From positions 32,001 through 96,000 of the IMG/VR virus record IMGVR_UViG_3300041964_000072: a DNA stretch of 64,000 nucleotides, one strand, 5' to 3'. Source of the stretch: a virus. The position numbers were made by a program, and so were the translations under genes. Shown piece after piece: positions 1-64,000 of this stretch (the stretch's first letter is position 1; every line of letters starts with the position of its first letter). Under the pieces are notes generated by a model, which was not told where the DNA came from, made no database searches, and saw only the letters and a list, made by a program, of their open reading frames with translations.

Positions 1-2
1 TT

Positions 3-3000
3 TTCTATCGCTGCATTTTCCTTCTCCTTAATATCTACTTGTAATTGGGTAGCATCTGCTAATTCTAATTTTCCTGCTTCTCGGTATGCTTTGACTTGAT
101 TTTTGAGTTCCTTGATAACTATTTTGTTATCTTCTATAAAAGACTGTGCGGCTAGTTTATTGGCATTAATTCTGGTTTCAACTTGTTTTTGAGTCAAACT
201 GGTTTGTTGACCAGAGATTTCGGTAACTTCCTTATCAAGTACCTTTAATTCCTGTACTTTTTTGCGCTGCTCGTCTAGACTCCCTTCAATTCTTTTCCGC
301 TCCAATTCATCTGTGCGATTATTTCCAAGTTTTTTCATTCGTTTCAAAGCCTCATCTTCCATGTCTTTTAGTTTTTGCAATTGCCTTTGGTAAGCGTCAT
401 CAACAATACTGCCTCCCTCTTTGATCTGCTTATTCAGAGATAAAGTTTCTTGGGATATTTTATTTAAGGCTGTGAGTTGACTTTCATATTGATCCAATAA
501 GGAAGAGTCTATTGAAGACTGAACACTTTCTTTTAGGTTGGTAAAATAATCATTAATCAGATTAGTAGAAGCCTCTTTCCAGTCCTCAGTGTCTTTTATA
601 CTTTTATCGAGACTTTCCTTCATTTTTGCAGCATTTTCCCTACCCGCTGCGCCTCCTACATTAAAGAATTCAGCAAGGTTCGCCCCTAAATCCTGACCAA
701 ACCCGAACATCCGCTTAAGGAAGCCCTCAATGTTAGGTATGAAGTCCCCAAAGAAATTTGCCAGGGCATTTAAAGGACGTAGTACCCAATTGTTGATAAA
801 ACCATCAAATTTCTTGGTGCTTTTCTCGGTATCGTCTAGAGATTTACCAAAACTATCTATCGCTGCCTTAGCAGCGTAGGAAGAGTCATTCAAGTCAATA
901 AAACTTTGAGCCAACTTCCTGGACTTGTCTGTAGCCCCTCCTAATCCCGGTATTAAGTCTCGTAGAGCTAAACCGATACCTACAAGTATTGCTACTAATC
1001 CCCCTACGATAGAGATAGGGGACATCAGTATAGAAAAAAATCCGGCTGCAACTTTGCCAACAGCTAGAAAGATTCCTCCCAATCCCTTCGCTCCCATTCC
1101 TAGCGCCTTAAAGACACCTTTGAAGAACTCTCCTTTTTTGGCAGATTCAAGGAAGTTCCTGCCCATCTCTCTACTAGCTTTAGATAAGTCCTTCCAGTTG
1201 TCAGCGGTAATTAAGGACATGAATGCACTGCGCTTGTTGGTATTGGTCAGGGCATCAGTACTGTCTGCGGCAAAAAGCAATCCTCCAGAATATTTGTTTA
1301 GAACATCCTTAGTTCCACCCAATACGTCTTTAAAGGTTTGGGTAAAATCTCCTAATTTGGAAGTGGCTTGAGTATAATCGGTGCTAAGTCCAAACATTCC
1401 TCTCAGCGCTCCATTGACACCAAAAAGAATGCGCTGTATTGTACTTAGGTTTTTAACCTGCTCAGCACCAAAAGCTAGTCGAAATCCGTTAATAATGTCC
1501 GTAAAACGGAAGGCTACTAATACACCTACAAGCAGTCCTGCAAGTTTAAGAATTTCTCCTACAACGCCTTTGGTGGTTTCTAGTCCATAGTTGAAAACAA
1601 TAAACCCACCAATTACTTTCTGTACCCATTCAGGCATATTCTGGAAGTAGTCCAGTAGCTTCTCTACTGCATCCAATCCCTTGTCAAATAAGCCGGAATT
1701 CATAATCTTTTCCCCAGCAGAAGCGAATACTTCAGCAAAACCATTTGAAATTGCCTGGGAACGCTGTTTGATACTTTGTTGAGATCGGTCAAACATTTCT
1801 TCAATCCTGCCAGAGGCATTGTCTGCAAGCCCAGTAAATACGGCATCTGCATCTTCAACAGAAGTGTTCATCAGTGACAATGCACCTCTAAAAGCAATAC
1901 TTTCTGGAATGATTTCTCGTAGTGCTTCAGTATTGCCTTGAGTCGCATTTTTTAATTTCTGCATGGTTTTGTAAAGACCATCAGTTTTCAAAGTTTGTTC
2001 GTTAATAACTACACCAAACTCAGCAAGTTTTGCTTTGGATTGAGGTGCCATCGAAGAGAAACTTTCAATTAGTCGTTGCATTGCAATATAGGCATCAGCA
2101 CCTAAAGTTTTTGTACTGATGGCAACGGCACCTAAAAGGTCTTTTAAACTAATACTTGTACTTGCTGCAACAGCCGCAACAGAACCAATATTTGCTGACA
2201 GTTCACTAGCGTTTGTGATCCCCTGCTGCACTACGCCATCCAATAAAGCCATAGTTTCTTTGGCTTCTGATGCTTTCAGGTTGTAGGCTTGTGATGTAAA
2301 AATCAGTGCTTGTTGAATAGATTCAAGATTACCTCCTGTTGAAATCGCATATTTAGCAGCGACTTCCGAGACTTCCAATGCATCTTGAATCTGTCCTTTT
2401 GCCGCACCAATACCAGCAGAGAGGTTATTGTAGACACTAATACCAAGTTCGGCTGAACTGATAGCATTTCCTAGTCCATCCGTTGCTAGTGTTTGAAGGG
2501 ATTTGGTCAAATCTGTTGTCGCATAAGCAGCACCAACACTTAGCGTTTGCAGGTATTTTACAGAATCTTCTAACCGACCAAATTCACTAACTGCGGTAGA
2601 AACAAATTGCTTTGTTGCATCAATATTGAAAAGAAGGTTTTCCCCAAAAGACCCCATCGAAACTGCCATTTGAGCTAGAGTAGTATCTACCCCAACCATG
2701 CTCATTGTTTCGAGTCCTCGATAGAATTCCTTTGCCTGTCTATCGAGTTCTATAAAGCCACTAATAAGGGGATTGATTGCACCAATAAGTGTTGTTATTC
2801 CATACAAAGGTGCTTTCCAAACACCTGCTGCGAGTGTTTGAGTAAGACCTTTTGTAGTGCGAGTAAGGACAAGTGCGGTGAGGTTGAGCTTGGTTACGTT
2901 ATCAAGGATTCCGCCAGCAACTCCGGCAAAAGGAGCGGCACTAGCAGCGGTTTCTGACAATGCTCCAGAGATGTTTGAAATTGCCTCTCCAGTGCCCTCA

Positions 3001-3641
3001 ACGACATCCTTGATGTCCTCGATTTTATCTACAATTCCTACCAAAGCAGCCCCTTTATCAAGGCTTTTGGTAATACCATCAATAACTTTTGCTACCTGTT
3101 CTCCCTGTGTACCAAGTTTAGATACTTGAACAGAAATATCTTTTAAAAAATTAGACGTGAAACGCAAACCTTTCTCAAGTTTGCCTCCAGTATTAAATAT
3201 TTGAATCCCCTCTGTGAATTTGTCAAAGGCTTTTTCCTTTGACAAAATACGCTCAGTTGTTGATGTGAATTGATCCAAAACATCAACAACAGGTAATGCT
3301 GCTTTATTGACTCCCGTTAAGCGTCCAGCAAGCCTCTCATTTGTAACGGCAAGTTCATCTGAAAGAGCGACTTGAGTACTGTAGCGAGACTCAAGCCCAT
3401 CTAGGCTGCGGATTGTATTGAGAGCAGATCCTTCGAGTCCAACAATACTGCTATTAAGGTTTCCAATACTATTGGCAGATGTTGATATTGTCTGACTAAA
3501 TGTTTCTGTACTGGCTCCTAATTTACCGACAGAACTATTAACCAAGTCAAAACTGGTAGCCGCACGTTTTGCCCCTTCTTCTACGCCACGGCTATCCAAG
3601 GTTAGATTAAATTGTGCTTCTCTGGTCTGATTTCCGAGCAT
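3..3641 (-). CDS. Tail tape measure protein (TP901-type core), partial, runs off left edge
   Basis: Hand translation from ATG at 3641 (MLGNQTREAQFNLTLDSRG...) gives a long Ala/Ser/Gly-rich helical frame. It includes a TP901-like core (...EVSEVAAKYAISTGG...GITNASELSANIGSVAAVAASTSISLKDLLGAVA...SKAKLAEFGV...) and lies downstream of tail tube and chaperone genes. It is missing from the ORF track because no stop falls in the window. Confidence 0.9.
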   Translation of the reverse strand, partial: MLGNQTREAQFNLTLDSRGVEEGAKRAATSFDLVNSSVGKLGASTETFSQTISTSANSIGNLNSSIVGLEGSALNTIRSLDGLESRYSTQVALSDELAVTNERLAGRLTGVNKAALPVVDVLDQFTSTTERILSKEKAFDKFTEGIQIFNTGGKLEKGLRFTSNFLKDISVQVSKLGTQGEQVAKVIDGITKSLDKGAALVGIVDKIEDIKDVVEGTGEAISNISGALSETAASAAPFAGVAGGILDNVTKLNLTALVLTRTTKGLTQTLAAGVWKAPLYGITTLIGAINPLISGFIELDRQAKEFYRGLETMSMVGVDTTLAQMAVSMGSFGENLLFNIDATKQFVSTAVSEFGRLEDSVKYLQTLSVGAAYATTDLTKSLQTLATDGLGNAISSAELGISVYNNLSAGIGAAKGQIQDALEVSEVAAKYAISTGGNLESIQQALIFTSQAYNLKASEAKETMALLDGVVQQGITNASELSANIGSVAAVAASTSISLKDLLGAVAISTKTLGADAYIAMQRLIESFSSMAPQSKAKLAEFGVVINEQTLKTDGLYKTMQKLKNATQGNTEALREIIPESIAFRGALSLMNTSVEDADAVFTGLADNASGRIEEMFDRSQQSIKQRSQAISNGFAEVFASAGEKIMNSGLFDKGLDAVEKLLDYFQNMPEWVQKVIGGFIVFNYGLETTKGVVGEILKLAGLLVGVLVAFRFTDIINGFRLAFGAEQVKNLSTIQRILFGVNGALRGMFGLSTDYTQATSKLGDFTQTFKDVLGGTKDVLNKYSGGLLFAADSTDALTNTNKRSAFMSLITADNWKDLSKASREMGRNFLESAKKGEFFKGVFKALGMGAKGLGGIFLAVGKVAAGFFSILMSPISIVGGLVAILVGIGLALRDLIPGLGGATDKSRKLAQSFIDLNDSSYAAKAAIDSFGKSLDDTEKSTKKFDGFINNWVLRPLNALANFFGDFIPNIEGFLKRMFGFGQDLGANLAEFFNVGGAAGRENAAKMKESLDKSIKDTEDWKEASTNLINDYFTNLKESVQSSIDSSLLDQYESQLTALNKISQETLSLNKQIKEGGSIVDDAYQRQLQKLKDMEDEALKRMKKLGNNRTDELERKRIEGSLDEQRKKVQELKVLDKEVTEISGQQTSLTQKQVETRINANKLAAQSFIEDNKIVIKELKNQVKAYREAGKLELADATQLQVDIKEKENAAIE

Positions 3642-3702
3642 AGAATTGGGGCATAAAATGTCCCCGTTCTAAGCTGGGAATATATATTCAAAATAGATAT
3701 AT

Positions 3703-4152
3703 TCAGTTTTCTGGTGTCTTATTCAAATCACTTTGAACAATTTGGATTAATTCCAGGAATACATCATCCTTCAACTCACAGATATTCATTAAAGGGAAGC
3801 ATTCGGAAAGACATTTCTGGATAGCAACAATAGCGCTTGGTTTGGTCATGGCAAGTCCTAGAATTGCCATTTGCTGCATTTCGCTGGTGTTTTTTGAAAG
3901 TTCTGTGACGGCTTTCAGGCAACGATCTAGGATTTGGTCATCCTTAAGGTTTTCCTGTTCAGTCTTAGTAAGTACATGGTCTTTGAACCCATTCAAATAA
4001 AATTCCTTGATGTACCCAATTTGCTGAAGTCCTGGTCGAATATAAGCGACCAATAAGCCATTGGCGGACTTTACTGAGACTTGCTCACATTTTCTGTAAA
4101 GATTTTCGTTGCCAGAATTGTAATTTATTTCGTTTGGAGTCTCTGTGTACAT
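3703..4152 (-). CDS. Hypothetical protein immediately upstream of tape measure (possible second chaperone)
   Basis: 149 aa helical ORF co-oriented in the tail operon; function guessed from position only. Confidence 0.6.
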   Translation of the reverse strand: MYTETPNEINYNSGNENLYRKCEQVSVKSANGLLVAYIRPGLQQIGYIKEFYLNGFKDHVLTKTEQENLKDDQILDRCLKAVTELSKNTSEMQQMAILGLAMTKPSAIVAIQKCLSECFPLMNICELKDDVFLELIQIVQSDLNKTPEN

Positions 4153-4190
4153 AAACTGGAAATGGATAAAAGATTTGTTATATGCAGAAA

Positions 4191-4589
4191 TTATTTTCTT
4201 CTTATTAGTCTAACAAGTCCTTTATTCAATGCGTATTTAACTGCCCCTAATTTTTGGGACACAGGTTTAACAACAGTATCTCGTACTGCCCTTCTTCCTG
4301 CACCAGCTTTACGTCCTAAAGGAGTGTTCCCTATTTTATTTTTTACACCAATTCCTGTTAATATAGCTGTTTGTCCTGCCCTAGTATTAGCTGCTCTATT
4401 TACCCAATAGGCTGCACCAGTACCTATTAATCCTGCTTGCAATCCTTTCTGGACATCTAATGAATAGGTTGTTTTGCCAATCTTGGCTCTAGGATTGTTT
4501 CCGTGTCCATAGTAATAAGTTTTCCCGTTGATTGTTGCACTATTGCGCCTAGAGAAAGCAGCTAAAGATTCTTGATAAGAGTATTTCAT
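4191..4589 (-). CDS. Small basic protein, AxF-leader family
   Basis: MKYSYQESLAAF|SRR..., K/R-rich, with hydrophobic GLQAGLIGTGAAYW segment. Confidence 0.75.
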   Translation of the reverse strand: MKYSYQESLAAFSRRNSATINGKTYYYGHGNNPRAKIGKTTYSLDVQKGLQAGLIGTGAAYWVNRAANTRAGQTAILTGIGVKNKIGNTPLGRKAGAGRRAVRDTVVKPVSQKLGAVKYALNKGLVRLIRRK

Positions 4590-4603
4590 AAATAATGATT
4601 AGG

Positions 4604-4780
4604 CTATCGGCTAGCCCAATCTATAATACGGTTGCCAAGTCCTATTCCAGCAAGATTTACGTTCCTACGTCTTGACTTTTTAGCACCAATGATCATTGGA
4701 GATTTCTTGAATTTCATAGGAGTGCTATTGAACCTCAAAGAACTGCTGCGACCTTTGGCAAAAGTGGAGTAATAATTCAT
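4604..4780 (-). CDS. 58 aa basic protein, AxF-leader family (not in ORF track)
   Basis: Hand translation MNYYSTF|AKGRSSSLRFNSTPMKFKKSPMIIGAKKSRRRNVNLAGIGLGNRIIDWASR*; fills the gap between two family members. Confidence 0.65.
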   Translation of the reverse strand: MNYYSTFAKGRSSSLRFNSTPMKFKKSPMIIGAKKSRRRNVNLAGIGLGNRIIDWASR

Positions 4781-4786
4781 AGGTAA

Positions 4787-5056
4787 TTACCGGAAACGAG
4801 ACAAAAATAACTTACCACGGGCAACGTCTCGTTTGAGATTTGCTTTAAGGGCACCTCTCCGTACATACGTTGCTCCCAATAATCCCGCTCCTGCGATAGC
4901 TCCCCCCACTTTGACAATATTCTTTTTCCGCTGAAGTTCTCCTGGTTTCAAATATCGGACTGTTTTGCTACCTACCCTTACTCTTTGCTTTTTGAGATCT
5001 ACCGATGCAGGACTCTTATAAAAGTCAGCGTGTGCAAGAAATTTCTTTATTAACAT
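4787..5056 (-). CDS. Small basic glycine-zipper protein, AxF-leader family
   Basis: MLIKKFLAHADF|YKS..., K/R-rich, VGGAIAGAGLLGATY segment. Confidence 0.75.
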   Translation of the reverse strand: MLIKKFLAHADFYKSPASVDLKKQRVRVGSKTVRYLKPGELQRKKNIVKVGGAIAGAGLLGATYVRRGALKANLKRDVARGKLFLSRFR

Positions 5057-5064
5057 AGTTCGTT

Positions 5065-5765
5065 TTATTGCGGTATTGCTCCTAAATTAAAGTTGTAGTC
5101 TTGCAAAGCCTGTTCCAAAGCATTATCATACTTAGCCCTTTCTTCATCCGGAGGTGAGGGAGATTCCTTCGGGGAATGCAGCTTGTTGCGATGTTTGATC
5201 GTAACCTCTGCCATAGCATCAATGGTTTGATAATCCAGGGTTTTGGCTAAGTCAAGGGCATTGGGATACAACTCAGTAATTAAAGCAAAATTGTAGGCAA
5301 ATCCATTTAAGCATTCATTTCGCTCACTGCTTTGTGTCGCTCCTCGATCATCTCCCCCAATATCTCGAAAAAATCCAAACCATGTATCACACTTATATAG
5401 CTAGGTGAAAGGCTTCCGGATTCAGGTGTTGTCCATCCTGTTACCTCTGTCGTAGCATCTGTCGTTGTAATAAAGATATGCTTTAAGTCCTCAAAGTCGT
5501 GAATCTTTTCAACATCTAGAGGAATATCATCAACGGTAGGAAGAAGTTTAATTAACTGCTTAATTAGACTCCACGCTTTGCGATTTTTCTTCCTAAAAAA
5601 AGCGCCTATCGCTCCCTTTGATTCAATATATTGAGACAGAAGTTCTTTCTGCAAGTCTGCGACATCATCAAGTTTTATCCAAGCAACAGGCTTGATCATG
5701 CAAATACTTTCGTCGTTATATACAATACGAATTTTGCGCCGATCTTCTGTGAGATTAGCTGTCAT
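5065..5765 (-). CDS. Tail assembly chaperone G (5307-5765) with -1 frameshift extension GT (to 5065)
   Basis: Directly follows the tail tube gene. In-phase heptamer T TTT TTC (minus strand, 5367-5373). The -1 frame is open from there into ORF 5065-5271 (DFFRDIGGDDRGATQSSERNECLNGFAYNFALITELYPNALD...). Confidence 0.7.
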
Positions 5766-5837
5766 TTATCTGCAATAGTGAGTGACTGATGTATAGCTCA
5801 GATCTATAAATACTGAGATTATAAGTCAAAAAAGTAA

Positions 5838-6632
5838 TTAGCACACTACGCTAAAATCCGTTTCTAGAAGATCAAAAGCAGTGCATCGACCAGGAGGAGT
5901 AAGCATTGTAAACATCATTTCAAGACCCTCAGCGTTGGCATCCAAAGCATTGTTTGAAGGGTCAATCAATGCGCTTGGAACATGTAAAAGTGTGATTTTG
6001 TTGAGGGAGTTTACGAGGGCACAATCAATAACAACTTCGCCTACAAGAATCTCAGAAATTGTACTGCCTGTAATTGTTGCCGGAATAACAACAGTAACAA
6101 TTTTTCCTACTAGATTGTTACTAAATGCGATCGCTCCATCGGCACCGATCGCAAAGTTATTTAAGGTAGTTCTCCAGGTTGCATGACCTTCAAAAGTGTT
6201 TTGGGTTAGGGGAGTAATGTTACCTGTTTCACTGGTAGATGCATACGCAGTAGCATTAGCAGTGATGCCCTTACCAAGTACATTAGTTCCGGTAGCAGCG
6301 GGAATAATACCACTATCAGGTACTCGTACAATTTTTGGAATTGCCATTTGGAGGGTATCTTTCTCCATCAAATAGCCACCTTGGAAAGCAAAAAGTTCTG
6401 GCTGAACTGACGCAAAAGAAACGGACATTGTAGGCATACGACTGGTCGTATACTTACCCACCAAGACTTGCTCTCCAAGCTCAGAGCGAGACATAATATT
6501 GCGCTGTTCTTGAGGATTGTTCAAAACCATTCCGCTTGGTTTCGGGAAGTTAAATACTAGGTTATCCGCAATCCGACGAATGGAAAGATTCGAGATACCC
6601 TTGAATGATCTGTTCTGAATTAATAAGGACAT
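5838..6632 (-). CDS. Major tail tube protein
   Basis: 264 aa, beta-rich, positioned between neck genes and chaperone/tape measure; no sheath gene nearby. Confidence 0.7.
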   Translation of the reverse strand: MSLLIQNRSFKGISNLSIRRIADNLVFNFPKPSGMVLNNPQEQRNIMSRSELGEQVLVGKYTTSRMPTMSVSFASVQPELFAFQGGYLMEKDTLQMAIPKIVRVPDSGIIPAATGTNVLGKGITANATAYASTSETGNITPLTQNTFEGHATWRTTLNNFAIGADGAIAFSNNLVGKIVTVVIPATITGSTISEILVGEVVIDCALVNSLNKITLLHVPSALIDPSNNALDANAEGLEMMFTMLTPPGRCTAFDLLETDFSVVC

Positions 6633-6685
6633 TAATGTATTCCTTGTATTAGGAAATTAGTCGATAGGCATGTCCTCCAAAAGAC

Positions 6686-6721
6686 AAAAAAAATAGGAGC
6701 CGAAGTAATACTTCTAGCTCC
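6686..6721 (-). terminator. Intrinsic terminator between tail terminator gene and tail tube gene
   Basis: Minus strand GGAGC-TAGAAGTATTACTTCG-GCTCC followed by TA and T8. Confidence 0.65.
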
Positions 6722-6778
6722 AAACTGCCACTATAATGTCGAAATATTCAATTGTTAATACTACGTTTATTATATCTT

Positions 6779-7246
6779 TTACTCTTCTATGCTTGTCATC
6801 CAGCGTAAAAAAGGAGTGGTTTCTTGGGTAAAAGAATTATATAAAAGACGGTATTCGGTGTTCTGTGGTAACATCCTCAATTTGTAATCATAGGGCATAC
6901 ATTCTTCATCGAATTGCCAATTGATCAAAGCGTTCATCATGTGATAGTCAATAAAATTTAGTAAACCGGGGACAGCTTTTAGGTGGGGATAAGAAAGGCT
7001 ATATGTAAGTGCAATCATTGAAGTCCGTAGACTAAGATCTCGCTTGTACTGACTACTTAATCTATATAGTTTCAAAACAGGATATTCTGTTAATGGGACA
7101 TTCATGTAATCGGCAGTCATTGTAGTTCGGACTGCTAATATTCCCTTAGTCTTTAAATCTTCCGGAACAGCTTTGTTTAAATAGGTTTTTAAATATAGAG
7201 CAATCTTTTCTAAGGTTTCGTCAACAAGAATATTTGGTACTAGCAT
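6779..7246 (-). CDS. Putative tail terminator / tail completion protein
   Basis: 155 aa directly upstream of tail tube; YPVLKLYR and beta-strand pattern typical of this position. Confidence 0.5.
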   Translation of the reverse strand: MLVPNILVDETLEKIALYLKTYLNKAVPEDLKTKGILAVRTTMTADYMNVPLTEYPVLKLYRLSSQYKRDLSLRTSMIALTYSLSYPHLKAVPGLLNFIDYHMMNALINWQFDEECMPYDYKLRMLPQNTEYRLLYNSFTQETTPFLRWMTSIEE

Positions 7247-7293
7247 AAATAGATTTGTTACTAGGTGTCCAAGTTTCGAGAAACAAATGAAAA

Positions 7294-7779
7294 CTAAACG
7301 GCTACGGCTATGCCATAACTCTCTGGAATTTCACTACTGGAAATATAGTCGAGGCAGAGCATTTCCATTTGATTTACCAGTATTTCATGTAGGTAAAGAA
7401 AGGGACGCAATTCGTCTTGTTCGGGAGCGTATTCTAATGATGTTCCAAAATCTAATCCTGTATCGGTATAAACTAAATAACTGTTGGCTGCATTTTCATA
7501 GATTAAGCTATCTCGTAGCGCTCCTGTGTCAATAAGCTGTTGCCCATTACGACGATTTGGAAATTTAGCAAGGTACGATTCACTAAGTTCTTTCCAGTAG
7601 TACTCCCCTGGATGAGGGTATCCCCCAGTTGAGGTAGTCGGAGATGTTAAAAATCGCTGCTCAATATCTTTTTGAAGTAATTTTACAATTGCTTTTTTTA
7701 GGGTCAGTAAGTCGATACTCTGTAATTTGGCAAGATATTCACGCTGATCGTCCAAGCCTTCAATAGTCAGTTTTAGCAT
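7294..7779 (-). CDS. Mu gpG-like virion morphogenesis (neck) protein
   Basis: QRF...WKELSESY...LIDTGALRDSL...FGTSLEYA...RPFL motif series. Confidence 0.8.
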   Translation of the reverse strand: MLKLTIEGLDDQREYLAKLQSIDLLTLKKAIVKLLQKDIEQRFLTSPTTSTGGYPHPGEYYWKELSESYLAKFPNRRNGQQLIDTGALRDSLIYENAANSYLVYTDTGLDFGTSLEYAPEQDELRPFLYLHEILVNQMEMLCLDYISSSEIPESYGIAVAV

Positions 7780-8146
7780 TACGGATTACTTGAAGTTCTG
7801 TTTCTGAGAAAGTGATGGCATCTAATAAGTCAGGTAATAAGTCAAATACAATCTTATCTTTTCGCTTGCGATTGCTTTTTCCTTCCTCCAGAAAAAGGTT
7901 GTGATAGGAAGTGAGTAAGTCCCGTCGCTTAATTTTTTCTAGGAGGGATACCGGAATAATGTGAGATAAATCCGTAGTATCGTTGAGGGACAGTGTTTTT
8001 TTAGTAACTGGACATTGATAGCGCTGTAGTCGTAACAAGAGAGCTTTAAGTTCAAAACAGGCTGTCGATTTCTTGAAACTGGCGAATTGCTGGCGATATG
8101 TTTGCTTGAATTCTGAATATTCTTCGTTGTCCATGACAAGCATCAC
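7760..8146 (-). CDS. HNH-like endonuclease
   Basis: QRYQCPVTKK...DLSHIIP...NLFLEEGKSNRKRKDK resembles a degenerate HNH motif. Confidence 0.55.
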   Translation of the reverse strand: MMLVMDNEEYSEFKQTYRQQFASFKKSTACFELKALLLRLQRYQCPVTKKTLSLNDTTDLSHIIPVSLLEKIKRRDLLTSYHNLFLEEGKSNRKRKDKIVFDLLPDLLDAITFSETELQVIRNAKTDY

Positions 8147-8172
8147 TAAATGATGTTGTATTGGTCAAACAT

Positions 8173-8589
8173 TTAGAAATTATCAGTAGAACTTGCAATC
8201 GTAGTATATCCGGCAGCTCCTACTCCTCCGGCAACAGCGGCTCTACGCCCATACTTTATACCTCTTTGCTTCCAAGTTATTTTAGGGTTTGCAGCAGCTT
8301 GCATCTGTCGAGCAGTCCGAATTTTCCGGATGTTCTTAAGTCGCTTCATAGCTCCTTTGCTTGCTGTTACCGTCCTTAATCCCGTTTTAAGTTTTACTCC
8401 TCCTTGGGAGGCGAGTGTACCGACAGGAGTATTTAGTGTTCTGGCAAGATTTCTGCTACCTGTCATCCTTCCAATTTTGGTAACAGCCTTTCCCAAGAAT
8501 TGACGACCAAAGGCATATTCTGCGTACAAATCATCGGACTGAGCAATTGTGAATTCTGATAGTAAAGCGGGGGATGATAGGGGCTTCAT
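8173..8589 (-). CDS. Small basic glycine-zipper protein, AxF-leader family
   Basis: LLSEF|...YAEYAF|GRQ..., K/R-rich, C-terminal AAVAGGVGAAGY. Confidence 0.75.
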   Translation of the reverse strand: MKPLSSPALLSEFTIAQSDDLYAEYAFGRQFLGKAVTKIGRMTGSRNLARTLNTPVGTLASQGGVKLKTGLRTVTASKGAMKRLKNIRKIRTARQMQAAANPKITWKQRGIKYGRRAAVAGGVGAAGYTTIASSTDNF

Positions 8590-9173
8590 TACAATGGCAT
8601 CTCCTGCCCAAGCTGTCTATTATGTGAATTGAATGGATCGTCAAAATCAATTATTTTAGGATCTAATCTCCGAGTTCCAATTACGGTGTTCGCATTAATC
8701 CCGATGTTTGGTCTTTGCCCTTGAATCTGAGTTTCCCCAGGTAGCAGGATGGCTTGAATATGCATTCGTTCCTTTGGTTCTAAGGGAAGTCCAGGGATTG
8801 CAACCGGAAGGGGATAGGTGAGGCAGCGAATGAATTGATAAGCGTCCATTCGCAGAGCAGCGACTATTGGGCTATTCGCATCCATCCCAGCGTGAGGAAA
8901 ATGCGCTACTAATAAGTCAGCTATTGTCAAATTGTCAACTATTTTTCTTAAGATAGGATGCTCAAAAGCAAGTGGTACAACATAAACCAGGCGTAAATAA
9001 ATATCGAGTAAATCTTCTGCTTCCTCCAAAATCTCGGTAAAAAATAAATCATTCACATCCTGGGAAATAAGCATTGGATTGTTTCCGCCAAAACCTCCCC
9101 CCATAAATGCGAGTCGAGATTGTAGCTTGCTTTGAATAGATTCAAGAGTTGTATAGCGAGGAATATAAGACAC
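8589..9173 (-). CDS. Mu gp36-like head-tail connector (DUF1320-like)
   Basis: YTTLESIQSKL...EEAEDLLDIYLRLVYVVPL...PILRKIVDNLTIADL pattern; position after capsid genes. Confidence 0.7.
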   Translation of the reverse strand: MSYIPRYTTLESIQSKLQSRLAFMGGGFGGNNPMLISQDVNDLFFTEILEEAEDLLDIYLRLVYVVPLAFEHPILRKIVDNLTIADLLVAHFPHAGMDANSPIVAALRMDAYQFIRCLTYPLPVAIPGLPLEPKERMHIQAILLPGETQIQGQRPNIGINANTVIGTRRLDPKIIDFDDPFNSHNRQLGQEMPL

Positions 9174-9505
9174 TACCGAAGCAATGATTTGATACGGGAA
9201 GCCGTTTCTAAGCCATCCCTACGCTTGCGATTGGAGCCTTTATATCTTGCTCCTGTAATGTCTCTACCCAAGTTAATTAATCCTCGTAATTCTCGTACAG
9301 CCGAAGCAGTAGGCGAGACATAGTTGCGAAAGGCTTTGCTTCTTAACTCAGTTTCTCGTATACGAACAGATGTCCTAGGTTGTTGTCTATCTTGCTCTTG
9401 CTTTCTGTTTTTTAAGGCTAGACTAATTTTTTTGCGAGTGACAGGAGATTGGGAGCGTCCTCGACGCTTCTTTTTTGTAAATTCAGATAAAAGATTCATG
9501 TTCAT
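9173..9505 (-). CDS. Small basic protein, AxF-leader family
   Basis: MNMNLLSEF|TKKKRRGRS...; very Arg/Lys-rich. Confidence 0.75.
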   Translation of the reverse strand: MNMNLLSEFTKKKRRGRSQSPVTRKKISLALKNRKQEQDRQQPRTSVRIRETELRSKAFRNYVSPTASAVRELRGLINLGRDITGARYKGSNRKRRDGLETASRIKSLLR

Positions 9506-10197
9506 TAGCGCTTCCTCTTGCGTCCATCACGGACACCCCGACGAACTCCATAGGTAGCGGCTCCAAGTATTGTTCCCTTTATCGCTCCATCAATTCCCCC
9601 AATCGCTGCGGCTGCTGGTATGACGGCTGGAATGGGGGATGCTGCTAGAGCGGATAGTGTTCCCCCTCCTACTGCTCCATACGTTGCCCCTTTCGCAATG
9701 TGACCCCCAAGGGAAAGTTTGCGCTTCCAGCTCAATCGTCCAGGCGACTGCTTTCCACGTTTACGACCTGTATCACTGCGCTTTTTCCTGAACTCAGAAA
9801 TAAGACTAGGATTTGCAGAGTAGTTTCCCCCAAGCACACCTCTTACCCTTCGTGTAACAGGTAGGTCACGCCTCCGGTTTATGGCGAGATCGGCACCAAC
9901 AGTCATAGATGCGACGGTAGCAGCAGGAAGAACAACAGCAGCGGCACGATGACTCCCTTCTCTGGTCAGTGCTTTTACAGCAGCTCTATCCCCTGCATTT
10001 TTAAAATAGTTCGGTAAGTAGCCTCTCCGGACTAATGCCCGTGAACCTAAAGCCCCTGCTGCAATCAGTCCACCACCAACCGCAATTTGAGTACCACGCT
10101 TGGCAATGCCTCCAGCAGTATTAATCGCTGTTTGATACTTGCCTCTCTTTTTTCCTTTATCTCTTCGGGTACGCCGAAATTCTGATATTGAGTTCAT
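9505..10197 (-). CDS. Two-module basic glycine-zipper protein, AxF-leader family
   Basis: MNSISEF|RRTRRDKGKKRGKY... and internal SLISEF|RKKRSDTGRKRGKQ..., each followed by Gly/Ala hydrophobic stretches. Confidence 0.8.
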   Translation of the reverse strand: MNSISEFRRTRRDKGKKRGKYQTAINTAGGIAKRGTQIAVGGGLIAAGALGSRALVRRGYLPNYFKNAGDRAAVKALTREGSHRAAAVVLPAATVASMTVGADLAINRRRDLPVTRRVRGVLGGNYSANPSLISEFRKKRSDTGRKRGKQSPGRLSWKRKLSLGGHIAKGATYGAVGGGTLSALAASPIPAVIPAAAAIGGIDGAIKGTILGAATYGVRRGVRDGRKRKR

Positions 10198-10454
10198 TCA
10201 TTTAGCAGTAATACTCCGGTTTTTAAATCTTCCAGTTCAGTAAAATTCTTAGTCGATTGGGAATATCGGATTAGAGAATTTTCTCTAAATTCGTCAGGAT
10301 AATAATTACAGTAGTTTTGCAAATAATCGCTCAATTGATCAAAAGGGATTTCTATAAAGGCTTTGTTTTTAATGACAAATAGTTTGTCCCTAATTACATG
10401 ATAAATGTTTTTAATAATTCCGTTTTCAACGATTGCGACTTTGACGCTCATCAA
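10194..10454 (-). CDS. Small hypothetical protein overlapping the kinase 3' end (possible immunity/partner)
   Basis: 86 aa, not K/R-rich unlike its neighbours, overlaps the kinase stop by 29 bp. Confidence 0.6.
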   Translation of the reverse strand: MMSVKVAIVENGIIKNIYHVIRDKLFVIKNKAFIEIPFDQLSDYLQNYCNYYPDEFRENSLIRYSQSTKNFTELEDLKTGVLLLNE

Positions 10455-11679
10455 TCCAGTCCACCATACTTTTAGCCTGATCGTAATTGTATTTATAGAT
10501 TACTTTTTTCCGCTCCAAGTTGAGCAGTGCTTGTTGTCGCTCATACGGACTGGTCTTGCTGCCTAAAGCTTGTTCAAAATAATAGTCCAGTTTTTGACTT
10601 ACCCGTTCTGGAGGTTCTTTGTCAACGATGGTTTTTAGGGTATTTTTGAAAACATTGAGGTTTCTTCGCTGCCTTGGGGTAAAGGCTTCCAGTTCATTAT
10701 CTATTGCCCCTTTTATGCCGCTGAAGTCGTTAGCAAAGTTCAGTGATTCGCCTTGATCAATCAAGGTAAAGCGTCCCTTGTTGTACCAGATGTTATCGCC
10801 ATGCATATCAAAATTTGATGTCGTTAATCCATAAGCCAATATCTTGGATAAATCTGAATTATCTAATGCAGTCCGTATTTTTTCTCCTGCTGCAAAATAC
10901 TTTCCTGTTCGTCTATCTTCTTTAGGGTTAAACTTGAAACTCACATTAAACTTCTTGTTTAATTGCCCTTTTTGGACTGCACTAAATAGGCTTTGACCCG
11001 GAAGGAATTTATGTAGAGAATAAACATTACTACTATTCGTTAAAGGATGCTTGATTCCTTTTGGAATCAGTATAGTTTCTTGAGTGCGTACTCCAACTTC
11101 TTTAGCCATGTCTGAAAGCAGCGCTTCCGTAATGGGCATATTTATATTTCGTTCATAGCCTAGTCCTAATTTTTGGGCTAGAGGTTCTTTTACTCTAAAA
11201 AGAGAAGAGGCTTTCATAACGTATCTATTCCCTAATCGATCCTTGACAACTCTAGTAAGATTTGCGGATGCAGTTAAGGAAGCATTGGATATTTCCAAGT
11301 TGTCCAAAAAGTCACTTCCTCGAATTTTGCTGTTAGGCAAATCTAGTTTTCCTTGAACCTGTTTCCAGAATCCCTGGACATTGAACGTCTTTCCTTCCCG
11401 CCTACGCTGAAAAGGTTTTATGAATATACGTTTTGTGGTTTCAACTCTCTGGGACTGTTGGATAGCCCCTTCCAATGCTAAAAGTCGTTGTTTGGAAGTA
11501 GCCTTATCAAGACTATCCCCAATAGTTTGTCTCGCCCTATTATTCAGCCTTCCTGCAACAAGACCTATAGCTTTTCGATTTCCTCTAAGAGCCTTTCGGA
11601 ATTTTTTTCTTTTTTGCTGCTGCTTGTATTTGTCTATACGTCTCTGGAAAAAATTCTTGTCCTTTCTACCCAGTATCAT
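10426..11679 (-). CDS. HipA/PI3-PI4-kinase-like protein with basic N-terminal region
   Basis: RYVMK (Lys), TEALLSDMAKEVG, catalytic-loop-like NFDMHGDN and TLIDQGESL (DxHxxN / IDxG) motifs. Confidence 0.75.
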   Translation of the reverse strand: MILGRKDKNFFQRRIDKYKQQQKRKKFRKALRGNRKAIGLVAGRLNNRARQTIGDSLDKATSKQRLLALEGAIQQSQRVETTKRIFIKPFQRRREGKTFNVQGFWKQVQGKLDLPNSKIRGSDFLDNLEISNASLTASANLTRVVKDRLGNRYVMKASSLFRVKEPLAQKLGLGYERNINMPITEALLSDMAKEVGVRTQETILIPKGIKHPLTNSSNVYSLHKFLPGQSLFSAVQKGQLNKKFNVSFKFNPKEDRRTGKYFAAGEKIRTALDNSDLSKILAYGLTTSNFDMHGDNIWYNKGRFTLIDQGESLNFANDFSGIKGAIDNELEAFTPRQRRNLNVFKNTLKTIVDKEPPERVSQKLDYYFEQALGSKTSPYERQQALLNLERKKVIYKYNYDQAKSMVDWIDERQSRNR

Positions 11680-11681
11680 CG

Positions 11682-12107
11682 CTACCCTCCTTTGTATAGA
11701 GGGTATTTAATAGGTAAAGGATTTCCCGTCGAAAGCCGTGCCCAGCGCTGCCGAACTGCGTTTATATCTTTTCTCGCGTATCTTCCTGTAGCCGTTAAGG
11801 TATTATCAACATAGCGCTTTGCAACACTGATTCGGCTTGGTTTGACTGTACTTACGCTTGCATTAATATTTTTTAATTGTTTTCCAGTGCGACGAATACC
11901 GCTACGCAGCCCCTTGCCACCATACTTCAAGGCAGCGAGAGACGCTGCTCCTAAAACAATGGCTTCTGCTGGATTTATTTTTGCCCAATTTTTGACTCTA
12001 GAAGTTCTGCTCTTTTTCCGATCCCAGAACATTAACTTCCTCTTTACATAGTTGCGTTTAAATTCAGCAAAATCAGGGCTGCTTAATAAAGTAATCGAAT
12101 TATCCAT
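11682..12107 (-). CDS. Small basic protein, AxF-leader family
   Basis: PDFAEF|KRNYVKRK..., AIVLGAASLAALKYGG segment. Confidence 0.75.
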   Translation of the reverse strand: MDNSITLLSSPDFAEFKRNYVKRKLMFWDRKKSRTSRVKNWAKINPAEAIVLGAASLAALKYGGKGLRSGIRRTGKQLKNINASVSTVKPSRISVAKRYVDNTLTATGRYARKDINAVRQRWARLSTGNPLPIKYPLYKGG

Positions 12108-12378
12108 AAATTTCCTTAAGCGCTTTTCGTTTTATAGGGTTGCGTTCTCTGGAGCGCTGCTGGTATTGCACCTTTGTCGCGTAAAGCCCTCCAAGTCCTC
12201 CTGCCAAAGCTCCCCACTTAGCTGCTCGAATCGGACTACGCTTCCGGGAAAGTGCCCCTAACATTAAAACACTAGCCCCTCCACTACTACCTACAGCAGT
12301 ATTTAACAAGGTTTCTTTGGTACGCCTTGCCTTTTGTGCTTTTCGCTGTGCAAGGCTAAAAGTGGAGAGTAAATTCAC
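12100..12378 (-). CDS. Small basic glycine-zipper protein, AxF-leader family
   Basis: MNLLSTF|SLAQRKAQKARR..., WGALAGGLGGLY. Confidence 0.75.
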   Translation of the reverse strand: MNLLSTFSLAQRKAQKARRTKETLLNTAVGSSGGASVLMLGALSRKRSPIRAAKWGALAGGLGGLYATKVQYQQRSRERNPIKRKALKEIYG

Positions 12379-12446
12379 AATAATAAATTTGAATAATATA
12401 GGTCAGTAAATCTAAGCTTTTACTGATTAGCGATTCAAATAAGAGA

Positions 12447-12908
12447 TTAAACCGTGACGCTACCGTTACCTACCCAGCTTTCGGAACCCTTGATTCGCTC
12501 TTTCACATCATCAATGGATTCAAAGGGCTTCTCTTTCCGCAAAGAGATAATTTTGGGGATATGCTTTTCATCAATCCCCTCGATGGTTTTCAATGTCGCC
12601 TCATCTGCTGTGTTGAGGTTGATTGCCTTTTCCTGGAGCGCTGAAGGAATGAGGTGCTGAGTTTGTTCCTGTGGCGCTACGGGGGTCAACGGCATAGTGG
12701 TGGGATCTTTTGGCAGAGCATCCACTTGATCCGGTGAGCGGACATAAAAGCGGTTTTCCCGAATTTCTTCAGGAAGGGCTTCTTTGGCATAGTCCCCAGG
12801 CAAGTATTGATTTCCGGTTTTTGGCTGCACGTAATGTTTGATTAAAACAACCGTTTCCGGAGTGGGTTCTGTTTTCTTTTCTGTGGTTGGCTGTGCTTGT
12901 TCAGGCAT
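12447..12908 (-). CDS. ComEA-like helix-hairpin-helix DNA-binding protein
   Basis: C-terminal INLNTADEATLKTIEGID...IISLRKEKPFESIDDV is a ComEA-type HhH; lies directly after the capsid gene. Confidence 0.8.
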   Translation of the reverse strand: MPEQAQPTTEKKTEPTPETVVLIKHYVQPKTGNQYLPGDYAKEALPEEIRENRFYVRSPDQVDALPKDPTTMPLTPVAPQEQTQHLIPSALQEKAINLNTADEATLKTIEGIDEKHIPKIISLRKEKPFESIDDVKERIKGSESWVGNGSVTV

Positions 12909-12974
12909 AATGGATTTGATTATTAAAAGGTTTCTACTCTTATTTTAATTGATCAAAAATTATGGAAATCCCTA

Positions 12975-13013
12975 CTATTTAGGGGTCACAGGAATACTGC
13001 AACCCCTAAATAG
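12975..13013. terminator. Perfect 12 bp inverted repeat after the major capsid gene
   Basis: CTATTTAGGGGT-N15-ACCCCTAAATAG. Confidence 0.6.
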
Positions 13014-13031
13014 TTTAGTTCTAAAAAAGAT

Positions 13032-14228
13032 TTAATTAACGGTCTGAGCGTAGAGTAGCTTGGGATTCAAGAACACGGGAAGAAAAGTCATAACTGTCAA
13101 CGTCTCATCGAGTGGCGGTTGCTTTTGCTTCTCATGAGTGAGGACGTATACGCCTGTTTTTGGCATAGGCATACTGCCGTCACCAACAATAGTAGATGAG
13201 CTTTCCATAGTTACACCAATAGCTCGAATACCCGATTCTTTCTTGATAAATACAAACGTATTGTCGTTAAGGAATCTGGCATTGATGATGTTTTTGTTCT
13301 CATCTTCCAGGTTGTAGCGGTCATCCACAATCTTGATATTAGGAATTCCTCTTGCTTCAAGAATGGAATTCAACATATCAACGGATACCGTTCCTACGGA
13401 CGATCCACGCACAGAAGTCGCTGCATCTTTGGTGGATTTTTGTTGCATCAAATGGTTGTGAAGTTTCCGGGACATAACAATATAGTCCGGAGGAAAACCG
13501 TTTGTGTCTATATAATTGTCGATGGCATTGTAGAGTACTTGGATACCATTTGCATGTTCATAATCCGACCAGCGATTGAGGGTGCCGTCAGCATTTCCTT
13601 TAGCAATTAATGCTCCTGGAAAATGATTATAAGTTGCTAACGGATTCTTATAATCTAGACGTAGATTCATCTGGGTTCGAGGGTCACGACCTAAATCTAC
13701 CCCACCCGTTTGAAGCACTTGCCAAGTCATGCTGTCAGCCCGATCCATTACTGACATTACAAGCTTTTTAACACTTCCAAAAAGGAACATTGCAAGGTCA
13801 TTATTTGCACCATTGACAACATTTCCGTTTGCATCTCTCTGGTCTTGAACTGTTACACCTTTGAGGTTTGCTAGTTGCATCGCCTCGTACATTTGCCACT
13901 GCAAATTCTCATCATAGAGGCGAGAAACACCGATTTTCGCCATCTCTGCGGTGACTTTTTTGAACTCACCAAATCCGACAGTTGGAATCTCTTGTCCATA
14001 GGCAACAAGACTCGCAACAGGATTTACATCATTAGCAAGTAGTCCTAAAAAGTTACGTGAAGAGTACTCCTTTACTGGAGCAGCATCCCCCAAAACATTA
14101 GAGCGAGTACGCAATTGTACAAGTGTTTCGTCTACAATAGCGTCTGTTTGTTTAGATACGAGTCGATCGTTTAAATATGATGCAATTAATGCCATGATTG
14201 AATAGCTTTTTGTATGTTTAAAGCGCAT
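13032..14228 (-). CDS. Major capsid protein (HK97 fold, lambda E-like); probable start at MALIASYL
   Basis: 398 aa after the decoration gene; PDYIVMSRK, FLNDNTFVFI and MTFLPVFLNP motifs typical of Phage_cap_E-like capsids. Confidence 0.85.
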   Translation of the reverse strand: MRFKHTKSYSIMALIASYLNDRLVSKQTDAIVDETLVQLRTRSNVLGDAAPVKEYSSRNFLGLLANDVNPVASLVAYGQEIPTVGFGEFKKVTAEMAKIGVSRLYDENLQWQMYEAMQLANLKGVTVQDQRDANGNVVNGANNDLAMFLFGSVKKLVMSVMDRADSMTWQVLQTGGVDLGRDPRTQMNLRLDYKNPLATYNHFPGALIAKGNADGTLNRWSDYEHANGIQVLYNAIDNYIDTNGFPPDYIVMSRKLHNHLMQQKSTKDAATSVRGSSVGTVSVDMLNSILEARGIPNIKIVDDRYNLEDENKNIINARFLNDNTFVFIKKESGIRAIGVTMESSSTIVGDGSMPMPKTGVYVLTHEKQKQPPLDETLTVMTFLPVFLNPKLLYAQTVN

Positions 14229-14311
14229 TCAAATCACGCTGAGAATAGAGCCTTGGAAGGTTAATTCTTTGGCTCTAAACTAGGCTTTCTATCTCTAAAG
14301 AAACTGAAAAA

Positions 14312-15166
14312 TTAGAAGCGGTATTGAACCTGGAGATTTGGTAAATCTTCAAGAATTGATTCATCCCAGTAAGGGAGACTACCTTGATATACAGACCCTT
14401 CCGTACCCAGACCCAAAGAAACAGAGTCACGAGCATTTGTTACATCAAACGATGATTCCAAAAGCCCATATACTCGCTCCACAGGAACGCCAACATTGAA
14501 GCCTACTGGAACTGCTACAGCAGCATTAGCATCAAGGACAATCTCTTCTTTTTCACCGTCTACAAAAAGAACCTTTCCAATTGGAGTTGGATTAGGAACT
14601 GTCGTAGCAGGGATAGTACCAAAAGCACCAGAGGGGGTAATTTGATAGGGAGTGTAGCCGTCTTTGACAATCACATAAAGAATGTTGCCCTCAGCCAAGA
14701 AACGGAAGATACGGCTAAGGTATGGAGAGCTGTTAAAGTACTCAGAAAAAGCAAGAGCCGCTTCTTGAGGGGTGCCGACTCCAGTAGGAGTAAATGTCAC
14801 ACTCCGTCCGTTAACCCTTAAGCCACCTTGACCCGTACCAGTAATAGTAAATTGGGCAAAAGCTTCATGGATCGTAAGCTCATCACCAGCGACAAACACA
14901 TAGGGGTAGCCCACCTTGAAACGGTTTGTCGTAAGGGTTACTGGAGTGGACACTTTTCCACGAGGAAGTAAGCGCTCTACCAACTCCCCAGTAATTGTTT
15001 TGATATGCGCTCCAAACATTCCAGCGGGAACCGCTTTGCTACCATTTTTATCAGCCGAAATAAATTTTCGATCAATAGTGATGCTATTGGGGTGCCGAAT
15101 TCCGTGGCTAAATGCCCAGATAGGTTTTTGGGAGTTATATGAATCGTGAATAGTAAAATGAGGCAT
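14312..15166 (-). CDS. Head decoration protein
   Basis: 284 aa beta-rich ORF (KAVPAGMFG...) between scaffold and capsid genes. Confidence 0.65.
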   Translation of the reverse strand: MPHFTIHDSYNSQKPIWAFSHGIRHPNSITIDRKFISADKNGSKAVPAGMFGAHIKTITGELVERLLPRGKVSTPVTLTTNRFKVGYPYVFVAGDELTIHEAFAQFTITGTGQGGLRVNGRSVTFTPTGVGTPQEAALAFSEYFNSSPYLSRIFRFLAEGNILYVIVKDGYTPYQITPSGAFGTIPATTVPNPTPIGKVLFVDGEKEEIVLDANAAVAVPVGFNVGVPVERVYGLLESSFDVTNARDSVSLGLGTEGSVYQGSLPYWDESILEDLPNLQVQYRF

Positions 15167-15236
15167 AAGTTTAGAGCAAAAAAGAAGGAATTAAAGCTCT
15201 AATTATTGCTTTGCCTATACTTCAATAAAAGGTGGA

Positions 15237-16268
15237 TTAATTAAGGAAACCTTGCTCTTTGTAGAGTTCCATGTTGCGACGGGCTTGCTCCTCAAGGCTG
15301 TCAGAAAACTCAGCCTCTTCATACAGTTCTGGAGATTCATGTGAAAGTTGCCCATTAGGAAAGATTTCACCACGAGAGCCGAGTACCTTTAAAGCGTACT
15401 GGATGCACATTAAATGTGTATCAATGTCCATATCGTTGGACTCAGTAGCGGCTGCAAACAGTCCGATCTTATCTCTATCAAGAGCATCAGGTAAGTCACC
15501 AAATAAAGCATCGAATTCTACAGGAAACATCAACCGTGCTTCAACCATATCTTCGGCATGTTGCACAAGTTCATCAAGCTGATCTTTTACTGCTTGTTGT
15601 ACCTGAAATTCTGCTAGTTGATTCTGTACTTCCATCAACTCGCTACGATATTGAGCGGTTTCGTCGTCTTCAACAAGGACATATTCATCCTCGTCATCGA
15701 ACTCCTCATCACCCATGTCCTCGTCATATTCTGCCTCGAATTCGTCTTCATAATCATCAGAAATCTCGAATAGATCATCGAGATATTCAATTTCATCTTC
15801 TGATTCAGCAAGATCATTACGGGCTTCAAGAGCTAAGGTTTGGAATCCGATATAAGCATCTTCATCCTCTGAAGTAGCTTCAAAGGCAGAAGCTAGTTGA
15901 TCTACCAATTCTGCATCGGGAATAACTTCACCTGTGACCAATGCCAAGATAGCTTCTGGCTCATATCCGGTAATTTCGGATAAGGCGAGGACTCCTTCCT
16001 CACTATCTTCGTATTCCTCTTCAATCAGGCTTCCTAGTGAATGCCCAAAAGCGTTAGTTGCTGTGGCAGTAAATTCGGCAATATTTAGCATAGATTCGTT
16101 AAAATTAATGTCTTCAGGAGGTATTCTTTCGTTTAAATCAGTATGGGCTTGTAGCCGATATTCTTTAGCCGACACTGCATCTAAAATACCCCTTTGCTCA
16201 GCTAAATTGATATTACTTAAAGTTGTGTTGAAAAGTTCTTGATGATATTCTGGAGAGTTGATTTCCAT
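15237..16268 (-). CDS. Acidic capsid scaffolding protein
   Basis: Extremely Asp/Glu-rich, helical, upstream of decoration/capsid; contains three AEF motifs. Confidence 0.65.
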   Translation of the reverse strand: MEINSPEYHQELFNTTLSNINLAEQRGILDAVSAKEYRLQAHTDLNERIPPEDINFNESMLNIAEFTATATNAFGHSLGSLIEEEYEDSEEGVLALSEITGYEPEAILALVTGEVIPDAELVDQLASAFEATSEDEDAYIGFQTLALEARNDLAESEDEIEYLDDLFEISDDYEDEFEAEYDEDMGDEEFDDEDEYVLVEDDETAQYRSELMEVQNQLAEFQVQQAVKDQLDELVQHAEDMVEARLMFPVEFDALFGDLPDALDRDKIGLFAAATESNDMDIDTHLMCIQYALKVLGSRGEIFPNGQLSHESPELYEEAEFSDSLEEQARRNMELYKEQGFLN

Positions 16269-16314
16269 GAATTTCCTATTAATTTAATTTTATTATAATG
16301 AAGCGCTATTTGGC

Positions 16315-16692
16315 TTATTTTGTCTTATTTTTTAGTCTTTTTCTAATCTTATTTGCTGCTGTAGCTCCTAATCCTAAGCCCAATCCAGTGATAGCTAACT
16401 TGCTTTGTAGGGGGGTATTTAGGTTTAAAGCGATTCCTTTTTTCAATGCTCTAGACTGTTTTCCAATATTGCCAACTAGTCGATTATTGAACAATTTACT
16501 CTTACTGCTATCAGCAAATTTTTTTGCAGCTCTTGGAGTTTTTGCTGAACTTAGGATTGGGATTGTTGCCCCTATACCTGCTCCGGTTAACCCACCTAAC
16601 ATTAAGTCCGAAGAGGTTTTTACTGAAGCTGGTATATTACTTTTTTTGTTATCAGACTTTCGTATAAGGCGGAACTCGGAGAGTATATGCAT
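16315..16692 (-). CDS. Small basic glycine-zipper protein, AxF-leader family
   Basis: MHILSEF|RLIRKSDNKK..., LGGLTGAGIGATI and ITGLGLGLGATAA. Confidence 0.75.
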   Translation of the reverse strand: MHILSEFRLIRKSDNKKSNIPASVKTSSDLMLGGLTGAGIGATIPILSSAKTPRAAKKFADSSKSKLFNNRLVGNIGKQSRALKKGIALNLNTPLQSKLAITGLGLGLGATAANKIRKRLKNKTK

Positions 16693-16746
16693 GGGGAAAG
16701 TAGATGTGTTATAGAAAAAATCAAACCTTAACCATATCTTTTGAAA

Positions 16747-17295
16747 TTACTTTTTTTGATACATCTTTGCTTTCTTGGCTGCTTCTCTTTGTGCCCGTTT
16801 TGCTGCGGCTTCAGCCTTCTTCTGTTTATTATTCTTGCTCAATAGGGAAGTAGAAGATTTCTTACTGGACGCTGGTGCTACCACGGCTACCGTTGGCTTA
16901 GCTGATGGTGTAGGTTTAGGGGCACCCATAACCATGTTCCAGCCTTTATTCCCCATTGGAGTATTCATAGGAACAGTTCCACCAGGACTGTTACCGAAAG
17001 TCATGTTCCAACCCTTGTTACCTCCCATAGGGACAGTAATAGGAGTTGGAGGAGCCGCTTTTTTGGCTCTCCGACCTATCTTAGAAAGCGCTCCTAAAAT
17101 AGCACCTCTATTTCTGTAGCCTAATGCACCGACTCCGGCTACTCCTCCTACGACACCAGCAGCAGTTATACCTTTGCGAACAGCACGTTTACGTTTATCT
17201 TTCGATCCTTTGCGCCGAAAAAAGTCTGCGTAGGAATCAGAGTATGAGTAAGTTAAGTCAGCCATAATTGCAGTGAATAAATTAATGTATGTCAC
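16747..17295 (-). CDS. Basic glycine-zipper protein with MG(N/S)(K/R)GWN repeats, AxF-leader family
   Basis: SYADF|FRRKGSKDKRKR, GVVGGVAGVGALGY, two GNKGWNM repeats; paralog of 17337-17750. Confidence 0.8.
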   Translation of the reverse strand: MTYINLFTAIMADLTYSYSDSYADFFRRKGSKDKRKRAVRKGITAAGVVGGVAGVGALGYRNRGAILGALSKIGRRAKKAAPPTPITVPMGGNKGWNMTFGNSPGGTVPMNTPMGNKGWNMVMGAPKPTPSAKPTVAVVAPASSKKSSTSLLSKNNKQKKAEAAAKRAQREAAKKAKMYQKK

Positions 17296-17336
17296 TACAA
17301 TCTAAGAATTAGTGAAATATGTTTTCTAACTAAGTT

Positions 17337-17750
17337 TTATCGTCCCATCGTGACATTCCAGCCACGATTGCCCATCATGTTATTCATAGATGTAGAAGGT
17401 CTTGCCCCTCCCATTGAAACATTCCATCCTTTAGATCCCATCATTGTATTTGTGGAAGTAGATGGAGGATTTCCACTGGTTCTGTTACTGGGCTTCCCAC
17501 TGATATTAACGTTAGATTTTTTGGAGCCTTTCTTACCTCTTTTCATAGCGTTTCTTGCCTTCCGACCAAGCTTAGAAAGGGCACCAGAAATAGCGCCTCT
17601 ATTTTTATAAGCGGCAACTCCGGCAAGTCCAGCTAATGCACCACCACCAGCGATCCCTACCCCTGTTCGGATATTCCGATTTCTGCGCTGCTTGTCTCTG
17701 GCTCCTTTGGTACGGTAAAAATCTGCGTATGCGTCTGCGTAAGTATACAT
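17337..17750 (-). CDS. Basic glycine-zipper protein with MG(N/S)(K/R)GWN repeats, AxF-leader family
   Basis: AYADF|YRTKGARDKQRR, GIAGGGALAGLAGVAAY, MMGSKGWNVSMG and MMGNRGWNVTMG. Confidence 0.8.
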   Translation of the reverse strand: MYTYADAYADFYRTKGARDKQRRNRNIRTGVGIAGGGALAGLAGVAAYKNRGAISGALSKLGRKARNAMKRGKKGSKKSNVNISGKPSNRTSGNPPSTSTNTMMGSKGWNVSMGGARPSTSMNNMMGNRGWNVTMGR

Positions 17751-17815
17751 AAGTGATTGTGTGAATAGGTTGATGAATTAATCTAATGGTTGTTATTTAT
17801 CCAAAGGGAATTGTT

Positions 17816-19414
17816 TTATTCCAAGTTTTTATTTTTCTTAGGTCTACCTCGCTTCTTTTTAGGAGCAGGAGCGGGAGCGGGAGGAGTTCCCATAGTGGTA
17901 TTCCATCCACGACTACCCATTTGCATAGGAGCGGGTGCTGGTGTGGCAACAGCTATTGGCTTGGAAGGTGCCCTAGCTGGAGTAGGTGCTGCTGGGGGTT
18001 TACCCATAGTCATGTTCCATCCCCGATTGCCCATAGCCGTAGGAGCGGGAGGCGCTACTGGAGATTGCCCCATATTTACGTTCCAGCCTTTATTCCCCAT
18101 AGCTGTAGGAGTGGCGGGAGCGAGAGCAGCAGGAGCAGCGGGGTTAGCTCTTATTTTGCGTCCTCTTCCAGATGGAGTGCTTTTCTTGCCTCTCAATAAC
18201 TGTTTTCCTCGTACAAGGTCTTTTCGGAGGGTTCGATTAGCCTGGAATCCACCCCCCTTTACTGCATTCGCACCAGCTCCAAGCGAACCAAGTACCCCTG
18301 TCCCCGACTTCCTTGCACCTTGAAAACCTGTTTTTGCTAGTCCTGCTGATTTTGCGATCGCTTTACCAATCCCGTAGCGACCTCCAAGACCGATCGCAGC
18401 AGCTCCCAGTCCTACACCAGCAGCTACTTTTGCAGCATTGCCTACAACACTACTTTTTTTCCTCCGCTGCCACGGAAACTCATAGAAGTCTGCATAATAC
18501 AGATCTTCGATTTCATCCATTGTGAAAGCGGCTAAGACTTGATCATTTTGAGAGAATCTTCCTTGATATGCCATAGGTGAGGGAGGTTGGTTTATAGGGG
18601 TTTGCATCTGTTGTTGCATTTCCTGCTCATAATCAGCATCTCTTTGCAAGGGAAGGTATTCGGGTAGAGTTTCTTGGAATTCGTTTAGCACTTGTTGGTA
18701 GTAGATTTCTCTGCTTTGTCCTTGCAATTCTTGATCAGAGAGATTAGTAATGTTATCTACTACGTCATATAAAGTGTCTAGTAGTTTATGACCTTCCTCC
18801 CTCATCCCATCAAGCTCAGCAGATTCGGCAAGAGCGTCTGATAAAGTCAGTGCGCTCATAAAGTGGGCTAACTGCTCCTTACGCCTGGAAAATAGAGTTG
18901 CTTGAGATAATGCGCCAATCCCTACCAAAGATAACTCTCTGATAACATTTTGGGCAAAATCTACACCACAAGATACTGTTTTTCCAATACCATTTTTAAG
19001 TTTTTGTATTACGGCAGGGTCTTTGATTTTGGCAGCATTACAGAAGATTCCATAACGTCCGATTAAATTTTTTAATTTAGGCTTTTGAGCGACATCATAT
19101 TCATTGATAATCCTAGCTTCCAATGGTTCATCAATAATGCCGACAGCGCTATCAATATCTTTCTGATGTTCCTTAAAAATACTGATGTCGGATTCTTCAA
19201 GAAATTCATTTGTATTCTCTACTATTTCTTGAATATCATCAGCAGTTACAATCCAAGTCCTACCTTTAGAATCCTTGTGTCCGACATCATCGCTTTCATA
19301 AAAAATAAGACCTGACTGGACAAGTTCTTCAGGACTTTCTTCAACAGTAGTAGCAAATGAGGCGCATTGTAATGGTTGTATTTGGGCTACGGGGACGTGT
19401 CTTCGTTTTGCCAT
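17816..19414 (-). CDS. Prohead protease (HK97/Mu-type fold) fused to an acidic helical region and a basic glycine-zipper tail
   Basis: N-terminal FKEHQKD..SAVGII (His), KTVSCG (Ser) and RELSLVGIGA match HK97-family protease motifs; C-terminal third resembles 16747/17337. Confidence 0.75.
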   Translation of the reverse strand: MAKRRHVPVAQIQPLQCASFATTVEESPEELVQSGLIFYESDDVGHKDSKGRTWIVTADDIQEIVENTNEFLEESDISIFKEHQKDIDSAVGIIDEPLEARIINEYDVAQKPKLKNLIGRYGIFCNAAKIKDPAVIQKLKNGIGKTVSCGVDFAQNVIRELSLVGIGALSQATLFSRRKEQLAHFMSALTLSDALAESAELDGMREEGHKLLDTLYDVVDNITNLSDQELQGQSREIYYQQVLNEFQETLPEYLPLQRDADYEQEMQQQMQTPINQPPSPMAYQGRFSQNDQVLAAFTMDEIEDLYYADFYEFPWQRRKKSSVVGNAAKVAAGVGLGAAAIGLGGRYGIGKAIAKSAGLAKTGFQGARKSGTGVLGSLGAGANAVKGGGFQANRTLRKDLVRGKQLLRGKKSTPSGRGRKIRANPAAPAALAPATPTAMGNKGWNVNMGQSPVAPPAPTAMGNRGWNMTMGKPPAAPTPARAPSKPIAVATPAPAPMQMGSRGWNTTMGTPPAPAPAPKKKRGRPKKNKNLE

Positions 19415-19420
19415 AAGTGC

Positions 19421-21064
19421 TTAAGGTAATGGCACTCGATAGTTTCCCGTGAAAACATTTGGTTTGCTTCGGTGCTTTTGTTTTTTATATGCAGAAAATA
19501 ATACTAAGCTATCTGATTTCAATTCTATATCTTTTATAAGGTTTATGGGGTACTTACTAAACTGTCCTTTACGCTGTTTTTCTAATAATCTTTGTTCTAG
19601 ACTTTTATTTAATTCTTTAATGTCTTTTCTGAGCTTAGCCTGTTTTTCAGCGATTTCTCTTTGAGATAAGGTGTTGCCTTTTCCTACCTCTTTTTCTATT
19701 GTCGCAATCTGTTTTTTGATAGCCTCTTGAGTAAGTTCGATACTCTCTTTTGCTTGAGGTGTTTTTGCTTTTTGTGCGGCAAGTTCTAGATTACCAAGGG
19801 TTCTATCCCAACGAAAAACATCTTTATTGTTTAGTTGTCCTAATTCTTTTCGCTTCTTGACAATATCTTTGTAAATCTGCATTTTTCTGATCATATTACC
19901 TCTCGATGCATTGATCTGTCGGGTAACATTCTCTCGATAATTCCGAGAACGATCATTGATCAGAGGTATAACCGATGCTTTCTCTTTGGCTGTGATTAGT
20001 TTTGTATGCTTTAGCCGATCATGGATAGGTACATCGGATACATACGATTTCAAACCTCTACCCAAACGTCGATATACACCGACACCATCGGTACGGTAGG
20101 AAGCCTCGGATAATAGTTTGCTGTATTTTCGTTTATCATCTTTGGAGATATTGGTCAAATCCATGATCTCCAGATGCTTGTCAAACCCTTGGTCGTAATT
20201 TACATTACCCTTTTTTTGACTTGTTCTGGGTGGGTTTTGTAATGGGTTTCCGCTAACATCTCGGATAATACGTCCTCTGGAATCCCGATAAATATCTGGA
20301 ACGTTCTCATCTAAGGTTTCAAACAATTGATTTGCCTTGGCTTCTAGTTTTTTGGCTTCTGCTTGAAGGGCTTTTCTTTGTCCATAAGTAATGTTTGGGT
20401 CTTGAAGAATATTCCCAATCTCCCCTGCTCGTTCTTGCAGCTCTGATAGTTCCTTACTCAGAACCTTTGTTTTGCCTTCAGGAGTCCTGGGAGTCCGCTT
20501 GGGGGGAGGAGAGATAACTGGAGAAGAGGGGATCGCCTCAATCGCTGACGTAGGGGCAACCGGAGTAGGAGCAGTGCTGACTTCCGGGATCTCGTTTATT
20601 ACCTTTTGGAGGTTCGGGGTAGGCGTACTTGGCGTACCTTTGTTAACTGTAATAATTCGAGGTTTGCCTCTCCTAGCTTTTGCCGCTGCTGGTGCTACAG
20701 GCACTCTAGGCACAGGAGAAGGTGATGGAGGTAGATTTATGGCAGGAGGAGCTGACGGAGGTAAGTTAATAACAGGAGAAGTTACACGCACATTTACAGC
20801 AGGTGTAGGAAGTGCCTGTAGTATCGCTGCGGTTTCTTTTTTTGATACATTCTGCGATCGCCTCAATACCGAAGCGGCTTGTTTGAAGCCCTTTCTGCTT
20901 CCCAGTAAATATGCTCCGGTTATACCTGTTCCGACAAGTCCAGTAACTCCCGCTCCGAGAAGAAAACCCTTTTTTCTGTCATTAGCTCTACGGGAATGTC
21001 TCCTAACAGTAGAAAATCCTTTTCCAGTGCGACGGAGATAGGACTTTACTTCCTTTTTATTCAT
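19421..21064 (-). CDS. Large basic protein with hydrophobic Gly segment, Pro-rich linker and coiled coil (candidate internal/ejection protein)
   Basis: MNKKEVKSYLRRTGKGFSTVRRHSRR, GFLLGAGVTGLVGTGITGAYLLG, Pro-rich stretch, helical C-terminus; lies between MuF and protease. Confidence 0.7.
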   Translation of the reverse strand: MNKKEVKSYLRRTGKGFSTVRRHSRRANDRKKGFLLGAGVTGLVGTGITGAYLLGSRKGFKQAASVLRRSQNVSKKETAAILQALPTPAVNVRVTSPVINLPPSAPPAINLPPSPSPVPRVPVAPAAAKARRGKPRIITVNKGTPSTPTPNLQKVINEIPEVSTAPTPVAPTSAIEAIPSSPVISPPPKRTPRTPEGKTKVLSKELSELQERAGEIGNILQDPNITYGQRKALQAEAKKLEAKANQLFETLDENVPDIYRDSRGRIIRDVSGNPLQNPPRTSQKKGNVNYDQGFDKHLEIMDLTNISKDDKRKYSKLLSEASYRTDGVGVYRRLGRGLKSYVSDVPIHDRLKHTKLITAKEKASVIPLINDRSRNYRENVTRQINASRGNMIRKMQIYKDIVKKRKELGQLNNKDVFRWDRTLGNLELAAQKAKTPQAKESIELTQEAIKKQIATIEKEVGKGNTLSQREIAEKQAKLRKDIKELNKSLEQRLLEKQRKGQFSKYPINLIKDIELKSDSLVLFSAYKKQKHRSKPNVFTGNYRVPLP

Positions 21065-21068
21065 AATT

Positions 21069-23144
21069 TTAATGCTTTACTGTTAATATTTTAGCTTTCC
21101 TGAATAGGGCTAAATTGGGATAATTTCTTTGTAAATTAGCGTCACCTTCAGTAGATGCTCGAATCAAGTCAACAAGTCGTTTCTGTTGCCTAGCCTTTAC
21201 TTTGAGATTCATTTTTTTGTATCTTTGAGTTATGTAAAAAACCTTATTTGGATTATATTTTGTACCATTTATAGAGAGGCTATAAGTGGGATAAGCCCTA
21301 CTTACTTGTTCAAACAATCCCTGAATATTTCGGATAAATGGACTATCTTCCTGCAATAAAGAATCCATTTCGTCTACATCCCGGATAGTCTGGATGATGC
21401 GATTATTTAAAATATCAGATTCGCCTATCAAGTTTCCTGCTGTAGGATCGTCTATCATCGACATTAAGCGATTAGTCTTCCGGGCAACCCCTGTCAGCTC
21501 AGCATTAATAAGTAAAAATTGATTTTCCATATTCAAGAGCCGTTGAAGCTCTCTACGCAATTCCGCCAACAACGGTTTTGCCGACTGCCTTGCGGCTAAT
21601 AGCTGTTGCTGTTGTTGTACTTGCTGTTGTACTGCTGGAGACTCTATCGCTTTTTGGGTAGCCTCTACCTCTGGCTCAGCAATAGGTGAAATCAAGTCCT
21701 CTACTGTTTTAACGCCCGGAACAAATTCAAGTATTTCAGACATAACTCTTTCCTTAATCTCTTTGACATATTCTGGATGAGACTTGAGGTAAAAGTAGTA
21801 CATCAAGCCAATCGACAATATAGAGGTTGTGACAAAGAGTAGTTTTAAGCGTTCCTGGTCTTCCTGTTGTTTTTTGAGTTCTTGTAGTTGATAATATAGG
21901 CTTAACGTTTCATAGGTATTTGGGTTTAACATCAATAATGCTTCCTGAGTAAGAAAGGAAGTTATTGCTTTACCTACCACACCCTTAATAATGCCTTGCT
22001 TTTGCTGTGCAACACCTCCCTGCAAAGTGTTGCGAATACGCTCAATCTCATCTTCTGGTGTCTTTCCTGCTGCAATTAATCGTTCAAGATCTTTTTGGTT
22101 TCGGATTGGCTCTAGAAAGCAGTCACAAAAAGGATGGACTGGCGGATAAGGATGGGTGGTTTGTCTTTGTGCAGGTTTTTTGGTATCAACTCTACGGAAG
22201 TCTGTAAAAAAATAACTCTTCAAATCTGGGACAAGGCTTACTAAGCGCCCATCCATGCTCGTACACAACTCGCACGTCTCTCGCCCAGACATCCTCCAAA
22301 TAAAATCCGACACCCCTCTTGATAGAAATCGGTCTGCACGTCCTAGATTATAGGCGGCGTTAATCTCTGTTTGTGCAATACGATCAATCCTATTGATCGG
22401 ATTAATTTTATAGAAAGCGCTGTCATAGGATTCGGGGTCAGATGCGATCGCATCTTTCAAACCATACGTTCCTTTAATCTGTTTCAAACGATCAGGGTTG
22501 ACGTTCTTTTGGATTTCAGATAACTGACGCTGGTTTAGTAGGGGTAAGAGTTCCTTTCGCTCTGCTGGGGTCAAGTCCGTGAACCGCTTAAAGCTGAGCC
22601 TATTGATTAAGGTACGTTCCTTGTTGGTAGTCAAGCCTACGTTTACATCGGATTTGATATAACGGCTGATTGAGTCTCTAATTTTGCGAGTATATTCATT
22701 GGTAAAAGATCTCGCAATCACGTTATTACGTTCATTCAGGTATATTTGCCCAAACTCCGTTGTAGCAATTGGAGTCCTACCTTCATACTGAATAGTACGT
22801 CGCTTCTCTCGTCCTGATCTCGTTTTGATGCGAGAAGCTGCTTCATCTTTGCTTAGGTTGTCTGCCAGAAACTCAGCAATATCAGTAGATTCATTGAATT
22901 TCGCAAGTGATTCCTGCCCATAGGAAAAGCCCTGATTCCAAAGACCTGTCAGCTCTCCTTTAAGTATGGATGTGAAAGGAATATCAATCCTTTCTAGGAC
23001 TTTTGGATCTTTGTCTATGAGAGGTTTTATGTTCTTTTTTAACCACTGCTCATAAGCGTTGTTGATTTTGGTAAATGTCCTTTGTACAAACTGATTTTTA
23101 TAATTTACTCGCTGGGAATTGCTGAATAAAGAGTCATATTTCAT
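21069..23144 (-). CDS. MuF (SPP1 gp7-like) head morphogenesis protein with long C-terminal extension
   Basis: RIDRIAQTEINAAYNLGR...CELCTSMDG...PPVHPFCDCFL MuF signature, followed by roughly 340 further residues. Confidence 0.85.
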   Translation of the reverse strand: MKYDSLFSNSQRVNYKNQFVQRTFTKINNAYEQWLKKNIKPLIDKDPKVLERIDIPFTSILKGELTGLWNQGFSYGQESLAKFNESTDIAEFLADNLSKDEAASRIKTRSGREKRRTIQYEGRTPIATTEFGQIYLNERNNVIARSFTNEYTRKIRDSISRYIKSDVNVGLTTNKERTLINRLSFKRFTDLTPAERKELLPLLNQRQLSEIQKNVNPDRLKQIKGTYGLKDAIASDPESYDSAFYKINPINRIDRIAQTEINAAYNLGRADRFLSRGVSDFIWRMSGRETCELCTSMDGRLVSLVPDLKSYFFTDFRRVDTKKPAQRQTTHPYPPVHPFCDCFLEPIRNQKDLERLIAAGKTPEDEIERIRNTLQGGVAQQKQGIIKGVVGKAITSFLTQEALLMLNPNTYETLSLYYQLQELKKQQEDQERLKLLFVTTSILSIGLMYYFYLKSHPEYVKEIKERVMSEILEFVPGVKTVEDLISPIAEPEVEATQKAIESPAVQQQVQQQQQLLAARQSAKPLLAELRRELQRLLNMENQFLLINAELTGVARKTNRLMSMIDDPTAGNLIGESDILNNRIIQTIRDVDEMDSLLQEDSPFIRNIQGLFEQVSRAYPTYSLSINGTKYNPNKVFYITQRYKKMNLKVKARQQKRLVDLIRASTEGDANLQRNYPNLALFRKAKILTVKH

Positions 23145-23473
23145 CGCTTACTTCCCAGATTAAATTCATTAATTACGGCAAGGTGATCCTTATTTAAGCA
23201 CTGGCAATCACTGGCGATAGCAAGGGTACACCTCCCTATCAACATCACACACCAATCAATAAGCCCAGAATCAACAAGCTCACAAATAGCAGGTGATGGC
23301 AAATCCTTTATATTAAAGACAACGACCTTATCAGCCAATGATGTGGTGTCTACCTCAATTTCCATCAAGTATTGGAACTTGGAAAGTGATGTCTCTATAG
23401 ATGCGATTAATTTATTATGATCTTGGTATTTATAATGTCTGCACAGATAGTCAATAAATTCGAGCGGAGTCAT
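23141..23473 (-). CDS. Hypothetical protein
   Basis: 110 aa ORF overlapping the MuF start (coupled). Confidence 0.6.
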   Translation of the reverse strand: MTPLEFIDYLCRHYKYQDHNKLIASIETSLSKFQYLMEIEVDTTSLADKVVVFNIKDLPSPAICELVDSGLIDWCVMLIGRCTLAIASDCQCLNKDHLAVINEFNLGSKR

Positions 23474-23613
23474 TCTTGAGGGGTAGGCGTTTTGGGAGTT
23501 TGATGTATATATCTATTCTAGGCAAATTTGTATTGTCGAAAGGTTTTTTGTTGGCTAGAATAAAAACATATAACTACTGCATATAACAACCTGTTAACCA
23601 AATCTCTCACTGT

Positions 23614-23937
23614 ATGACATTACGTTTTTCTCGTCCCGAAACTATTGAAGCAATCAAGCAAGAGCTGGGTGATAGTGCCAGCAAAGATCTTATCTCGAAG
23701 GTCATTACATCCTACGATAAAGTGGTAGCGACCGCACTTGTCCAGGGAAATACTGTACAGACCAAATTAGGAGTGTATCAACTGTACCAGACTAAATCTA
23801 CCTTCCGACGCGATCCCCGCACCGGAGATCCGATTCATGTCCCTGCAAAAAACAGGGTGAGATATACTCCTAACGCTAAACTGCGTCAAGAGGTAGAATC
23901 ACTGCCTGTCCAAGACACCGAACTCGTAGCAGCCTAA
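23614..23937 (+). CDS. hup: HU/IHF-family DNA-binding protein
   Basis: ALVQGNTVQTKLGVY...RRDPRTGDPIHVPAKNRVRYTPNAKLRQEV. Confidence 0.85.
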   Translation: MTLRFSRPETIEAIKQELGDSASKDLISKVITSYDKVVATALVQGNTVQTKLGVYQLYQTKSTFRRDPRTGDPIHVPAKNRVRYTPNAKLRQEVESLPVQDTELVAA

Positions 23938-23948
23938 GCTGTCGATTT

Positions 23949-24374
23949 ATGGAAATTAACTTAGATGCTGTAAAAGCGCTGCTCGATTGGTTGGACAGCA
24001 GCCCTACAGATTGCGACGGCTTCAGTAACTTGGCTTATGCTGCACTCCTGGAAGCTGAAGTCCCTTCCGAACTGATGATTGGGTGTGTCACTATTTTTGA
24101 GGAAGACTTTGCCCCGCATTATTGGGTACAGCTTCAGCTAGATGCTGAATATATTGTGGATTACCGTAGCCATCGCTGGGTAAGTCCAGAACCGCTACCC
24201 GTTATCCCTCGTGGAATATTTCGAGCAGAGGATTATCCTGAAGTCATATACGCTGGAATGACTTTACCTATCCAGGAAGCCCATAAAAAAGAATATGCGT
24301 TTTTGATGCGATCGCTCCTCACCCATTCGTTTGAGATGGATCTCTATCTCAACAAACATCTGTATGGCTCTTAA
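23949..24374 (+). CDS. Transglutaminase/papain-like fold hypothetical protein
   Basis: DCDG...PHYWV...IVDYR pattern (Cys-His-Asp-like). Confidence 0.45.
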   Translation: MEINLDAVKALLDWLDSSPTDCDGFSNLAYAALLEAEVPSELMIGCVTIFEEDFAPHYWVQLQLDAEYIVDYRSHRWVSPEPLPVIPRGIFRAEDYPEVIYAGMTLPIQEAHKKEYAFLMRSLLTHSFEMDLYLNKHLYGS

Positions 24375-24789
24375 TTTTGGCGAACAAGTACGATTGATGC
24401 AATCAGGGGAGTTCAACGATATGATCGGAAAACTCCTAATCAAATACTCTATTCGTACCTTGCGAGAGGCGGCAAAAACTCCGGGGTCAGTTCCTCCAGA
24501 GAAGCTTGCTTTAGCACGCTCTGTCGAAAAACAAGAGAACCCTAGTTATGCTATGCGTGTCGTTGCATTTGTGGCATTAACTTCGGATGAAATCTTTTCC
24601 GAATATGATGCTGCTGAACGGATTATTGAGGGATTTAAAGACAATAGTTTGGTCGGAAAAATCTTCTCTGTCTTCGATAGTTCCTGGAAGATATTTGCTC
24701 CAGAACCCCCTCCAGAGCAACCCACTACATCACCGAAACCTGCGACCTCTCCAACCCCCCTCACAACGACAACTGCGGTGAGACTCTAG
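24364..24789 (+). CDS. Hypothetical protein (start adjusted to ATG MALNFGEQ)
   Basis: Open frame overlapping the previous stop; Pro/Thr-rich C-terminus. Confidence 0.6.
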   Translation: MALNFGEQVRLMQSGEFNDMIGKLLIKYSIRTLREAAKTPGSVPPEKLALARSVEKQENPSYAMRVVAFVALTSDEIFSEYDAAERIIEGFKDNSLVGKIFSVFDSSWKIFAPEPPPEQPTTSPKPATSPTPLTTTTAVRL

Positions 24790-24828
24790 ATTCCGAATAT
24801 TTCAGTAATTTTTCTAAATCAATAATCC

Positions 24829-25395
24829 ATGTCTCCGGCTAAAATCTTTTATGATTTTGAGTTTGCAGAGAATGGTTCGATTATCCTTCCTATTTCTTTA
24901 GGATTGGTTGCTGAGGATAACAATGAGATTTATTTGGTAAACGAGTCCTTTGATCCCGCTGATGCGAATGATTGGGTAAGGGATAATGTATTGCCCTACC
25001 TTTATTCTGTCGAGTGCAAAGATACTCAAACCGTACCATTTGCAAAGATGGGGAGTGTTGTCTATGAATGGCTTTCTCAATATATTAGGGATGAAGATTT
25101 AGGGTTAATCGGCTATTACGCTGACTATGATCATGTCTCGCTATGTCAGCTCTGGGGAAGGATGATAGACTTACCTCCCAAAATACCGATGTGGACACGG
25201 GACATTAAACAATGGGCATCAGACCTGGGCAACCCCCAGTTACCGGAAACTGGTAAGGAGGGAACAGAAGGGAATCCACATCACGGACTGGTAGGGGCAC
25301 GCTGGAACAAAAGCGCCTACCGTTGGTTAGTTACTAATTTCGATCATCCTGCATGGAGTGGGCAGTATATGCAAAAAAGTAGTTGTCTAGCGTAA
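24829..25395 (+). CDS. DEDD 3'-5' exo(ribo)nuclease, Rv2179c-like
   Basis: IFYDFEF...ISLGLVAED...YADYDHVSLCQLWG...WTRDIKQ...HHGLVGARW. Confidence 0.8.
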   Translation: MSPAKIFYDFEFAENGSIILPISLGLVAEDNNEIYLVNESFDPADANDWVRDNVLPYLYSVECKDTQTVPFAKMGSVVYEWLSQYIRDEDLGLIGYYADYDHVSLCQLWGRMIDLPPKIPMWTRDIKQWASDLGNPQLPETGKEGTEGNPHHGLVGARWNKSAYRWLVTNFDHPAWSGQYMQKSSCLA

Positions 25396-25401
25396 AAAAT
25401 C

Positions 25402-25713
25402 ATGACTGATACCCTTGTCTTTGAGATCTTGAAAATGTGTCTAGGACAAAAAGCGGTAGTAGATATCTATACCCCGTCAGACATGTTCATTGACGCTCAC
25501 TTAGTTAAATTGTCCGACGAGTATGTAGTCTTTACGAGTACCGAGCTAGATTTTCAGCCTGAAGACTTACTGGCAAGCGTGGGTTGTTCTGGCAATTTGA
25601 AAGAATCCCTTCCTAAAGGAGATAGCAAAATTAAGCAGTTTTGCTGGAAGATATCCGATATTAATGGAGTTAGCCACACACTCGCTACCTTCCCATCCGA
25701 TACGGATAATTAG
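25402..25713 (+). CDS. Hypothetical protein
   Basis: 103 aa ORF ending the + strand block, converging on terL. Confidence 0.6.
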   Translation: MTDTLVFEILKMCLGQKAVVDIYTPSDMFIDAHLVKLSDEYVVFTSTELDFQPEDLLASVGCSGNLKESLPKGDSKIKQFCWKISDINGVSHTLATFPSDTDN

Positions 25714-27293
25714 CCAAACAACTGCCTAAAGTATGTGGTAGTTGTGGGGATTTGATACTGAGCGGGAATCTCAAATAACTTCTTGGCTTCAGCCGTTTCA
25801 TTGAAGCTATTAGTCCCCATAACAACTGATGATGTATTTCGTTCTAGAGTAAGGTAATTGATGCCCTGTGCGATCGCATCTACCTGATCATCATATTTCC
25901 CATTGGGGAAGGCTAATAATTCTGCAATCAATTCTTGTACCCACGGATATCGCTGGGGATTTGGAAAATAAATATTACCACTGGTGAAAAAAGGGAGTGA
26001 AGCGAGAAGCCGCTCCTCTTTGCTTTTGGTAGGGCTTACTGCATGAATGCCTGGTATTTGATTTTCAAGCATTTGAATAAGTGGACTACCATTTGATTTC
26101 CGCTCAACAATCTTTGCTCGTACTGGGAATGTGTGGCAAAGCTGTTTGAAGAGGTTGATTTGAGCAGGGAAATCTATCTGCCCACGCACGGCATGGAAGA
26201 CATAGATATTAGCAAGAATACGCCCAAGGATAATGAACGAGCTGTAGTTTGATTCCTGTGTGGATTCTGTTGCTAAATCGACGGTGAGAATAACATCATT
26301 GCATAGGCTAATATCGGGTAAATTATCAGTGAATTTTAAGTATTCTGTCTTGACATAAGCACCGTCAGAACCCGATGGATTTTGCTGGTAAATCGCTTGC
26401 CAAGTTAGCGGGTTTTTCTTTTCAATATGATAGTAATCGCCATCAAAACGACTTGGACAGATTAAATCCCCTTCCTTCTTTCTGGGATCATTTCGCCCAA
26501 TCGGTGATGCAATCATCAATTTGGGTTCGTATTCTGCGGGAAGGATTACTTGTGTCCAACCTGGCTCATTTTCAAGCACATAATCCGTAATATCTCCATT
26601 CGCTAGTCGCTGCTGAATTAAAAGTTTTCTGGCTGTTCTTGAATTATTTGCACGATTTCGGAGTACATTTTTGTAGAAATTTACTGCCTTAATAATTGCC
26701 GCTTGGGAATAAATGGCATCTGAAGAGTTAAGGTCATCCATTATCAAACTGGTGTAACCCAAACCTAATATCTGAGTGGTTGGTGTCACTCCAAGTCGGT
26801 AGCCTTTTTCGTTGTTATCGAAGCGTAATTTTGTGTTGCTATCAGAAGTCAATCTGAATCGCTTGTGCTTATCAATCCAATGCGTTTTGTACCAATTGCT
26901 TGTAATTAATGAACGACATTTAATGGAGAGGTCAACCACTAAGCGCTCAGTATGGCTTGCTGCCATAATCTTTTCAGAAGGATTACGCAGCCATAGCCAT
27001 GCCGGATAAACAACGCTACATAGTAGTGACTTACCTAGTCGGGGATGTAGATTGATAATTAAGTTTTGGCAATGAGGATCACCTTTTGCTTGAGCAGTCA
27101 GATGATCTGCAATAAGGTCTAGATGCCAGCAACTTAGGTATTTTTCGGATTCAATCTCATTCCATGCTCTGATGAAAAAATGCCTAAGACTTTCCTCTGC
27201 CAACTTATAATCTTCATCAATAAGTTGGCGTTCAAGATCGAGTAGTTTTTGTGAGTTAGATGGCATTAAAAAGGGACAAGAATCCCCTTTCAA
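25710..27293 (-). CDS. terL: Terminase large subunit
   Basis: INLHPRLGKS (Walker A variant), LIMDD (Walker B), LIQQRL, C-terminal LTVDLA and GKYDDQVDA nuclease motifs. Confidence 0.92.
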   Translation of the reverse strand: MKGDSCPFLMPSNSQKLLDLERQLIDEDYKLAEESLRHFFIRAWNEIESEKYLSCWHLDLIADHLTAQAKGDPHCQNLIINLHPRLGKSLLCSVVYPAWLWLRNPSEKIMAASHTERLVVDLSIKCRSLITSNWYKTHWIDKHKRFRLTSDSNTKLRFDNNEKGYRLGVTPTTQILGLGYTSLIMDDLNSSDAIYSQAAIIKAVNFYKNVLRNRANNSRTARKLLIQQRLANGDITDYVLENEPGWTQVILPAEYEPKLMIASPIGRNDPRKKEGDLICPSRFDGDYYHIEKKNPLTWQAIYQQNPSGSDGAYVKTEYLKFTDNLPDISLCNDVILTVDLATESTQESNYSSFIILGRILANIYVFHAVRGQIDFPAQINLFKQLCHTFPVRAKIVERKSNGSPLIQMLENQIPGIHAVSPTKSKEERLLASLPFFTSGNIYFPNPQRYPWVQELIAELLAFPNGKYDDQVDAIAQGINYLTLERNTSSVVMGTNSFNETAEAKKLFEIPAQYQIPTTTTYFRQLFG

Positions 27294-27310
27294 AACACAG
27301 GTTTTTTATG

Positions 27311-28120
27311 TTAAACGTTGCGCTCAAAAGCAGTCATGAGGTTGTTCACTAAGTTTGTGTAATTAGTTACTTGTGCTGCCGTAAGCCCTCTTTGAATCGA
27401 AGCACATCCAATACTCTTACTTGTTAGTGCTGATAGTACTTCTGAGTTTGGTAAAGAGCCTCCAGCAAGCATATTACTTGCTACTGGTGTCCCTCTAATA
27501 TATAAGCTGTGAGTTGAACTAACTCGTGAAGTACAAACCCAACCAATACAACTTGTTGGAGTGTTTGTAAGTGTTGTTGTTTGATCTAGAGCGGTTGCAT
27601 ACATAACATTATCTGACCAGCGAAGATACAATGAAAGGCTAGCGCTTTCACTGGTTTCCGAAAAAATATCACTACTTTCTCCAGATGGTATGTCAGTCCT
27701 GCAATATAGTCCCAATCCCACACCAGTAGCAGCAAGATTTAGGGAAGGATTGAAGCCAGTACCTAGTGATTTTCCGGCTCCTCCTTTGAGTCCTGTCGTT
27801 CTTGAATAGTCGGACTCCACAAACCCAGTGGCAGTATTAATTTCTTTACTGCCAGCGGTTTGAGCGGGATACCAAAGATTTGCTAAAGCAGCTTTTAAGT
27901 TGTTCCCTGCATACGGGCAAAAATAACGAATAAGGCTATTGCTTACGGTTGTTGCATTACGAAGTCCAGCCGCATAAATTGCTTTTACGAAGGTATCTAC
28001 AGCTTTTATATCATCGTGCGTAATTGACCCCCCATTCGTGTTGATTCGATTGAGATAACTGAGTGTGTCATTGTGCAAATTCGTAATTGTCAAACCTATT
28101 CCAGGATTACTTTTCAGCAT
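27311..28120 (-). CDS. Putative tail fibre/receptor-binding structural protein
   Basis: YLNRINTNGG...AVDTFVKAIYAAGL...PYAGNNLKAALANL N-terminal pattern common in freshwater phage structural proteins, then a beta-sandwich-like region. Confidence 0.5.
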   Translation of the reverse strand: MLKSNPGIGLTITNLHNDTLSYLNRINTNGGSITHDDIKAVDTFVKAIYAAGLRNATTVSNSLIRYFCPYAGNNLKAALANLWYPAQTAGSKEINTATGFVESDYSRTTGLKGGAGKSLGTGFNPSLNLAATGVGLGLYCRTDIPSGESSDIFSETSESASLSLYLRWSDNVMYATALDQTTTLTNTPTSCIGWVCTSRVSSTHSLYIRGTPVASNMLAGGSLPNSEVLSALTSKSIGCASIQRGLTAAQVTNYTNLVNNLMTAFERNV

Positions 28121-30783
28121 TATGCCTCCTGCACAAAAAGGACAACACCGCTGGTTATAATCCCTGCACTAAGGTTGATTACGAAACTCTCCCCTACTCC
28201 CCCTTCAAGCCAGTGATATCCCACAATTGCTTGTGGTAGCACAAAACCATTACCTTTGGAGGCTAATGGCATAATTCCTGTTAGGTTTGATGTTCCTGAT
28301 TTAAGAATTACAGAAACATCACCATTAACAATTAAAAATAGTCCAAGGATTTTGATTCTTTGACCTGCAACACCAGTAATTACAGGGTTATCACCACTAG
28401 TAGAAAGTGAAATGCCTTGTCTCCGGATGTTTATAGGGGCAACAGCCATCCGTGGATCTACAAGAGTTCCACCAACGTTGACGGCTACATCAAGTGACCT
28501 CCGGGTATTTGCGAGGTTTGTGCTAATCCCGTTTCCAGCAGAGTCAAAAAGACGTGCGTTTACGTTACCTGTGATTGGCTGTGTAACGGCTGAGCCGTCT
28601 ACCCTGAAGCCACCACTTGCCGCTAATGTTTGTGGAAAAAGATTAGTTAAAAACGAGATCTTTGTTTGTAATCTTTTGAAAAAACCGATGATACTAGAAT
28701 CTTCAGTATCAGTATTAGGTGCTGGATCGGCTTTTGTTCCTACAGATGTAGCCAGGACTCCATCTGACGCAAGTGTTACAGGAAAGGAGGCTGATGCAGG
28801 TTTCGATCCTACTGATATAGGTAAGCGATCGCGTATTCCCTCAACATCTATTTGTCTCGAAGCTCCCGTAGGTAATGGAAGTACTTCAGCGGACACCCCT
28901 TGGATGGCAGGGAAGTTAGACACCGCAACTGAGCCGGATACAGCCTGGGTAGCGGGAAAGTTATTGATTCCTACGTTGCCTGAAACTGGTTGAGTAGCGG
29001 GGAAGTTTGCAACTGAAACTGTTCCGGTTACTGCTTGACTCGTAGGAGAACTAATCTTGAGGTTTCCATTAGCATCGAATGCAAAATTAGGTTGATTCGA
29101 TACTGCAACACTTCCTGAAATAGGTTGGTTAGCTGGAAAATTACTTACTGCAACCGATCCTGCAACAGTTTGGGTGGCAGGGAAATTGTTGATCCCTACA
29201 TTACCTGAAACCGCTTGTGTCGCTGGAAAGTTGTTAATTCCCACGCTACCTGAAACTGGTTGAGTAGCGGGAAAATTGGAAACGGATACTGTTCCTGTTA
29301 CGGCTTGTGATACTGGATTACTAACTTTGAGATTTCCATTGGCATCGAATGTGAAAGCAGGTTGATTCGAGATGGATAGTGAGCCAGATACAGGTTGAAC
29401 AGCAGGGAAATTTACTCTAAGATTTCCGTTAGCATCGAACACAAATGGAGGTTGATTGTTTACAGCTACACTGCCTGAAATTGCCTGGTTTGCAGGGAAG
29501 TTTGAAACGGATACCGCACCAGTAATCGTTTGAGTGGCAGGAAAATTGGTAATCCCTACACTTCCACTTACTTGTTGTGTGGTTGGAAAGTTTGATACTG
29601 AAACAGTTCCCGTTACCGATTGAGTATTGGGAGAACTTACCTTGAGATTTCCATTGGCATCGAATGCGAGGGCAGGTTGATTGCTGATAGCTACCGTACC
29701 TGATACGGGCTGAACGGTAGGGAAGTTTCCAACATTAAGAGTTCCACTAATTTGCTGGGTTGCAGGAAAATTAGAAACCGAGACTAATGCTTGGTTGCTG
29801 TTATTTAGCGCTAAAGGACGAAGCTGGTTACTTGCATTACGTCCTAATGCTGCAATACCTACTGCTGTAGATGGAGTTGAACCTTCTGCATATTCAGTAT
29901 TAGGAACAGAAGTCCCTGAAGTAGTTCCTCCTGATGTTCCACTGACCCGAAGGTTTCCCGATTCATCAAACACAAAGGGAGGTTGGTTGTTGATATTTAC
30001 GCTTCCACTAATCTGCTGGGAAGTCGGAAACTGAACATCAACTTTAAAGCGATCATTTACTAAGGTAGTAGGAAGTCTTTGCACGATTGCAATGACGTGC
30101 CCCATCAGCCCTTTTACAAAGCCTATGAGTCCGCCTGTCCCACTGTCGGAATAAACTGCCGGATCGTTGGGTTTGCCAAGTGCTTGAAAAAGTGTAGAAT
30201 CTTTCGCTGCATCCGCTGGTAAAGGTAGCGAAGCAACACTTATCGCTTGTGTGGTTGGGAAGTTAGTAACTACTACACTGCCCGTAACGGACTGGGATGC
30301 TGGAAACTGAACATCAACTTTAAGTCGATCATTCAGCAATGCAGAAGGTAGCCTGGTGAGGAGATTTATAAGAGTATCTTCTCTTGCGGCTCCAGTGGGG
30401 AGAGGGAGAGCGCTTGCCGCAATTTGCTGGATGGCAGGGAAGTTACTGATTCCAACTTGCCCTAGGTCGTTAATTGCTAGCTTTAGATTAGGATTTATTC
30501 GATCAGCAATAGTTACAATTCCACTATTGCTACTGGTTGTGCCTCCAGTGATGCCAGATATTTTAAGGTTGCCATCAGCATCAAAGGCAAAAGCCGGAAA
30601 ATTAGTGACACTTACCTTTTGAATGTCGGGAAAGGTAACGGAAACATCACCAATAGTTGCGGCTGAACCTAATGAATTAGCGGAAGCTACCCAAACAAAT
30701 TCCCTAGGTACTTCATGGAATTGGAAATTCGTGTCAAATATTGTATTGTAAGCATCAGCAATACTCTGCTTCGTTAATGCCAT
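28120..30783 (-). CDS. Repeat-rich fibre-like structural protein
   Basis: About 16 NFP(A/T)xQ repeats and six FD(A/E)xGNL(K/R) units, with a compact C-terminal beta domain. Confidence 0.7.
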   Translation of the reverse strand: MALTKQSIADAYNTIFDTNFQFHEVPREFVWVASANSLGSAATIGDVSVTFPDIQKVSVTNFPAFAFDADGNLKISGITGGTTSSNSGIVTIADRINPNLKLAINDLGQVGISNFPAIQQIAASALPLPTGAAREDTLINLLTRLPSALLNDRLKVDVQFPASQSVTGSVVVTNFPTTQAISVASLPLPADAAKDSTLFQALGKPNDPAVYSDSGTGGLIGFVKGLMGHVIAIVQRLPTTLVNDRFKVDVQFPTSQQISGSVNINNQPPFVFDESGNLRVSGTSGGTTSGTSVPNTEYAEGSTPSTAVGIAALGRNASNQLRPLALNNSNQALVSVSNFPATQQISGTLNVGNFPTVQPVSGTVAISNQPALAFDANGNLKVSSPNTQSVTGTVSVSNFPTTQQVSGSVGITNFPATQTITGAVSVSNFPANQAISGSVAVNNQPPFVFDANGNLRVNFPAVQPVSGSLSISNQPAFTFDANGNLKVSNPVSQAVTGTVSVSNFPATQPVSGSVGINNFPATQAVSGNVGINNFPATQTVAGSVAVSNFPANQPISGSVAVSNQPNFAFDANGNLKISSPTSQAVTGTVSVANFPATQPVSGNVGINNFPATQAVSGSVAVSNFPAIQGVSAEVLPLPTGASRQIDVEGIRDRLPISVGSKPASASFPVTLASDGVLATSVGTKADPAPNTDTEDSSIIGFFKRLQTKISFLTNLFPQTLAASGGFRVDGSAVTQPITGNVNARLFDSAGNGISTNLANTRRSLDVAVNVGGTLVDPRMAVAPINIRRQGISLSTSGDNPVITGVAGQRIKILGLFLIVNGDVSVILKSGTSNLTGIMPLASKGNGFVLPQAIVGYHWLEGGVGESFVINLSAGIITSGVVLFVQEA

Positions 30784-30870
30784 TTATATAGGACTATATG
30801 TATATCACCTCCTTTCTAAGTTGGGTTTTTGTCGAGTATTTAATACTTTAATTCTATCAACTGCTAGTCT

Positions 30871-31596
30871 CTAGGGTCTGTTGATTTTGTGAAACCCTTT
30901 GTTATCCGGATCAGCTACAACCTCTTGTCTTTCCTTTAGGGTGTGAATTGCTGTACTGACTCTATCCCTCATAGTGGCAGCAATCTTTGGGTCTTCAATG
31001 ATTCCATATAATTCACGTACAATTATGTTTGTATGTACATATTCCTCGAACCTCTCGAACACTTGTACTATAGCTCTGTAACGACTCATTCCCTTAAATT
31101 GAGGGAGCATAGGAGCATCTAGACCTCCCCCAGGCTTTTTTTTGATTTTTGCTTTTGGATATTCCTTTTCCTTGTCCTCCTCAAATATCTCTGACTTGGA
31201 TTCCTTGGCAGAAATTGCATTACCTACTCCGGAAGGAATAATTAAGGGTTTTGTGCTGTAATTGGATACGGGTTCAGGTGCTAGATATTGTTTTGGGAAT
31301 TTAAAATGGGGGTTTGGCTTAGACGACATCCCTACCAATAGGGATCGAATATGATGCTGTTGATTGCGAAGATACTGAATTGTATTTTGCAGTTCTTCAA
31401 TCTCTCCCTCATATTTTGCATCTAGTTGGATAAGCATTTCTTCTACAGAAGCGGTAAGCTGATTGCTAGAGTTAAATTGATCCATAGATTTAGAAAGGGT
31501 TGAAAAATGGCGGAAGTAAACAGAGAGCCAGGGCGACGACCAAAAACCGTGAGGGTTCGGCAACATGATCGTACAATACGAAGCAAGATCTACCAT
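30871..31596 (-). CDS. Cyanobacteria-type hypothetical protein (coiled coil plus winged-helix-like C-terminus)
   Basis: LDAKYEGEIEEL...HIRSLL and MLPQFKGMS...IVRELYG...RDRVSTAI pattern; real start probably MDQFNSS. Confidence 0.6.
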   Translation of the reverse strand: MVDLASYCTIMLPNPHGFWSSPWLSVYFRHFSTLSKSMDQFNSSNQLTASVEEMLIQLDAKYEGEIEELQNTIQYLRNQQHHIRSLLVGMSSKPNPHFKFPKQYLAPEPVSNYSTKPLIIPSGVGNAISAKESKSEIFEEDKEKEYPKAKIKKKPGGGLDAPMLPQFKGMSRYRAIVQVFERFEEYVHTNIIVRELYGIIEDPKIAATMRDRVSTAIHTLKERQEVVADPDNKGFHKINRP

Positions 31597-31785
31597 TTCA
31601 TCTGCGAGAAATGTAATAGAGGTGTCAGGAGGGAGACATACTCCCCCCGTTGCCCTCTATATTGCCACGATTGCGGAAATGGGAAATCTACTGCTATATC
31701 GGAGGAGTACACGACAAAAAAAACACGTCAACCTTTAACTATCGTACAGACAAGAGAAGTAGCGGAAGTAGTGGTAAGCCGATAA
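31507..31785 (+). CDS. Small zinc-finger protein, cyanobacteria-type
   Basis: VRVRQHDRTI...FICEKC...RETY...PLYCHDC (CxxC...CxxC); divergent from and overlapping the track start of 30871-31596. Confidence 0.6.
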   Translation: MAEVNREPGRRPKTVRVRQHDRTIRSKIYHFICEKCNRGVRRETYSPRCPLYCHDCGNGKSTAISEEYTTKKTRQPLTIVQTREVAEVVVSR

Positions 31786-31786
31786 A

Positions 31787-32194
31787 TTACCAAAGATCTT
31801 CCCTTGCCCAGCGGTTCGCACTTAGGGGGTTATCCCGTGTTGGATTTCCTTGTTTGTCCACGATTCCGGCACTTCGCGTCAGGTAATTAGTACGCCGCTT
31901 CTGGGATCTGTGTACATACTTTCCTCCGGAACCCCCATAATTCTTATATCCAGAATGTCCATAATGTACGGTCTTTTTCTGTCCAGTCTTTAAATTTTCG
32001 ATTACCCTATATCTTTTTTTGTTTTTATTCTTGCTAGGTTTTGAAGCACTTACTCGATAGCGATCGCCTTTATAGGAGACAATCTTTTCTGCGTATTTCC
32101 CTCGCCTCTTTCCTTTGTCGCTACGAGTGCGACGGAAAGAGGCAAGAGAATCATGATGTAGCACCCCGATAATTGGAACTTTTAATACACCCAC
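31787..32194 (-). CDS. Basic protein: AxF leader and RTRSDKG module fused to a DUF5754/DUF5824-like domain
   Basis: SLASF|RRTRSDKGKRRGKY, then KRYRV...TVHYGHSGYKNY...H...RRTNYLTR...SANRWAREDLW. Confidence 0.7.
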   Translation of the reverse strand: MGVLKVPIIGVLHHDSLASFRRTRSDKGKRRGKYAEKIVSYKGDRYRVSASKPSKNKNKKRYRVIENLKTGQKKTVHYGHSGYKNYGGSGGKYVHRSQKRRTNYLTRSAGIVDKQGNPTRDNPLSANRWAREDLW

Positions 32195-32946
32195 CTTGCT
32201 CTGTATCCCCGGTTGTCATTTTCGGTGTGGCAAAAACTTCCCTTACCTGGAGGAGCGTAGGCTAGTCCACGATCCTGACTAATGTTGTCCAGGCGCAAGT
32301 AGCATTGATAGGCAGTTAACTTGGTATGAATAAAGTCAACAGCATTACCTTTGGTGTGTTGGGAGTTAATTGCACCGATTCGTAAATATATCGGACGATA
32401 GAAACTGGTAACACCTAGCGGGTCATCTCCCAAAACTTCACGGACTTTTTCCATCCATCTTGCGGTTTCCAGGATATTTTGCACTTCTTGGGATGATGTC
32501 GGTTTCCTGACTAATCCGGGCTTTAAAGCTTCTTTCCAGGTGAAATGTCCTCCTGGAAGAATCATTTGATTTTCCCAAATGCGATCGCCTGATGGAAGCG
32601 TAATGCTTACTCCGGTACGAGTACCAAGATCAGCAGGATTGTGCTTGATGATACTCTCCTGTTCATCAACATCGAGGACATGGGTAGCTGTCCCAAGAGA
32701 ATCCTTATAGTCAGCTAGTAGTAATTTCTTTGTGGCTATGCCTAAAATGTCGGGATGTTCCAGATAGGAAGATCGCTTCCATTTGGCAAAACACTCCTGA
32801 GTTGATCTACCTACAAGTCCATCAACAACGATCTCGTATCCAATACTTTTAAGGGCAGATTGTATATTTTTGGCTAAGCTTTTATCTGTGATTTCAGATA
32901 ATTTTGTTTCCCCTTCAAACCGCTCAAGACTAGACAGCTCAAGCAT
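32182..32946 (-). CDS. Endolysin: peptidoglycan-binding domain plus peptidase M15
   Basis: IQSALKSIGY...VDGLVG (PG_binding_1-like); VTSFYRP...SQHTKGNAVD...FCH zinc-ligand pattern. Confidence 0.85.
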   Translation of the reverse strand: MLELSSLERFEGETKLSEITDKSLAKNIQSALKSIGYEIVVDGLVGRSTQECFAKWKRSSYLEHPDILGIATKKLLLADYKDSLGTATHVLDVDEQESIIKHNPADLGTRTGVSITLPSGDRIWENQMILPGGHFTWKEALKPGLVRKPTSSQEVQNILETARWMEKVREVLGDDPLGVTSFYRPIYLRIGAINSQHTKGNAVDFIHTKLTAYQCYLRLDNISQDRGLAYAPPGKGSFCHTENDNRGYRARWVY

Positions 32947-33069
32947 TTCACATGGTTTGTTATGTTCCCCTTCATTCTCGCATAGTGATAAGGCTAGTTG
33001 TTAGCAGTATTTTTTTTGATCCCAAAAAAGAATAATGCGCTATTGTGATTTATAGAACTCGTTTCACTA

Positions 33070-33642
33070 ATGAAATCTAGGCTAATGACTGCATCTACAG
33101 AAAGAGTGGACACAAGTGATTGGAGAGCTTGCCTTACCGACATCTTCAATCGAGTGCATGAATTTATGCTACCGAAAACATGGGATTCGGTAGAGACAAT
33201 TGCTGAGTGTATTTATTTTTCGACAAGACAACTAGGAATTACCGAAAAACCTGGGGTATTGGCTTTTACAGCCGTGATTAACTGTGAGGTAATGGTAAGT
33301 GAAAGTCGGATTTTACAACAGCTAGGTGTAGGCAGGGAGGAGTTCTTAAAGAATTCTCCTGCCATATTTCTAGGGGAATTTGTCCCTGTCGAAGACATGA
33401 AAAAGAGGCTACCTGCCTATCGGATAGATGAACCTATCCAGAATTTGATCAATGCGACAAACTGGGAAGAGGAGCGCATCATAGTATTGCGCTTTATAGA
33501 TTTAGAAGATCCAGAGAAAGGAAATGACCTTACTACCAGAGTTCACAAGTCTCTTCTTCCTCCAGAGAAGCAATGTGATTGCCCTGTATGTCGGATGAGG
33601 AGATCACAAGCTCCTTGGCATTCTGGTGCTGAGTGGAACTAA
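33070..33642 (+). CDS. Hypothetical protein
   Basis: 190 aa ORF, C-terminal CDCPVC. Confidence 0.65.
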   Translation: MKSRLMTASTERVDTSDWRACLTDIFNRVHEFMLPKTWDSVETIAECIYFSTRQLGITEKPGVLAFTAVINCEVMVSESRILQQLGVGREEFLKNSPAIFLGEFVPVEDMKKRLPAYRIDEPIQNLINATNWEEERIIVLRFIDLEDPEKGNDLTTRVHKSLLPPEKQCDCPVCRMRRSQAPWHSGAEWN

Positions 33643-34009
33643 TTTCAGTCGTGTAGAGAGGATGGATATTTGCCGTAAAGGTAAGGTAGAAAACTTCGAT
33701 TCCGTTTTCCCTACAGGCATCTATTACATCCTTCCTTGATATTGTGGAGCTTTTGCCGAAAAGGTATAAGGTTTTTTGGTGCTGGGGATAGAACAAACTA
33801 TAGACTTGCAACTGTCCTATCCCCGCTTTCCAATCTTCGACACGTTTTAATTCAATTAAGCGTGTGGCTGTTAAATTGTCCACTCTTCCAATCCCAGCTC
33901 TGGGGATAGTAACTTCTTTGAGTCCACCAATTTGGGCTTGAATGATACTTTGGATATCACTCTCGCTAAGGCTCTTGGAACTGTCTTTTCTTCTTTTTTG
34001 GGAGGGCAT
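33533..34009 (-). CDS. PD-(D/E)xK-like nuclease domain protein
   Basis: EV...GRVDNLT...LIELK...WKAGIGQLQVY...YP...LYLFG pattern. Confidence 0.65.
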   Translation of the reverse strand: MPSQKRRKDSSKSLSESDIQSIIQAQIGGLKEVTIPRAGIGRVDNLTATRLIELKRVEDWKAGIGQLQVYSLFYPQHQKTLYLFGKSSTISRKDVIDACRENGIEVFYLTFTANIHPLYTTEISSTQHQNAKELVISSSDIQGNHIASLEEEETCELW

Positions 34010-34254
34010 ATTTAGACGATAAAATTAAGGAATATAACAGGCTTTGTATATAACTTAATTATCGCTTAAAGGTCTTTATGTCTTCCCGAAATCAAGAGAT
34101 ATGCCTGGGCATATTTTGTCTAGTCAATGTATTCATGATATTGACTTTGGTAGCAGAGTTAAGAGGTGTGGATACTACTTTAATACATCAGATGTATTGC
34201 CTAATAATTGGGGGGATTGGGCTTCAGTTGTTAATGGGTTGACCGTAATTTACT

Positions 34255-34608
34255 GTGAGGTTTTTTGTGGAAAAGCGTGTAATTGGGAATCAAACATACT
34301 ACTGCTTTACAGAGAATGAGCTGCCAGAGCGACGGGTTTTTGAAGAAGGTTTGATGAATCAAGGTATTGTTGACCGTCTCGTTATCGCAGTGCTTGCTGC
34401 GATCAGGGAGGCTTCAAGTACCGAAAGACAATCATGGAAAAGCGCTCGGATGATGTTGATGAAGTTCTTTCCAGAATTTGAGGATGCAATATTATCTGAT
34501 GCAGATATAACCCTAAACTATGACCACATGGTAGGAGGATTCCAGGTTGCTTTTGATGAAAACTCTGACGAGAAATCAGAACAATTCGCCCAAGACAAGG
34601 TAGCGTAG
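34255..34608 (+). CDS. Hypothetical protein
   Basis: 117 aa ORF; start uncertain. Confidence 0.5.
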   Translation: MRFFVEKRVIGNQTYYCFTENELPERRVFEEGLMNQGIVDRLVIAVLAAIREASSTERQSWKSARMMLMKFFPEFEDAILSDADITLNYDHMVGGFQVAFDENSDEKSEQFAQDKVA

Positions 34609-34612
34609 CTTT

Positions 34613-34621
34613 TGATATAAT
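34613..34621 (+). promoter_or_regulatory. Extended -10 promoter (TGnTATAAT) for the tRNA
   Basis: TGATATAAT ends 7 bp before the tRNA 5' end. Confidence 0.65.
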
Positions 34622-34627
34622 TGGAGT

Positions 34628-34701
34628 GGCGGGAGAGTGGAACAGATAACCATGCAAGTCTCATAAGCTAGCGATAGCAGGTGCAACTCCTGTTCCCGCC
34701 T
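34628..34701 (+). tRNA. tRNA with CAT anticodon (Met elongator or Ile2), atypical, no encoded CCA
   Basis: Acceptor GGCGGGA/TCCCGCC, D stem GTGG/CCAT, anticodon loop CTCATAA (CAT at 34662-34664), T stem GCAGG/CCTGT with loop TGCAACT. Confidence 0.8.
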
Positions 34702-34758
34702 CTTCTTTAAATAGTTTTCTCCATCACAGTTTCCTCCAGGCGTAATGCTTGGAGGTTT

Positions 34759-35070
34759 TTATATGTAATCCTCTCCCATGTTTTTATTTCTTTCGCAATA
34801 ACTTATTTCAGTGAGCAACCACTCTGAAACTATGATTTCACCGCAGATTTCTAACGATTCCAGTGCATTCATTAACTCAAAGTCATAATCATTTTTGGTA
34901 AGTCTCTTCTCAGATTCCCTGAGTAATTTGTATAGTTTACGGCTGTGCTGATGGAAGGCACACTTGATAAAATCCTCTGAGTATCGTTTGTAGAATATGG
35001 GAGGAATCTCGTTAGTATCCAAAATAGATTCCATAGAAAGTGATCGCTTTCTGTTGTAATTGGTGGGCAC
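34759..35070 (-). CDS. Hypothetical protein
   Basis: 103 aa ORF in a short minus-strand block. Confidence 0.55.
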   Translation of the reverse strand: MPTNYNRKRSLSMESILDTNEIPPIFYKRYSEDFIKCAFHQHSRKLYKLLRESEKRLTKNDYDFELMNALESLEICGEIIVSEWLLTEISYCERNKNMGEDYI

Positions 35071-35090
35071 TGAATTAAACCGTGCAGTGA

Positions 35091-35342
35091 TTAAGGCTGG
35101 GAATCTTTGAGGTTGTCTAGTGTATCAATGAAGTCGGGAAGAGGGCTTTCGAGGAGTATCATGAATTGCTCGATTGTCGCATGAGTGGCAGCATACCAGG
35201 CGTTCTGAATTTTTTCTGGGAGTTCTTTCCAATCAGGCATAGGGAGTCCTTGATAATTCTTTCCACCTGTTTTTATACCATAAGCAAAATAAGCAGTAGG
35301 AGCAATAACACGAGCAAGATGTTGTAGATCAATTGCATTCAT
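35091..35342 (-). CDS. Conserved-looking phage hypothetical protein
   Basis: AYFAY...KNYQGLPMPDWKELPEKIQNAWYAA pattern. Confidence 0.6.
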   Translation of the reverse strand: MNAIDLQHLARVIAPTAYFAYGIKTGGKNYQGLPMPDWKELPEKIQNAWYAATHATIEQFMILLESPLPDFIDTLDNLKDSQP

Positions 35343-35476
35343 AAGAATGGGTAAAGGATTAGAGGTTTTTGTCTAATCTTCTATTCCATTCAAAAATATT
35401 CTTGGTAGAATATGAGGAGATAACGATAATGACTTTCTTTTTAATCGTAACAAGTATTTAGCTAGGCACCTGGCAT

Positions 35477-35698
35477 TTATCTGTTACGGTTTTCTTTTTG
35501 CACTTTTCTGTAGGTCAATATCTGCGTTTCAAGTCGGTCAATCCATACTTGGAATCCACCCCGTTCTGCCTCAAAAAGGATTTTTTCGTTATCTGAGAGA
35601 TTGGGGTTATTGAATTGAATTCTGTTAAATTCCATACCTCGTTTAAGCAAACTCCATTGACGCAGAGCGGTACGGTATTGATCATCATTTTTGAGCAT
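35477..35698 (-). CDS. Small helical hypothetical protein
   Basis: 73 aa, MLKNDDQYRTAL... Confidence 0.55.
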   Translation of the reverse strand: MLKNDDQYRTALRQWSLLKRGMEFNRIQFNNPNLSDNEKILFEAERGGFQVWIDRLETQILTYRKVQKENRNR

Positions 35699-35727
35699 AA
35701 TAAGGAGTAGTTATAAAGGACAGTTCT

Positions 35728-35967
35728 ATGCATAATAGTGACGCAAATTGCTGGACATTACCAGGCATCCTTAACTCTTTCAGGCAGGATGCAGCCGACT
35801 TACGATCGAAGGGAGAACATAAAGCTGCCAATGTTGTTGATCAAGTCGTGCAACAACTTGAGGCGGAAATGAAGGAAATCGAAAAACAGCCCTTTATTCC
35901 TAGTGAGGTATCCGCTGCTCAGTTACGAGTATGGGCAGCAGAACACAGGCGCAAGCGTAAGGCGTAG
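35728..35967 (+). CDS. Small hypothetical protein
   Basis: 79 aa ORF upstream of the att-like region. Confidence 0.55.
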   Translation: MHNSDANCWTLPGILNSFRQDAADLRSKGEHKAANVVDQVVQQLEAEMKEIEKQPFIPSEVSAAQLRVWAAEHRRKRKA

Positions 35968-36002
35968 TGCCTTATTACGACCTAGAGTAAGGTACTTGTA
36001 GG

Positions 36003-36286
36003 GTAAGTTAATTTTTAAGTAAAGGTAAGTAAAGGATGTTTGGTGTATGGAACCAAAAGTTTTGATGGACACCTCTTAAGAAAGTAAGTAAAATGTAAGT
36101 AAATGATTTTCTTAGTTTTTGTAATCCTTGTGTAGTGAGTAATTCAGGACATAAAGGGTTGTTGCGTGAAAACTCCCTTGACATCTGATGTCTCTCAAAG
36201 TACGATTCTTACGTTCACTCAGTTCAAGATTCATAGTTCCTAACTAGGAGTTTTAGTCCTGAGTAAGTAAAAAGTAAGTAAGTAAA
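36003..36286 (+). repeat. Clustered GTAAGTAAA direct repeats (attP-like integrase arm sites)
   Basis: Exact copies at 36025, 36084, 36095, 36263 and 36278, plus variants at 36003, 36016 and 36274; non-coding and directly upstream of the integrase. Confidence 0.6.
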
Positions 36287-36293
36287 CGAGAAG

Positions 36294-37787
36294 TTGAGGA
36301 GCTGTCCACTGGTGCAAGCTACTACAATGGATACAAAAGCTTTGACAGTATACAACTACACACCACCTAGAACAGATGGGAGTTTTATGGCTGCTCAAGC
36401 ACGGATGGAATACGATACCGCTCATCTACTGACGATTACCAACGACAGGCTTACCAAAGACGGCATCAAGTGCAAACTAGCAAAGACAGCGGGAACCATT
36501 AGTTTGCAGTTCTCAGCTCCTTTGAGAGAAGGGGACAAGCCCAGTATTGAAGGTCGCTCCACTCGCCAATATAAGTTAGGTTGCGGGTGTCAGTACAATT
36601 CCCAAGGAATTCTTCAGGCAGAAGCTTTTGCAAGGCAAGTAGGACAAAGAATCCTTTATAAGGATTTCACTTGGGAATGGTTCGACCATATTGTAGGAAA
36701 ATCTCCTACTGCTACCCAGGAGAAAACCATAGCCGATTGGCTCAAAAGCTTTGAGGAGTTTTTCTGGGCGACTCACCCGAATAACGATAAATCAAAATTC
36801 CTTTGGTACAAGGACTATCAAGCCTACCTTAAGTTTCCTAAGACAGATATTCCTTTTTCCTTGGAAGTGTTAAAAGAATTCCTACTTAACACCACTCCAA
36901 ATACAGTATCGAGAAGGCGACAACTGCGTACCCTCCGAATGCTTATCGATCATGCTGGGTTATTGCCGAAGTACAAAGACTTCATAGACAGTAACCTGAA
37001 AAAAACCAAGGTCAAGGCAAAAGAAAAATACATCCCCTCTCCGGACGAAATTGAGCAAGATATTTTGAGGATTAAGCCAGGACGTAAAGCCCCTAAATAC
37101 ACCCATGAGAATACGATGCGTTGGAAATACGTTCTTGCTTTACAAGCTACTTATGGCTTGCGGATACACGAGTGCTGGAATATAGAAAATCTGTATGCCC
37201 CTGCCATGTTTAAGGGGAAAGAGATTCCAGCCCTTAGCGATCCGGAGAATACCAAAAACCTATTAGTAGTAGGAGAAAACACTAAGACAGGATCAAGGCT
37301 TGCTATGCCTATATCTCCAGTCGGAAAGGATTGGGTAGTTTTATTTGACCTGAAGAACATAAAACTACCAGAGCTTTCGATTAACCGAGAACATAAAGCC
37401 GTAGCCTATGCATCAGCCGTTTCTCAGTTCATGAATCGCCATAATTTCAAATACACATCACATGCTCTGAGACATGCCTGTAACCATACCGCACGCACCC
37501 AAGGCATTGGTGTTCATGCCATTTCGTTAAGCCTAGGGCACACCGAGGAGATGAATAGTACTGTATACAAACAGTTTATCCGACCAGAGATGATTATTGA
37601 TACCTTAGAAAAAGGAGTGGAAGCACAAGTACTTAATGCTTCTATCCCTAAGATTCCCTTGGAGCAAGCATTCTCACAGATTAGCTCCAGATACGCTTCT
37701 GACCCTGAGAAGTTTACGATCGCATCTGAGGTTTTGTCCTTAATCTACGGACTACCTTCTTCTCCCGAAGAGGTGTCAGTTACCTAA
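36294..37787 (+). CDS. int: Tyrosine recombinase/integrase, cyanobacterial XisA/XisC-like (probable start ATG 36327)
   Basis: Catalytic YGLRIHE (R), KTG (K), HALRH, LGH and TVY; N-terminal NDRL...ISLQF...RQYKLG...AEAFARQVG...FTWEW arm domain pattern. Confidence 0.9.
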   Translation: MRSCPLVQATTMDTKALTVYNYTPPRTDGSFMAAQARMEYDTAHLLTITNDRLTKDGIKCKLAKTAGTISLQFSAPLREGDKPSIEGRSTRQYKLGCGCQYNSQGILQAEAFARQVGQRILYKDFTWEWFDHIVGKSPTATQEKTIADWLKSFEEFFWATHPNNDKSKFLWYKDYQAYLKFPKTDIPFSLEVLKEFLLNTTPNTVSRRRQLRTLRMLIDHAGLLPKYKDFIDSNLKKTKVKAKEKYIPSPDEIEQDILRIKPGRKAPKYTHENTMRWKYVLALQATYGLRIHECWNIENLYAPAMFKGKEIPALSDPENTKNLLVVGENTKTGSRLAMPISPVGKDWVVLFDLKNIKLPELSINREHKAVAYASAVSQFMNRHNFKYTSHALRHACNHTARTQGIGVHAISLSLGHTEEMNSTVYKQFIRPEMIIDTLEKGVEAQVLNASIPKIPLEQAFSQISSRYASDPEKFTIASEVLSLIYGLPSSPEEVSVT

Positions 37788-37823
37788 AATAGAATTAAAT
37801 AAGCCTAGCCTACAGCGATCATC

Positions 37824-38540
37824 TTGTTCTGGATGATCGCTTTTCTTTGTACATCTACTAATTTGAAAGCCATGTCCAGCAAAAGAAAACTCACTGGAAG
37901 TATTGCCACACCTGATCATGCTTGCCAAAAAGAAATGGATCAAGCATTGCTAGAGGAAGGAAATCGTTACTTGAAACTCCTTCCCAGTAGCGTCTACAAG
38001 GCGTTTCCCCATGAGCAGCTAGTCATTTGGTGCAATCGTCACCAACGCTATGGAATCGTCACCACAGAGCTAGTGGACTGGCTCAGGGAGCAGATAGGTG
38101 ACAGGTCAGTGATAGAAATAGCAGCCGGAAAAGGTGACTTATCACATCACCTGAATATACATCCTACCGATGGCTATTCACAGACCACTGAATACGTTAA
38201 GGACTGCTACGAATCCTGTGGTCATATCCCCCTAATACCTAACCCAGAGGTAGAGCGGCTAGAAGCTGTTCAGGCGATCAAGAAGTACAAGCCCAAGGTA
38301 GTGATTGCGAGTTGGCTCACTCAAAGGTATCTATCCGATCCACGAACAAATTACTACTACGGAGTTGATGAAACTCAAGTCCGGATATTGAGCATGAAAT
38401 ACATTCACATTGGAAATACAAATGTTCATGGAGGTAAGACAGTACTCAGGAAACCTCACAAAAAATACGTGTTTCCTTGGTTGGTCAGTCGAGCAGCAAA
38501 TCAATCTCAAAACGCAATCTGGGTCTTTTCTAAGATATGA
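37824..38540 (+). CDS. SAM-dependent methyltransferase-like protein (probable start ATG 37872)
   Basis: VIEIAAGKG motif I, later KVVIASW. Confidence 0.6.
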   Translation: MFWMIAFLCTSTNLKAMSSKRKLTGSIATPDHACQKEMDQALLEEGNRYLKLLPSSVYKAFPHEQLVIWCNRHQRYGIVTTELVDWLREQIGDRSVIEIAAGKGDLSHHLNIHPTDGYSQTTEYVKDCYESCGHIPLIPNPEVERLEAVQAIKKYKPKVVIASWLTQRYLSDPRTNYYYGVDETQVRILSMKYIHIGNTNVHGGKTVLRKPHKKYVFPWLVSRAANQSQNAIWVFSKI

Positions 38541-38566
38541 TATATACCAATATATAGAGGATTGGA

Positions 38567-38869
38567 ATGGCTACTACCGAAAAACTGTACACAATGAATG
38601 TACCTCAAAAACTTCTCAAGAGATTTCAGCTACATTGCAGAAAGTACCATAGTGATGCTGCGACTGTGATACGAAGTTATATGCAGGAAAGAGTTGACGA
38701 TTCGGATACTCCTATAGTGGCTCACCTTGATATGGTCAAAACATTCTTTCAAAAAGTAGAGCAAGGGGAGACAGTCAAAATACAAGAAATAGTGGATATC
38801 TCTCGAATCCTTGAAATTCAACCGGAAAGCTTAATGGATTTAGTAGATAAAGCAGAGGTAAACACCTGA
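38567..38869 (+). CDS. Ribbon-helix-helix (CopG-like) regulator
   Basis: YTMNVPQKLLKRFQLHC...AATVIRSYM pattern. Confidence 0.55.
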   Translation: MATTEKLYTMNVPQKLLKRFQLHCRKYHSDAATVIRSYMQERVDDSDTPIVAHLDMVKTFFQKVEQGETVKIQEIVDISRILEIQPESLMDLVDKAEVNT

Positions 38870-38880
38870 AAATAATAGAG

Positions 38881-38906
38881 AACCGCTTCAAATCAGGAGC
38901 GGTTTT
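38881..38906. terminator. Terminator hairpin between convergent genes
   Basis: AACCGCTTC-AAATCA-GGAGCGGTT followed by TT. Confidence 0.55.
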
Positions 38907-38912
38907 CTTCTA

Positions 38913-39530
38913 TTAGCCTTCCATTTCTCTACGGGCTTTGCGAATCTCATTGAGCATGGATTGTAACTGATTGACCTTGGTTTCGCTCGATGAGTCTTCT
39001 CTTTGCTCCTCCTCAAGCTGCTGAATTTCTGCCGCAATACTCTGCACAGATCCATCATCCCCAAGTAAATTGCGTGTCATCGCATTCAACCGAGCGATTG
39101 AATCAGTAAGCATTTTAATGTTTTTGGGATCAATTCGCTGATTACCTGATTCTTCATCATGTTTCGGACTCTTCAACTCCTCTACATACTCATCCAACTG
39201 AGCATTTATCAGTTTAAATAATTTATCTGCTGCATCCAATGTTGATGAATCAAAACTAGCGCTAGCGGATAAAACATCTCGTAATTCACTGACATCCCGA
39301 CGCTCTTTAAGTTTTGATTTGACAAGCGCTTTCAGTCGGCTCCACTTACCTTTCATCGACTGCATTCTTACCGTAACTGGCGAGACATCGTACTTTTCCG
39401 CAAGTTCTTTTAATGTCGGAAATGTAGTCTTCCCAGTGCTTTCGTCTACAACTCCGTGAACGTAGTCATACCGAACTGTGTCCCAATCTTCAACCTTTTT
39501 CGTAAAATAATTATTTTTTTCTTCAGCCAT
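38913..39530 (-). CDS. terS: Probable terminase small subunit
   Basis: DWDTVRYDYVHG...TLKELAEKYDVSPVTVR...KW N-terminal HTH followed by coiled-coil helices. Confidence 0.6.
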   Translation of the reverse strand: MAEEKNNYFTKKVEDWDTVRYDYVHGVVDESTGKTTFPTLKELAEKYDVSPVTVRMQSMKGKWSRLKALVKSKLKERRDVSELRDVLSASASFDSSTLDAADKLFKLINAQLDEYVEELKSPKHDEESGNQRIDPKNIKMLTDSIARLNAMTRNLLGDDGSVQSIAAEIQQLEEEQREDSSSETKVNQLQSMLNEIRKARREMEG

Positions 39531-39736
39531 AATTGATTGAGAATTGAGCTTTTTGTTGCAGCAAGTTCAATCATTTATGCCTGTCATGTCTTCTCTTAAG
39601 TCTATCGAAAACGTGTCAAGAATGTCTCGCTAAATGTCTAATTAAAGGTCTAATTAGCGTTTAAAAAACTGTTGAAAAAACTTTTGTTTCACTGGTGAAA
39701 GTACTAGCCTGGTCGATGCCCATACATATGTACTAC

Positions 39737-39765
39737 TTGACAATCCAGGGTAACCGTGGTATTTC
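39737..39765 (+). promoter_or_regulatory. Candidate sigma70 promoter
   Basis: TTGACA-17 bp-TATTTC with TG extension; the -10 box is imperfect. Confidence 0.4.
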
Positions 39766-39882
39766 AAATAGTCTTTACTTATGAATAGAACTGCAATCTA
39801 TCAGGTATTCAGGATATATAAAATACTTATGAATCAGTAGTAAAATCACTCAAACGCATACACCACAAGGATTGTAGGATGT

Positions 39883-39911
39883 TTGCATATATTCGTATAT
39901 ATGGTTAGAGT
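39883..39911 (+). promoter_or_regulatory. Candidate sigma70 promoter driving the structured RNA and early arm
   Basis: TTGCAT (39883-39888), 17 bp spacer, TAGAGT (39906-39911). Confidence 0.55.
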
Positions 39912-39917
39912 ATGGAT

Positions 39918-40490
39918 TCCTTGATTCATTCGGGGGGTTGCGACAGAGCAAATCAAAACACGTCACATTAACGCACAACACAGATTACGTCATAACGACA
40001 CGGGTGGTTGTGAGCGTACAGACTCCTATGGGAATTTGCCGATCTGTGTAGAACTTTGAAAACTCAATAGCTGTATTTAGATGTGTTGTGTCTCGATTGT
40101 GAGCAATAGAAACGTCGTGAGATGTCTCTAACGCTTGAGAAGCGTATAACGTCTACCTGGAAACTGGTGTCAGGAATGTCTGTAACTGTCGGGCTATGGA
40201 GCCACAAGATAGCGAGTGATCTTGGAGATAGATACAGATAGCCCGGATAGGAATCCCACCAATAGACAGGTATCTAGGACGTTTAAAGCCAACGGCTGTA
40301 GGAAAGCAATCTAGTTAATAGATTGTCTGGATACATACGCCACGATGGGATCTGCACTGACTTGTAACAGCAAATTCTCTATTAACAGAGTCGAGCAAGT
40401 GCGATCGCTATGTTTAGCGGTCTATCGGGTGCAATACCCGGATCGGCTATGTGGCAGTCTTGCCGCAATCATCCACCACATAAGAGAGTC
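39918..40490 (+). ncRNA. Candidate large structured ncRNA or leader RNA
   Basis: No convincing CDS. At least 12 nested helices found by eye (e.g. 40190-97/40238-45, 40253-58/40346-51, 40270-77/40327-34, 40307-13/40319-25, 40403-10/40415-22), several with G-U pairs. BoxA-like GAACTTTGAAAACTCAATA at 40051-40069. Confidence 0.6.
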
Positions 40491-40498
40491 AAAACAAA

Positions 40499-41524
40499 AT
40501 GACCGTAGCAACAAACGGAAACGGAAACGGAACGATCAACGCTAACGATTCACAGACAACAGAGGTTAAACAACTAGAAATGATTACTACAGCAACAGAC
40601 GATAACGCGATCGCATCAACCGAGACTGAAGCGAATACATCACAGCAAGCAAACAAGCCTAGTCAAGTTAATACCGACTTCGGAGTGTTTGAGATTGTCT
40701 ATTACAGCCCTAAGCGTTGGCACTGGTATCACACCGATCGACCCAATTCGATACAGATTGCAACAAGCAAAAAAGGTTGCCAGCAAGCCATTAAAAAAGC
40801 AGTTCAAACAATGAAAGATATGTTAGCCAAGCAAGCAATCATTGATACCCCTGAAACGTCCACAGCAAGCGATCGCAGTGATGACGGTCTAACTGCTTTA
40901 CATGAGAACAAATTCATCCTGGATAGCAAGCTAGGTACTGTGGTGATTGAAAAAGTAGGTGATCAAACCTGGATCTGGTATCTGCAAGTTAAAGGCATCA
41001 AATCAGCCAAGATCGAACTGTCCAAAGATAGCTGCATTAAGGCAATTGAAGCGTTCACATCACAAACAACTCAAGCCAGTGTATCGAGTGCAGATAAGAG
41101 CGCTTTAGCGTATGCCAAGACAACGATCCGTAAGGTTACTAACGATGAACTATTCAACCTACCAGGCGATCGCTTGATTATGGACGCTACCGCAAAAGGA
41201 AGCCGTATCTACGCGATCGGTACTACAACACAGTATGAAAATGTGACAACGATCAAAGGTGATCTCTATTTCATGGTGTCTAGCAATAAGACGGCATACC
41301 TAGGAAGCATTACAGATGAAACTGTGAACATCGATCCCGGCGCTTATGAGTACCTAAACACCATGAAAGTGTTACCTGAGTCTATGAAAGCTCTACAAGC
41401 CAAGATACAGAATGCATGGTGTAAGAAAACTGTTATTAGTCGCTTCCTAGCGTCACAAAAGGCTAAGGAAAGCAAGGATATGGAATTGCAGCAAGCCAGA
41501 ATGCAAGCGATCCAAGACTGGTAA
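40499..41524 (+). CDS. Hypothetical protein with internally duplicated domain
   Basis: First gene of the + arm; two similar blocks (FGVFEIV...WHWY...SKKGCQQAI / LGTVVIE...WIWY...SKDSCIKAI). Confidence 0.8.
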   Translation: MTVATNGNGNGTINANDSQTTEVKQLEMITTATDDNAIASTETEANTSQQANKPSQVNTDFGVFEIVYYSPKRWHWYHTDRPNSIQIATSKKGCQQAIKKAVQTMKDMLAKQAIIDTPETSTASDRSDDGLTALHENKFILDSKLGTVVIEKVGDQTWIWYLQVKGIKSAKIELSKDSCIKAIEAFTSQTTQASVSSADKSALAYAKTTIRKVTNDELFNLPGDRLIMDATAKGSRIYAIGTTTQYENVTTIKGDLYFMVSSNKTAYLGSITDETVNIDPGAYEYLNTMKVLPESMKALQAKIQNAWCKKTVISRFLASQKAKESKDMELQQARMQAIQDW

Positions 41525-41547
41525 ACATCCGATATACAGCAGTTCAT

Positions 41548-41581
41548 AGGCTAGGGAGTGCGATCGCTTCCTAGCCTTTTA
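41548..41581 (+). terminator. Intrinsic terminator with HIP1 in the loop
   Basis: AGGCTAGG-GAGTGCGATCGCTT-CCTAGCCT then TTT. Confidence 0.7.
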
Positions 41582-41607
41582 TTAGTCCCTACAGTGAGGT
41601 TTTTACA

Positions 41608-42216
41608 GTGACCAGAACAAGACAATCTGAATACAAAAAACTTAAACAGTTCAGTGATTATGGACGTTATTACACTGACACTTCCCTGTCTAAGGATGTA
41701 AAGAAAGTCAGGGAAGAGAAAATTGTCGGCAATGAACCGTTACAAGGCAAGAGTCACCACGTTAAGCGTAAGTCAACGGAGGAAGGCATACACAGCCAAT
41801 ACAGGCTAGAGATATCTGATAACTGGGTGCTAATCACTATCACACCTACGATCAAAGCTCTTAAAGGTGTTAAGACAGTAACTAAGACGGCAAAGGTTAG
41901 TAAGGTAAAGACTCACAGAATAGGCAGAGTTAACAAATATGGAAAATTTTGGGAGTTGCCTACCTTAGACAAAATTGCCAAGCTAGTACAGCAAAAGCCA
42001 AAAGTACTTATTGAGCAATGTCAAGACGTTGTTAAACAGTTCTACCAGTCTAGAGAGATCCCGCAATACACCACGAAAGAAGTGTTAGAAAAAATAGGCG
42101 ATCGCTATCAGACGGCTATCGTCACTCACAAGGTAGAGGTGCCAGAGGTGCCATATAAACCGACATACAAAACACTGAAAACAGCGGATACCACGGTTAA
42201 ACTCAGAACCGTCTAA
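41608..42216 (+). CDS. Basic hypothetical protein
   Basis: 202 aa, GTG start after GAGG. Confidence 0.7.
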   Translation: MTRTRQSEYKKLKQFSDYGRYYTDTSLSKDVKKVREEKIVGNEPLQGKSHHVKRKSTEEGIHSQYRLEISDNWVLITITPTIKALKGVKTVTKTAKVSKVKTHRIGRVNKYGKFWELPTLDKIAKLVQQKPKVLIEQCQDVVKQFYQSREIPQYTTKEVLEKIGDRYQTAIVTHKVEVPEVPYKPTYKTLKTADTTVKLRTV

Positions 42217-42236
42217 CCTACCCTAAAAGCTCTATC

Positions 42237-42339
42237 CTCCCTAGTCCCTTGGCTAGGGAGTTTTTTTGTGTCTGTACATCCTGCTATCCTCATCCCCGCA
42301 AGTTTTCCCCTAGTCCACCACGGCTAGGGGATTTTTTTT
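42237..42339 (+). terminator. Tandem pair of near-identical intrinsic terminators
   Basis: CTCCCTAGTC-CCTT-GGCTAGGGAG-T7 (42237-42267) and TCCCCTAGTC-CACCAC-GGCTAGGGGA-T8 (42306-42339). Confidence 0.8.
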
Positions 42340-42350
42340 GCTATTTGATT

Positions 42351-42382
42351 CGGTTTACCGATGTATAGTATTCGGTTAACCG
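42351..42382. promoter_or_regulatory. Pair of palindromic operator-like sites flanking a TATAGT box
   Basis: CGGTTTACCG (42351-42360) and CGGTTAACCG (42373-42382), both preceded by ATT. Confidence 0.45.
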
Positions 42383-42412
42383 TACAAGCTAATTTTTTTT
42401 TTAGGGTTTCCT

Positions 42413-42565
42413 ATGCAATCCAAGACTAAACGATTTATCGCGTATCTTTCCGATGGCTCCAGGATCATCCTATCTGGCAATGACATTCAGGATGCCTGGA
42501 ACAGTGTTGAGATGATTTTTTTTGAGCGGTGCGATCGCATCACCTCTATTTTGTGTATTCGCTAA
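42413..42565 (+). CDS. 50 aa hypothetical protein (not in ORF track)
   Basis: MQSKTKRFIAYLSDGSRIILSGNDIQDAWNSVEMIFFERCDRITSILCIR*. Confidence 0.45.
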   Translation: MQSKTKRFIAYLSDGSRIILSGNDIQDAWNSVEMIFFERCDRITSILCIR

Positions 42566-42579
42566 TAGGAGATAAGACC

Positions 42580-42807
42580 ATGACAACTTTTATCGCAGAT
42601 CAGATCCCTACTCAAGACGAGTTCAAAGCGCTTGCTGAGGGCTACTACATCCAGACGGTAGAGCGGAAAGACAAAATGATGTGGTTTTCTTCGGCATACC
42701 AAATCAATCTCTTCCTTCTACCCTACTTTTTGCAGTACATCACATCCCAAGGTAAGCAGTTCAAAATCACACACAACAACCAACAAATTGCAGTAGAGAT
42801 TTTATAA
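42580..42807 (+). CDS. Hypothetical protein
   Basis: ATG after AGGAG; co-oriented array. Confidence 0.65.
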   Translation: MTTFIADQIPTQDEFKALAEGYYIQTVERKDKMMWFSSAYQINLFLLPYFLQYITSQGKQFKITHNNQQIAVEIL

Positions 42808-42809
42808 CC

Positions 42810-43109
42810 ATGAAAACGGTTACATTCAGGGAGCTTGCAGAATTTTCCTATGCCCTCAAGCCAGATTTTGAGGGCTACCTATCTTCTCTGGGGATTCCCT
42901 CAGAGGGCTACATACGAACGTGGATCGAGTGGAAATTGCTGAGGCGTATCTTTCCAGGGGTACGATATAGCAACGGCTCCATAGGGTTCGTAGATGCCTG
43001 TGGTGACAGGTATGCGATCGCTGTGGAGGTGCGTGTATTTGAAGCCAAGCGGTATATCTCCAGATCCTCTATGAGGCGTATCCTGGAGATATCCGGACTC
43101 ATAAAGTAG
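42810..43109 (+). CDS. Hypothetical protein
   Basis: Tightly packed + strand ORF. Confidence 0.65.
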   Translation: MKTVTFRELAEFSYALKPDFEGYLSSLGIPSEGYIRTWIEWKLLRRIFPGVRYSNGSIGFVDACGDRYAIAVEVRVFEAKRYISRSSMRRILEISGLIK

Positions 43110-43114
43110 ATTGA

Positions 43115-43333
43115 ATGCACATTATTTTTAGACCATCAAAAGGGAAGATATATCTGTATCTGTCCAAACGAGAGATCTCAGAAATCTCTTCCCAAGCGTC
43201 TGAACACGACACAGTTTTTGTGTCTTCATCCGAGCTGGGGTATCAGGTATACAAACAGCTCGACTTAATTTTTCATGACCGTGCGGAAATGGAAAGAATG
43301 ATTGTAGTAGAAACAGACGAGTTCCCAGGATAA
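43115..43333 (+). CDS. Hypothetical protein
   Basis: Tightly packed + strand ORF. Confidence 0.6.
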   Translation: MHIIFRPSKGKIYLYLSKREISEISSQASEHDTVFVSSSELGYQVYKQLDLIFHDRAEMERMIVVETDEFPG

Positions 43334-43337
43334 ATAA

Positions 43338-43853
43338 ATGAACATCACAGTAAAAGCAATCAAACGAAACAGTACGAGCATTTCTCTACAGGTATTTTGT
43401 GAGGACAAGCTACTAGGTGCGATCGCAGTCATGGACAAGGGATTTCAGGTAAATGCTACCGAAAATCGGATGCATGATCGACCAGAATTCCCCCATGCAG
43501 CAGATGCGATCGCGTGCTTGCTCCAGAGAAAGAAATCATTGATCGACGGCATTGTGCGGCGAATGGAGGAGGAAGAACGATACAAGATGCCTGAAGTGCA
43601 TCCCCTTGTTATTGCTGTATATCAACGCTATTACCCACATAAGCCAGTGGTATTAAGGAGATATGACGACCTGTACTTAACCGACGATGATTTACTTCCT
43701 TGGTGGAAGGATAACAATGATCACTGGTTTTCCTCGGATTCCTCTGCGCCTAGAATCCCTTGGAGTTTTGTAGGTCTAGCCTGTATGTTGCCTTCTCATG
43801 AGGCAGAGCTGCAAGCTAGGCAAGACATCCCCGTAGAGATTGTTATCGACTGA
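43338..43853 (+). CDS. Hypothetical protein
   Basis: 171 aa, tightly packed. Confidence 0.7.
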   Translation: MNITVKAIKRNSTSISLQVFCEDKLLGAIAVMDKGFQVNATENRMHDRPEFPHAADAIACLLQRKKSLIDGIVRRMEEEERYKMPEVHPLVIAVYQRYYPHKPVVLRRYDDLYLTDDDLLPWWKDNNDHWFSSDSSAPRIPWSFVGLACMLPSHEAELQARQDIPVEIVID

Positions 43854-44304
43854 TAGGATGACCCTACACGCGATCGCTATAGCGGGAAGCTGCTCATCAA
43901 ATGGGTGCGATCGCATTGAGAGGATTTTGTTATTCACCTCTCTTTTTGAACAGATGACAAAACATTCAGACTTACTACCAGGCTTGCTCGAAGATAAAAA
44001 TTTGTTTCAGCAATGGTTAGCACAACAACCAGCAGAAACAGTAGTAGGAGAAACCTGTAGCGGATATAACTGCCCCATTGCAAAATATCTAAATCAGCAT
44101 GGGGTTGAAAAAGTAGATGTTGCAAGTGACTGCATTATTTACCCTGACCCGGATCGATTGGAATATGTATTACCCGAATGGGTAAAAGAGTTCATCGCTC
44201 AATGTGACGCGATAGATTCCAGGAACATCGTTCCCGTAACTGCGAGTGAAGCGATCGCTATCCTGGAGAGCGAGACTCTTATGAACGTCTACAGTGCAAC
44301 TTAG
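43840..44304 (+). CDS. Hypothetical protein, CPI-motif family (paralog of 55595-56203)
   Basis: FQQWL...VGETCSGYNCPIAKYL...LPEWVKEFI. Confidence 0.65.
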   Translation: MLSTDRMTLHAIAIAGSCSSNGCDRIERILLFTSLFEQMTKHSDLLPGLLEDKNLFQQWLAQQPAETVVGETCSGYNCPIAKYLNQHGVEKVDVASDCIIYPDPDRLEYVLPEWVKEFIAQCDAIDSRNIVPVTASEAIAILESETLMNVYSAT

Positions 44305-44328
44305 ACCGCTATAAGAAAACAATGAAAA

Positions 44329-44886
44329 GTGAGGAAGATTAAAATGCGTAAAAGTAAAGTGCAACATTTCGCTCTTGTACAGCACACGGCATACACACGT
44401 AATAGTGATCTCAGGTTCAGTGAGGCTGTAGAGGTAGGAGCAGTTTGTCTGGATGAAGATCAACTCAGAACATTACGCGATCGCAAGGTGTTTGTCACCA
44501 AGAGTTATAAGGAGTGTGATGAGGAAGCCGTAAAAGAAAACTACCCAGATCCTAAAAGTATTTCTTGGTATCCAAAGGCTCTTGGGAACTTTACCCGGAT
44601 CAAGGGGTTTGGTGACACTATGTTTTACATACCTCCAAACTCTCACACAGAAGATCGCCCAAATCCTATAGCCATTTTCTACGCAGACGGAAAGCTGCTA
44701 TTCAGTGACAAGGATTCTGAGGGTAAACCCCTCTCCCTTGCTACCTATGATGATTACATGAGATGCGATCGCACAAAAATCAACATCTGTGAAGATTTTT
44801 CTCCTAATGACATCATCCAGCTAGAGGAAGGGCTGTTTATCCTTGATGATGAAGTCTTTCCAATCACCTTTTGTCAAATTTCATAA
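44329..44886 (+). CDS. Hypothetical protein
   Basis: 185 aa ORF in array. Confidence 0.7.
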   Translation: MRKIKMRKSKVQHFALVQHTAYTRNSDLRFSEAVEVGAVCLDEDQLRTLRDRKVFVTKSYKECDEEAVKENYPDPKSISWYPKALGNFTRIKGFGDTMFYIPPNSHTEDRPNPIAIFYADGKLLFSDKDSEGKPLSLATYDDYMRCDRTKINICEDFSPNDIIQLEEGLFILDDEVFPITFCQIS

Positions 44887-44945
44887 CCTCTTCAATACAG
44901 CAATGCCGTCCTAGATTTTCCTAAGACGGCTGCTCGTGATTTTGG

Positions 44946-45194
44946 ATGGAAAGATACGGAAAAAGAAGCGTAGGAGGCAACATGAGCGGTAATGAATGGA
45001 AGAAATTTTCTAGGACAGCTTCCGATCCTACTGGAAGCATCTCTGCTGTGATGACCGCTGATCAACTCATCCAGCAACATCCAGAGCTGAAATCTCTCAT
45101 AGAATCTCTTCAACAAGAAGAGAGCTTCGAGATGAAGTACTCCAAGGCAGATCCCATCGTTATCGAAATCAAGTCCCTTTGGGAAATCTGGTAG
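44946..45194 (+). CDS. Hypothetical protein
   Basis: 82 aa ORF in array. Confidence 0.55.
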   Translation: MERYGKRSVGGNMSGNEWKKFSRTASDPTGSISAVMTADQLIQQHPELKSLIESLQQEESFEMKYSKADPIVIEIKSLWEIW

Positions 45195-45257
45195 ATGCGA
45201 TCGCACGATGCTGCTCCCACGGTGTTAGAGAGGGAATCAATCAAGTAAGGAGTATTT

Positions 45258-45491
45258 ATGACATCAGAGCAGCGTCAAGAAATGATAGACAGAATGACGG
45301 CACAAGATATCAAAATCATACTAGGATGGGTATCCGAAAATGATTATGAATTTCTTGTAACCGTACTGCAAGGAGAAGGTTTTAAGCCGTATAATCAACT
45401 ATCGGATGATCAAGTCAAACAAGAATATGATGGTCGAGAAGGTTTGCATGACATTGATGTAGAAAGTATATACCAGAAAATCAAGTCATAG
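45258..45491 (+). CDS. Hypothetical protein
   Basis: AAGGAG RBS, 77 aa. Confidence 0.65.
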   Translation: MTSEQRQEMIDRMTAQDIKIILGWVSENDYEFLVTVLQGEGFKPYNQLSDDQVKQEYDGREGLHDIDVESIYQKIKS

Positions 45492-45511
45492 AAGTCGAGT
45501 CATTGAGAAAT

Positions 45512-45538
45512 AACCCGTATCTTATAGGTGCGGGTTTT
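45512..45538 (+). terminator. Intrinsic terminator
   Basis: AACCCGTATC-TTATA-GGTGCGGGTT then TT. Confidence 0.55.
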
Positions 45539-45559
45539 GTTGTAAATAAGGAGATCTCG

Positions 45560-45928
45560 ATGGAAGAATACTCGAAAGAATTGCACGGAAAAAGCTTACT
45601 GAACTCTCTAGGCACTCCAGAAGGAACTTATACCGGAGAATACTACCTAGAAGCGGGTATTTACTGGTATAAGGTAGAGGACAATAACGGTAATATGTTC
45701 GAGACAGAGGAGTGTCCTTTAATCCTTCACAAGCCTTTGTTAGATTCAATACCTCCCTACGAAAGAGATGATAGCAAGGAAGATATTACTTTTTTGATTC
45801 CGCCCACAATGTCGGGATGGCATGAGAGAGATGATAAGAAGATTGTCTATGTATGTGTCGATAAGGCGGGAGGATGGTATACCAAATTTGTGGTAGATAG
45901 TTGGAGTAAAACATGGTACATACCCTAG
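45560..45928 (+). CDS. Hypothetical protein
   Basis: AAGGAG RBS before ATG 45560. Confidence 0.65.
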   Translation: MEEYSKELHGKSLLNSLGTPEGTYTGEYYLEAGIYWYKVEDNNGNMFETEECPLILHKPLLDSIPPYERDDSKEDITFLIPPTMSGWHERDDKKIVYVCVDKAGGWYTKFVVDSWSKTWYIP

Positions 45929-46007
45929 GAAAAACAATGATCAGAGTAGTTAACTTATCCACAAAGGAGGAGAAGTATTACGATCTTCCTCCTGAGAAGG
46001 AGAAGTC

Positions 46008-46217
46008 ATGAACAATAAAAGCCCTTTACAGCAACTCGTCCAAAAACTCACATGGAAACAGTGTGAAAATATCCTTGAAAACCACGGGTTCGCTGTGTAC
46101 GAAAGTGAATCACTGGGGAAACTGCGACAAGCTGTAAAGATAAACATCAAGGATGGAACCATTTCCCAGCAATATGTTGAGAGTATTTTGGAGGCAAGCA
46201 ATAACAATGGAAACTAA
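46008..46217 (+). CDS. Hypothetical protein
   Basis: AAGGAG RBS, 69 aa. Confidence 0.6.
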   Translation: MNNKSPLQQLVQKLTWKQCENILENHGFAVYESESLGKLRQAVKINIKDGTISQQYVESILEASNNNGN

Positions 46218-46518
46218 GCTGATTCATGTCCCACCCTTGTCTGTGGTGGACGTTCTCTATCCAGGCAATCCGGAGTTTGGTTCAATCCACGCTCAAACCT
46301 TTGTCCTTACCTCGGAAGAGTTTTACTCAATTAAGGACAGGGATGATGTGATCAAATTCATAGTCTCCAAAGGCTTTGAAAATTACCTGGATTTTAGGGC
46401 ACACATCGGGCAAGCAAGGTATAAGTGGACGCTCCCAGGCTCACAAGAAAAGTGGATGGAAGCTAAATTTGGTGATCGGTTTGACTACGAATTCGATGTA
46501 GATGAGGCTGAAGAGTAA
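46207..46518 (+). CDS. Hypothetical protein
   Basis: ATG overlapping the previous ORF end. Confidence 0.65.
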   Translation: METKLIHVPPLSVVDVLYPGNPEFGSIHAQTFVLTSEEFYSIKDRDDVIKFIVSKGFENYLDFRAHIGQARYKWTLPGSQEKWMEAKFGDRFDYEFDVDEAEE

Positions 46519-46715
46519 TGGAGGCAAAAACCATATACAGCTACGCAATCCTCCAAATATCTATCAGGAAATTCGCTGTGATTCAAACCAGCGGGGGTCT
46601 TACGGGAGTAACATCTGTGTGGGAAATAAAATCCCGTCACGGATCGCATTTCAAAGCAGTAGAAGCATTACAGCAGATTCAGGAGAGACAAAATGGCTCA
46701 AATAATGGGATATAA
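46518..46715 (+). CDS. Hypothetical protein
   Basis: TAATG coupling to the previous ORF. Confidence 0.6.
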   Translation: MEAKTIYSYAILQISIRKFAVIQTSGGLTGVTSVWEIKSRHGSHFKAVEALQQIQERQNGSNNGI

Positions 46716-47109
46716 ACACCTAGAAATGCCTATCGTCAAGATAGATGACAGGGAATACGCCGTAGGGACAGAAGAACAGGCAGACAATGCGGCAAGAGAG
46801 GCAATAGAAGGATCTTTATCATCCTTTGAGCCGTACTTTATATCCCAACACTCCACAATCCAGGACTATGAGATTATAAATGCAATAAAAAAAGAAGGTA
46901 CAAAAGCTACACGCAAAATCATTACCGACATAGACGCTTTTGTTGATAACGCTCTGAGCCTAAGTAATCGGGGGGAATTTCTTTCCCCTGTCAACGGTAC
47001 AGAGGAAACTCTTGCAAGCATAGACGATGATGTTGCCCAAGAGATTGCGACGGTTTTAGGTATCCCAGAGGATAAGTGGAAGGATACCTTTGTGTATCAA
47101 GTTCAGTAA
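46693..47109 (+). CDS. Conserved-looking phage hypothetical protein
   Basis: EYAVGTEEQAD...DIDAFVDNALS...RGEFLS..NG.EE pattern. Confidence 0.65.
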   Translation: MAQIMGYKHLEMPIVKIDDREYAVGTEEQADNAAREAIEGSLSSFEPYFISQHSTIQDYEIINAIKKEGTKATRKIITDIDAFVDNALSLSNRGEFLSPVNGTEETLASIDDDVAQEIATVLGIPEDKWKDTFVYQVQ

Positions 47110-47140
47110 TTTTAGGACAGGTATTGTAGAACGGTAATAG

Positions 47141-47169
47141 TCCCGCTTCTTCCTTGAGGCGGGATTTTT
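47141..47169 (+). terminator. Intrinsic terminator
   Basis: TCCCGCTTC-TTCCTT-GAGGCGGGA-T5. Confidence 0.7.
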
Positions 47170-47194
47170 GTACAACTAGCAACACACAATCTCC

Positions 47195-47743
47195 ATGAAC
47201 AAGGAAGATCAGATCCCAAGCATGTTAAAGAAGTCAAGTCTTTTTGGAGTAAATTTCTACAAGGCATTACATAAAAAATGCTCTGCAATGGAAGATACAG
47301 ACATAGCGATGATCGGACATCATCAGTTAAATAAAAAGACTGGTGAATTAGTCTACGTCAATCATGCTTCCTTCCCAATACACGCTCTTAATCAGGCGAT
47401 AGCAATCTTTAATCAATGTGCTACCCATACGACCTACTATCCAGAAACGGAAGAGTGGAAAGCCATCTGTCAAGTGTTGGTGACAAATACCAAGGAAAAA
47501 CAACTGATCGTAAAGCAGTACTTCATAGCTCCTGAAACCAACCGCTGCATAAAGGTGGATTTAGTGACATTGAATGGAGATACAGAATACCTCGTGATTG
47601 ACTACGGTATTCCTCATAGGATGAACTGCCATATCCAGGCAAGCGATCTTTTGGTAGATAAGGAGTTTTGTATTCAGTTGGACAAGGACTTTCCTACACC
47701 TATCAGGGAAGCACGTATTGGTAAATTCTTGGCAACACACTAG
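47195..47743 (+). CDS. Hypothetical protein
   Basis: 182 aa ORF in array. Confidence 0.7.
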   Translation: MNKEDQIPSMLKKSSLFGVNFYKALHKKCSAMEDTDIAMIGHHQLNKKTGELVYVNHASFPIHALNQAIAIFNQCATHTTYYPETEEWKAICQVLVTNTKEKQLIVKQYFIAPETNRCIKVDLVTLNGDTEYLVIDYGIPHRMNCHIQASDLLVDKEFCIQLDKDFPTPIREARIGKFLATH

Positions 47744-47751
47744 GAGGCAGC

Positions 47752-48033
47752 ATGACGTTTGAAGAGGCTAGAAGACACGTAATGTATGTGGTAGATGATT
47801 CCCTAAATGGACGACGTTTAGGCGAGGATATTCATGCTGTAGTTAAACCCCAAAGTGTTCTTGTTGGATGGCACTGGGAACCAAATTTTATGTTTGTGGC
47901 GATTAATTCCTACCTGGGGGTGACTATCACGAATGAAGAGGCAGAAGAACTCGCAACGGATTATTTAAGGGAAATCCACTGGTTTACTGACTCAGAAGCC
48001 AACAACGCATCAGACTACATTATTAGAGGTTAA
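47752..48033 (+). CDS. Hypothetical protein
   Basis: AGGAGG RBS. Confidence 0.7.
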   Translation: MTFEEARRHVMYVVDDSLNGRRLGEDIHAVVKPQSVLVGWHWEPNFMFVAINSYLGVTITNEEAEELATDYLREIHWFTDSEANNASDYIIRG

Positions 48034-48037
48034 TTCA

Positions 48038-48436
48038 ATGGCAAATTTCAACCTTTTGCTCAACACCATTAGCGTCGAAGTGGAATTTTTAGGGAGCAGT
48101 CTTCTCCTAGATCCTGTAGGGGAAGATTCTCTTATGGAGACGCTTAAGGCTACCACTATCGACAATCATGATGTGGACGGAATAGTAGAGGCAAGACTAG
48201 ACGACGTGAAGGAAGATGGCACACACGTTACCCTTGTTGAGACTTTTTTGGATAAGTTTGAGGTATCAGAGGAGGACAGGGAAACGCTGGATGTTGGATT
48301 CTCCATCACAATAGAAATGCCTGGAATTGAGTATGTAGAATGGATGCTCATGCGCTACGGATGCATGATGCACAGACAACAGGAACTCTCCAAAGAGTAC
48401 ATGGACTGGTGTTTTGATCAGGGACTTACCCAATAA
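48038..48436 (+). CDS. Acidic hypothetical protein
   Basis: 132 aa, GAGG RBS. Confidence 0.7.
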   Translation: MANFNLLLNTISVEVEFLGSSLLLDPVGEDSLMETLKATTIDNHDVDGIVEARLDDVKEDGTHVTLVETFLDKFEVSEEDRETLDVGFSITIEMPGIEYVEWMLMRYGCMMHRQQELSKEYMDWCFDQGLTQ

Positions 48437-48450
48437 CCAAGGACAATATT

Positions 48451-48810
48451 ATGAACATACCTTCAAAGAAAACCATTCAGAAATATCTTGAATGGCTGGA
48501 TGATGATCAGGTAAACAAGGTTCGGGGACTGATGGAGGGGGTGTTAGACCCAGAAGAGGTAAGTGAAGCTACTGCAAAGTGGGTACGCAGTTGCTACAAC
48601 GAACCTAGTGATAGTGAGAAAATTATGTCCGCCATAAATGACGTTATCGAGTGTCATGGAGTAGAATCCCTTTCCAGTAATGGAGATGTAGTAGCAACAT
48701 ACTGCAATACGGGAGATACTTACAAACCTACTGTTATGTATCTTGAGAAGGAGTGTCGATTCAGAATTATGTCTTGGGGAGATTATGCAGAAAAACATCC
48801 CGTAGATTAA
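48451..48810 (+). CDS. Conserved-looking phage hypothetical protein
   Basis: HGVE...YCNTGDTY..T...SWGD pattern. Confidence 0.7.
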   Translation: MNIPSKKTIQKYLEWLDDDQVNKVRGLMEGVLDPEEVSEATAKWVRSCYNEPSDSEKIMSAINDVIECHGVESLSSNGDVVATYCNTGDTYKPTVMYLEKECRFRIMSWGDYAEKHPVD

Positions 48811-48868
48811 GTTTTGATCAGGTGCATCTACTGATAAACGATTGTAAAACGAATCAAGGAGTACTCAA

Positions 48869-49363
48869 ATGTCAGGCATGGTTAAATTTTCTTTTCTTGT
48901 AGGTGATGTGAACTGGTTAGATCACGGAGGTAAGTGGATTAGTCAAAAGTTTAATAATGGAGAATTTGACTACTGGCTAGTAAAAGAGCTTCATAATACA
49001 GAGGAAAATAGGGATTTTAATACCAAATACCTCTGCACACTATCTGTAGTTGCTCCTAGTCAGTATGAGGACTTTGAGCAAGCCTTTGAATCTTGTGGCT
49101 GGGAGGTAGAGATAGAGGATCTATCCGACACAGATAAGGTAGAGATAATTCACTCTTACTCAGGTGGCTCACAAGAATGGAGTGGCACTGACAACAACTA
49201 CAGTAAGTTGTTTCGAGAATGCTTGATAGAAGCCAACCTGATTACAACGCTGTTACTTCAAGCTTATCTATATAGGCAGAAAAATGCACTCGGAGACAAT
49301 GGATGGAACAAGCTTAAGGGCACAAGTGCTATAGACTCACTTCGATCAAACACTAATAAGTAA
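48869..49363 (+). CDS. Hypothetical protein
   Basis: AAGGAG RBS, 164 aa. Confidence 0.7.
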   Translation: MSGMVKFSFLVGDVNWLDHGGKWISQKFNNGEFDYWLVKELHNTEENRDFNTKYLCTLSVVAPSQYEDFEQAFESCGWEVEIEDLSDTDKVEIIHSYSGGSQEWSGTDNNYSKLFRECLIEANLITTLLLQAYLYRQKNALGDNGWNKLKGTSAIDSLRSNTNK

Positions 49364-49378
49364 CCAGGAAGGATTCTG

Positions 49379-49792
49379 ATGAGCAAATATTTCGATGCAA
49401 TGTACAGCAGATACGAGCGTGTACGGTCAAGACTGGTGCAAATATATGATTTTGCTGCAAGACACTATCAAACACATGAGGAGCTACTTGAAAGAAAAGG
49501 AGAGATATACAAAACTAATGATTACAAAAAACTCAGCTCGTATTATGTTGGGGCGTTTAACGAACTTAGCCGAACAAAATTGCAAGAACTATGGAGCTAC
49601 CATTTACAGAGTGGATATCTCGTAAGAGGAAAGTTCTATCCAGCTCGTGAATGTAACGAGGTTCTTTATGAGTGTGGAAAACATAACGGTATTGTTGTCT
49701 GGAAGAACTGCCCTGAAAAGATATTCAGCAAAAGTGCGGATTTTGTAGAAGAAGTTCCATCCACCAGTGAACAGTTAGAGGTAAACTCATGA
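49379..49792 (+). CDS. Hypothetical protein
   Basis: AAGGA RBS, 137 aa. Confidence 0.7.
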   Translation: MSKYFDAMYSRYERVRSRLVQIYDFAARHYQTHEELLERKGEIYKTNDYKKLSSYYVGAFNELSRTKLQELWSYHLQSGYLVRGKFYPARECNEVLYECGKHNGIVVWKNCPEKIFSKSADFVEEVPSTSEQLEVNS

Positions 49793-50127
49793 GTTACGCA
49801 AGACTGAATCGAAACGAATGGAACCAGCTCAAAGTAATCTGGGATCTGGAAAAAATTAAGGCTGATGATATGCTCTGGATTCTCAGGGACATGACCTATC
49901 TAGATTTCTGGGTAGAAGTCCTTGAGTATGACCTCTGCAATGGTTATCAGTCTGTTGCTCCAGAGGATATCGGTGCCCTTACCGATGCCTTTATCATTAC
50001 TGACGGAGAGCAATACTGGTGGGACAGCAACCACCAGATCCGCAACCCTTGGGATGATATGTACATAGATGAACCGTGCATATTATTTCCGGCAGACGCT
50101 TTACACCCAATAGGAAACCTTCCGTGA
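49789..50127 (+). CDS. Conserved-looking phage hypothetical protein
   Basis: ATGA overlap; IGALTDAFII...YWW pattern. Confidence 0.7.
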   Translation: MSYARLNRNEWNQLKVIWDLEKIKADDMLWILRDMTYLDFWVEVLEYDLCNGYQSVAPEDIGALTDAFIITDGEQYWWDSNHQIRNPWDDMYIDEPCILFPADALHPIGNLP

Positions 50128-50516
50128 ACAAAATCGTACAGACCGTAGATAATAACGAAGACTTGCGCTACGAAGTCCTCTGTCTTGTAGAACCTATCGT
50201 AATTAATTGGTACACAGACGATCCTACTTTATGGAGAGCTAACGCAAGAACGGCTGCGATCGCAGAAATAATTCCCTTAATTAGTGAGTGGTTTCTGCGT
50301 CCATCCATTCAATTCAAAATCAAAACGATTCTGGGAGGTAACATATCTTCCAAGAAATATCGGGAACTACGGGGGGAGATGTCCGATGAAGGGTTCGACT
50401 GGAATCCTATCGCTTCCCATTACGCGAACAAGAGGTACAACGAACTTTGGGCAGATGCTAACGTACCTCCTTCCCTGGTGCCAGAGTTCCTGAAAGAATG
50501 TGACGACGAAATATAA
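50124..50516 (+). CDS. Hypothetical protein
   Basis: GTGA overlap with the previous stop. Confidence 0.6.
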   Translation: MNKIVQTVDNNEDLRYEVLCLVEPIVINWYTDDPTLWRANARTAAIAEIIPLISEWFLRPSIQFKIKTILGGNISSKKYRELRGEMSDEGFDWNPIASHYANKRYNELWADANVPPSLVPEFLKECDDEI

Positions 50517-50745
50517 AAGACAAGGAGCAGCGACAATGGTTTTTGATCGTATCCGTGAATGGTTAAGGCGCAATCCTAAGCCGTCTTCATCAGATGAAAT
50601 CCCTGAATGGATGCTGGAAGAATATCGGAAAGCAATAAAGGATGCTGAGGCTTACTGTGACTCGCATCCTATTGATTGGGATGCTGTAGAGGAAATATCA
50701 GCAAGACTTGATGCAGAAGAATCGCAAGTAAATGGAGATCAGTAA
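50500..50745 (+). CDS. Hypothetical protein
   Basis: 81 aa; start may be ATG 50536 after AAGGAG. Confidence 0.6.
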   Translation: MTTKYKRQGAATMVFDRIREWLRRNPKPSSSDEIPEWMLEEYRKAIKDAEAYCDSHPIDWDAVEEISARLDAEESQVNGDQ

Positions 50746-51280
50746 AATGCCGTCGATACGTGACTCGCTTGTACCAACTCCCAAGGGCAACCGTTATTAC
50801 CCCTTCCTTTTCTACAGAGGCAAGGAAGCCTACACCTTATCCATCCAGTATGTAGGCTATGGCAGTAATGATATTCCAGCCCCTTCCGCACGTACACAGA
50901 ACCGATTTGATGTATCGTGCTGGGAAAGTCATGGAGATAAGTCAGTTACCTTTTTTCCTGCTTTTGTCATAGAAGCCATCGGCACTCACCTAGAAAACAC
51001 AGGTTCTCTCCTATGTAGCCCAGGAGAGGCGCAAGAGATTTACGATACCTTCCTGGAGTGGGACAGGAGGGAATATGTAGATCCTGGAGTACATTTTAAG
51101 TTACGGCATTATCGCCCTAATAACAGTGAAGGGTTTCCAGAAAGATATACTCTCTGGACTGTAGACTTGTACACCAACGAAGGTGAGTTTATTGGAGAGG
51201 GGAAAATCAGCGATGTTAATAAAGGAAATTTATTAGACCACATGGAGCGGGTCTGTCCTACGATTCCCATCCAAAAATAG
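50732..51280 (+). CDS. Hypothetical protein
   Basis: 182 aa ORF in array. Confidence 0.7.
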   Translation: MEISKMPSIRDSLVPTPKGNRYYPFLFYRGKEAYTLSIQYVGYGSNDIPAPSARTQNRFDVSCWESHGDKSVTFFPAFVIEAIGTHLENTGSLLCSPGEAQEIYDTFLEWDRREYVDPGVHFKLRHYRPNNSEGFPERYTLWTVDLYTNEGEFIGEGKISDVNKGNLLDHMERVCPTIPIQK

Positions 51281-51292
51281 CGCTCTTTCCAT

Positions 51293-51326
51293 TCCGGCTA
51301 GGAAACCGCCACTAGCCGGATTTTTT
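51293..51326 (+). terminator. Intrinsic terminator
   Basis: TCCGGCTAG-GAAACCGCCA-CTAGCCGGA-T6. Confidence 0.75.
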
Positions 51327-51351
51327 ATAGGCGGACACTTAGAGGTTAGAC

Positions 51352-52194
51352 ATGACAGATCTACGCCGGATACGTCCAGGGGATGAAATTTTCATTACTT
51401 TCCCCTACGACTCCATATTTTCAATCCGTGACATCGAAGAAAAGGTAGAAATTCCAGCAGGAAGCAAAGTTCCTGGAAAGTTCTTTGCTGATATGGGTAA
51501 GGACTGGAAAGTACGTGTTGACTGGGAGGGCTTAAATCTTGAAAACGGATATCGGGTTTGGAGACTTAAGAAGGAAATGGTACGGATACAGAAGCGGTAT
51601 GTTAAGGACGTACCCTCATGCTATTACCCTGTAAAGTGCGATCTCGATAAAGTTACCATCGAACTGCTCTGGGTAGAAAACCTAGAGCTTCGCTCTGAGA
51701 TGATATACATTCCCCAGTACTGCCTGGTAGACCCGTCAAAAAGAGACAAGTCCCCTAAGTTCACTCCCGAAGCAACCGATGCACTTTATGACGAGGTAGC
51801 TTTCCTTCTGATATGGGATGAACCTAACGAATACATTTGGACGGAAGGGAGGAATACTCCATTCAATCCAGACGCAACTTTTCTTTTTAACGATACCTCA
51901 AGAAAGTTGAATGCAGCGCTCTACCACATGCCCGGAGTCCCGCTCAAGGTGGAAAAAGATCTTTGGGATGAATACTTTGAGATGTACCAACCCCTAATCA
52001 TGGATTGCTACTGTGAAATAGATGGAGTGCAACTAAACAAAACACTCTTCTATGTTTCGGGAGAAGGGACATGTACCGGAGGAATCGAGGACAACGGGAA
52101 CTACTACCTAGTCAGCATCCCACCAGATGCCCTTATCTGGACACATTTGAGGAGTGAAGCAAAAACGATGGAAACGATCTTCCATAACCGATAA
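51352..52194 (+). CDS. Hypothetical protein
   Basis: 280 aa, GAGG RBS. Confidence 0.75.
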   Translation: MTDLRRIRPGDEIFITFPYDSIFSIRDIEEKVEIPAGSKVPGKFFADMGKDWKVRVDWEGLNLENGYRVWRLKKEMVRIQKRYVKDVPSCYYPVKCDLDKVTIELLWVENLELRSEMIYIPQYCLVDPSKRDKSPKFTPEATDALYDEVAFLLIWDEPNEYIWTEGRNTPFNPDATFLFNDTSRKLNAALYHMPGVPLKVEKDLWDEYFEMYQPLIMDCYCEIDGVQLNKTLFYVSGEGTCTGGIEDNGNYYLVSIPPDALIWTHLRSEAKTMETIFHNR

Positions 52195-52307
52195 TTAAAC
52201 ATGCGATCGCATAATATTCCATCCAGTTATGCGATCGTCTCACTATTGCATCAGTAGGATAACACAGCAAAGAGTTGTCATCAAAATAGATAAAAGGGAG
52301 TTACATC

Positions 52308-52871
52308 ATGTTTGAGCGATCAAAAGAAGTAAGAGCAGAAATGGAGGCAAAAGGTTGGGTTTGCTTGTTGGATTGGTATGAATGCCCAAGCACCTCTACC
52401 CAGTATTACTGGAACCCAGAAACACAAAGGGTCATTGCCTACCCCTGGAAAAATCCAGAATATGATATTGAGGAATACAGCCGTGAGGATCTTGCAGGAG
52501 AAAAGGGGAAATACCTTCACCCTACATTGCGTAGGAAATTGGAAAGTTTTCTCACCAACACCCCTATGGAAATCTCTCAAGAAGATTATTATTTTGACCG
52601 GATTCGGAGAGAGGATTACAAGGGGCATTGGTTCAGATCTTCCAACGATTTCAAGGAAATCACTTACGAAGAGACGTTGATAAACGTACATAAACGGGAA
52701 CTTTCTTATTGGATATACAGCGTCAAAGAGTCTTCTAAACATCCCAGAGATTATCGTTTTGCTTGCTTCAATTGGAATACAAAACGAATTGGAAAGCTTG
52801 GTGATTTCAGTTATTCCTCAAAACGAGAAGCGTTTAAAGCACTAAAAGTATTTACAGGAAAGGAGTGTTAA
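52308..52871 (+). CDS. Hypothetical protein
   Basis: 187 aa, GGGAG RBS. Confidence 0.75.
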   Translation: MFERSKEVRAEMEAKGWVCLLDWYECPSTSTQYYWNPETQRVIAYPWKNPEYDIEEYSREDLAGEKGKYLHPTLRRKLESFLTNTPMEISQEDYYFDRIRREDYKGHWFRSSNDFKEITYEETLINVHKRELSYWIYSVKESSKHPRDYRFACFNWNTKRIGKLGDFSYSSKREAFKALKVFTGKEC

Positions 52872-53194
52872 ATATGCAAGTATATACAGCTAAATGGGTG
52901 CTTGCTAAGACGATTCTGGATGACGATAAAATCATTCAGAAATTTTGCAAGGACTATGATGATGAGCCTGAGCTAACGAAAGATCCAAATGAAGCATGGT
53001 TTTGGAATAATCATGCTGCTGCAATGAATCAGCTCAAGGACATCAGGAAGCATTCTCCAGAGACGCAACTTTATCCCATAAAGGTGTTTCTCAGAGAAGT
53101 TCAAGGAAAAAAGGAGAGTAATAGCAATGGAAAGTCTCGATCAGCTAATACAAAGCGTTCCAGAAGGACATCAGTGGATAGTGTATCGAAATGA
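52865..53194 (+). CDS. Hypothetical protein
   Basis: AAGGAG RBS; ELTKDPNEAWFW motif. Confidence 0.6.
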   Translation: MLNMQVYTAKWVLAKTILDDDKIIQKFCKDYDDEPELTKDPNEAWFWNNHAAAMNQLKDIRKHSPETQLYPIKVFLREVQGKKESNSNGKSRSANTKRSRRTSVDSVSK

Positions 53195-53330
53195 GAAGAG
53201 TACTCTGTGTATTGCCTTGGATTTTCGACCAGAAGATCCTCGATGCCAGAGAGCGTACTTCCTTGCTAACGATGCCCTTTACGTTATTGACGTGGAAGCT
53301 CACAGAGAACATCTAGCACAGCAAAAGTAA
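53127..53330 (+). CDS. Hypothetical protein
   Basis: AAGGAG RBS; overlaps the previous ORF 3' end. Confidence 0.55.
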   Translation: MESLDQLIQSVPEGHQWIVYRNEKSTLCIALDFRPEDPRCQRAYFLANDALYVIDVEAHREHLAQQK

Positions 53331-53351
53331 CCCAATTCTTGCAACATTAAT

Positions 53352-53383
53352 GCCCTCCCACAATCCCGTGAGGAGGGTTTTTT
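53352..53383 (+). terminator. Intrinsic terminator
   Basis: GCCCTCC...GGAGGGT followed by a T tract. Confidence 0.65.
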
Positions 53384-53395
53384 CATGGAGGTTTT

Positions 53396-53629
53396 ATGTA
53401 TCAAATACCGATGGTTCATCACAACATATTGGCATGGGCAACTACCAATAATTCAAATCATTTGATTGTTTTAAGGAGGTGGGGAGATACTTTTGTTGTC
53501 CATCTATACCTCGTAGATAGCGATTGTTTTGAGTATGGAAACTATGCAGATGATATCAAAGGAGCGGCTAAAAAATTCACAGAAAAAATACAGGCATATC
53601 GGAGGATTCTAGATACATGCCCCTTCTAG
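53396..53629 (+). CDS. Hypothetical protein
   Basis: GGAGG RBS. Confidence 0.65.
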   Translation: MYQIPMVHHNILAWATTNNSNHLIVLRRWGDTFVVHLYLVDSDCFEYGNYADDIKGAAKKFTEKIQAYRRILDTCPF

Positions 53630-53692
53630 AATGTAGAGAGGTGATAAATATTTTCCAGGCATGATTAGAAAGCTTTACTCTAATCATGTCCG

Positions 53693-53905
53693 ATGAGTGA
53701 CAACGATCCGAAACAAATACGGTTTCCTGTTCAACCTACAACCGCTTCCGAACAGGAATCCGTTTCTCAATATAATGCCCAAGTAGTCTTTACAAAGCAT
53801 GGATATAAAATCCAGTACGGAGAGTATATCTTAGGCGCAAATACTTGGCTAACTGAGGCAGAGGCTTGGGCATGGCTTCAAGAAAATGGTAGCGAAAATC
53901 AATAA
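53693..53905 (+). CDS. Hypothetical protein (paralog of 57248-57499)
   Basis: YNAQV...GYKIQY...LGANTW...AWAWLQENG. Confidence 0.6.
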   Translation: MSDNDPKQIRFPVQPTTASEQESVSQYNAQVVFTKHGYKIQYGEYILGANTWLTEAEAWAWLQENGSENQ

Positions 53906-53920
53906 TTTCAGGAGAATTTC

Positions 53921-54514
53921 ATGAGCATTTCTTCAACTGTTTTTGACGATGGCAACCGCAGTACAGATACAACTTTGAACACAATCACAGGAGTTGTGCA
54001 TCTGAAAGAACATGTCGAAATAGATGAGTGCAGGGGATTAAGTCGGTCGTCATGGGAAGGGGTGTTAGAAAGTATTGGCACCCCATATTCTACGGTGAAT
54101 GGGCAGACGGTTCTAACTGGAAATATCCGCAAGATCATTAAGGAGGACAAACCGATGTATCCTCTAAAATGTCACTACATTACTACCTGTCATCCTGAGG
54201 CAGGGCTTTCTGATAATCATGCCAGGGAAGGGGAGATCTTAATCTGTGCATCCCTGAGTGAGGGAATGACAGACCGAGATCTAGTAACTGCTCTCGTAGC
54301 GGAATGCGATAAAAGCCCAGACTACTGTGATATGTGGGATGCGATAGACCATCGAGCAGGGGTCTTGGAGCAAGCTATTGCGGAAGAGTTTTTGGGGTTT
54401 AACACATCTCTTCATAATATAGATACAGGCGTAAATGATTCTGAAGATTTAGGTCTTTACATCTACGCTTACCTTTCTTTCACACCAAAGGAACATCAAA
54501 ATTGGACGAATTAG
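53921..54514 (+). CDS. Hypothetical protein
   Basis: AGGAG RBS, 197 aa. Confidence 0.7.
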   Translation: MSISSTVFDDGNRSTDTTLNTITGVVHLKEHVEIDECRGLSRSSWEGVLESIGTPYSTVNGQTVLTGNIRKIIKEDKPMYPLKCHYITTCHPEAGLSDNHAREGEILICASLSEGMTDRDLVTALVAECDKSPDYCDMWDAIDHRAGVLEQAIAEEFLGFNTSLHNIDTGVNDSEDLGLYIYAYLSFTPKEHQNWTN

Positions 54515-54518
54515 AGGA

Positions 54519-54977
54519 ATGGAAGGATTGAACACTTGTGCATATCTCAGAAAACAAATCATCCTCCCCCAGGTGCATCCTGTAGGTATTGATGAATTGG
54601 GTAGCGTAGGGGCAGAACTACAGCACGCTATCAAGAAGAAAACCCGCAAAGACTGGAATGATGTAATGCTACGAAATGCGTGCCATTACAACGCCTTACG
54701 GGTTTGTGCCATTGCACATTTTTACAACATCAACATCTACTATGTGACGGGGGAAGTGAGTTATTCAACTCCAGAGTCTACAGTGTATTTGATTCACTCG
54801 TGGAACTACATCCCAAGCATAGATGCCTATATCGACTTAACCTTTGAAGCATTTGCTGACTTGCGTAGTGATTACATGCTGGCTTTATCCAAGCCTGTCC
54901 CGGAACTACTTAAGGAGGGATATGACTTCAAAGGGGCACGAGACATATATACCCAGTGGCTAAACAGGCAGCGCTGA
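54519..54977 (+). CDS. Transglutaminase-like fold hypothetical protein
   Basis: NACHYNA...YYVTG...IHSWN...YIDLT (C-H-D-like). Confidence 0.55.
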   Translation: MEGLNTCAYLRKQIILPQVHPVGIDELGSVGAELQHAIKKKTRKDWNDVMLRNACHYNALRVCAIAHFYNINIYYVTGEVSYSTPESTVYLIHSWNYIPSIDAYIDLTFEAFADLRSDYMLALSKPVPELLKEGYDFKGARDIYTQWLNRQR

Positions 54978-54997
54978 GTATTGCGATCGCATAAACC

Positions 54998-55026
54998 AAA
55001 GACCTCCGCTCCAGGGGGTCTTTTTT
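54998..55026 (+). terminator. Intrinsic terminator preceded by HIP1
   Basis: GACCTCC-GCTCCA-GGGGGTC-T6; GCGATCGC at 54983. Confidence 0.7.
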
Positions 55027-55038
55027 ATTGGAGGAAAA

Positions 55039-55602
55039 ATGAAACGCATACAAAAAATCCCTCTACCAGAAGACATTGCCCGGAAAATGGCGGACTATCG
55101 GCTCAAGGGATGGGGAGTCCCTACCGATTACATCATTTTTCACTTGAAACTGGCTCACGCAAGTATGCAGCAGCTTGCGGTAAATCACCAGATCAAGGCA
55201 TCCTTCATCGAACCTGATGGATGGATGGATCGGATGCTTGTCCTTAACGTCCTGGTGCGGCGGGAGGGAAAGTACTCGCTACTCCAATGGCATAGCGGCA
55301 ATCAGTGGTGGATGAAGCTCTCACCCTATGGAGGATGGAGTATCTACACAACCCCAGAGATGTATTTACCCAAGGTGATAGAAGCTGATCCACACGTTAA
55401 TTGGAGTGCTATTTACCCCGTACTGGAACATTTATCCAACGGGCATCCTATTCGCATCGAGGATTTTTGGATAAAGTTCCACGACCTACAACACACTGAC
55501 TACCTCGTACTAGGTGAGTTCTTGTGCTTGCAAGGAAAGTTTATCAACGCACGCTCTACGGAGGTGATTCGGAGTGCCCTAAGCAACATATCACTTGAAT
55601 AG
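55039..55602 (+). CDS. Hypothetical protein
   Basis: GGAGG RBS, 187 aa. Confidence 0.75.
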   Translation: MKRIQKIPLPEDIARKMADYRLKGWGVPTDYIIFHLKLAHASMQQLAVNHQIKASFIEPDGWMDRMLVLNVLVRREGKYSLLQWHSGNQWWMKLSPYGGWSIYTTPEMYLPKVIEADPHVNWSAIYPVLEHLSNGHPIRIEDFWIKFHDLQHTDYLVLGEFLCLQGKFINARSTEVIRSALSNISLE

Positions 55603-56203
55603 TTCTGAATGGTCTGTATCCCTTTACAGACCAATTACACCACTTTGTTTTGCAATATTTAGGGGATTCATTCTTATGTATGACTATCCAATGCATACTG
55701 TCTGGAGCAACGATCAAATTCGCCAATGGCAAAAGGAAGTATTGGCTGTGACAGATACCGACATGATGAAAGCTTGGTTTACTGAACGACATGATCAGGA
55801 GGTTGGTTCTGCCCACAACGTTGAGAAGTGTCCTATCCGCAACTACTACAATGATCTGCTGCCACATCTCGATATTGAGGTAGGGCGATATCAGGTCAAG
55901 ACAGACATACCTCCCAAACTGTTTAAACATGGTCAATTCAAGCCCCTAGTGATTAGTGACATCTATTATCTGGGAAATTCCTCTTTGCAATGTCCGGATA
56001 TGCCGGAATGGTTAAGCAAGATCGTGACTTTGATCGACATAGAATACTGCCACAATACTGAACTTGGTCAAAAAATCAGCAGTGGAGAGGTGGAAGGTCT
56101 TTACCATGAGCTTCACTTCCCGGTATTGGGATGGCAAGTCGTAGCCCTCATCGAAAAAGTGTTAGCCGAATATGCAGTAGAGCAAGAGGCAATAGCAGCG
56201 TAG
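55595..56203 (+). CDS. Hypothetical protein, CPI-motif family (paralog of 43840-44304)
   Basis: MKAWF...VGSAHNVEKCPIRNYY...MPEWLSKIV; start uncertain. Confidence 0.65.
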   Translation: MNSSEWSVSLYRPITPLCFAIFRGFILMYDYPMHTVWSNDQIRQWQKEVLAVTDTDMMKAWFTERHDQEVGSAHNVEKCPIRNYYNDLLPHLDIEVGRYQVKTDIPPKLFKHGQFKPLVISDIYYLGNSSLQCPDMPEWLSKIVTLIDIEYCHNTELGQKISSGEVEGLYHELHFPVLGWQVVALIEKVLAEYAVEQEAIAA

Positions 56204-56212
56204 TATATCTAA

Positions 56213-56826
56213 ATGCGATCGCTCTTTCCTCAAAGGGCGATCTGTTTTTATCAACCATCAACAAGGAATCAAAATGCCAGAAAATATTCTGTACTACATT
56301 GTCCAGACAAATCCGAAAAAGGAGAAAGATTTTCCCAAGTACCTTGATAACAAAGGGCTTCTAAATCCTGATAGTGGGGAAGCTCAGAAGTTCTTGACAC
56401 CTGAAGATGCAGAAAAAGCTATCCAGAAGGTACATTACAAACGTCGCCCAAATCTCATAGTCCAGCCTATTCAGGAATCAAAGATGCATACGTTCAAAAG
56501 AACGGGTGATGATGGCTATGAGCGACTGGCATTGAGAGTCCCTTCCAAAGAATCCAAAGAAAGTTTTTCAGTAGATGTAGTAGATGCCCAAGGAAAGCTC
56601 ATGTGTCGATTGAACACATTTGACTTTGGGAATGGGACAGGGAACGTAGATGTGATTATCCTAGATGAAAGCAAGCAAGGTAGGCTTATAGCTCTATTAG
56701 ACGGCAAAATGGTAATCAACCAAGTCATACCAGGCACTACTGTATTTGCAGTGCAGATAGAGCCGAAGACTGAACCCGCTTCCTGAGTTATGCGATCGCT
56801 CTTTCCTTAAAGGGCGATCTGTTTTT
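56213..56826 (+). repeat. 37 bp direct repeat (terminator with HIP1) flanking gene 56274-56786
   Basis: ATGCGATCGCTCTTTCCT(C/T)AAAGGGCGATCTGTTTTT at 56213-56249 and 56790-56826, 36/37 identical. Confidence 0.9.
56274..56786 (+). CDS. Hypothetical protein inside the direct-repeat cassette
   Basis: AAGGA RBS, 170 aa. Confidence 0.75.
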   Translation: MPENILYYIVQTNPKKEKDFPKYLDNKGLLNPDSGEAQKFLTPEDAEKAIQKVHYKRRPNLIVQPIQESKMHTFKRTGDDGYERLALRVPSKESKESFSVDVVDAQGKLMCRLNTFDFGNGTGNVDVIILDESKQGRLIALLDGKMVINQVIPGTTVFAVQIEPKTEPAS

Positions 56827-56870
56827 GAAAGATTAAGACGCAAACAAAATCTAAAAGGAAGAACGCAGCA

Positions 56871-57191
56871 ATGTTAGTGTTACCAAGAGATGCTTTTTTT
56901 CATGCCTTGTTACTCAAAAATATAGGACAACTAAGCCTATGCATCCTCGATAGCCAAGTAAACGGGTTAAAGCTAGAGGAGGAAATTGAAGGCGATCATT
57001 TCCTTATTGAGCAAGACCAATCAAGTGGTTTTTTCTACATATCAAATTATTATCTGAGCTTGAATGACGAACCTATCAAACCTTTCATTCCAATGCACTC
57101 TCGACATGGTTGGGTGTTAAGGGCAGAGTACAAGGGAGAAGAATACCAAGTGTTTGACGAGGATGGAAAGTTTATCGCAAATTTTCTTTAG
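56871..57191 (+). CDS. Hypothetical protein
   Basis: 106 aa ORF in array. Confidence 0.65.
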   Translation: MLVLPRDAFFHALLLKNIGQLSLCILDSQVNGLKLEEEIEGDHFLIEQDQSSGFFYISNYYLSLNDEPIKPFIPMHSRHGWVLRAEYKGEEYQVFDEDGKFIANFL

Positions 57192-57247
57192 ACCGATATT
57201 TCGATTCTCTTAGAAGAGAGAATCTTATAGCATTGGAAAAGTAGGTA

Positions 57248-57499
57248 ATGTTTAGAGGGTTTATAGCTATGAATGACGAAAATTCAGTTCAGTGGGAAGC
57301 CGCTCAAGATGAACCTACTCAAGAGTGGCAAAAAGAGGCTATGGAGAGGCACAATGCTGCAATTATTATTAATAGCCAAGGTTGGAATATTTGGTACAAA
57401 AAGAACAATACGTTAGGAGAACATACGTGGGAAAATAATATGCAAGCTTGGGAATGGTTACATACAAACGGAAACCAGCGGCGGACGTTAATGAGTTAA
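57248..57499 (+). CDS. Hypothetical protein (paralog of 53693-53905)
   Basis: HNAAI...GWNIWY...LGEHTW...AWEWLHTNG. Confidence 0.6.
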   Translation: MFRGFIAMNDENSVQWEAAQDEPTQEWQKEAMERHNAAIIINSQGWNIWYKKNNTLGEHTWENNMQAWEWLHTNGNQRRTLMS

Positions 57500-57544
57500 G
57501 GAATTGCAACACAAAGATTACATCAAAATATCAGGAGAAATACC

Positions 57545-58042
57545 ATGTCAACAACAATAGTCACAGCCGACAATCCTAAAGAAACAGCAATTAATTGCAT
57601 GATGGAGAATCGGAATCAACTAATATCGCTGTTCTTCGAGATACGACAGTTTCATGAAAGCGTGGATGACCTACCGACTGATATCCGAGATGATATTAAC
57701 ACTTGGGTAAACAATACATTGAACTGTGTTAGTTTCAATTTTGGTGATGCAGTAGAAATCCTCAACGAGTATAAGGATTACCGTCCTACTGACAATAGTG
57801 TGTGGGAAAATCTTATACACATAGAAGACATAGCGACTTGTCAGGCTGCTTACACGATAAAGGCAGTAACTATAGCCTATATCGAAGCTATGATGAAAGC
57901 CCTTTCGGATCTAAGCTATTTGGATTTCCAGGACTACTGGGGAAGTGTAGGCTTTGATTACGAAAATACAGACAGCAATGAAGCGCAAATGAAGTGTTTG
58001 TATGAAGAAAAGATTAAGGAGGTAGACATCTTGAGTATGTAG
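57545..58042 (+). CDS. Acidic hypothetical protein
   Basis: AGGAG RBS, 165 aa. Confidence 0.75.
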   Translation: MSTTIVTADNPKETAINCMMENRNQLISLFFEIRQFHESVDDLPTDIRDDINTWVNNTLNCVSFNFGDAVEILNEYKDYRPTDNSVWENLIHIEDIATCQAAYTIKAVTIAYIEAMMKALSDLSYLDFQDYWGSVGFDYENTDSNEAQMKCLYEEKIKEVDILSM

Positions 58043-58058
58043 GAGTGCAAGAGTCAGT

Positions 58059-58081
58059 CCGCTCCTTCGGGAGCGGTTTTA
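58059..58081 (+). terminator. Intrinsic terminator with UUCG tetraloop
   Basis: CCGCTCC-TTCG-GGAGCGG-T4. Confidence 0.8.
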
Positions 58082-58098
58082 TTTATTGCAGGAGGACA

Positions 58099-58383
58099 AT
58101 GAAGAATTACGTTTACCATACCTGTTGTGTGAATTCAACAGGGCGTTTGATTATTGACATGGTAGATAAAAGTAGGGAAGTATCCCTTTCTACCATCAAA
58201 AAGCACTGCCAAAGGGTCAATGAATGGGCAGAGAGCTTAGGCTATGAAACAGACAGTAGGAGGGGATTAACACTAGAAAACGACGGCATGGTTACTTATC
58301 ACAAGTCTTTCTATAACGGAAAGCCTTGTTACTACATTAAGTGGTCAGCTATTGAATACATTTGGATTAAGCAAAAAACATGA
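58099..58383 (+). CDS. Hypothetical protein
   Basis: AGGAGG RBS before ATG 58099 (MKNYVYHTCCVNS). Confidence 0.7.
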   Translation: MKNYVYHTCCVNSTGRLIIDMVDKSREVSLSTIKKHCQRVNEWAESLGYETDSRRGLTLENDGMVTYHKSFYNGKPCYYIKWSAIEYIWIKQKT

Positions 58384-59018
58384 ATACCACAGCAAAAATC
58401 ACTCGAATTATTCAAGATTTGATTTCTCATCCTCCCTTTAAAAAAGGTGTGGAGGGATTAAAGTCTGAATACCTGATAGAAGACCTTGAGGGCAATGATC
58501 TTCTAGATAGCTACATTCAGTTTGGGGATGCATTAGAAACATGGGTGACAGACCAGATTCCAGAAGATGCTTGCTCCTTGTATCTATGTTTTTTGCATTC
58601 CTTATTGGAATATGTGAGATGGGACTTGATAGCCCAACATCTTCATGCAGGTATGTGGAGGCATGAGGATTATCCAGAAGATGATGAGCCTTACCAGGGC
58701 TATGCCAACACGCTTACTCATGAAGCAAGTATGCAGTTGGATTCTACGAGTACGGAATTGCACCAAAAAGCTCTTGTCCATGTAAGAAGGCGTTTGAAAG
58801 GAGTATTTACACAACAGCAGCTCGGTGGTGCATTAAGGATGCTCTACCATGATTATCTGTTCCAAGAGGACAGGAGAAGGGGATTAAGCAAGTTTCCTTA
58901 TAGGAGCGTGACTAACCTAGGTATAGAGTGCATCGCTTGGCATGAAATTGCTAAAACCCTAGAAACTGAGTTGATGGCAAGTTTAGAGTTGAGTGTTAAG
59001 TCCGATACTGAAAACTAA
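58380..59018 (+). CDS. Hypothetical protein
   Basis: ATGA overlap, 212 aa. Confidence 0.7.
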   Translation: MNTTAKITRIIQDLISHPPFKKGVEGLKSEYLIEDLEGNDLLDSYIQFGDALETWVTDQIPEDACSLYLCFLHSLLEYVRWDLIAQHLHAGMWRHEDYPEDDEPYQGYANTLTHEASMQLDSTSTELHQKALVHVRRRLKGVFTQQQLGGALRMLYHDYLFQEDRRRGLSKFPYRSVTNLGIECIAWHEIAKTLETELMASLELSVKSDTEN

Positions 59019-59033
59019 TTAGAGAGGTAGATT

Positions 59034-59603
59034 ATGTTCAACGAAAGTGATTTTTTGCGTTACATGGAATGGGTGCATTCCGACCTTGATTTGCTTAATC
59101 AAGCAGAAAATTTCGATCAGTTCTGTGACCTTAAGCTTGCCAAGGGTGAACGGGAAAAGCTTGTAGCGTTCTACCGCAAACACACTGATGTGCGATCGCA
59201 ATTTCCTTATGCAAAGCGATTTCCCGGAGTGCCGATCCATACTGTACTAGCCTTTCCAGCCGTGGATAAGCTAGAAGACCTATTTACTCAGTACTGCTGG
59301 GTAGAAAGAGGAGCCAAGAAACCCCCTCGCACCTTTCGTATAGGGCTGTCTAGTGTCAAAAGCCTAGATGCTCCATTGAATTACTCGCTGTATGCGAGAC
59401 AAACCCAAATGCTAAGAGAACACATCATGGGCGCTATGGTAACTCGTAACACTTTCCATTTTGAGCTGAGTGAATGGAGTAGCGGCAATGTAATGCTCTA
59501 CTTGCAGTATGACCAACTTATCTCTAGCTTTTGGATAGCTGTCCTACCTCCTGAGTCCCTAAAATCTATTCCCCTTATCATCAGTAACAAGCATGACAAT
59601 TAA
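59034..59603 (+). CDS. Hypothetical protein, triplicated family copy 1
   Basis: NFDQFCDLKLAKG...QFPYAKRFP...FPAVDKLEDLF. Confidence 0.8.
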   Translation: MFNESDFLRYMEWVHSDLDLLNQAENFDQFCDLKLAKGEREKLVAFYRKHTDVRSQFPYAKRFPGVPIHTVLAFPAVDKLEDLFTQYCWVERGAKKPPRTFRIGLSSVKSLDAPLNYSLYARQTQMLREHIMGAMVTRNTFHFELSEWSSGNVMLYLQYDQLISSFWIAVLPPESLKSIPLIISNKHDN

Positions 59604-60159
59604 TTACATGTCAACCGAAAATGAAGCATGGAAATGGCTGTACAGCGATCCGTATTTACTTGCAGAGTGCAAAGACTTTGATGAATTCTGCGATCGCAAA
59701 AAAGCTCAAGGCGATCGCTTGGCTAACTTCTACCGTGGCTTGCCCTGGCTGGGGAGTCAGCTTCCTTATGCCAAGCGCTACCCTAACAACCCGCTGAATA
59801 AGTGTCTAGTTTTTCCAGCAGTCGATAAATTGGAAGACTTGATTGAAGATTATCTTTGGCAGGTGTCTTCTAATAAAGACAAACCAAAAGGCATGTTATT
59901 TATCTCTATAATACATGCCAAAACCATTGACAGAGATGGACACTGGCTTTACGTCAAGGTCAAACCAGAGATTGAAGAGTGGGTTAAGTCTGGAAGTAAG
60001 GGGCGAACACAATGGAGCAGTACTACCCTAAAAATTGTCGAGCGCTCTGATGGGCTTTTGGTTTTGTGGAATTCAGGAGTCATTATCTCTTCGCACTGGA
60101 TTGCACTCATGGACATCGAGCAAATTAACAACATCCCCAAACCACCAGTAGAAGGCTAA
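59593..60159 (+). CDS. Hypothetical protein, triplicated family copy 2
   Basis: DFDEFCDRKKAQG...QLPYAKRYP...FPAVDKLEDLI. Confidence 0.8.
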   Translation: MTINYMSTENEAWKWLYSDPYLLAECKDFDEFCDRKKAQGDRLANFYRGLPWLGSQLPYAKRYPNNPLNKCLVFPAVDKLEDLIEDYLWQVSSNKDKPKGMLFISIIHAKTIDRDGHWLYVKVKPEIEEWVKSGSKGRTQWSSTTLKIVERSDGLLVLWNSGVIISSHWIALMDIEQINNIPKPPVEG

Positions 60160-60161
60160 TC

Positions 60162-60395
60162 ATGAAAACGTCTATCGAGAGAAATAACATACTTCGAGAT
60201 TGCTTGCACAATATGAGTGCGAGAAGTGGGGCAACAGACCTGTACTGCAAAGGTATGTTAGTTGGGGTTGTAGGAGCCTTGGCAGCATTCGGCTGGGAAC
60301 CTGATGAAGCGCTGAAATACTACAAGGAAAACTTTCCAGCGGATTGCCGTCCGTGGGAAAGCTTCTTTCCTCCAACCTGGGATCAATCAAGATAA
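60162..60395 (+). CDS. Hypothetical protein
   Basis: 77 aa ORF in array. Confidence 0.65.
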   Translation: MKTSIERNNILRDCLHNMSARSGATDLYCKGMLVGVVGALAAFGWEPDEALKYYKENFPADCRPWESFFPPTWDQSR

Positions 60396-60428
60396 AGTTC
60401 CAAAACCACAAAAGTAGGAGTAAGGCAG

Positions 60429-60980
60429 ATGAATTTCATTGAAGCAATCAAGAAATCCATTGAGGAAAAGATATCACTCAAATGGACAAATTTCATAGGA
60501 GCGGGGTTTGCCGCTGACGACATCACAAGAGTATGGGATTATCAAGAGGCTGCTGGTACATTCAAGATGCAAAGAGAAGGGAATCCAAAAACATACTTCA
60601 TGAGCTTTGCTTCAAAACTCAAGGATCAAGGTGTAATGAATTTGCGGGAGCTTGAGGAGTTACTGAAGTGGGCAGAAGCAAACCCAGGTGAATTACCTCA
60701 CCCTGTATTTACGCTACACGACGCAATTAAAAACAAAATCACTCTCGAAGAAAGGCACAAGGCAGGTTTCTTGAGGGTATTCAGCAAGGGAGTGAGACAG
60801 GATAACAAGAAAAGGCTGAAAATTTTCATTAAAAATCCAAGCAATTATGCCAATCATGAGCGTTACAAAATGATTTTCTTTGATGATTATGGAATAGATT
60901 GCCAGTATGTTGCGGGGGGAGAATATCGCCTAGAAGTGGCTGACATACGCAAAAGAATCTGCTCTCAGGTTGAACTGTAG
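60429..60980 (+). CDS. Hypothetical protein
   Basis: 183 aa ORF in array. Confidence 0.7.
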   Translation: MNFIEAIKKSIEEKISLKWTNFIGAGFAADDITRVWDYQEAAGTFKMQREGNPKTYFMSFASKLKDQGVMNLRELEELLKWAEANPGELPHPVFTLHDAIKNKITLEERHKAGFLRVFSKGVRQDNKKRLKIFIKNPSNYANHERYKMIFFDDYGIDCQYVAGGEYRLEVADIRKRICSQVEL

Positions 60981-60997
60981 AAAATAATTGGGAAGAT

Positions 60998-61477
60998 TTG
61001 ATTATGAAAGTCAAAATCAAAGATAACGCTGCAACTGTTTACTGTTCTTATTTTCAAGAACAAGAAATTCCTAACCGGGAATGGGTAGCTATTTTGGAGA
61101 AAATTCAAGGCAAAGTATTAGATGTTGAGAAAGTTTTTAGCGAGGGACAATGTGATCTAATTGTAGAAGAAGATGTATCGAGGTTGAAATGTGTTCACGT
61201 TAGTACAGACATGTTTCAGCAAATCACTATCCATAAAGACAAAGGACTTGCTCTAGAATTCAATGTGACGGATAAACGGACTTTACTTGACTTGAAGCGC
61301 AAAAGCAACCCAATGATCATATCTGTAGAAAAGCGCTTAAAAGCCAATGTCCCTGACTGCATAATCTACTACAAAAAGGATTTCACATATCCTCCGGAAA
61401 AAGATTTGTTCTGGTATCGCTGGGGAAAATCTTTCCTAATTGCACACCAAAATCTAAGGCTCAACCCACAGAAGTAA
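60998..61477 (+). CDS. Hypothetical protein
   Basis: 159 aa ORF in array. Confidence 0.65.
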   Translation: MIMKVKIKDNAATVYCSYFQEQEIPNREWVAILEKIQGKVLDVEKVFSEGQCDLIVEEDVSRLKCVHVSTDMFQQITIHKDKGLALEFNVTDKRTLLDLKRKSNPMIISVEKRLKANVPDCIIYYKKDFTYPPEKDLFWYRWGKSFLIAHQNLRLNPQK

Positions 61478-61489
61478 AAGGAAATAGTC

Positions 61490-61633
61490 ATGAGTGATTC
61501 ATTGAATGACAAGGGTGATTTTGACCACGTTAGCGTTACATTTAACAACAATAACGGTGAAGCGCGTAAATACACTGCCGCTCAGAGCTTGCCTGATGAC
61601 TTGCGATACATCCGCAAATTGATTTGTAAATAA
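61490..61633 (+). CDS. 47 aa hypothetical protein (not in ORF track)
   Basis: AAGGA RBS; MSDSLNDKGDFDHVSVTFNNNNGEARKYTAAQSLPDDLRYIRKLICK*. Confidence 0.5.
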   Translation: MSDSLNDKGDFDHVSVTFNNNNGEARKYTAAQSLPDDLRYIRKLICK

Positions 61634-61651
61634 CCACTAGGAGCAATACCG

Positions 61652-62200
61652 ATGTTCATGAATGCAGACATGGAGCTAGAAGCAACTGAATGGTTGCATA
61701 GTGATGCAGCACTGCTTGCCCAGTGCAAGGACTTTGATGAGTACTGCGATCGCAAAAGGGATCAAGGTGATCCTCTTGCAGACATCTACCGAGAGATTAC
61801 TTGGTTAGGGACACAGTTTCCTTATGCTCAGCGATACCCAGACAGACCGCTACCAAAGTCCCTAAAATTTCCAGCGATTGACAAGATGGCAGACCTGTTT
61901 ACTGAGTACTACTGGCTGGATTATGACAAGAGACAAACCTCAACGATACCAGAAGGAACCCTCCGAGTATCGACCTTCTATGCTCCCACCTTGGGGAACA
62001 AGAAGCATTTGTTTGTTAAGCCTACCGAGGCTGTACAAGCATACATGGATCAAAGATGGGAACCAGAAGCGTCGAACCTAAATATCATTGAACATCGAGA
62101 CGCAGTACTTGTAACGTGGTCGTCAAACATTATTGCTTCAACACACTGGCTTGCATATATGGAGATAGACCAGTTGAAAACCATTCCATCATGCAAATAA
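61652..62200 (+). CDS. Hypothetical protein, triplicated family copy 3
   Basis: DFDEYCDRKRDQG...QFPYAQRYP...FPAIDKMADLF. Confidence 0.8.
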   Translation: MFMNADMELEATEWLHSDAALLAQCKDFDEYCDRKRDQGDPLADIYREITWLGTQFPYAQRYPDRPLPKSLKFPAIDKMADLFTEYYWLDYDKRQTSTIPEGTLRVSTFYAPTLGNKKHLFVKPTEAVQAYMDQRWEPEASNLNIIEHRDAVLVTWSSNIIASTHWLAYMEIDQLKTIPSCK

Positions 62201-62328
62201 AGGGGATAAGTATGACACAACCCGAATAATTTGTCTTCAGCGTAATCATTGCCTAGCATGGCTTAACAGTAGTGCTAGGTATTTAACTAAACCAACGCTG
62301 GGGAGACATACTAAGAAAGGAGCAAACA

Positions 62329-62649
62329 ATGAAAGTGATTAAGACCCGAATCATTCCACCGCAACCAGAACGATCAGAGGAATATGTTGCAGATATTACT
62401 TGTGACCTATGTTCCAGGGGGGGGGGAGGAAGACAAATGCACAATCAATCAATAAGTTGGTCTGACAAAACAGATCTTTTTGATATTGATCTAACAACTA
62501 TAAGGAGGGAAGAAGGGAAGAGTTATCCAGAAGGAGGTTCTACAGAAGTAATGGAGTTTCATATATGCCCAGACTGCTGGGATGTAAAGCTAGTCCCGTG
62601 GCTTACAAGTCAATCAGCTAAACCAACCTGTTTTGAAAGGGATGTGTAA
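62329..62649 (+). CDS. Zinc-finger hypothetical protein
   Basis: TCDLC...HICPDCW; AAGGAG RBS. Confidence 0.7.
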   Translation: MKVIKTRIIPPQPERSEEYVADITCDLCSRGGGGRQMHNQSISWSDKTDLFDIDLTTIRREEGKSYPEGGSTEVMEFHICPDCWDVKLVPWLTSQSAKPTCFERDV

Positions 62650-62659
62650 GAAGAATAAT

Positions 62660-62890
62660 ATGTCAATTCAAATCTTGTACAGCGACTATTACGAAAGAGA
62701 ATTCAACTCTGTAGAGATAGGTATCGCACTAAACCATTACTTAGACTGGTGCCGTGCAAAAGGTTCTTCCCCTGAAGTTTCTCAACTGAATGAAATAGAT
62801 GATCGAAACATAGATCATGTGCTTTATCATGCAGAGCTTCAAGGATATGTTATTGACGAAGACTCAGAACAATTGGATGATGAATCATGA
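62660..62890 (+). CDS. Hypothetical protein
   Basis: ATG 62660, acidic. Confidence 0.6.
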   Translation: MSIQILYSDYYEREFNSVEIGIALNHYLDWCRAKGSSPEVSQLNEIDDRNIDHVLYHAELQGYVIDEDSEQLDDES

Positions 62891-63363
62891 GACTCAGGCT
62901 GGTACGACCATACACATCTAAGACCGTTGATGGGGAAGATTATGAATACCCCAACACATGTTTTTGTGACAAGTGCGATCGCACAATCATAATCGCATCA
63001 GACAAACCGCCAGTAGTGGCGGACTTGGATAATGTTGATACTTTCTACTGCAATGATTGCTACTACATGGAGTATCCTCAGCCGCACCCCTTTATTATCG
63101 ACATTAATGAACAGGAAAAGGATGGTGGATATATTCCCGCTCATGGGGATGTGGTCTGGGTAGCCTCTGTTTGCCCAGTGAACTACCTTGAAACAACACA
63201 TCCCCCACGTTGGTACAAGGCTGTGGTTAGCCACGCTCCTAGCCCTGGAGATGCAGGTAATTTTGGGATATTCCACACAATAACCTTCCCGGAAGGTACT
63301 GTAGGCAGGATGTATACCCAGGCTCAGGCGATTATCAATCCTGATCTGAGACTCCATCGCTAA
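62887..63363 (+). CDS. Zinc-finger hypothetical protein
   Basis: CFCDKCD...YCNDC; ATGA overlap. Confidence 0.65.
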   Translation: MRLRLVRPYTSKTVDGEDYEYPNTCFCDKCDRTIIIASDKPPVVADLDNVDTFYCNDCYYMEYPQPHPFIIDINEQEKDGGYIPAHGDVVWVASVCPVNYLETTHPPRWYKAVVSHAPSPGDAGNFGIFHTITFPEGTVGRMYTQAQAIINPDLRLHR

Positions 63364-63388
63364 AGGTTTGCTTAATTCGTTACGTCCA

Positions 63389-63425
63389 GTGCCAGTAGTA
63401 ATCCTGCTGGCACATATTGTTTTTA
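63389..63425 (+). terminator. Hairpin/terminator upstream of the DGQHR gene
   Basis: GTGCCAGTAG-TAATC-CTGCTGGCAC followed by ATATTG and a T tract. Confidence 0.55.
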
Positions 63426-63437
63426 AGGAGATTCCAC

Positions 63438-64000
63438 ATGGTAGATGTTCCGTTTTATGAAAAGACCCTTCCTGTTTTACGGGGACAAATGGGGAAACAT
63501 GTTTGGTATGTAGCCTCCATAAAGCTGGATGACCTATCGAGACTATTTAATTTCGACACAGACATTGCAGCAGAAGACAGAGCGCAGCGGGAGCTGAAAC
63601 CTGCAAAGGTAAAAGGCATATCCGAGTATATCCAAGACAACATTGAAGAATATGTCTTCAGTGCGCTTGCCGCTTACACCACTCTTGATATAGAGTTTTC
63701 TCCTTTTGAGGAGGATTTTGGCAGGATTCACGTATCAACAGAAAGCGGGATGTTCTGGCTTGACGGTCAACACCGCTGGGCTGGGATCTGCAACGCAATA
63801 CTTAAGGCACAGGCTTTGAAAAAAGATAGTGTGCCTGTAATAATCTTTCCAAAAACAACGCTGATAAGTGCAAAGCAGATGTTTTCGGACATCAACGGCA
63901 ACGGATCTCGCCCTAACAAATCAGTTGTTGCAGGGTTCAATCTGCGAGATGAAAATGCAATAATCACGGAACAGCTCATCAAAGAAGTTCCGATATTCCG
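63438..64000 (+). CDS. DGQHR-domain protein, DndB-like (partial, runs off right edge)
   Basis: Hand translation after AAGGAG: MVDVPFYEKTLPVLRGQMG...EDRAQREL...EYIQDNIEEYVFSAL...WLDGQHRWAGI...KQMFSDINGNGSRPNKS. Confidence 0.85.
   Translation, partial: MVDVPFYEKTLPVLRGQMGKHVWYVASIKLDDLSRLFNFDTDIAAEDRAQRELKPAKVKGISEYIQDNIEEYVFSALAAYTTLDIEFSPFEEDFGRIHVSTESGMFWLDGQHRWAGICNAILKAQALKKDSVPVIIFPKTTLISAKQMFSDINGNGSRPNKSVVAGFNLRDENAIITEQLIKEVPIF

Follow-up and report, generated by a model that had tools for sequence, protein, structure and literature searches.

A tryptophan-centred peptide kept by protein-level selection in three paralogous head-module proteins of an uncultured biocrust phage: a candidate docking motif

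The DNA analysed here, hereafter the window, is a stretch of 64,000 nucleotides from the genome of an uncultured biocrust phage. Three neighbouring genes on its minus strand encode, in-frame, seven copies of the motif MG[NS][KR]GWNxx[MF]G: three in the 532-aa ORF of a prohead protease, two in ORF137, and two in ORF182, all where the earlier note had placed them. The carrier genes are flanked by MuF and protease genes and by acidic scaffold-like, decoration-like, and capsid genes; a helix-hairpin-helix protein gene adjoins the capsid gene. The features of the three carriers are listed below, and the motif scores are from a PSSM made from the seven copies.

17816..19414, minus strand: prohead protease polyprotein, 532 aa, with a protease domain, an acidic helical middle, and a C-terminal 'cargo-like' module with three motifs
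18485..18499, minus strand: YYADF boundary, residues 306–310 of the protease ORF, start of the paralogous tail module and candidate processing site
18380..18436, minus strand: glycine-zipper-like hydrophobic segment of the protease tail, from the paralog alignment
18068..18100, minus strand: motif copy 1, protease tail, 44.5 bits
18002..18034, minus strand: motif copy 2, protease tail, 22 residues past copy 1, 47.2 bits
17888..17920, minus strand: motif copy 3, protease tail, 38 residues past copy 2, 41.7 bits
17828..17860, minus strand: AT-hook-like basic C-terminus of the protease, an R-G-R-P core flanked by Lys
17337..17750, minus strand: ORF137, small basic paralog with an N-terminal peptide ending in YADF, then YRTKGARDK, a glycine zipper, and a two-motif tail
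17610..17663, minus strand: glycine zipper of ORF137
17409..17441, minus strand: motif copy 4, ORF137, 41.2 bits
17343..17375, minus strand: motif copy 5, ORF137, 22 residues past copy 4, 45.6 bits
16747..17295, minus strand: ORF182, second small basic paralog, with the architecture of ORF137 plus a Lys-rich C-terminal end
17119..17172, minus strand: glycine zipper of ORF182
16993..17025, minus strand: motif copy 6, ORF182, 39.6 bits
16924..16956, minus strand: motif copy 7, ORF182, 23 residues past copy 6, 45.8 bits

Copy 6 is a variant in which an extra Gly displaces the first Met by one residue and Phe replaces the last Met. ORF137 ends two residues past copy 5; the gene callers of protein databases start ORF182 ten codons later, giving a protein of 172 aa. 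When the PSSM was scanned over the six-frame ORFs of the 132.7-kb genome, the seven copies scored 39.6–47.2 bits and every other position at most 12 bits. Across all 132,738 bp of the genome, the degenerate DNA pattern for G-W-N-x-x-[MF]-G had seven matches, each on the minus strand; neither the plus strand nor the reversed control gave a match. Together, the pattern counts and the PSSM exclude chance as an explanation of the seven copies. In the same PSSM scan, the other head proteins of the genome contained no copy of the motif, not even a degenerate one, and this also held for about ten other basic glycine-zipper proteins of the same head module.

To classify the largest carrier, we used an AlphaFold2 model of residues 1–300, the core of which has pLDDT values of 70–90. 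Its best structural match was T4 gp21 (5jbl_A; Z 9.4, rmsd 2.9 Å, 117 aligned residues), the only match with Z≥8 among 48,161 chains, and the top Foldseek matches were all herpesvirus assemblins (probability up to 0.97, with an E of only 7.6e-3). The predicted fold supports that this carrier is a prohead protease of the T4-gp21/assemblin type, in agreement with the label 'protease' that had been given to it from the sequence. His83 and Ser148, the candidate catalytic residues, are invariant in a five-sequence homolog alignment, and the protein is 27–29% identical to the corresponding gene product of PA-SR01 and Pam2. The distant homolog in PA-SR01 has been assigned to PF10123 by HHpred (PMC10286775); PF10123 (Mu-like prophage protein I) gave no match at E≤10 in a six-frame search of the genome and none by hmmscan. 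In the paralog alignment, the YYADF sequence at residues 306–310 lies opposite the N-terminal YADF of both ORF137 and ORF182, and we infer that the protease may be cleaved at this boundary. A glycine-zipper segment equivalent to that in the protease tail is kept in the protease homologs P0074, P0075, L043, and L049. The extreme C-terminus of the protease scored 15.7 bits (E 0.013) against PF02178 (AT_hook), the cut-off of which is 17.4 bits.

The C-terminal module of the protease, ORF137, and ORF182 are paralogs with 38–40% identity. ORF137 and ORF182 match a family signature, xF-[AYG]-R-x-x-G-[AS]-K-D-[KR] (typically xF-[AY]RTKGAKDK), that lies near the N-terminus and is followed by a glycine zipper, and that we found in 16 proteins from seven of the eight metagenomic relatives described below; the protease tail keeps YADF and the zipper and lacks the G-[AS]-K-D part. 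The two small proteins are encoded between the protease and scaffold-like genes, as are family members in the relatives, and family members in the window phage and in all relatives are recognisable by a short N-terminal peptide whose last residue is Phe. After this Phe, the three chains have a pI of 12.0 and contain 26–38 Lys and Arg and 1–3 Asp and Glu (26 and 1, respectively, in ORF137). From the gene context and the Phe-ending peptides, the carriers would be packaged in the head and processed at this Phe.

The motifs occur in pairs at a pitch of 22–23 residues in all three carriers. They lie, as the earlier note had described, in disordered segments rich in Pro, Ala, Thr, and Ser, which are also charge-poor. 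The disorder is predicted: AlphaFold2 gave these segments no secondary structure and a pLDDT of about 50, and the ESM Atlas model had a pLDDT of 0.55. In the motif-bearing segments, Lys and Arg make up 7–11% of residues compared with 21–50% in the flanks, and acidic residues are lacking. Almost all Met of the three post-Phe chains (8/8, 7/8, and 6/7) and all Trp of ORF137 and ORF182 fall within them. This composition, low in Lys and Arg and rich in Met and Trp, is closer to that expected of a hydrophobic docking knob than to that of a polycation.

Six of the 11 motif positions are invariant across the seven copies. In the codons for the invariant G, G, W, N, and G, the pairwise difference is 0 at position 1, 0 at position 2, and 0.57 at position 3, and 67% of the degenerate codon pairs for identical residues differ between copies. 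Because only third positions vary in the invariant codons, selection acts on the peptide and not on the DNA, which bears out the reasoning from synonymous variation around an invariant G-W-N by which the earlier note had arrived at selection on the protein. The linkers between motifs have no common sequence, yet the pitch within pairs is kept at 66, 66, and 69 nt. The motif has thus been kept by protein-level selection while linkers and synonymous sites diverged and, taken with the disordered setting, this supports a behaviour like that of a short linear motif, as had been suggested. The seven copies are not independent events; each paralogous carrier inherited an aligned motif pair. Three plus-strand ORFs are open across the motifs (17790–18323, 17350–17610, and 16775–17119); because the protease homology and the family signature lie on minus-strand frames and the variation falls on minus-strand third positions, we rejected them as genes. 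Among sequencing runs, none of RNA was listed as containing this sequence, and two biocrust runs from a second study yielded only short, low-depth fragments that were 100% identical, with no variant strain to compare.

By the earlier note's own reasoning, a motif not conserved in homologous phages would count against its docking reading, and that is the outcome as far as the data go; the pattern and profile searches that the note had proposed likewise yielded no second carrier. The motif is absent from all ten relatives examined (eight metagenomic phages and the isolates PA-SR01 and Pam2; 32–65% identity in the MCP), though all keep the head module, its capsid, scaffold-like, and protease genes included, and the small basic protein family. 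By capsid protein identity the nearest sequence is P0006, at 69%, which lies on a contig of 2.2 kb. Relatives' proteases that are 46–52% identical have tails of their own without the motif, and past the glycine zipper the C-terminal tails are hypervariable from one relative to another. Because the relatives lack it, the motif is dispensable for assembly in this group and is not a conserved, essential assembly signal. As far as the available sequences go, it was added in this lineage alone.

A profile of the three paralogs, searched against 1.84 billion protein representatives, found no carrier beyond the three window proteins. Neither did a word-based search with ORF137, which returned only itself, or a scan of IMG/VR with the protease, confirmed by tblastn. 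A nine-fold repeat protein matched by the profile (P0004) was spurious, having V-K-G-W-Q only. With the DNA pattern for M-G-x-x-G-W-N-x-x-M-G, IMG/VR gave 31 single matches, almost all from one unrelated conserved family; another (L027) is a high-GC low-complexity protein rich in Met, Gly, and Arg. A stricter DNA pattern gave one out-of-frame chance match in JGI metagenomes and none in 185,579 species genomes. With W-N-x-x-M-G in tandem, there was no match in IMG/VR, and the species genomes matched three times; two of these are chance matches and the third is an archaeal Met/Gly-rich repeat. Pfam and PHROGs held no family matching the motif-bearing proteins, a PDB sequence search with the two-motif tail found no chain at E≤10, and the ESM Atlas offered no usable neighbour. 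That the motif had gone unrecognised at first sight is in keeping with its lack of a match to any known family.

Our working hypothesis is that the motif is a lineage-specific, multivalent, Trp-anchored protein-docking peptide with the procapsid interior as the leading candidate partner, and we put the probability of this reading at about 40%. In this model, the invariant Trp, two flanking Met or Phe, and one Lys or Arg between flexible Gly would make up a small knob, part hydrophobic and part basic, that fits into a pocket on a folded partner, and avidity would come from two or three such knobs per chain on three proteins. The partner would most readily be the inner face of the procapsid (the major capsid protein or the scaffold), in which case the motif would be an accessory tag by which the protease tail and the two sister proteins are anchored or retained; second comes a host protein encountered following ejection. 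Both protein binding and the choice of partner are proposed from several lines of evidence: the selection on the peptide together with a spacing kept across unrelated linkers, the disordered setting resembling that of short linear motifs, and the head-interior gene context. The HK97 protease reportedly has a C-terminal targeting tail, described by Duda and colleagues in 2013. The head-interior setting is further suggested by the Phe-ending N-terminal peptides, which resemble the capsid-targeting propeptides of T4, for which there is precedent (PMC7411985); there is precedent for protease tails in this role, too, as the C-terminal tail of SPN3US gp245 is a prohead-targeting signal (PMC7411985). 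Since the other head proteins carry no copy, the motif is not a general processing signal. Three observations weigh against docking. The motif is missing from ten relatives whose capsid, scaffold-like, and protease genes are the same; about ten basic glycine-zipper proteins without it imply that encapsidation evidently does not depend on it; and the AT-hook-like end of the protease suggests that some of the tail, at least, contacts DNA.

An unlikely alternative is that the motif is directed at the host. The three proteins would then accompany the DNA on ejection, with the Trp knobs engaging the membrane interface, peptidoglycan, or a defence protein, while the glycine zipper would enter the membrane with the Pro-rich tail as a spacer. 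A lineage-specific motif and hypervariable tails are the pattern expected of host-interaction surfaces, Trp and Lys/Arg beside Gly are typical of interfacial anchoring, and the neighbourhood is of the MuF-plus-effector type, with ADP-ribosyltransferase-like genes (weak or faint Pfam matches) between the MuF and protease genes of relatives. However, the lack of the motif in 185,579 species genomes gives no sign of mimicry, and one of the carriers is the tail of a protease whose first task lies inside the prohead.

Contact with DNA is somewhat more doubtful still. Here, the Lys/Arg-Gly-Trp-Asn core would wedge into or stack on packaged DNA and, with the AT-hook-like end and the basic blocks, help to condense or organise the genome. 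The strongly basic post-Phe chains, the score of the AT-hook-like end, and the helix-hairpin-helix gene beside the capsid gene, which implies other DNA-binding parts in the module, agree with this. Yet the chains are at their least basic in the motif-bearing segments; being rich in Met and Pro, these are unlike known minor-groove peptides (AT hook, SPKK), and the relatives manage without the motif.

Four further explanations have very little likelihood. We would be surprised if the Trp knobs on ejected head proteins jammed a host defence protein by filling its Trp-binding pockets; were this so, they would be a phage counterpart of the plant-virus GW motifs that disable Argonaute, and the hypervariable tails of the relatives an arsenal of lineage-specific anti-defence peptides. 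It is hardly more credible that the prohead protease cuts at each motif, so that the tails leave the capsid as peptides of about 22 residues: the regular spacing and the motifs in the protease's own tail would fit, and scaffold-like parts are commonly degraded by phage proteases (PMC7411985), but an 11-residue core far exceeds the needs of known prohead proteases, the motif is missing from every other likely substrate of the genome, the recurrent signature that marks the family in all relatives is instead the Phe-ending N-terminal peptide, and proteases 46–52% identical have tails without the motif. A Met/Trp metal site (of the Cu(I) type, as in CusF), Asn glycosylation, or a Lys-Trp cross-link is similarly improbable. 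The motif is rich in Met and Gly with one Trp, N-x-[ST] occurs in five of the seven copies, and Met/Gly/Trp-rich repeats exist elsewhere, for example on the Methanosarcinales contig L053; against this, model searches of the genome record, which is ~65% complete, matched neither a radical-SAM enzyme nor a GT41 N-glycosyltransferase, three copies have Arg in place of Lys, the S/T position varies, and copper inside a capsid has no biological rationale. Finally, that the motif is a functionless remnant of segment duplication or gene conversion, as the paralogy of the carriers and an identical 21-nt core in two copies might suggest, is scarcely compatible with six residues invariant in seven copies while linkers and synonymous sites are near saturation, or with zero difference at positions 1 and 2 of the invariant codons, and recent conversion would have homogenised linkers and third positions as well.

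If the docking hypothesis is correct, this is a short linear motif that was born recently in a phage lineage, spread to three paralogs, the protease among them, and was frozen by selection, and the peptide could find use as a portable tag with which proteins are loaded into an HK97-fold shell. The immediate importance is limited, as only one uncultured biocrust phage is known to carry the motif, which is missing from all relatives examined. More broadly, the analysis draws attention to a larger conserved family, so far unstudied, of small basic proteins with a glycine zipper, encoded in the head modules of ~130-kb phages that are related to the cyanophages PA-SR01 and Pam2; lineage-specific functions may evolve in the variable tails of these proteins.

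Several known systems invite comparison. Like the AT hook (PF02178), a short basic peptide in disordered, Pro-rich protein, the motif is short and lies in such a tail, and the AT-hook-like end of the protease begins 9 residues past copy 3; the repeated Trp motif, however, is hydrophobic, has no R-G-R-P core, does not match PF02178, and is a separate element. GW/WG Ago-hook motifs, among them those of the TCV P38 capsid protein and the SPMMV P1 silencing suppressor, act on a host defence protein by lodging Trp in its pockets (PMC5393175, PMC5737661). The window motif resembles them in form only, with several Gly-flanked Trp in a disordered region; Ago-hooks need little beyond G-W and are known only from eukaryotic systems, whereas the core of the window motif spans 11 residues, Met and Asn being among those conserved. 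With the capsid-targeting sequences of T4 and the tail of SPN3US gp245, which are short peptides that direct head-internal proteins or the protease to the prohead, and with the signal of HK97 gp4, it shares its setting in a head module with a gp21/assemblin-fold protease. The T4 signals are single N-terminal propeptides of 10–20 residues that the prohead protease cuts off; the window motif occurs in two or three C-terminal copies, is centred on Trp, and shows no sequence relationship to them, and so falls outside that class, and because relatives lack it, it is not the general targeting device of the group. The carboxysome scaffold CsoS2 is likewise a disordered protein whose repeated short motifs bind multivalently to the inner face of an icosahedral shell, with a different motif, many more repeats, and a bacterial organelle in place of a virus. 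Encapsulin cargo-loading peptides and the disordered cargo domains of Family 2 have flexible Pro/Ala/Gly-rich linkers and dock inside an HK97-fold shell (PMC8346489). Although their consensus (TVGSL-type, GPTGLGT) and their usual single peptide per chain both differ from what is seen here, the window motif may, by analogy, be likened to them as a short conserved peptide on a flexible linker.

The Trp-centred, 11-residue peptide MG[NS][KR]GWNxx[MF]G was described in an earlier note as seven copies spread over three adjacent genes, and three scans bear this out. The window covers positions 32001-96000 of an IMG/VR virus record 132,738 bp long. In the six-frame translation of the window, G-W-N occurs 17 times, and the seven occurrences that lie in the full motif context are all inside the 532-aa predicted prohead protease, ORF137, and ORF182. 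A degenerate DNA pattern returned the identical seven copies and no others in the whole genome, and its reversed control gave no match. Scored with a position-weight matrix, the seven copies reached 39.6–47.2 bits and no other position in the six-frame ORFs of the genome exceeded 12 bits. We conclude that the seven copies are confirmed, far beyond chance. The head-module genes and associated features are as follows:

25710-27293, minus strand: large terminase, upstream of the capsid gene
21069-23144, minus strand: MuF-like protein, upstream of the capsid gene
19421-21064, minus strand: ORF547, between the MuF-like gene and the protease
20723-20770 and 20657-20674, minus strand: repeat and AT-hook-like features of ORF547
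17816-19414, minus strand: predicted prohead protease, 532 aa, three motif copies
17337-17750, minus strand: ORF137, 137 aa, adjoining the protease
16747-17295, minus strand: ORF182, 182 aa (172 aa from the start used by database gene callers)
minus strand: ORF125, after ORF182 and before the acidic scaffold-like gene
15237-16268, minus strand: acidic scaffold-like protein
14312-15166, minus strand: decoration-position protein (slot of the lambda decoration gene)
13032-14228, minus strand: major capsid protein (PHROG 29 and Pfam Phage_cap_E)
12447-12908, minus strand: helix-hairpin-helix protein (HHH_3/ComEA-like), directly downstream of the capsid gene
4191-21064, minus strand: extent of the small basic protein family in the window
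17790-18323, 17350-17610, and 16775-17119, plus strand: antisense ORFs of 86–177 aa, open across the motif region

The suggestion that synonymous variation reflects protein-level selection also holds. Over the seven copies, all four Gly codons, both Asn codons, and four Lys/Arg codons are in use, and 67% of same-residue degenerate codon pairs differ between copies. The codons for the invariant G, G, W, N, and G differ at third positions only (mean pairwise difference 0, 0, and 0.57 at positions 1, 2, and 3). Strong purifying selection acts on the motif at the peptide level. Because this codon-position pattern is combined with a DNA identity of only 62–83% over 39 nt, neither a DNA-level repeat nor recent gene conversion would explain the copies. 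The antisense ORFs, which show a pseudo-repeat of their own (F-[HQ]-P-x-x-P-I), were rejected as genes because they are artefacts of Gly/Pro/Ala-rich codons and homology lies in the minus-strand frames.

Within the described head genes, curated families (PHROGs, Pfam) match the major capsid protein only, and neither Pfam nor PHROGs supports the label protease for the 532-aa protein. We modelled its residues 1–300 from a five-sequence alignment (the window protein and four homologs). Among 48,161 PDB representatives, the top structural match was gp21, the capsid assembly protease of T4 (Z 9.4, rmsd 2.9 Å, 117 residues), the sole match with a Z of at least 8, followed by the varicella-zoster virus protease (Z 7.5), and every top Foldseek match was a herpesvirus assemblin. 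His83 and Ser148 are invariant in the alignment, and the 29% identical homolog in PA-SR01 has been assigned by HHpred to the Mu protein I family (PMC10286775). The label given in the earlier note is therefore supported, and the protein is a predicted prohead protease. PA-SR01 and Pam2, the closest isolates by capsid protein (32% identity), are Pseudanabaena phages; the isolated distant relatives infect this cyanobacterium.

Protease residues 300–532 align with ORF137 and ORF182 at 38–40% identity over an entire module, which starts with YADF and a basic block and continues with a segment resembling a glycine zipper, another basic block, and an aligned motif pair; the N-terminal halves of ORF137 and ORF182 share 70–77% nucleotide identity. 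By these alignments the three carriers are paralogs, and the seven copies thus go back to a single pair that was duplicated as part of the module, to which the protease adds a further copy. The linkers between the first two copies have no common sequence among the carriers, yet the spacing is kept (22, 22, and 23 residues).

Searches returned 69 capsid protein homologs (38–69% identity) and two protease homologs (48–52%). We compared eight metagenomic contigs of relatives, five with a capsid identity of 62–65% (L042, L043, L045, L047, L048) and three with ~50% (L049, L051, L052). All eight share one gene order, running from the protease through the small basic proteins to the acidic scaffold-like, decoration-position, capsid, and helix-hairpin-helix genes; the last gene has the same position in every relative with recovered sequence downstream of the capsid gene. 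Small proteins bearing a common signature (a Phe-ended N-terminal peptide of 5–25 residues, [AYG]-R-x-x-G-[AS]-K-D-[KR], a basic run, and a glycine zipper) are present in seven of the eight (L042, L043, L047, L048, L049, L051, L052), the contigs covered by the signature scoring; the small proteins of L045 have the Phe-ended peptide and the zipper. Each phage has two to four family copies plus the protease tail, which also carries a glycine zipper in all relatives with a recovered protease gene (L043, L049, L051, L052). By sequence, ORF137 and ORF182 are clear members of this conserved, unnamed head-module family. If cut after the Phe, many family chains would start with A-R-T-K, like the histone H3 tail, which is probably a coincidence.

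Conservation of the Trp motif itself in homologous phages, raised in the earlier note, did not hold: it is absent from all ten examined, the eight metagenomic relatives as well as PA-SR01 and Pam2. Beyond the zipper, the C-terminal regions are different in every lineage: Lys/Glu-rich, Ser/Thr/Lys-rich, or with other repeats. A tree of capsid proteins places this phage inside a supported clade (98/97); all examined clade members are without the motif, and so are the outgroups. The most parsimonious reading, from which the nearest relative (69% capsid identity) was left out because its contig is too short, is that the motif was gained on the phage's own branch and then spread among paralogs; it thus appears lineage-specific. 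Upstream of its scaffold-like gene, L045 (capsid 63% identical) encodes a 178-aa protein (positions 23-559) in which a different 18-residue repeat (R/K-K-x-G-S-T-K-I-D-Y-Y-P-K-E-P-G-T) occurs twice before a C-terminal glycine zipper, and lineage-specific paired peptides may be a general habit of this protein set. ORF547 is laid out like the carriers (basic N-terminus, glycine zipper, Pro-rich linker), with its own repeat I-N-L-PP-S twice, 10 residues apart, and then an AT-hook-like R-R-G-K-P-R. At its place between the MuF and protease genes, L051 (4725-5996) and L052 (1417-2925) have genes with weak or faint Pfam matches to ADP-ribosyltransferase toxin families, which suggests a variable packaged-effector slot.

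The earlier note did not recognise the motif, and the motif-bearing proteins indeed have no sequence match in Pfam, PHROGs, or PDB and no match in ESM Atlas. The pattern and profile searches proposed there yielded no carrier beyond the three window proteins in the collections searched: a profile of the paralogs against 1.84 billion representative proteins found these three and one spurious repeat protein, word-based and tblastn-based searches added none, and scanning IMG/VR, JGI metagenomes, and 185,579 species genomes with DNA patterns turned up only unrelated families, chance matches, and two Met/Gly-rich low-complexity proteins. These two, from a Methanosarcinales MAG (L053:1528-1600; Y-G-W-N-G-M-M-G-type repeats after a hydrophobic N-terminus) and a high-GC viral contig (L027:6252-7988; M-M-G-R-R-G-W-N-P-A-M-G-G), are probably unrelated, their likeness being superficial. 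Biocrust metagenomes from two studies (2017, 2021) contain the phage, as an identical 16.5-kb stretch in a Logan contig of one run and as short identical fragments in runs of the second study, with 100% identity where covered. To date a single genome is known to carry the motif; near-identical strains could exist.

As the earlier note had it, the copies lie in Pro/Ala/Thr/Ser-rich linkers (36–57% of these residues) predicted to be unstructured. The AlphaFold2 model of the protease tail has a mean pLDDT of 50 and, of the 233 residues modelled, those beyond residue 106 lack secondary structure; for ORF137, the model in ESM Atlas is no better. The chains after the Phe are highly basic (pI 12.0, 26–38 Lys+Arg, 1–3 Asp+Glu). 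Their motif-bearing segments are the least basic parts (7–11% Lys+Arg versus 21–50% in the flanks), have no acidic residues, and account for nearly all Met in the three chains and, in ORF137 and ORF182, for every Trp. Because a Trp anchor, a disordered, Pro-stiffened setting, two to three spaced copies, purifying selection, and fast turnover come together here, we tentatively favor a putative protein-docking short linear motif, with a probability of roughly 0.4. The invariant aromatic anchor, set between flexible glycines with two conserved Met/Phe and one Lys/Arg, would make each copy a small hydrophobic-plus-basic knob entering a pocket of a folded partner, and several knobs on three proteins would provide avidity. 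The C-terminal tail of the HK97 protease is a prohead-targeting device. Because such tails are known from phage proteases (PMC7411985) and one carrier is a protease tail, the prohead interior would be the partner's most natural place; we assign about two thirds of the docking probability to a head-internal partner and about one third to self-association or to other partners from the phage.

A role directed at the host once the proteins have been ejected is unlikely, with the lineage-specific, hypervariable tails and an effector-like neighbourhood, including the relatives' ADP-ribosyltransferase-like genes, speaking for it. Slightly less likely still is contact with DNA: the overall charge of the chains would suit it, as would the protease C-terminus, where a Lys-flanked R-G-R-P, 9 residues past the third copy, falls just below the Pfam AT-hook cut-off, but the motif segments are charge-poor and Met-rich. 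Cleavage sites are highly improbable, given that the motif is in none of the other candidate substrates, greatly exceeds known protease sites in length, and is distinct from the signature that marks where the family is likely processed; metal binding or modification, to which gene content lends no support, and a functionless relic, with which the codon-position pattern conflicts, are equally so. Because the relatives and ~ten sister proteins in the same head module manage without the motif, a docking motif would be an accessory anchor at most, and a role in basic assembly is disfavoured.

Encapsulins load cargo into HK97-fold shells via short peptides on flexible linkers (PMC8346489), and T4 capsid-targeting propeptides are removed by the protease (PMC7411985); the latter are resembled by the Phe-ended N-terminal peptides of the small basic family. 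The motif is similar in setting to the T4 CTS, protease tails, and encapsulin peptides, all of which serve targeting or docking, and in form to GW-type Trp hooks, but differs from the T4 CTS in position and copy number. It has no sequence match to any family and is assigned to none of these classes, and we conclude that it is a real, selected, previously unrecognised, lineage-specific motif.

Follow-up and report, generated by a model that had tools for sequence, protein, structure and literature searches.

Within the window analysed here, which is the whole 64,000-nt stretch, positions 39531-40498 form a 968-nt non-coding gap between two divergently oriented genes. The longest open reading frame in this gap (translation table 11) is 66 aa, and treating TAG, TGA or TAA as a sense codon opens no long frame indicative of a hidden gene, in agreement with the initial annotation, which had described the stretch as non-coding. 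On the minus strand, the gap is bounded by a gene encoding a 205-aa protein (38913-39530), which weakly matches a DNA-binding protein in PHROG (E 3.9e-5) and for which a search of 5.8 billion proteins returned only the query itself. To judge by its sequence, this product may be the repressor, or a DNA-binding protein, of the switch region. The adjoining part of the gap (39531-39917) is an AT-rich divergent control region, presumed to contain promoters and operators, with a G+C content of 0.34-0.39 compared with about 0.45 in the leader that follows it; the segment 39900-40500 is at the G+C level of coding sequence. An 11-nt direct repeat is present in the control region in two copies placed 48 nt apart (39776-39786 and 39824-39834), and an inverted partial copy can be made out by eye at 39923-39930, at the predicted transcript start. 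The divergent 205-aa protein may use the repeats and the inverted partial copy as operators. The candidate early promoter on the plus strand (39883-39911) consists of two hexamers with a 17-nt spacer, which match the consensus at 3/6 and 4/6 positions. With 7 of the 12 consensus positions, this promoter, as claimed in the initial annotation, falls below the threshold of our promoter scan, which found no sigma-70 consensus site above threshold anywhere in 38800-41700.

On the other side of the gap lies gene 1 (40499-41524, plus strand, from the ORF call), the first gene of the early operon, which encodes a strict ORFan of 341 aa that contains an internal repeat (about 45 residues). A search of 5.8 billion proteins and a full HMMER search of 1.84 billion representatives return only gene 1 itself; there is no Pfam or PHROG match, and no relative was found by tblastn against phages or in IMG/VR by protein pattern. 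The low-confidence structural neighbors of the gene 1 product in the Atlas are topoisomerase C-terminal repeats and HicB-like folds.

In the 132.7-kb IMG/VR virus record from which it comes, the window spans bases 32001-96000; CheckV puts the completeness of this record at 65%. Recognisable structural genes encode the large terminase, a head-morphogenesis protein and the major head protein. Among sequenced phages, the closest are the Pseudanabaena phages Pam2 and PA-SR01, with only 32% identity in the major capsid protein, and the best IMG/VR relative of the large terminase is also 32% identical. In addition, a 497-aa XisA/XisC-like recombinase (integrase) is encoded at 36294-37787, relatives of which were not found in GTDB genomes by protein pattern, and HIP1 sites are common in the phage genome. 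Because of these distant capsid and terminase relatives, the XisA/XisC-like recombinase, and the frequent HIP1 sites, we regard the phage as a temperate, lineage-orphan cyanophage. The second copy of the region is a single Logan contig that is 100% identical over 7 kb, and no other copy was found. Two further gaps lack both ORFs of at least 90 aa and Rfam matches. One of these (35071-36293; 1.2 kb), upstream of the integrase gene, is a candidate attP region, and the other (53195-53920; 0.7 kb) lies within the early arm. Neither the window nor the rest of the 132.7-kb record contains a tRNA gene, and Rfam gives no tRNA match in the window, so that the tRNA gene said to lie about 5 kb from the structured region does not exist.

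The most informative feature of the gap is a boxA-D4-like element on the plus strand at 40050-40070, a putative NusB/S10 site of the host type. Cyanobacterial 16S-23S spacers contain a boxA 12-mer followed by the D4 heptamer (PMC8461337), and in the Arthrospira spacer boxA and D4 are printed as one contiguous 21-mer (PMC7699214). The phage element matches the cyanobacterial rRNA spacer consensus at 18/21 positions. It is the sole site within 4 mismatches of the boxA-D4 consensus on either strand of the 132.7-kb genome, and only 1% of composition-preserving shuffles (n = 300) hold a site with 3 or fewer mismatches. The 12-nt core (40051-40062) is likewise the only exact match in the 132.7 kb to the degenerate core consensus, in which C or T is allowed at one position; against the strict published 12-mer it scores 11/12, with one C-to-T change, and one-mismatch matches to the core occur in the genome at the control frequency. 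The phage motif thus carries a T where cyanobacterial rrn copies carry C, and among the GTDB loci sampled the T variant is seen only in non-cyanobacterial rrn contexts. The boxA-like element noticed initially at 40051-69 is therefore real, being a near-exact and genome-unique copy of boxA-D4.

The predicted surroundings of the motif also resemble those in host spacers. A GTDB scan with a pattern covering both the host and the phage forms located the boxA-D4 21-mer in 55 of 80 loci, overwhelmingly in cyanobacterial spacers, each with a hairpin that ends 0-3 nt 5' of the motif. In local folds of the phage leader, the closing helix of a two-hairpin (Y-shaped) domain at 39978-40049 ends on the base preceding boxA, as in the host spacers, although its stability is no better than that of shuffled sequences (z = -0.9 to -1.6 for local folds of 39960-40075 and 39918-40050). 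This predicted domain occupies a boxB-like position. The alternative pairing of 39978-85 with 40042-49, which had been proposed to give a pseudoknot or switch, does form in these local folds. The boxA positions, about 130 nt into the predicted transcript, are mostly unpaired in the ensemble, with the exception of a weak 4-bp hairpin. A G/U-rich tract begins 10 nt past boxA (40080-40095, plus strand), in what would be a boxC-like position, and could be a NusA site by analogy with boxC. In PA-SR01, the closest relative with a sequenced genome, nothing comparable to the motif is present beyond chance one-mismatch occurrences, and its own 901-nt divergent non-coding gap (L087, 8830-9729; record positions 87829-88728) is unrelated in sequence to the gap described here. 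That PA-SR01 gap does hold an E. coli-type boxA-like word.

The element lies on the sense strand of the early arm. From 40499 to the end of the window nearly all genes are on the plus strand, and the early arm continues past the window end. No terminator is found between boxA and gene 1. Directly after gene 1, however, there is a strong intrinsic terminator (41548-41577, plus strand) composed of a 13-bp stem and a T-run, which would be the first obstacle for an antitermination signal, and gene 2 is followed by tandem intrinsic terminators (42237-42331, plus strand), in which each of two 10-bp stems precedes 7-8 T. Over the interval 40400-60399, we count 28 terminator-like hairpins against 14.9 +/- 4.4 expected, with 22 of them on the plus strand and several carrying a HIP1 site in the stem, and sigma-70-like promoters are depleted (23 against 42 expected). 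Few internal promoters combined with many sense-strand terminators is a layout that needs a promoter-proximal antitermination signal, as in phage lambda. As to the factors that such a signal would use, the phage encodes no NusB, and NusB is present in the cyanobacterial control genome. The RNA-binding domain of Rho was not found in any of the six cyanobacteria searched (five sampled genomes and the control). Further along the early arm, a 170-aa ORFan (56274-56786, plus strand) lies between near-identical terminator-like hairpins at 56217-56242 and 56794-56819 and gives a sub-threshold match to the NusG/NGN domain (13 bits, Pfam E 0.19). A phage NusG paralogue at this position would fit an antitermination theme, if true, but the ORFan has no NCBIfam or PDB relative, no homologue and no Atlas match, and its AlphaFold model, with a pLDDT of 35, is unusable.

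Computed folding of the leader gives a mixed picture. For 39918-40498, the computed energy is -186 kcal/mol on the plus strand (z = -4.0 relative to dinucleotide shuffles) and -163.8 kcal/mol (z = -2.7) on the minus strand. Sequence of this phage generally folds below its shuffles, however: 20 segments of 581 nt taken at random from the genome have a mean z of about -1.4 (sd about 1.3), and one of these reaches -4.4 where the candidate, with the same script, scores -4.5. When 300-nt minimum free energies are regressed on base composition over 1325 genome windows, the region has z values of -0.04 to -1.1 and is not an outlier. Against shuffled controls, a comparison that the initial annotation had proposed as a check, the leader thus has z values of -4.0 to -4.5, but a similar value in 1 of 20 random genome windows and an unremarkable regression z limit what this implies. 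Piecewise folds give sub-domain z values of -0.9, -0.9, -2.9, -1.8, +0.6, -2.5 and -1.6, most of which are unremarkable.

Several elements of the predicted fold, all on the plus strand, have high pair probabilities. A 5'-terminal hairpin (39919-39935) has a pair probability of 0.98 and is also present in the MFE fold, and two short hairpins at 40107-40145 have pair probabilities of 0.91-0.97. The best-defined domain of the ensemble is a long irregular stem with a branched tip (40148-40283), which contains five stacked helices with probabilities of 0.89-1.0. It is followed by a hairpin with a perfect 7-bp stem (40298-40334; probability 1.0), which was also on the initial list of helices, and by three consecutive hairpins ahead of the ribosome-binding region (40403-40467; probabilities 0.78-0.97), the first of which contains a HIP1 site (40401-08). 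A local fold of 40396-40498 has z = -2.5, and weak pairing covers the start codon of gene 1, although this region is mostly unpaired in the ensemble. The complementary segments that had been picked out by eye are all present at the stated coordinates, and most recur in the MFE or centroid fold. One of the main helices among them, 40190-97/40238-45, which does form in a local 65-nt fold (z = -2.9), is displaced in the ensemble by the competing stem 40148-40283, and the nested architecture is consequently not uniquely defined. The stretch is therefore hairpin-rich and, by these predictions, folds somewhat better than typical sequence of the same phage. Given the genome background, the ordinary sub-domains and the competing helix, however, folding energies by themselves are not enough to demonstrate an ornate RNA with a unique fold.

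Searches for known RNA families and for homologues of the leader returned nothing that identifies it. Rfam has no match at gathering score anywhere in the 64-kb window, including ROOL, GOLLD, HEARO and OLE, and relaxing the cut-off to E values up to 10 over 39400-40700 yields only two noise matches, both with E above 2. A large ornate RNA of these Rfam types, as had been suggested for the locus, therefore finds no counterpart among the covariance models. No homologue was detected by blastn against GenBank phages, 401 cyanobacterial genomes gave only chance 20-30-mers, and two exact words from the leader retrieved nothing related from JGI metagenome contigs.

The motif itself is found in other settings. 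The variant that is 20/21 identical to the phage 21-mer occurs at five sites in the 401 cyanobacterial genomes, compared with none for a reversed-pattern control. One of these sites lies immediately downstream of cas2 in Scytonema sp. NUACC26 (L209, 5272-5292), where it is part of a CRISPR-array leader, and two are located 15 nt upstream of the start codon of two psbA copies in one genome (G195; L227 and L231), with two further conserved sites making up the five. A related boxA-D4 form is located 240 nt upstream of a cluster of 20 tRNA genes in Nostoc minutum (L128, 1738-1758). We considered whether the phage had captured a CRISPR leader and rejected this idea, given that the flanks of the phage and Scytonema motifs are unrelated and no repeats are found downstream of the phage motif. 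Since the flanks are unrelated, the motif appears to be shared as a signal rather than as captured DNA. Its presence 15 nt before the psbA start codon means that it may also have uses other than antitermination.

In IMG/VR, a scan for the exact 15-nt host form found at least 116 loci, of which at least 34 are outside long open frames. These non-coding loci include recurrent families (A-D) in which a hairpin abuts the motif. Among the matches listed (L302, L297, L265 and relatives, L239 and relatives), one family heads an array of 10 tRNA genes and one hairpin-plus-boxA family is located 180 nt before a group I intron. Family A (at least 8 contigs) is a boxA-led unit of about 290 nt that is ended by an intrinsic terminator; it provides the only multi-member alignment at hand, which is nearly invariant and unrelated to the leader (39918-40498). 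When the leader was compared by blastn and nhmmer with 34 boxA-bearing non-coding regions of phages, only boxA aligned, and the phage leader is therefore an independent instance that does not belong to these sequence families. A literature search linking cyanophages with boxA found no paper. PMC7862264, citing Stringer et al. 2020 (eLife 9:e58182), describes boxA function in CRISPR leaders and non-coding RNAs, and PMC5725501 deals with the repression of protein-coding genes through boxA.

For lambda and for rRNA operons, it is textbook knowledge that boxA and Nus factors bring about processive antitermination. In E. coli the Nus-boxA complex blocks Rho, and its role in the read-through of terminators is less well established. 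Given the placement of boxA and the terminator-rich, promoter-poor operon, we think it somewhat probable that the stretch is an untranslated 5' leader of about 580 nt, belonging to the rightward early operon and carrying an rrn-type boxA for Nus-factor antitermination. Of the two readings in the initial annotation (a new or diverged class of large non-coding RNA, or a cis-acting antiterminator leader), the evidence favours the latter, in the form of a near-exact boxA-D4 that precedes, in the sense orientation, an operon rich in terminators. From the position and the motif, we infer where transcription starts, that Nus factors bind, that terminators are read through, and what role the hairpins play. 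Once boxA has been transcribed, host NusB and S10 would bind it and, jointly with NusA and NusG, would switch RNA polymerase to the fast, termination-resistant state in which it normally transcribes rRNA. The modified polymerase would then pass the intrinsic terminators located after gene 1, after gene 2, and further along the operon. Hairpins in the remaining ~430 nt would most likely be leader structure, with a part in stability, processing or translational control of gene 1, rather than a separate RNA gene. Because no Rho is present in the sampled cyanobacteria, the complex cannot act against Rho there, leaving read-through of intrinsic terminators, faster elongation, and RNA chaperoning as candidate effects in a Rho-less host. 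Against the antitermination leader we count the weak promoter, the T in place of C in the motif, the upstream helix that is no more stable than shuffles, the psbA sites, the failure to find Rho in the six cyanobacteria, and the lack of the motif in PA-SR01.

An unlikely alternative is that the locus specifies a free-standing or processed structured non-coding RNA (~430-570 nt) with its own function in infection, which is cut from the gene 1 message and for which boxA secures complete synthesis and folding, as in rRNA, tRNA, and CRISPR units. Such a role would be in keeping with the structured non-coding RNAs that boxA typically heads in hosts and other phages, with a plus-strand z of about -4 that is better than that of the minus strand, with several helices of pair probability above 0.9, and with the coding-level G+C of 39900-40500 next to a true spacer that is AT-rich. 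It is difficult to reconcile, however, with the failure to find a homologue of any kind or an Rfam match, be it at gathering score or with E values relaxed to 10; with a fold that is not an outlier against the genome background and whose sub-domains are mostly ordinary; with competition between mutually exclusive helices; and with the fact that neither a terminator nor an obvious end-to-end processing stem bounds the RNA before gene 1. The claim of a new or diverged class of large non-coding RNA thus has only the moderate folding z-score in its favour, with no Rfam match, no homologue and no nearby tRNA gene, and an ornate new class is unproven. It is rather doubtful, moreover, that the ~0.5-kb RNA downstream of boxA represents a lineage-specific case of a broader, unpublished habit of freshwater cyanophages, in which a large folded non-coding RNA would start off the infection, would depend on the host rRNA antitermination complex for transcription and chaperoning, and would have a function of its own; examples of such a function would be the sequestering of Nus or ribosome-assembly factors, or an RNA that modifies polymerase in a Rho-less host.

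The position of the gap between a gene for a DNA-binding-like protein and a divergent early operon, adjoining the XisA/XisC-like integrase module, invites the view of an ordinary long intergenic switch region that contains operators and promoters, possibly together with sites for replication or recombination; the hairpins would then arise by chance or act at the DNA level, and boxA would be a coincidence. The direct repeats upstream, folding that stays within the genome's own range, and the 1% of shuffled genomes that yield an equally good motif are all compatible with this proposal. We nevertheless think it improbable given that the motif is unique in the genome, has the right orientation and location, and agrees at 20/21 positions with a variant used in host leaders. 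Moreover, a switch region would require far less than 968 nt, and the part that bears boxA has coding-level G+C, unlike the AT-rich promoter part. Less probable again is a leader comparable to the lambda N leader that serves mainly to regulate gene 1, whether through translational masking, through processing by RNase III/E, or through a switch that responds to a ligand or protein; boxA would then be subsidiary or a site of Nus-dependent repression as for E. coli suhB. Three hairpins immediately ahead of the ribosome-binding region, weak pairing over the start codon, the alternative pairing of 39978-85 with 40042-49 in local folds, and the repression of protein-coding genes through boxA described in PMC5725501 would agree with such control, but there is no match to a riboswitch or any other cis-regulatory family, the ensemble leaves the start-codon region largely unpaired, and nothing marks gene 1 as a regulator. 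Finally, we regard it as very improbable that the stretch is the decayed remnant of a former gene. Although the G+C is coding-like and the neighboring genes are all ORFans, so that lack of homology is uninformative, the six frames are dense with stops, none of them opens under stop-codon reassignment, and the boxA motif would be left unexplained.

A host-type boxA at the head of a terminator-studded early operon in a temperate cyanophage offers a testable handle on the timing of the early to delayed-early transition in cyanophages. The same phage operon is also a handle on what the Nus-boxA complex does in a bacterium that lacks Rho. In addition, the presence of the motif in the leaders of a CRISPR array, a tRNA operon and psbA, and in phage non-coding families, suggests a wider regulon.

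Among known systems, the large ornate RNAs (ROOL, GOLLD, HEARO, OLE and raiA) share with the leader a size class of ~0.5 kb, a multi-helix prediction, and a phage location; they are distinguished from it by the covariance-model match, the tRNA neighborhood, and the family of relatives, none of which were found for the phage sequence. The hairpin-plus-boxA phage elements of IMG/VR families A-D similarly place a host-type boxA behind a hairpin and ahead of structured RNA, but share only boxA with the leader, and family A is a discrete, terminator-ended unit of ~290 nt, which the leader is not. The boxA of the CRISPR-array leader resembles the phage element in motif (20/21 with Scytonema) and in having a long untranslated stretch downstream, whereas the phage sequence has no repeats or spacers downstream and unrelated flanks. 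Like lambda nutL/nutR and the N leader, in which boxA and boxB act through N with NusA, B, E and G, the phage operon has an early boxA, a long structured leader, and a terminator right after the first gene. It differs from lambda in that the hairpin is 5' of boxA rather than 3', boxA is of the host rrn type, and the sampled host lineage has no Rho. No lambda N-like protein or arginine-rich motif was found by PHROG/Pfam in the early genes examined, and a lambda-type, N-dependent nut site was rejected on the basis that there is no N family match and the structured element is 5' of boxA. Likeness is greatest to the cyanobacterial rRNA antiterminator, consisting of the boxB hairpin, boxA, and D4 of the 16S-23S spacer in the Iteman nomenclature (PMC8461337), with which the phage shares an 18/21 motif that is mostly single-stranded in the ensemble and directly follows a predicted helix. 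The rRNA element, however, sits between rRNA genes and has a single boxB hairpin, whereas the phage motif is in the leader of a protein-coding operon, has three substitutions including the core C-to-T change, and follows a two-hairpin domain. The element would thus belong with the known boxA/Nus antitermination leaders, in an unusual host setting.
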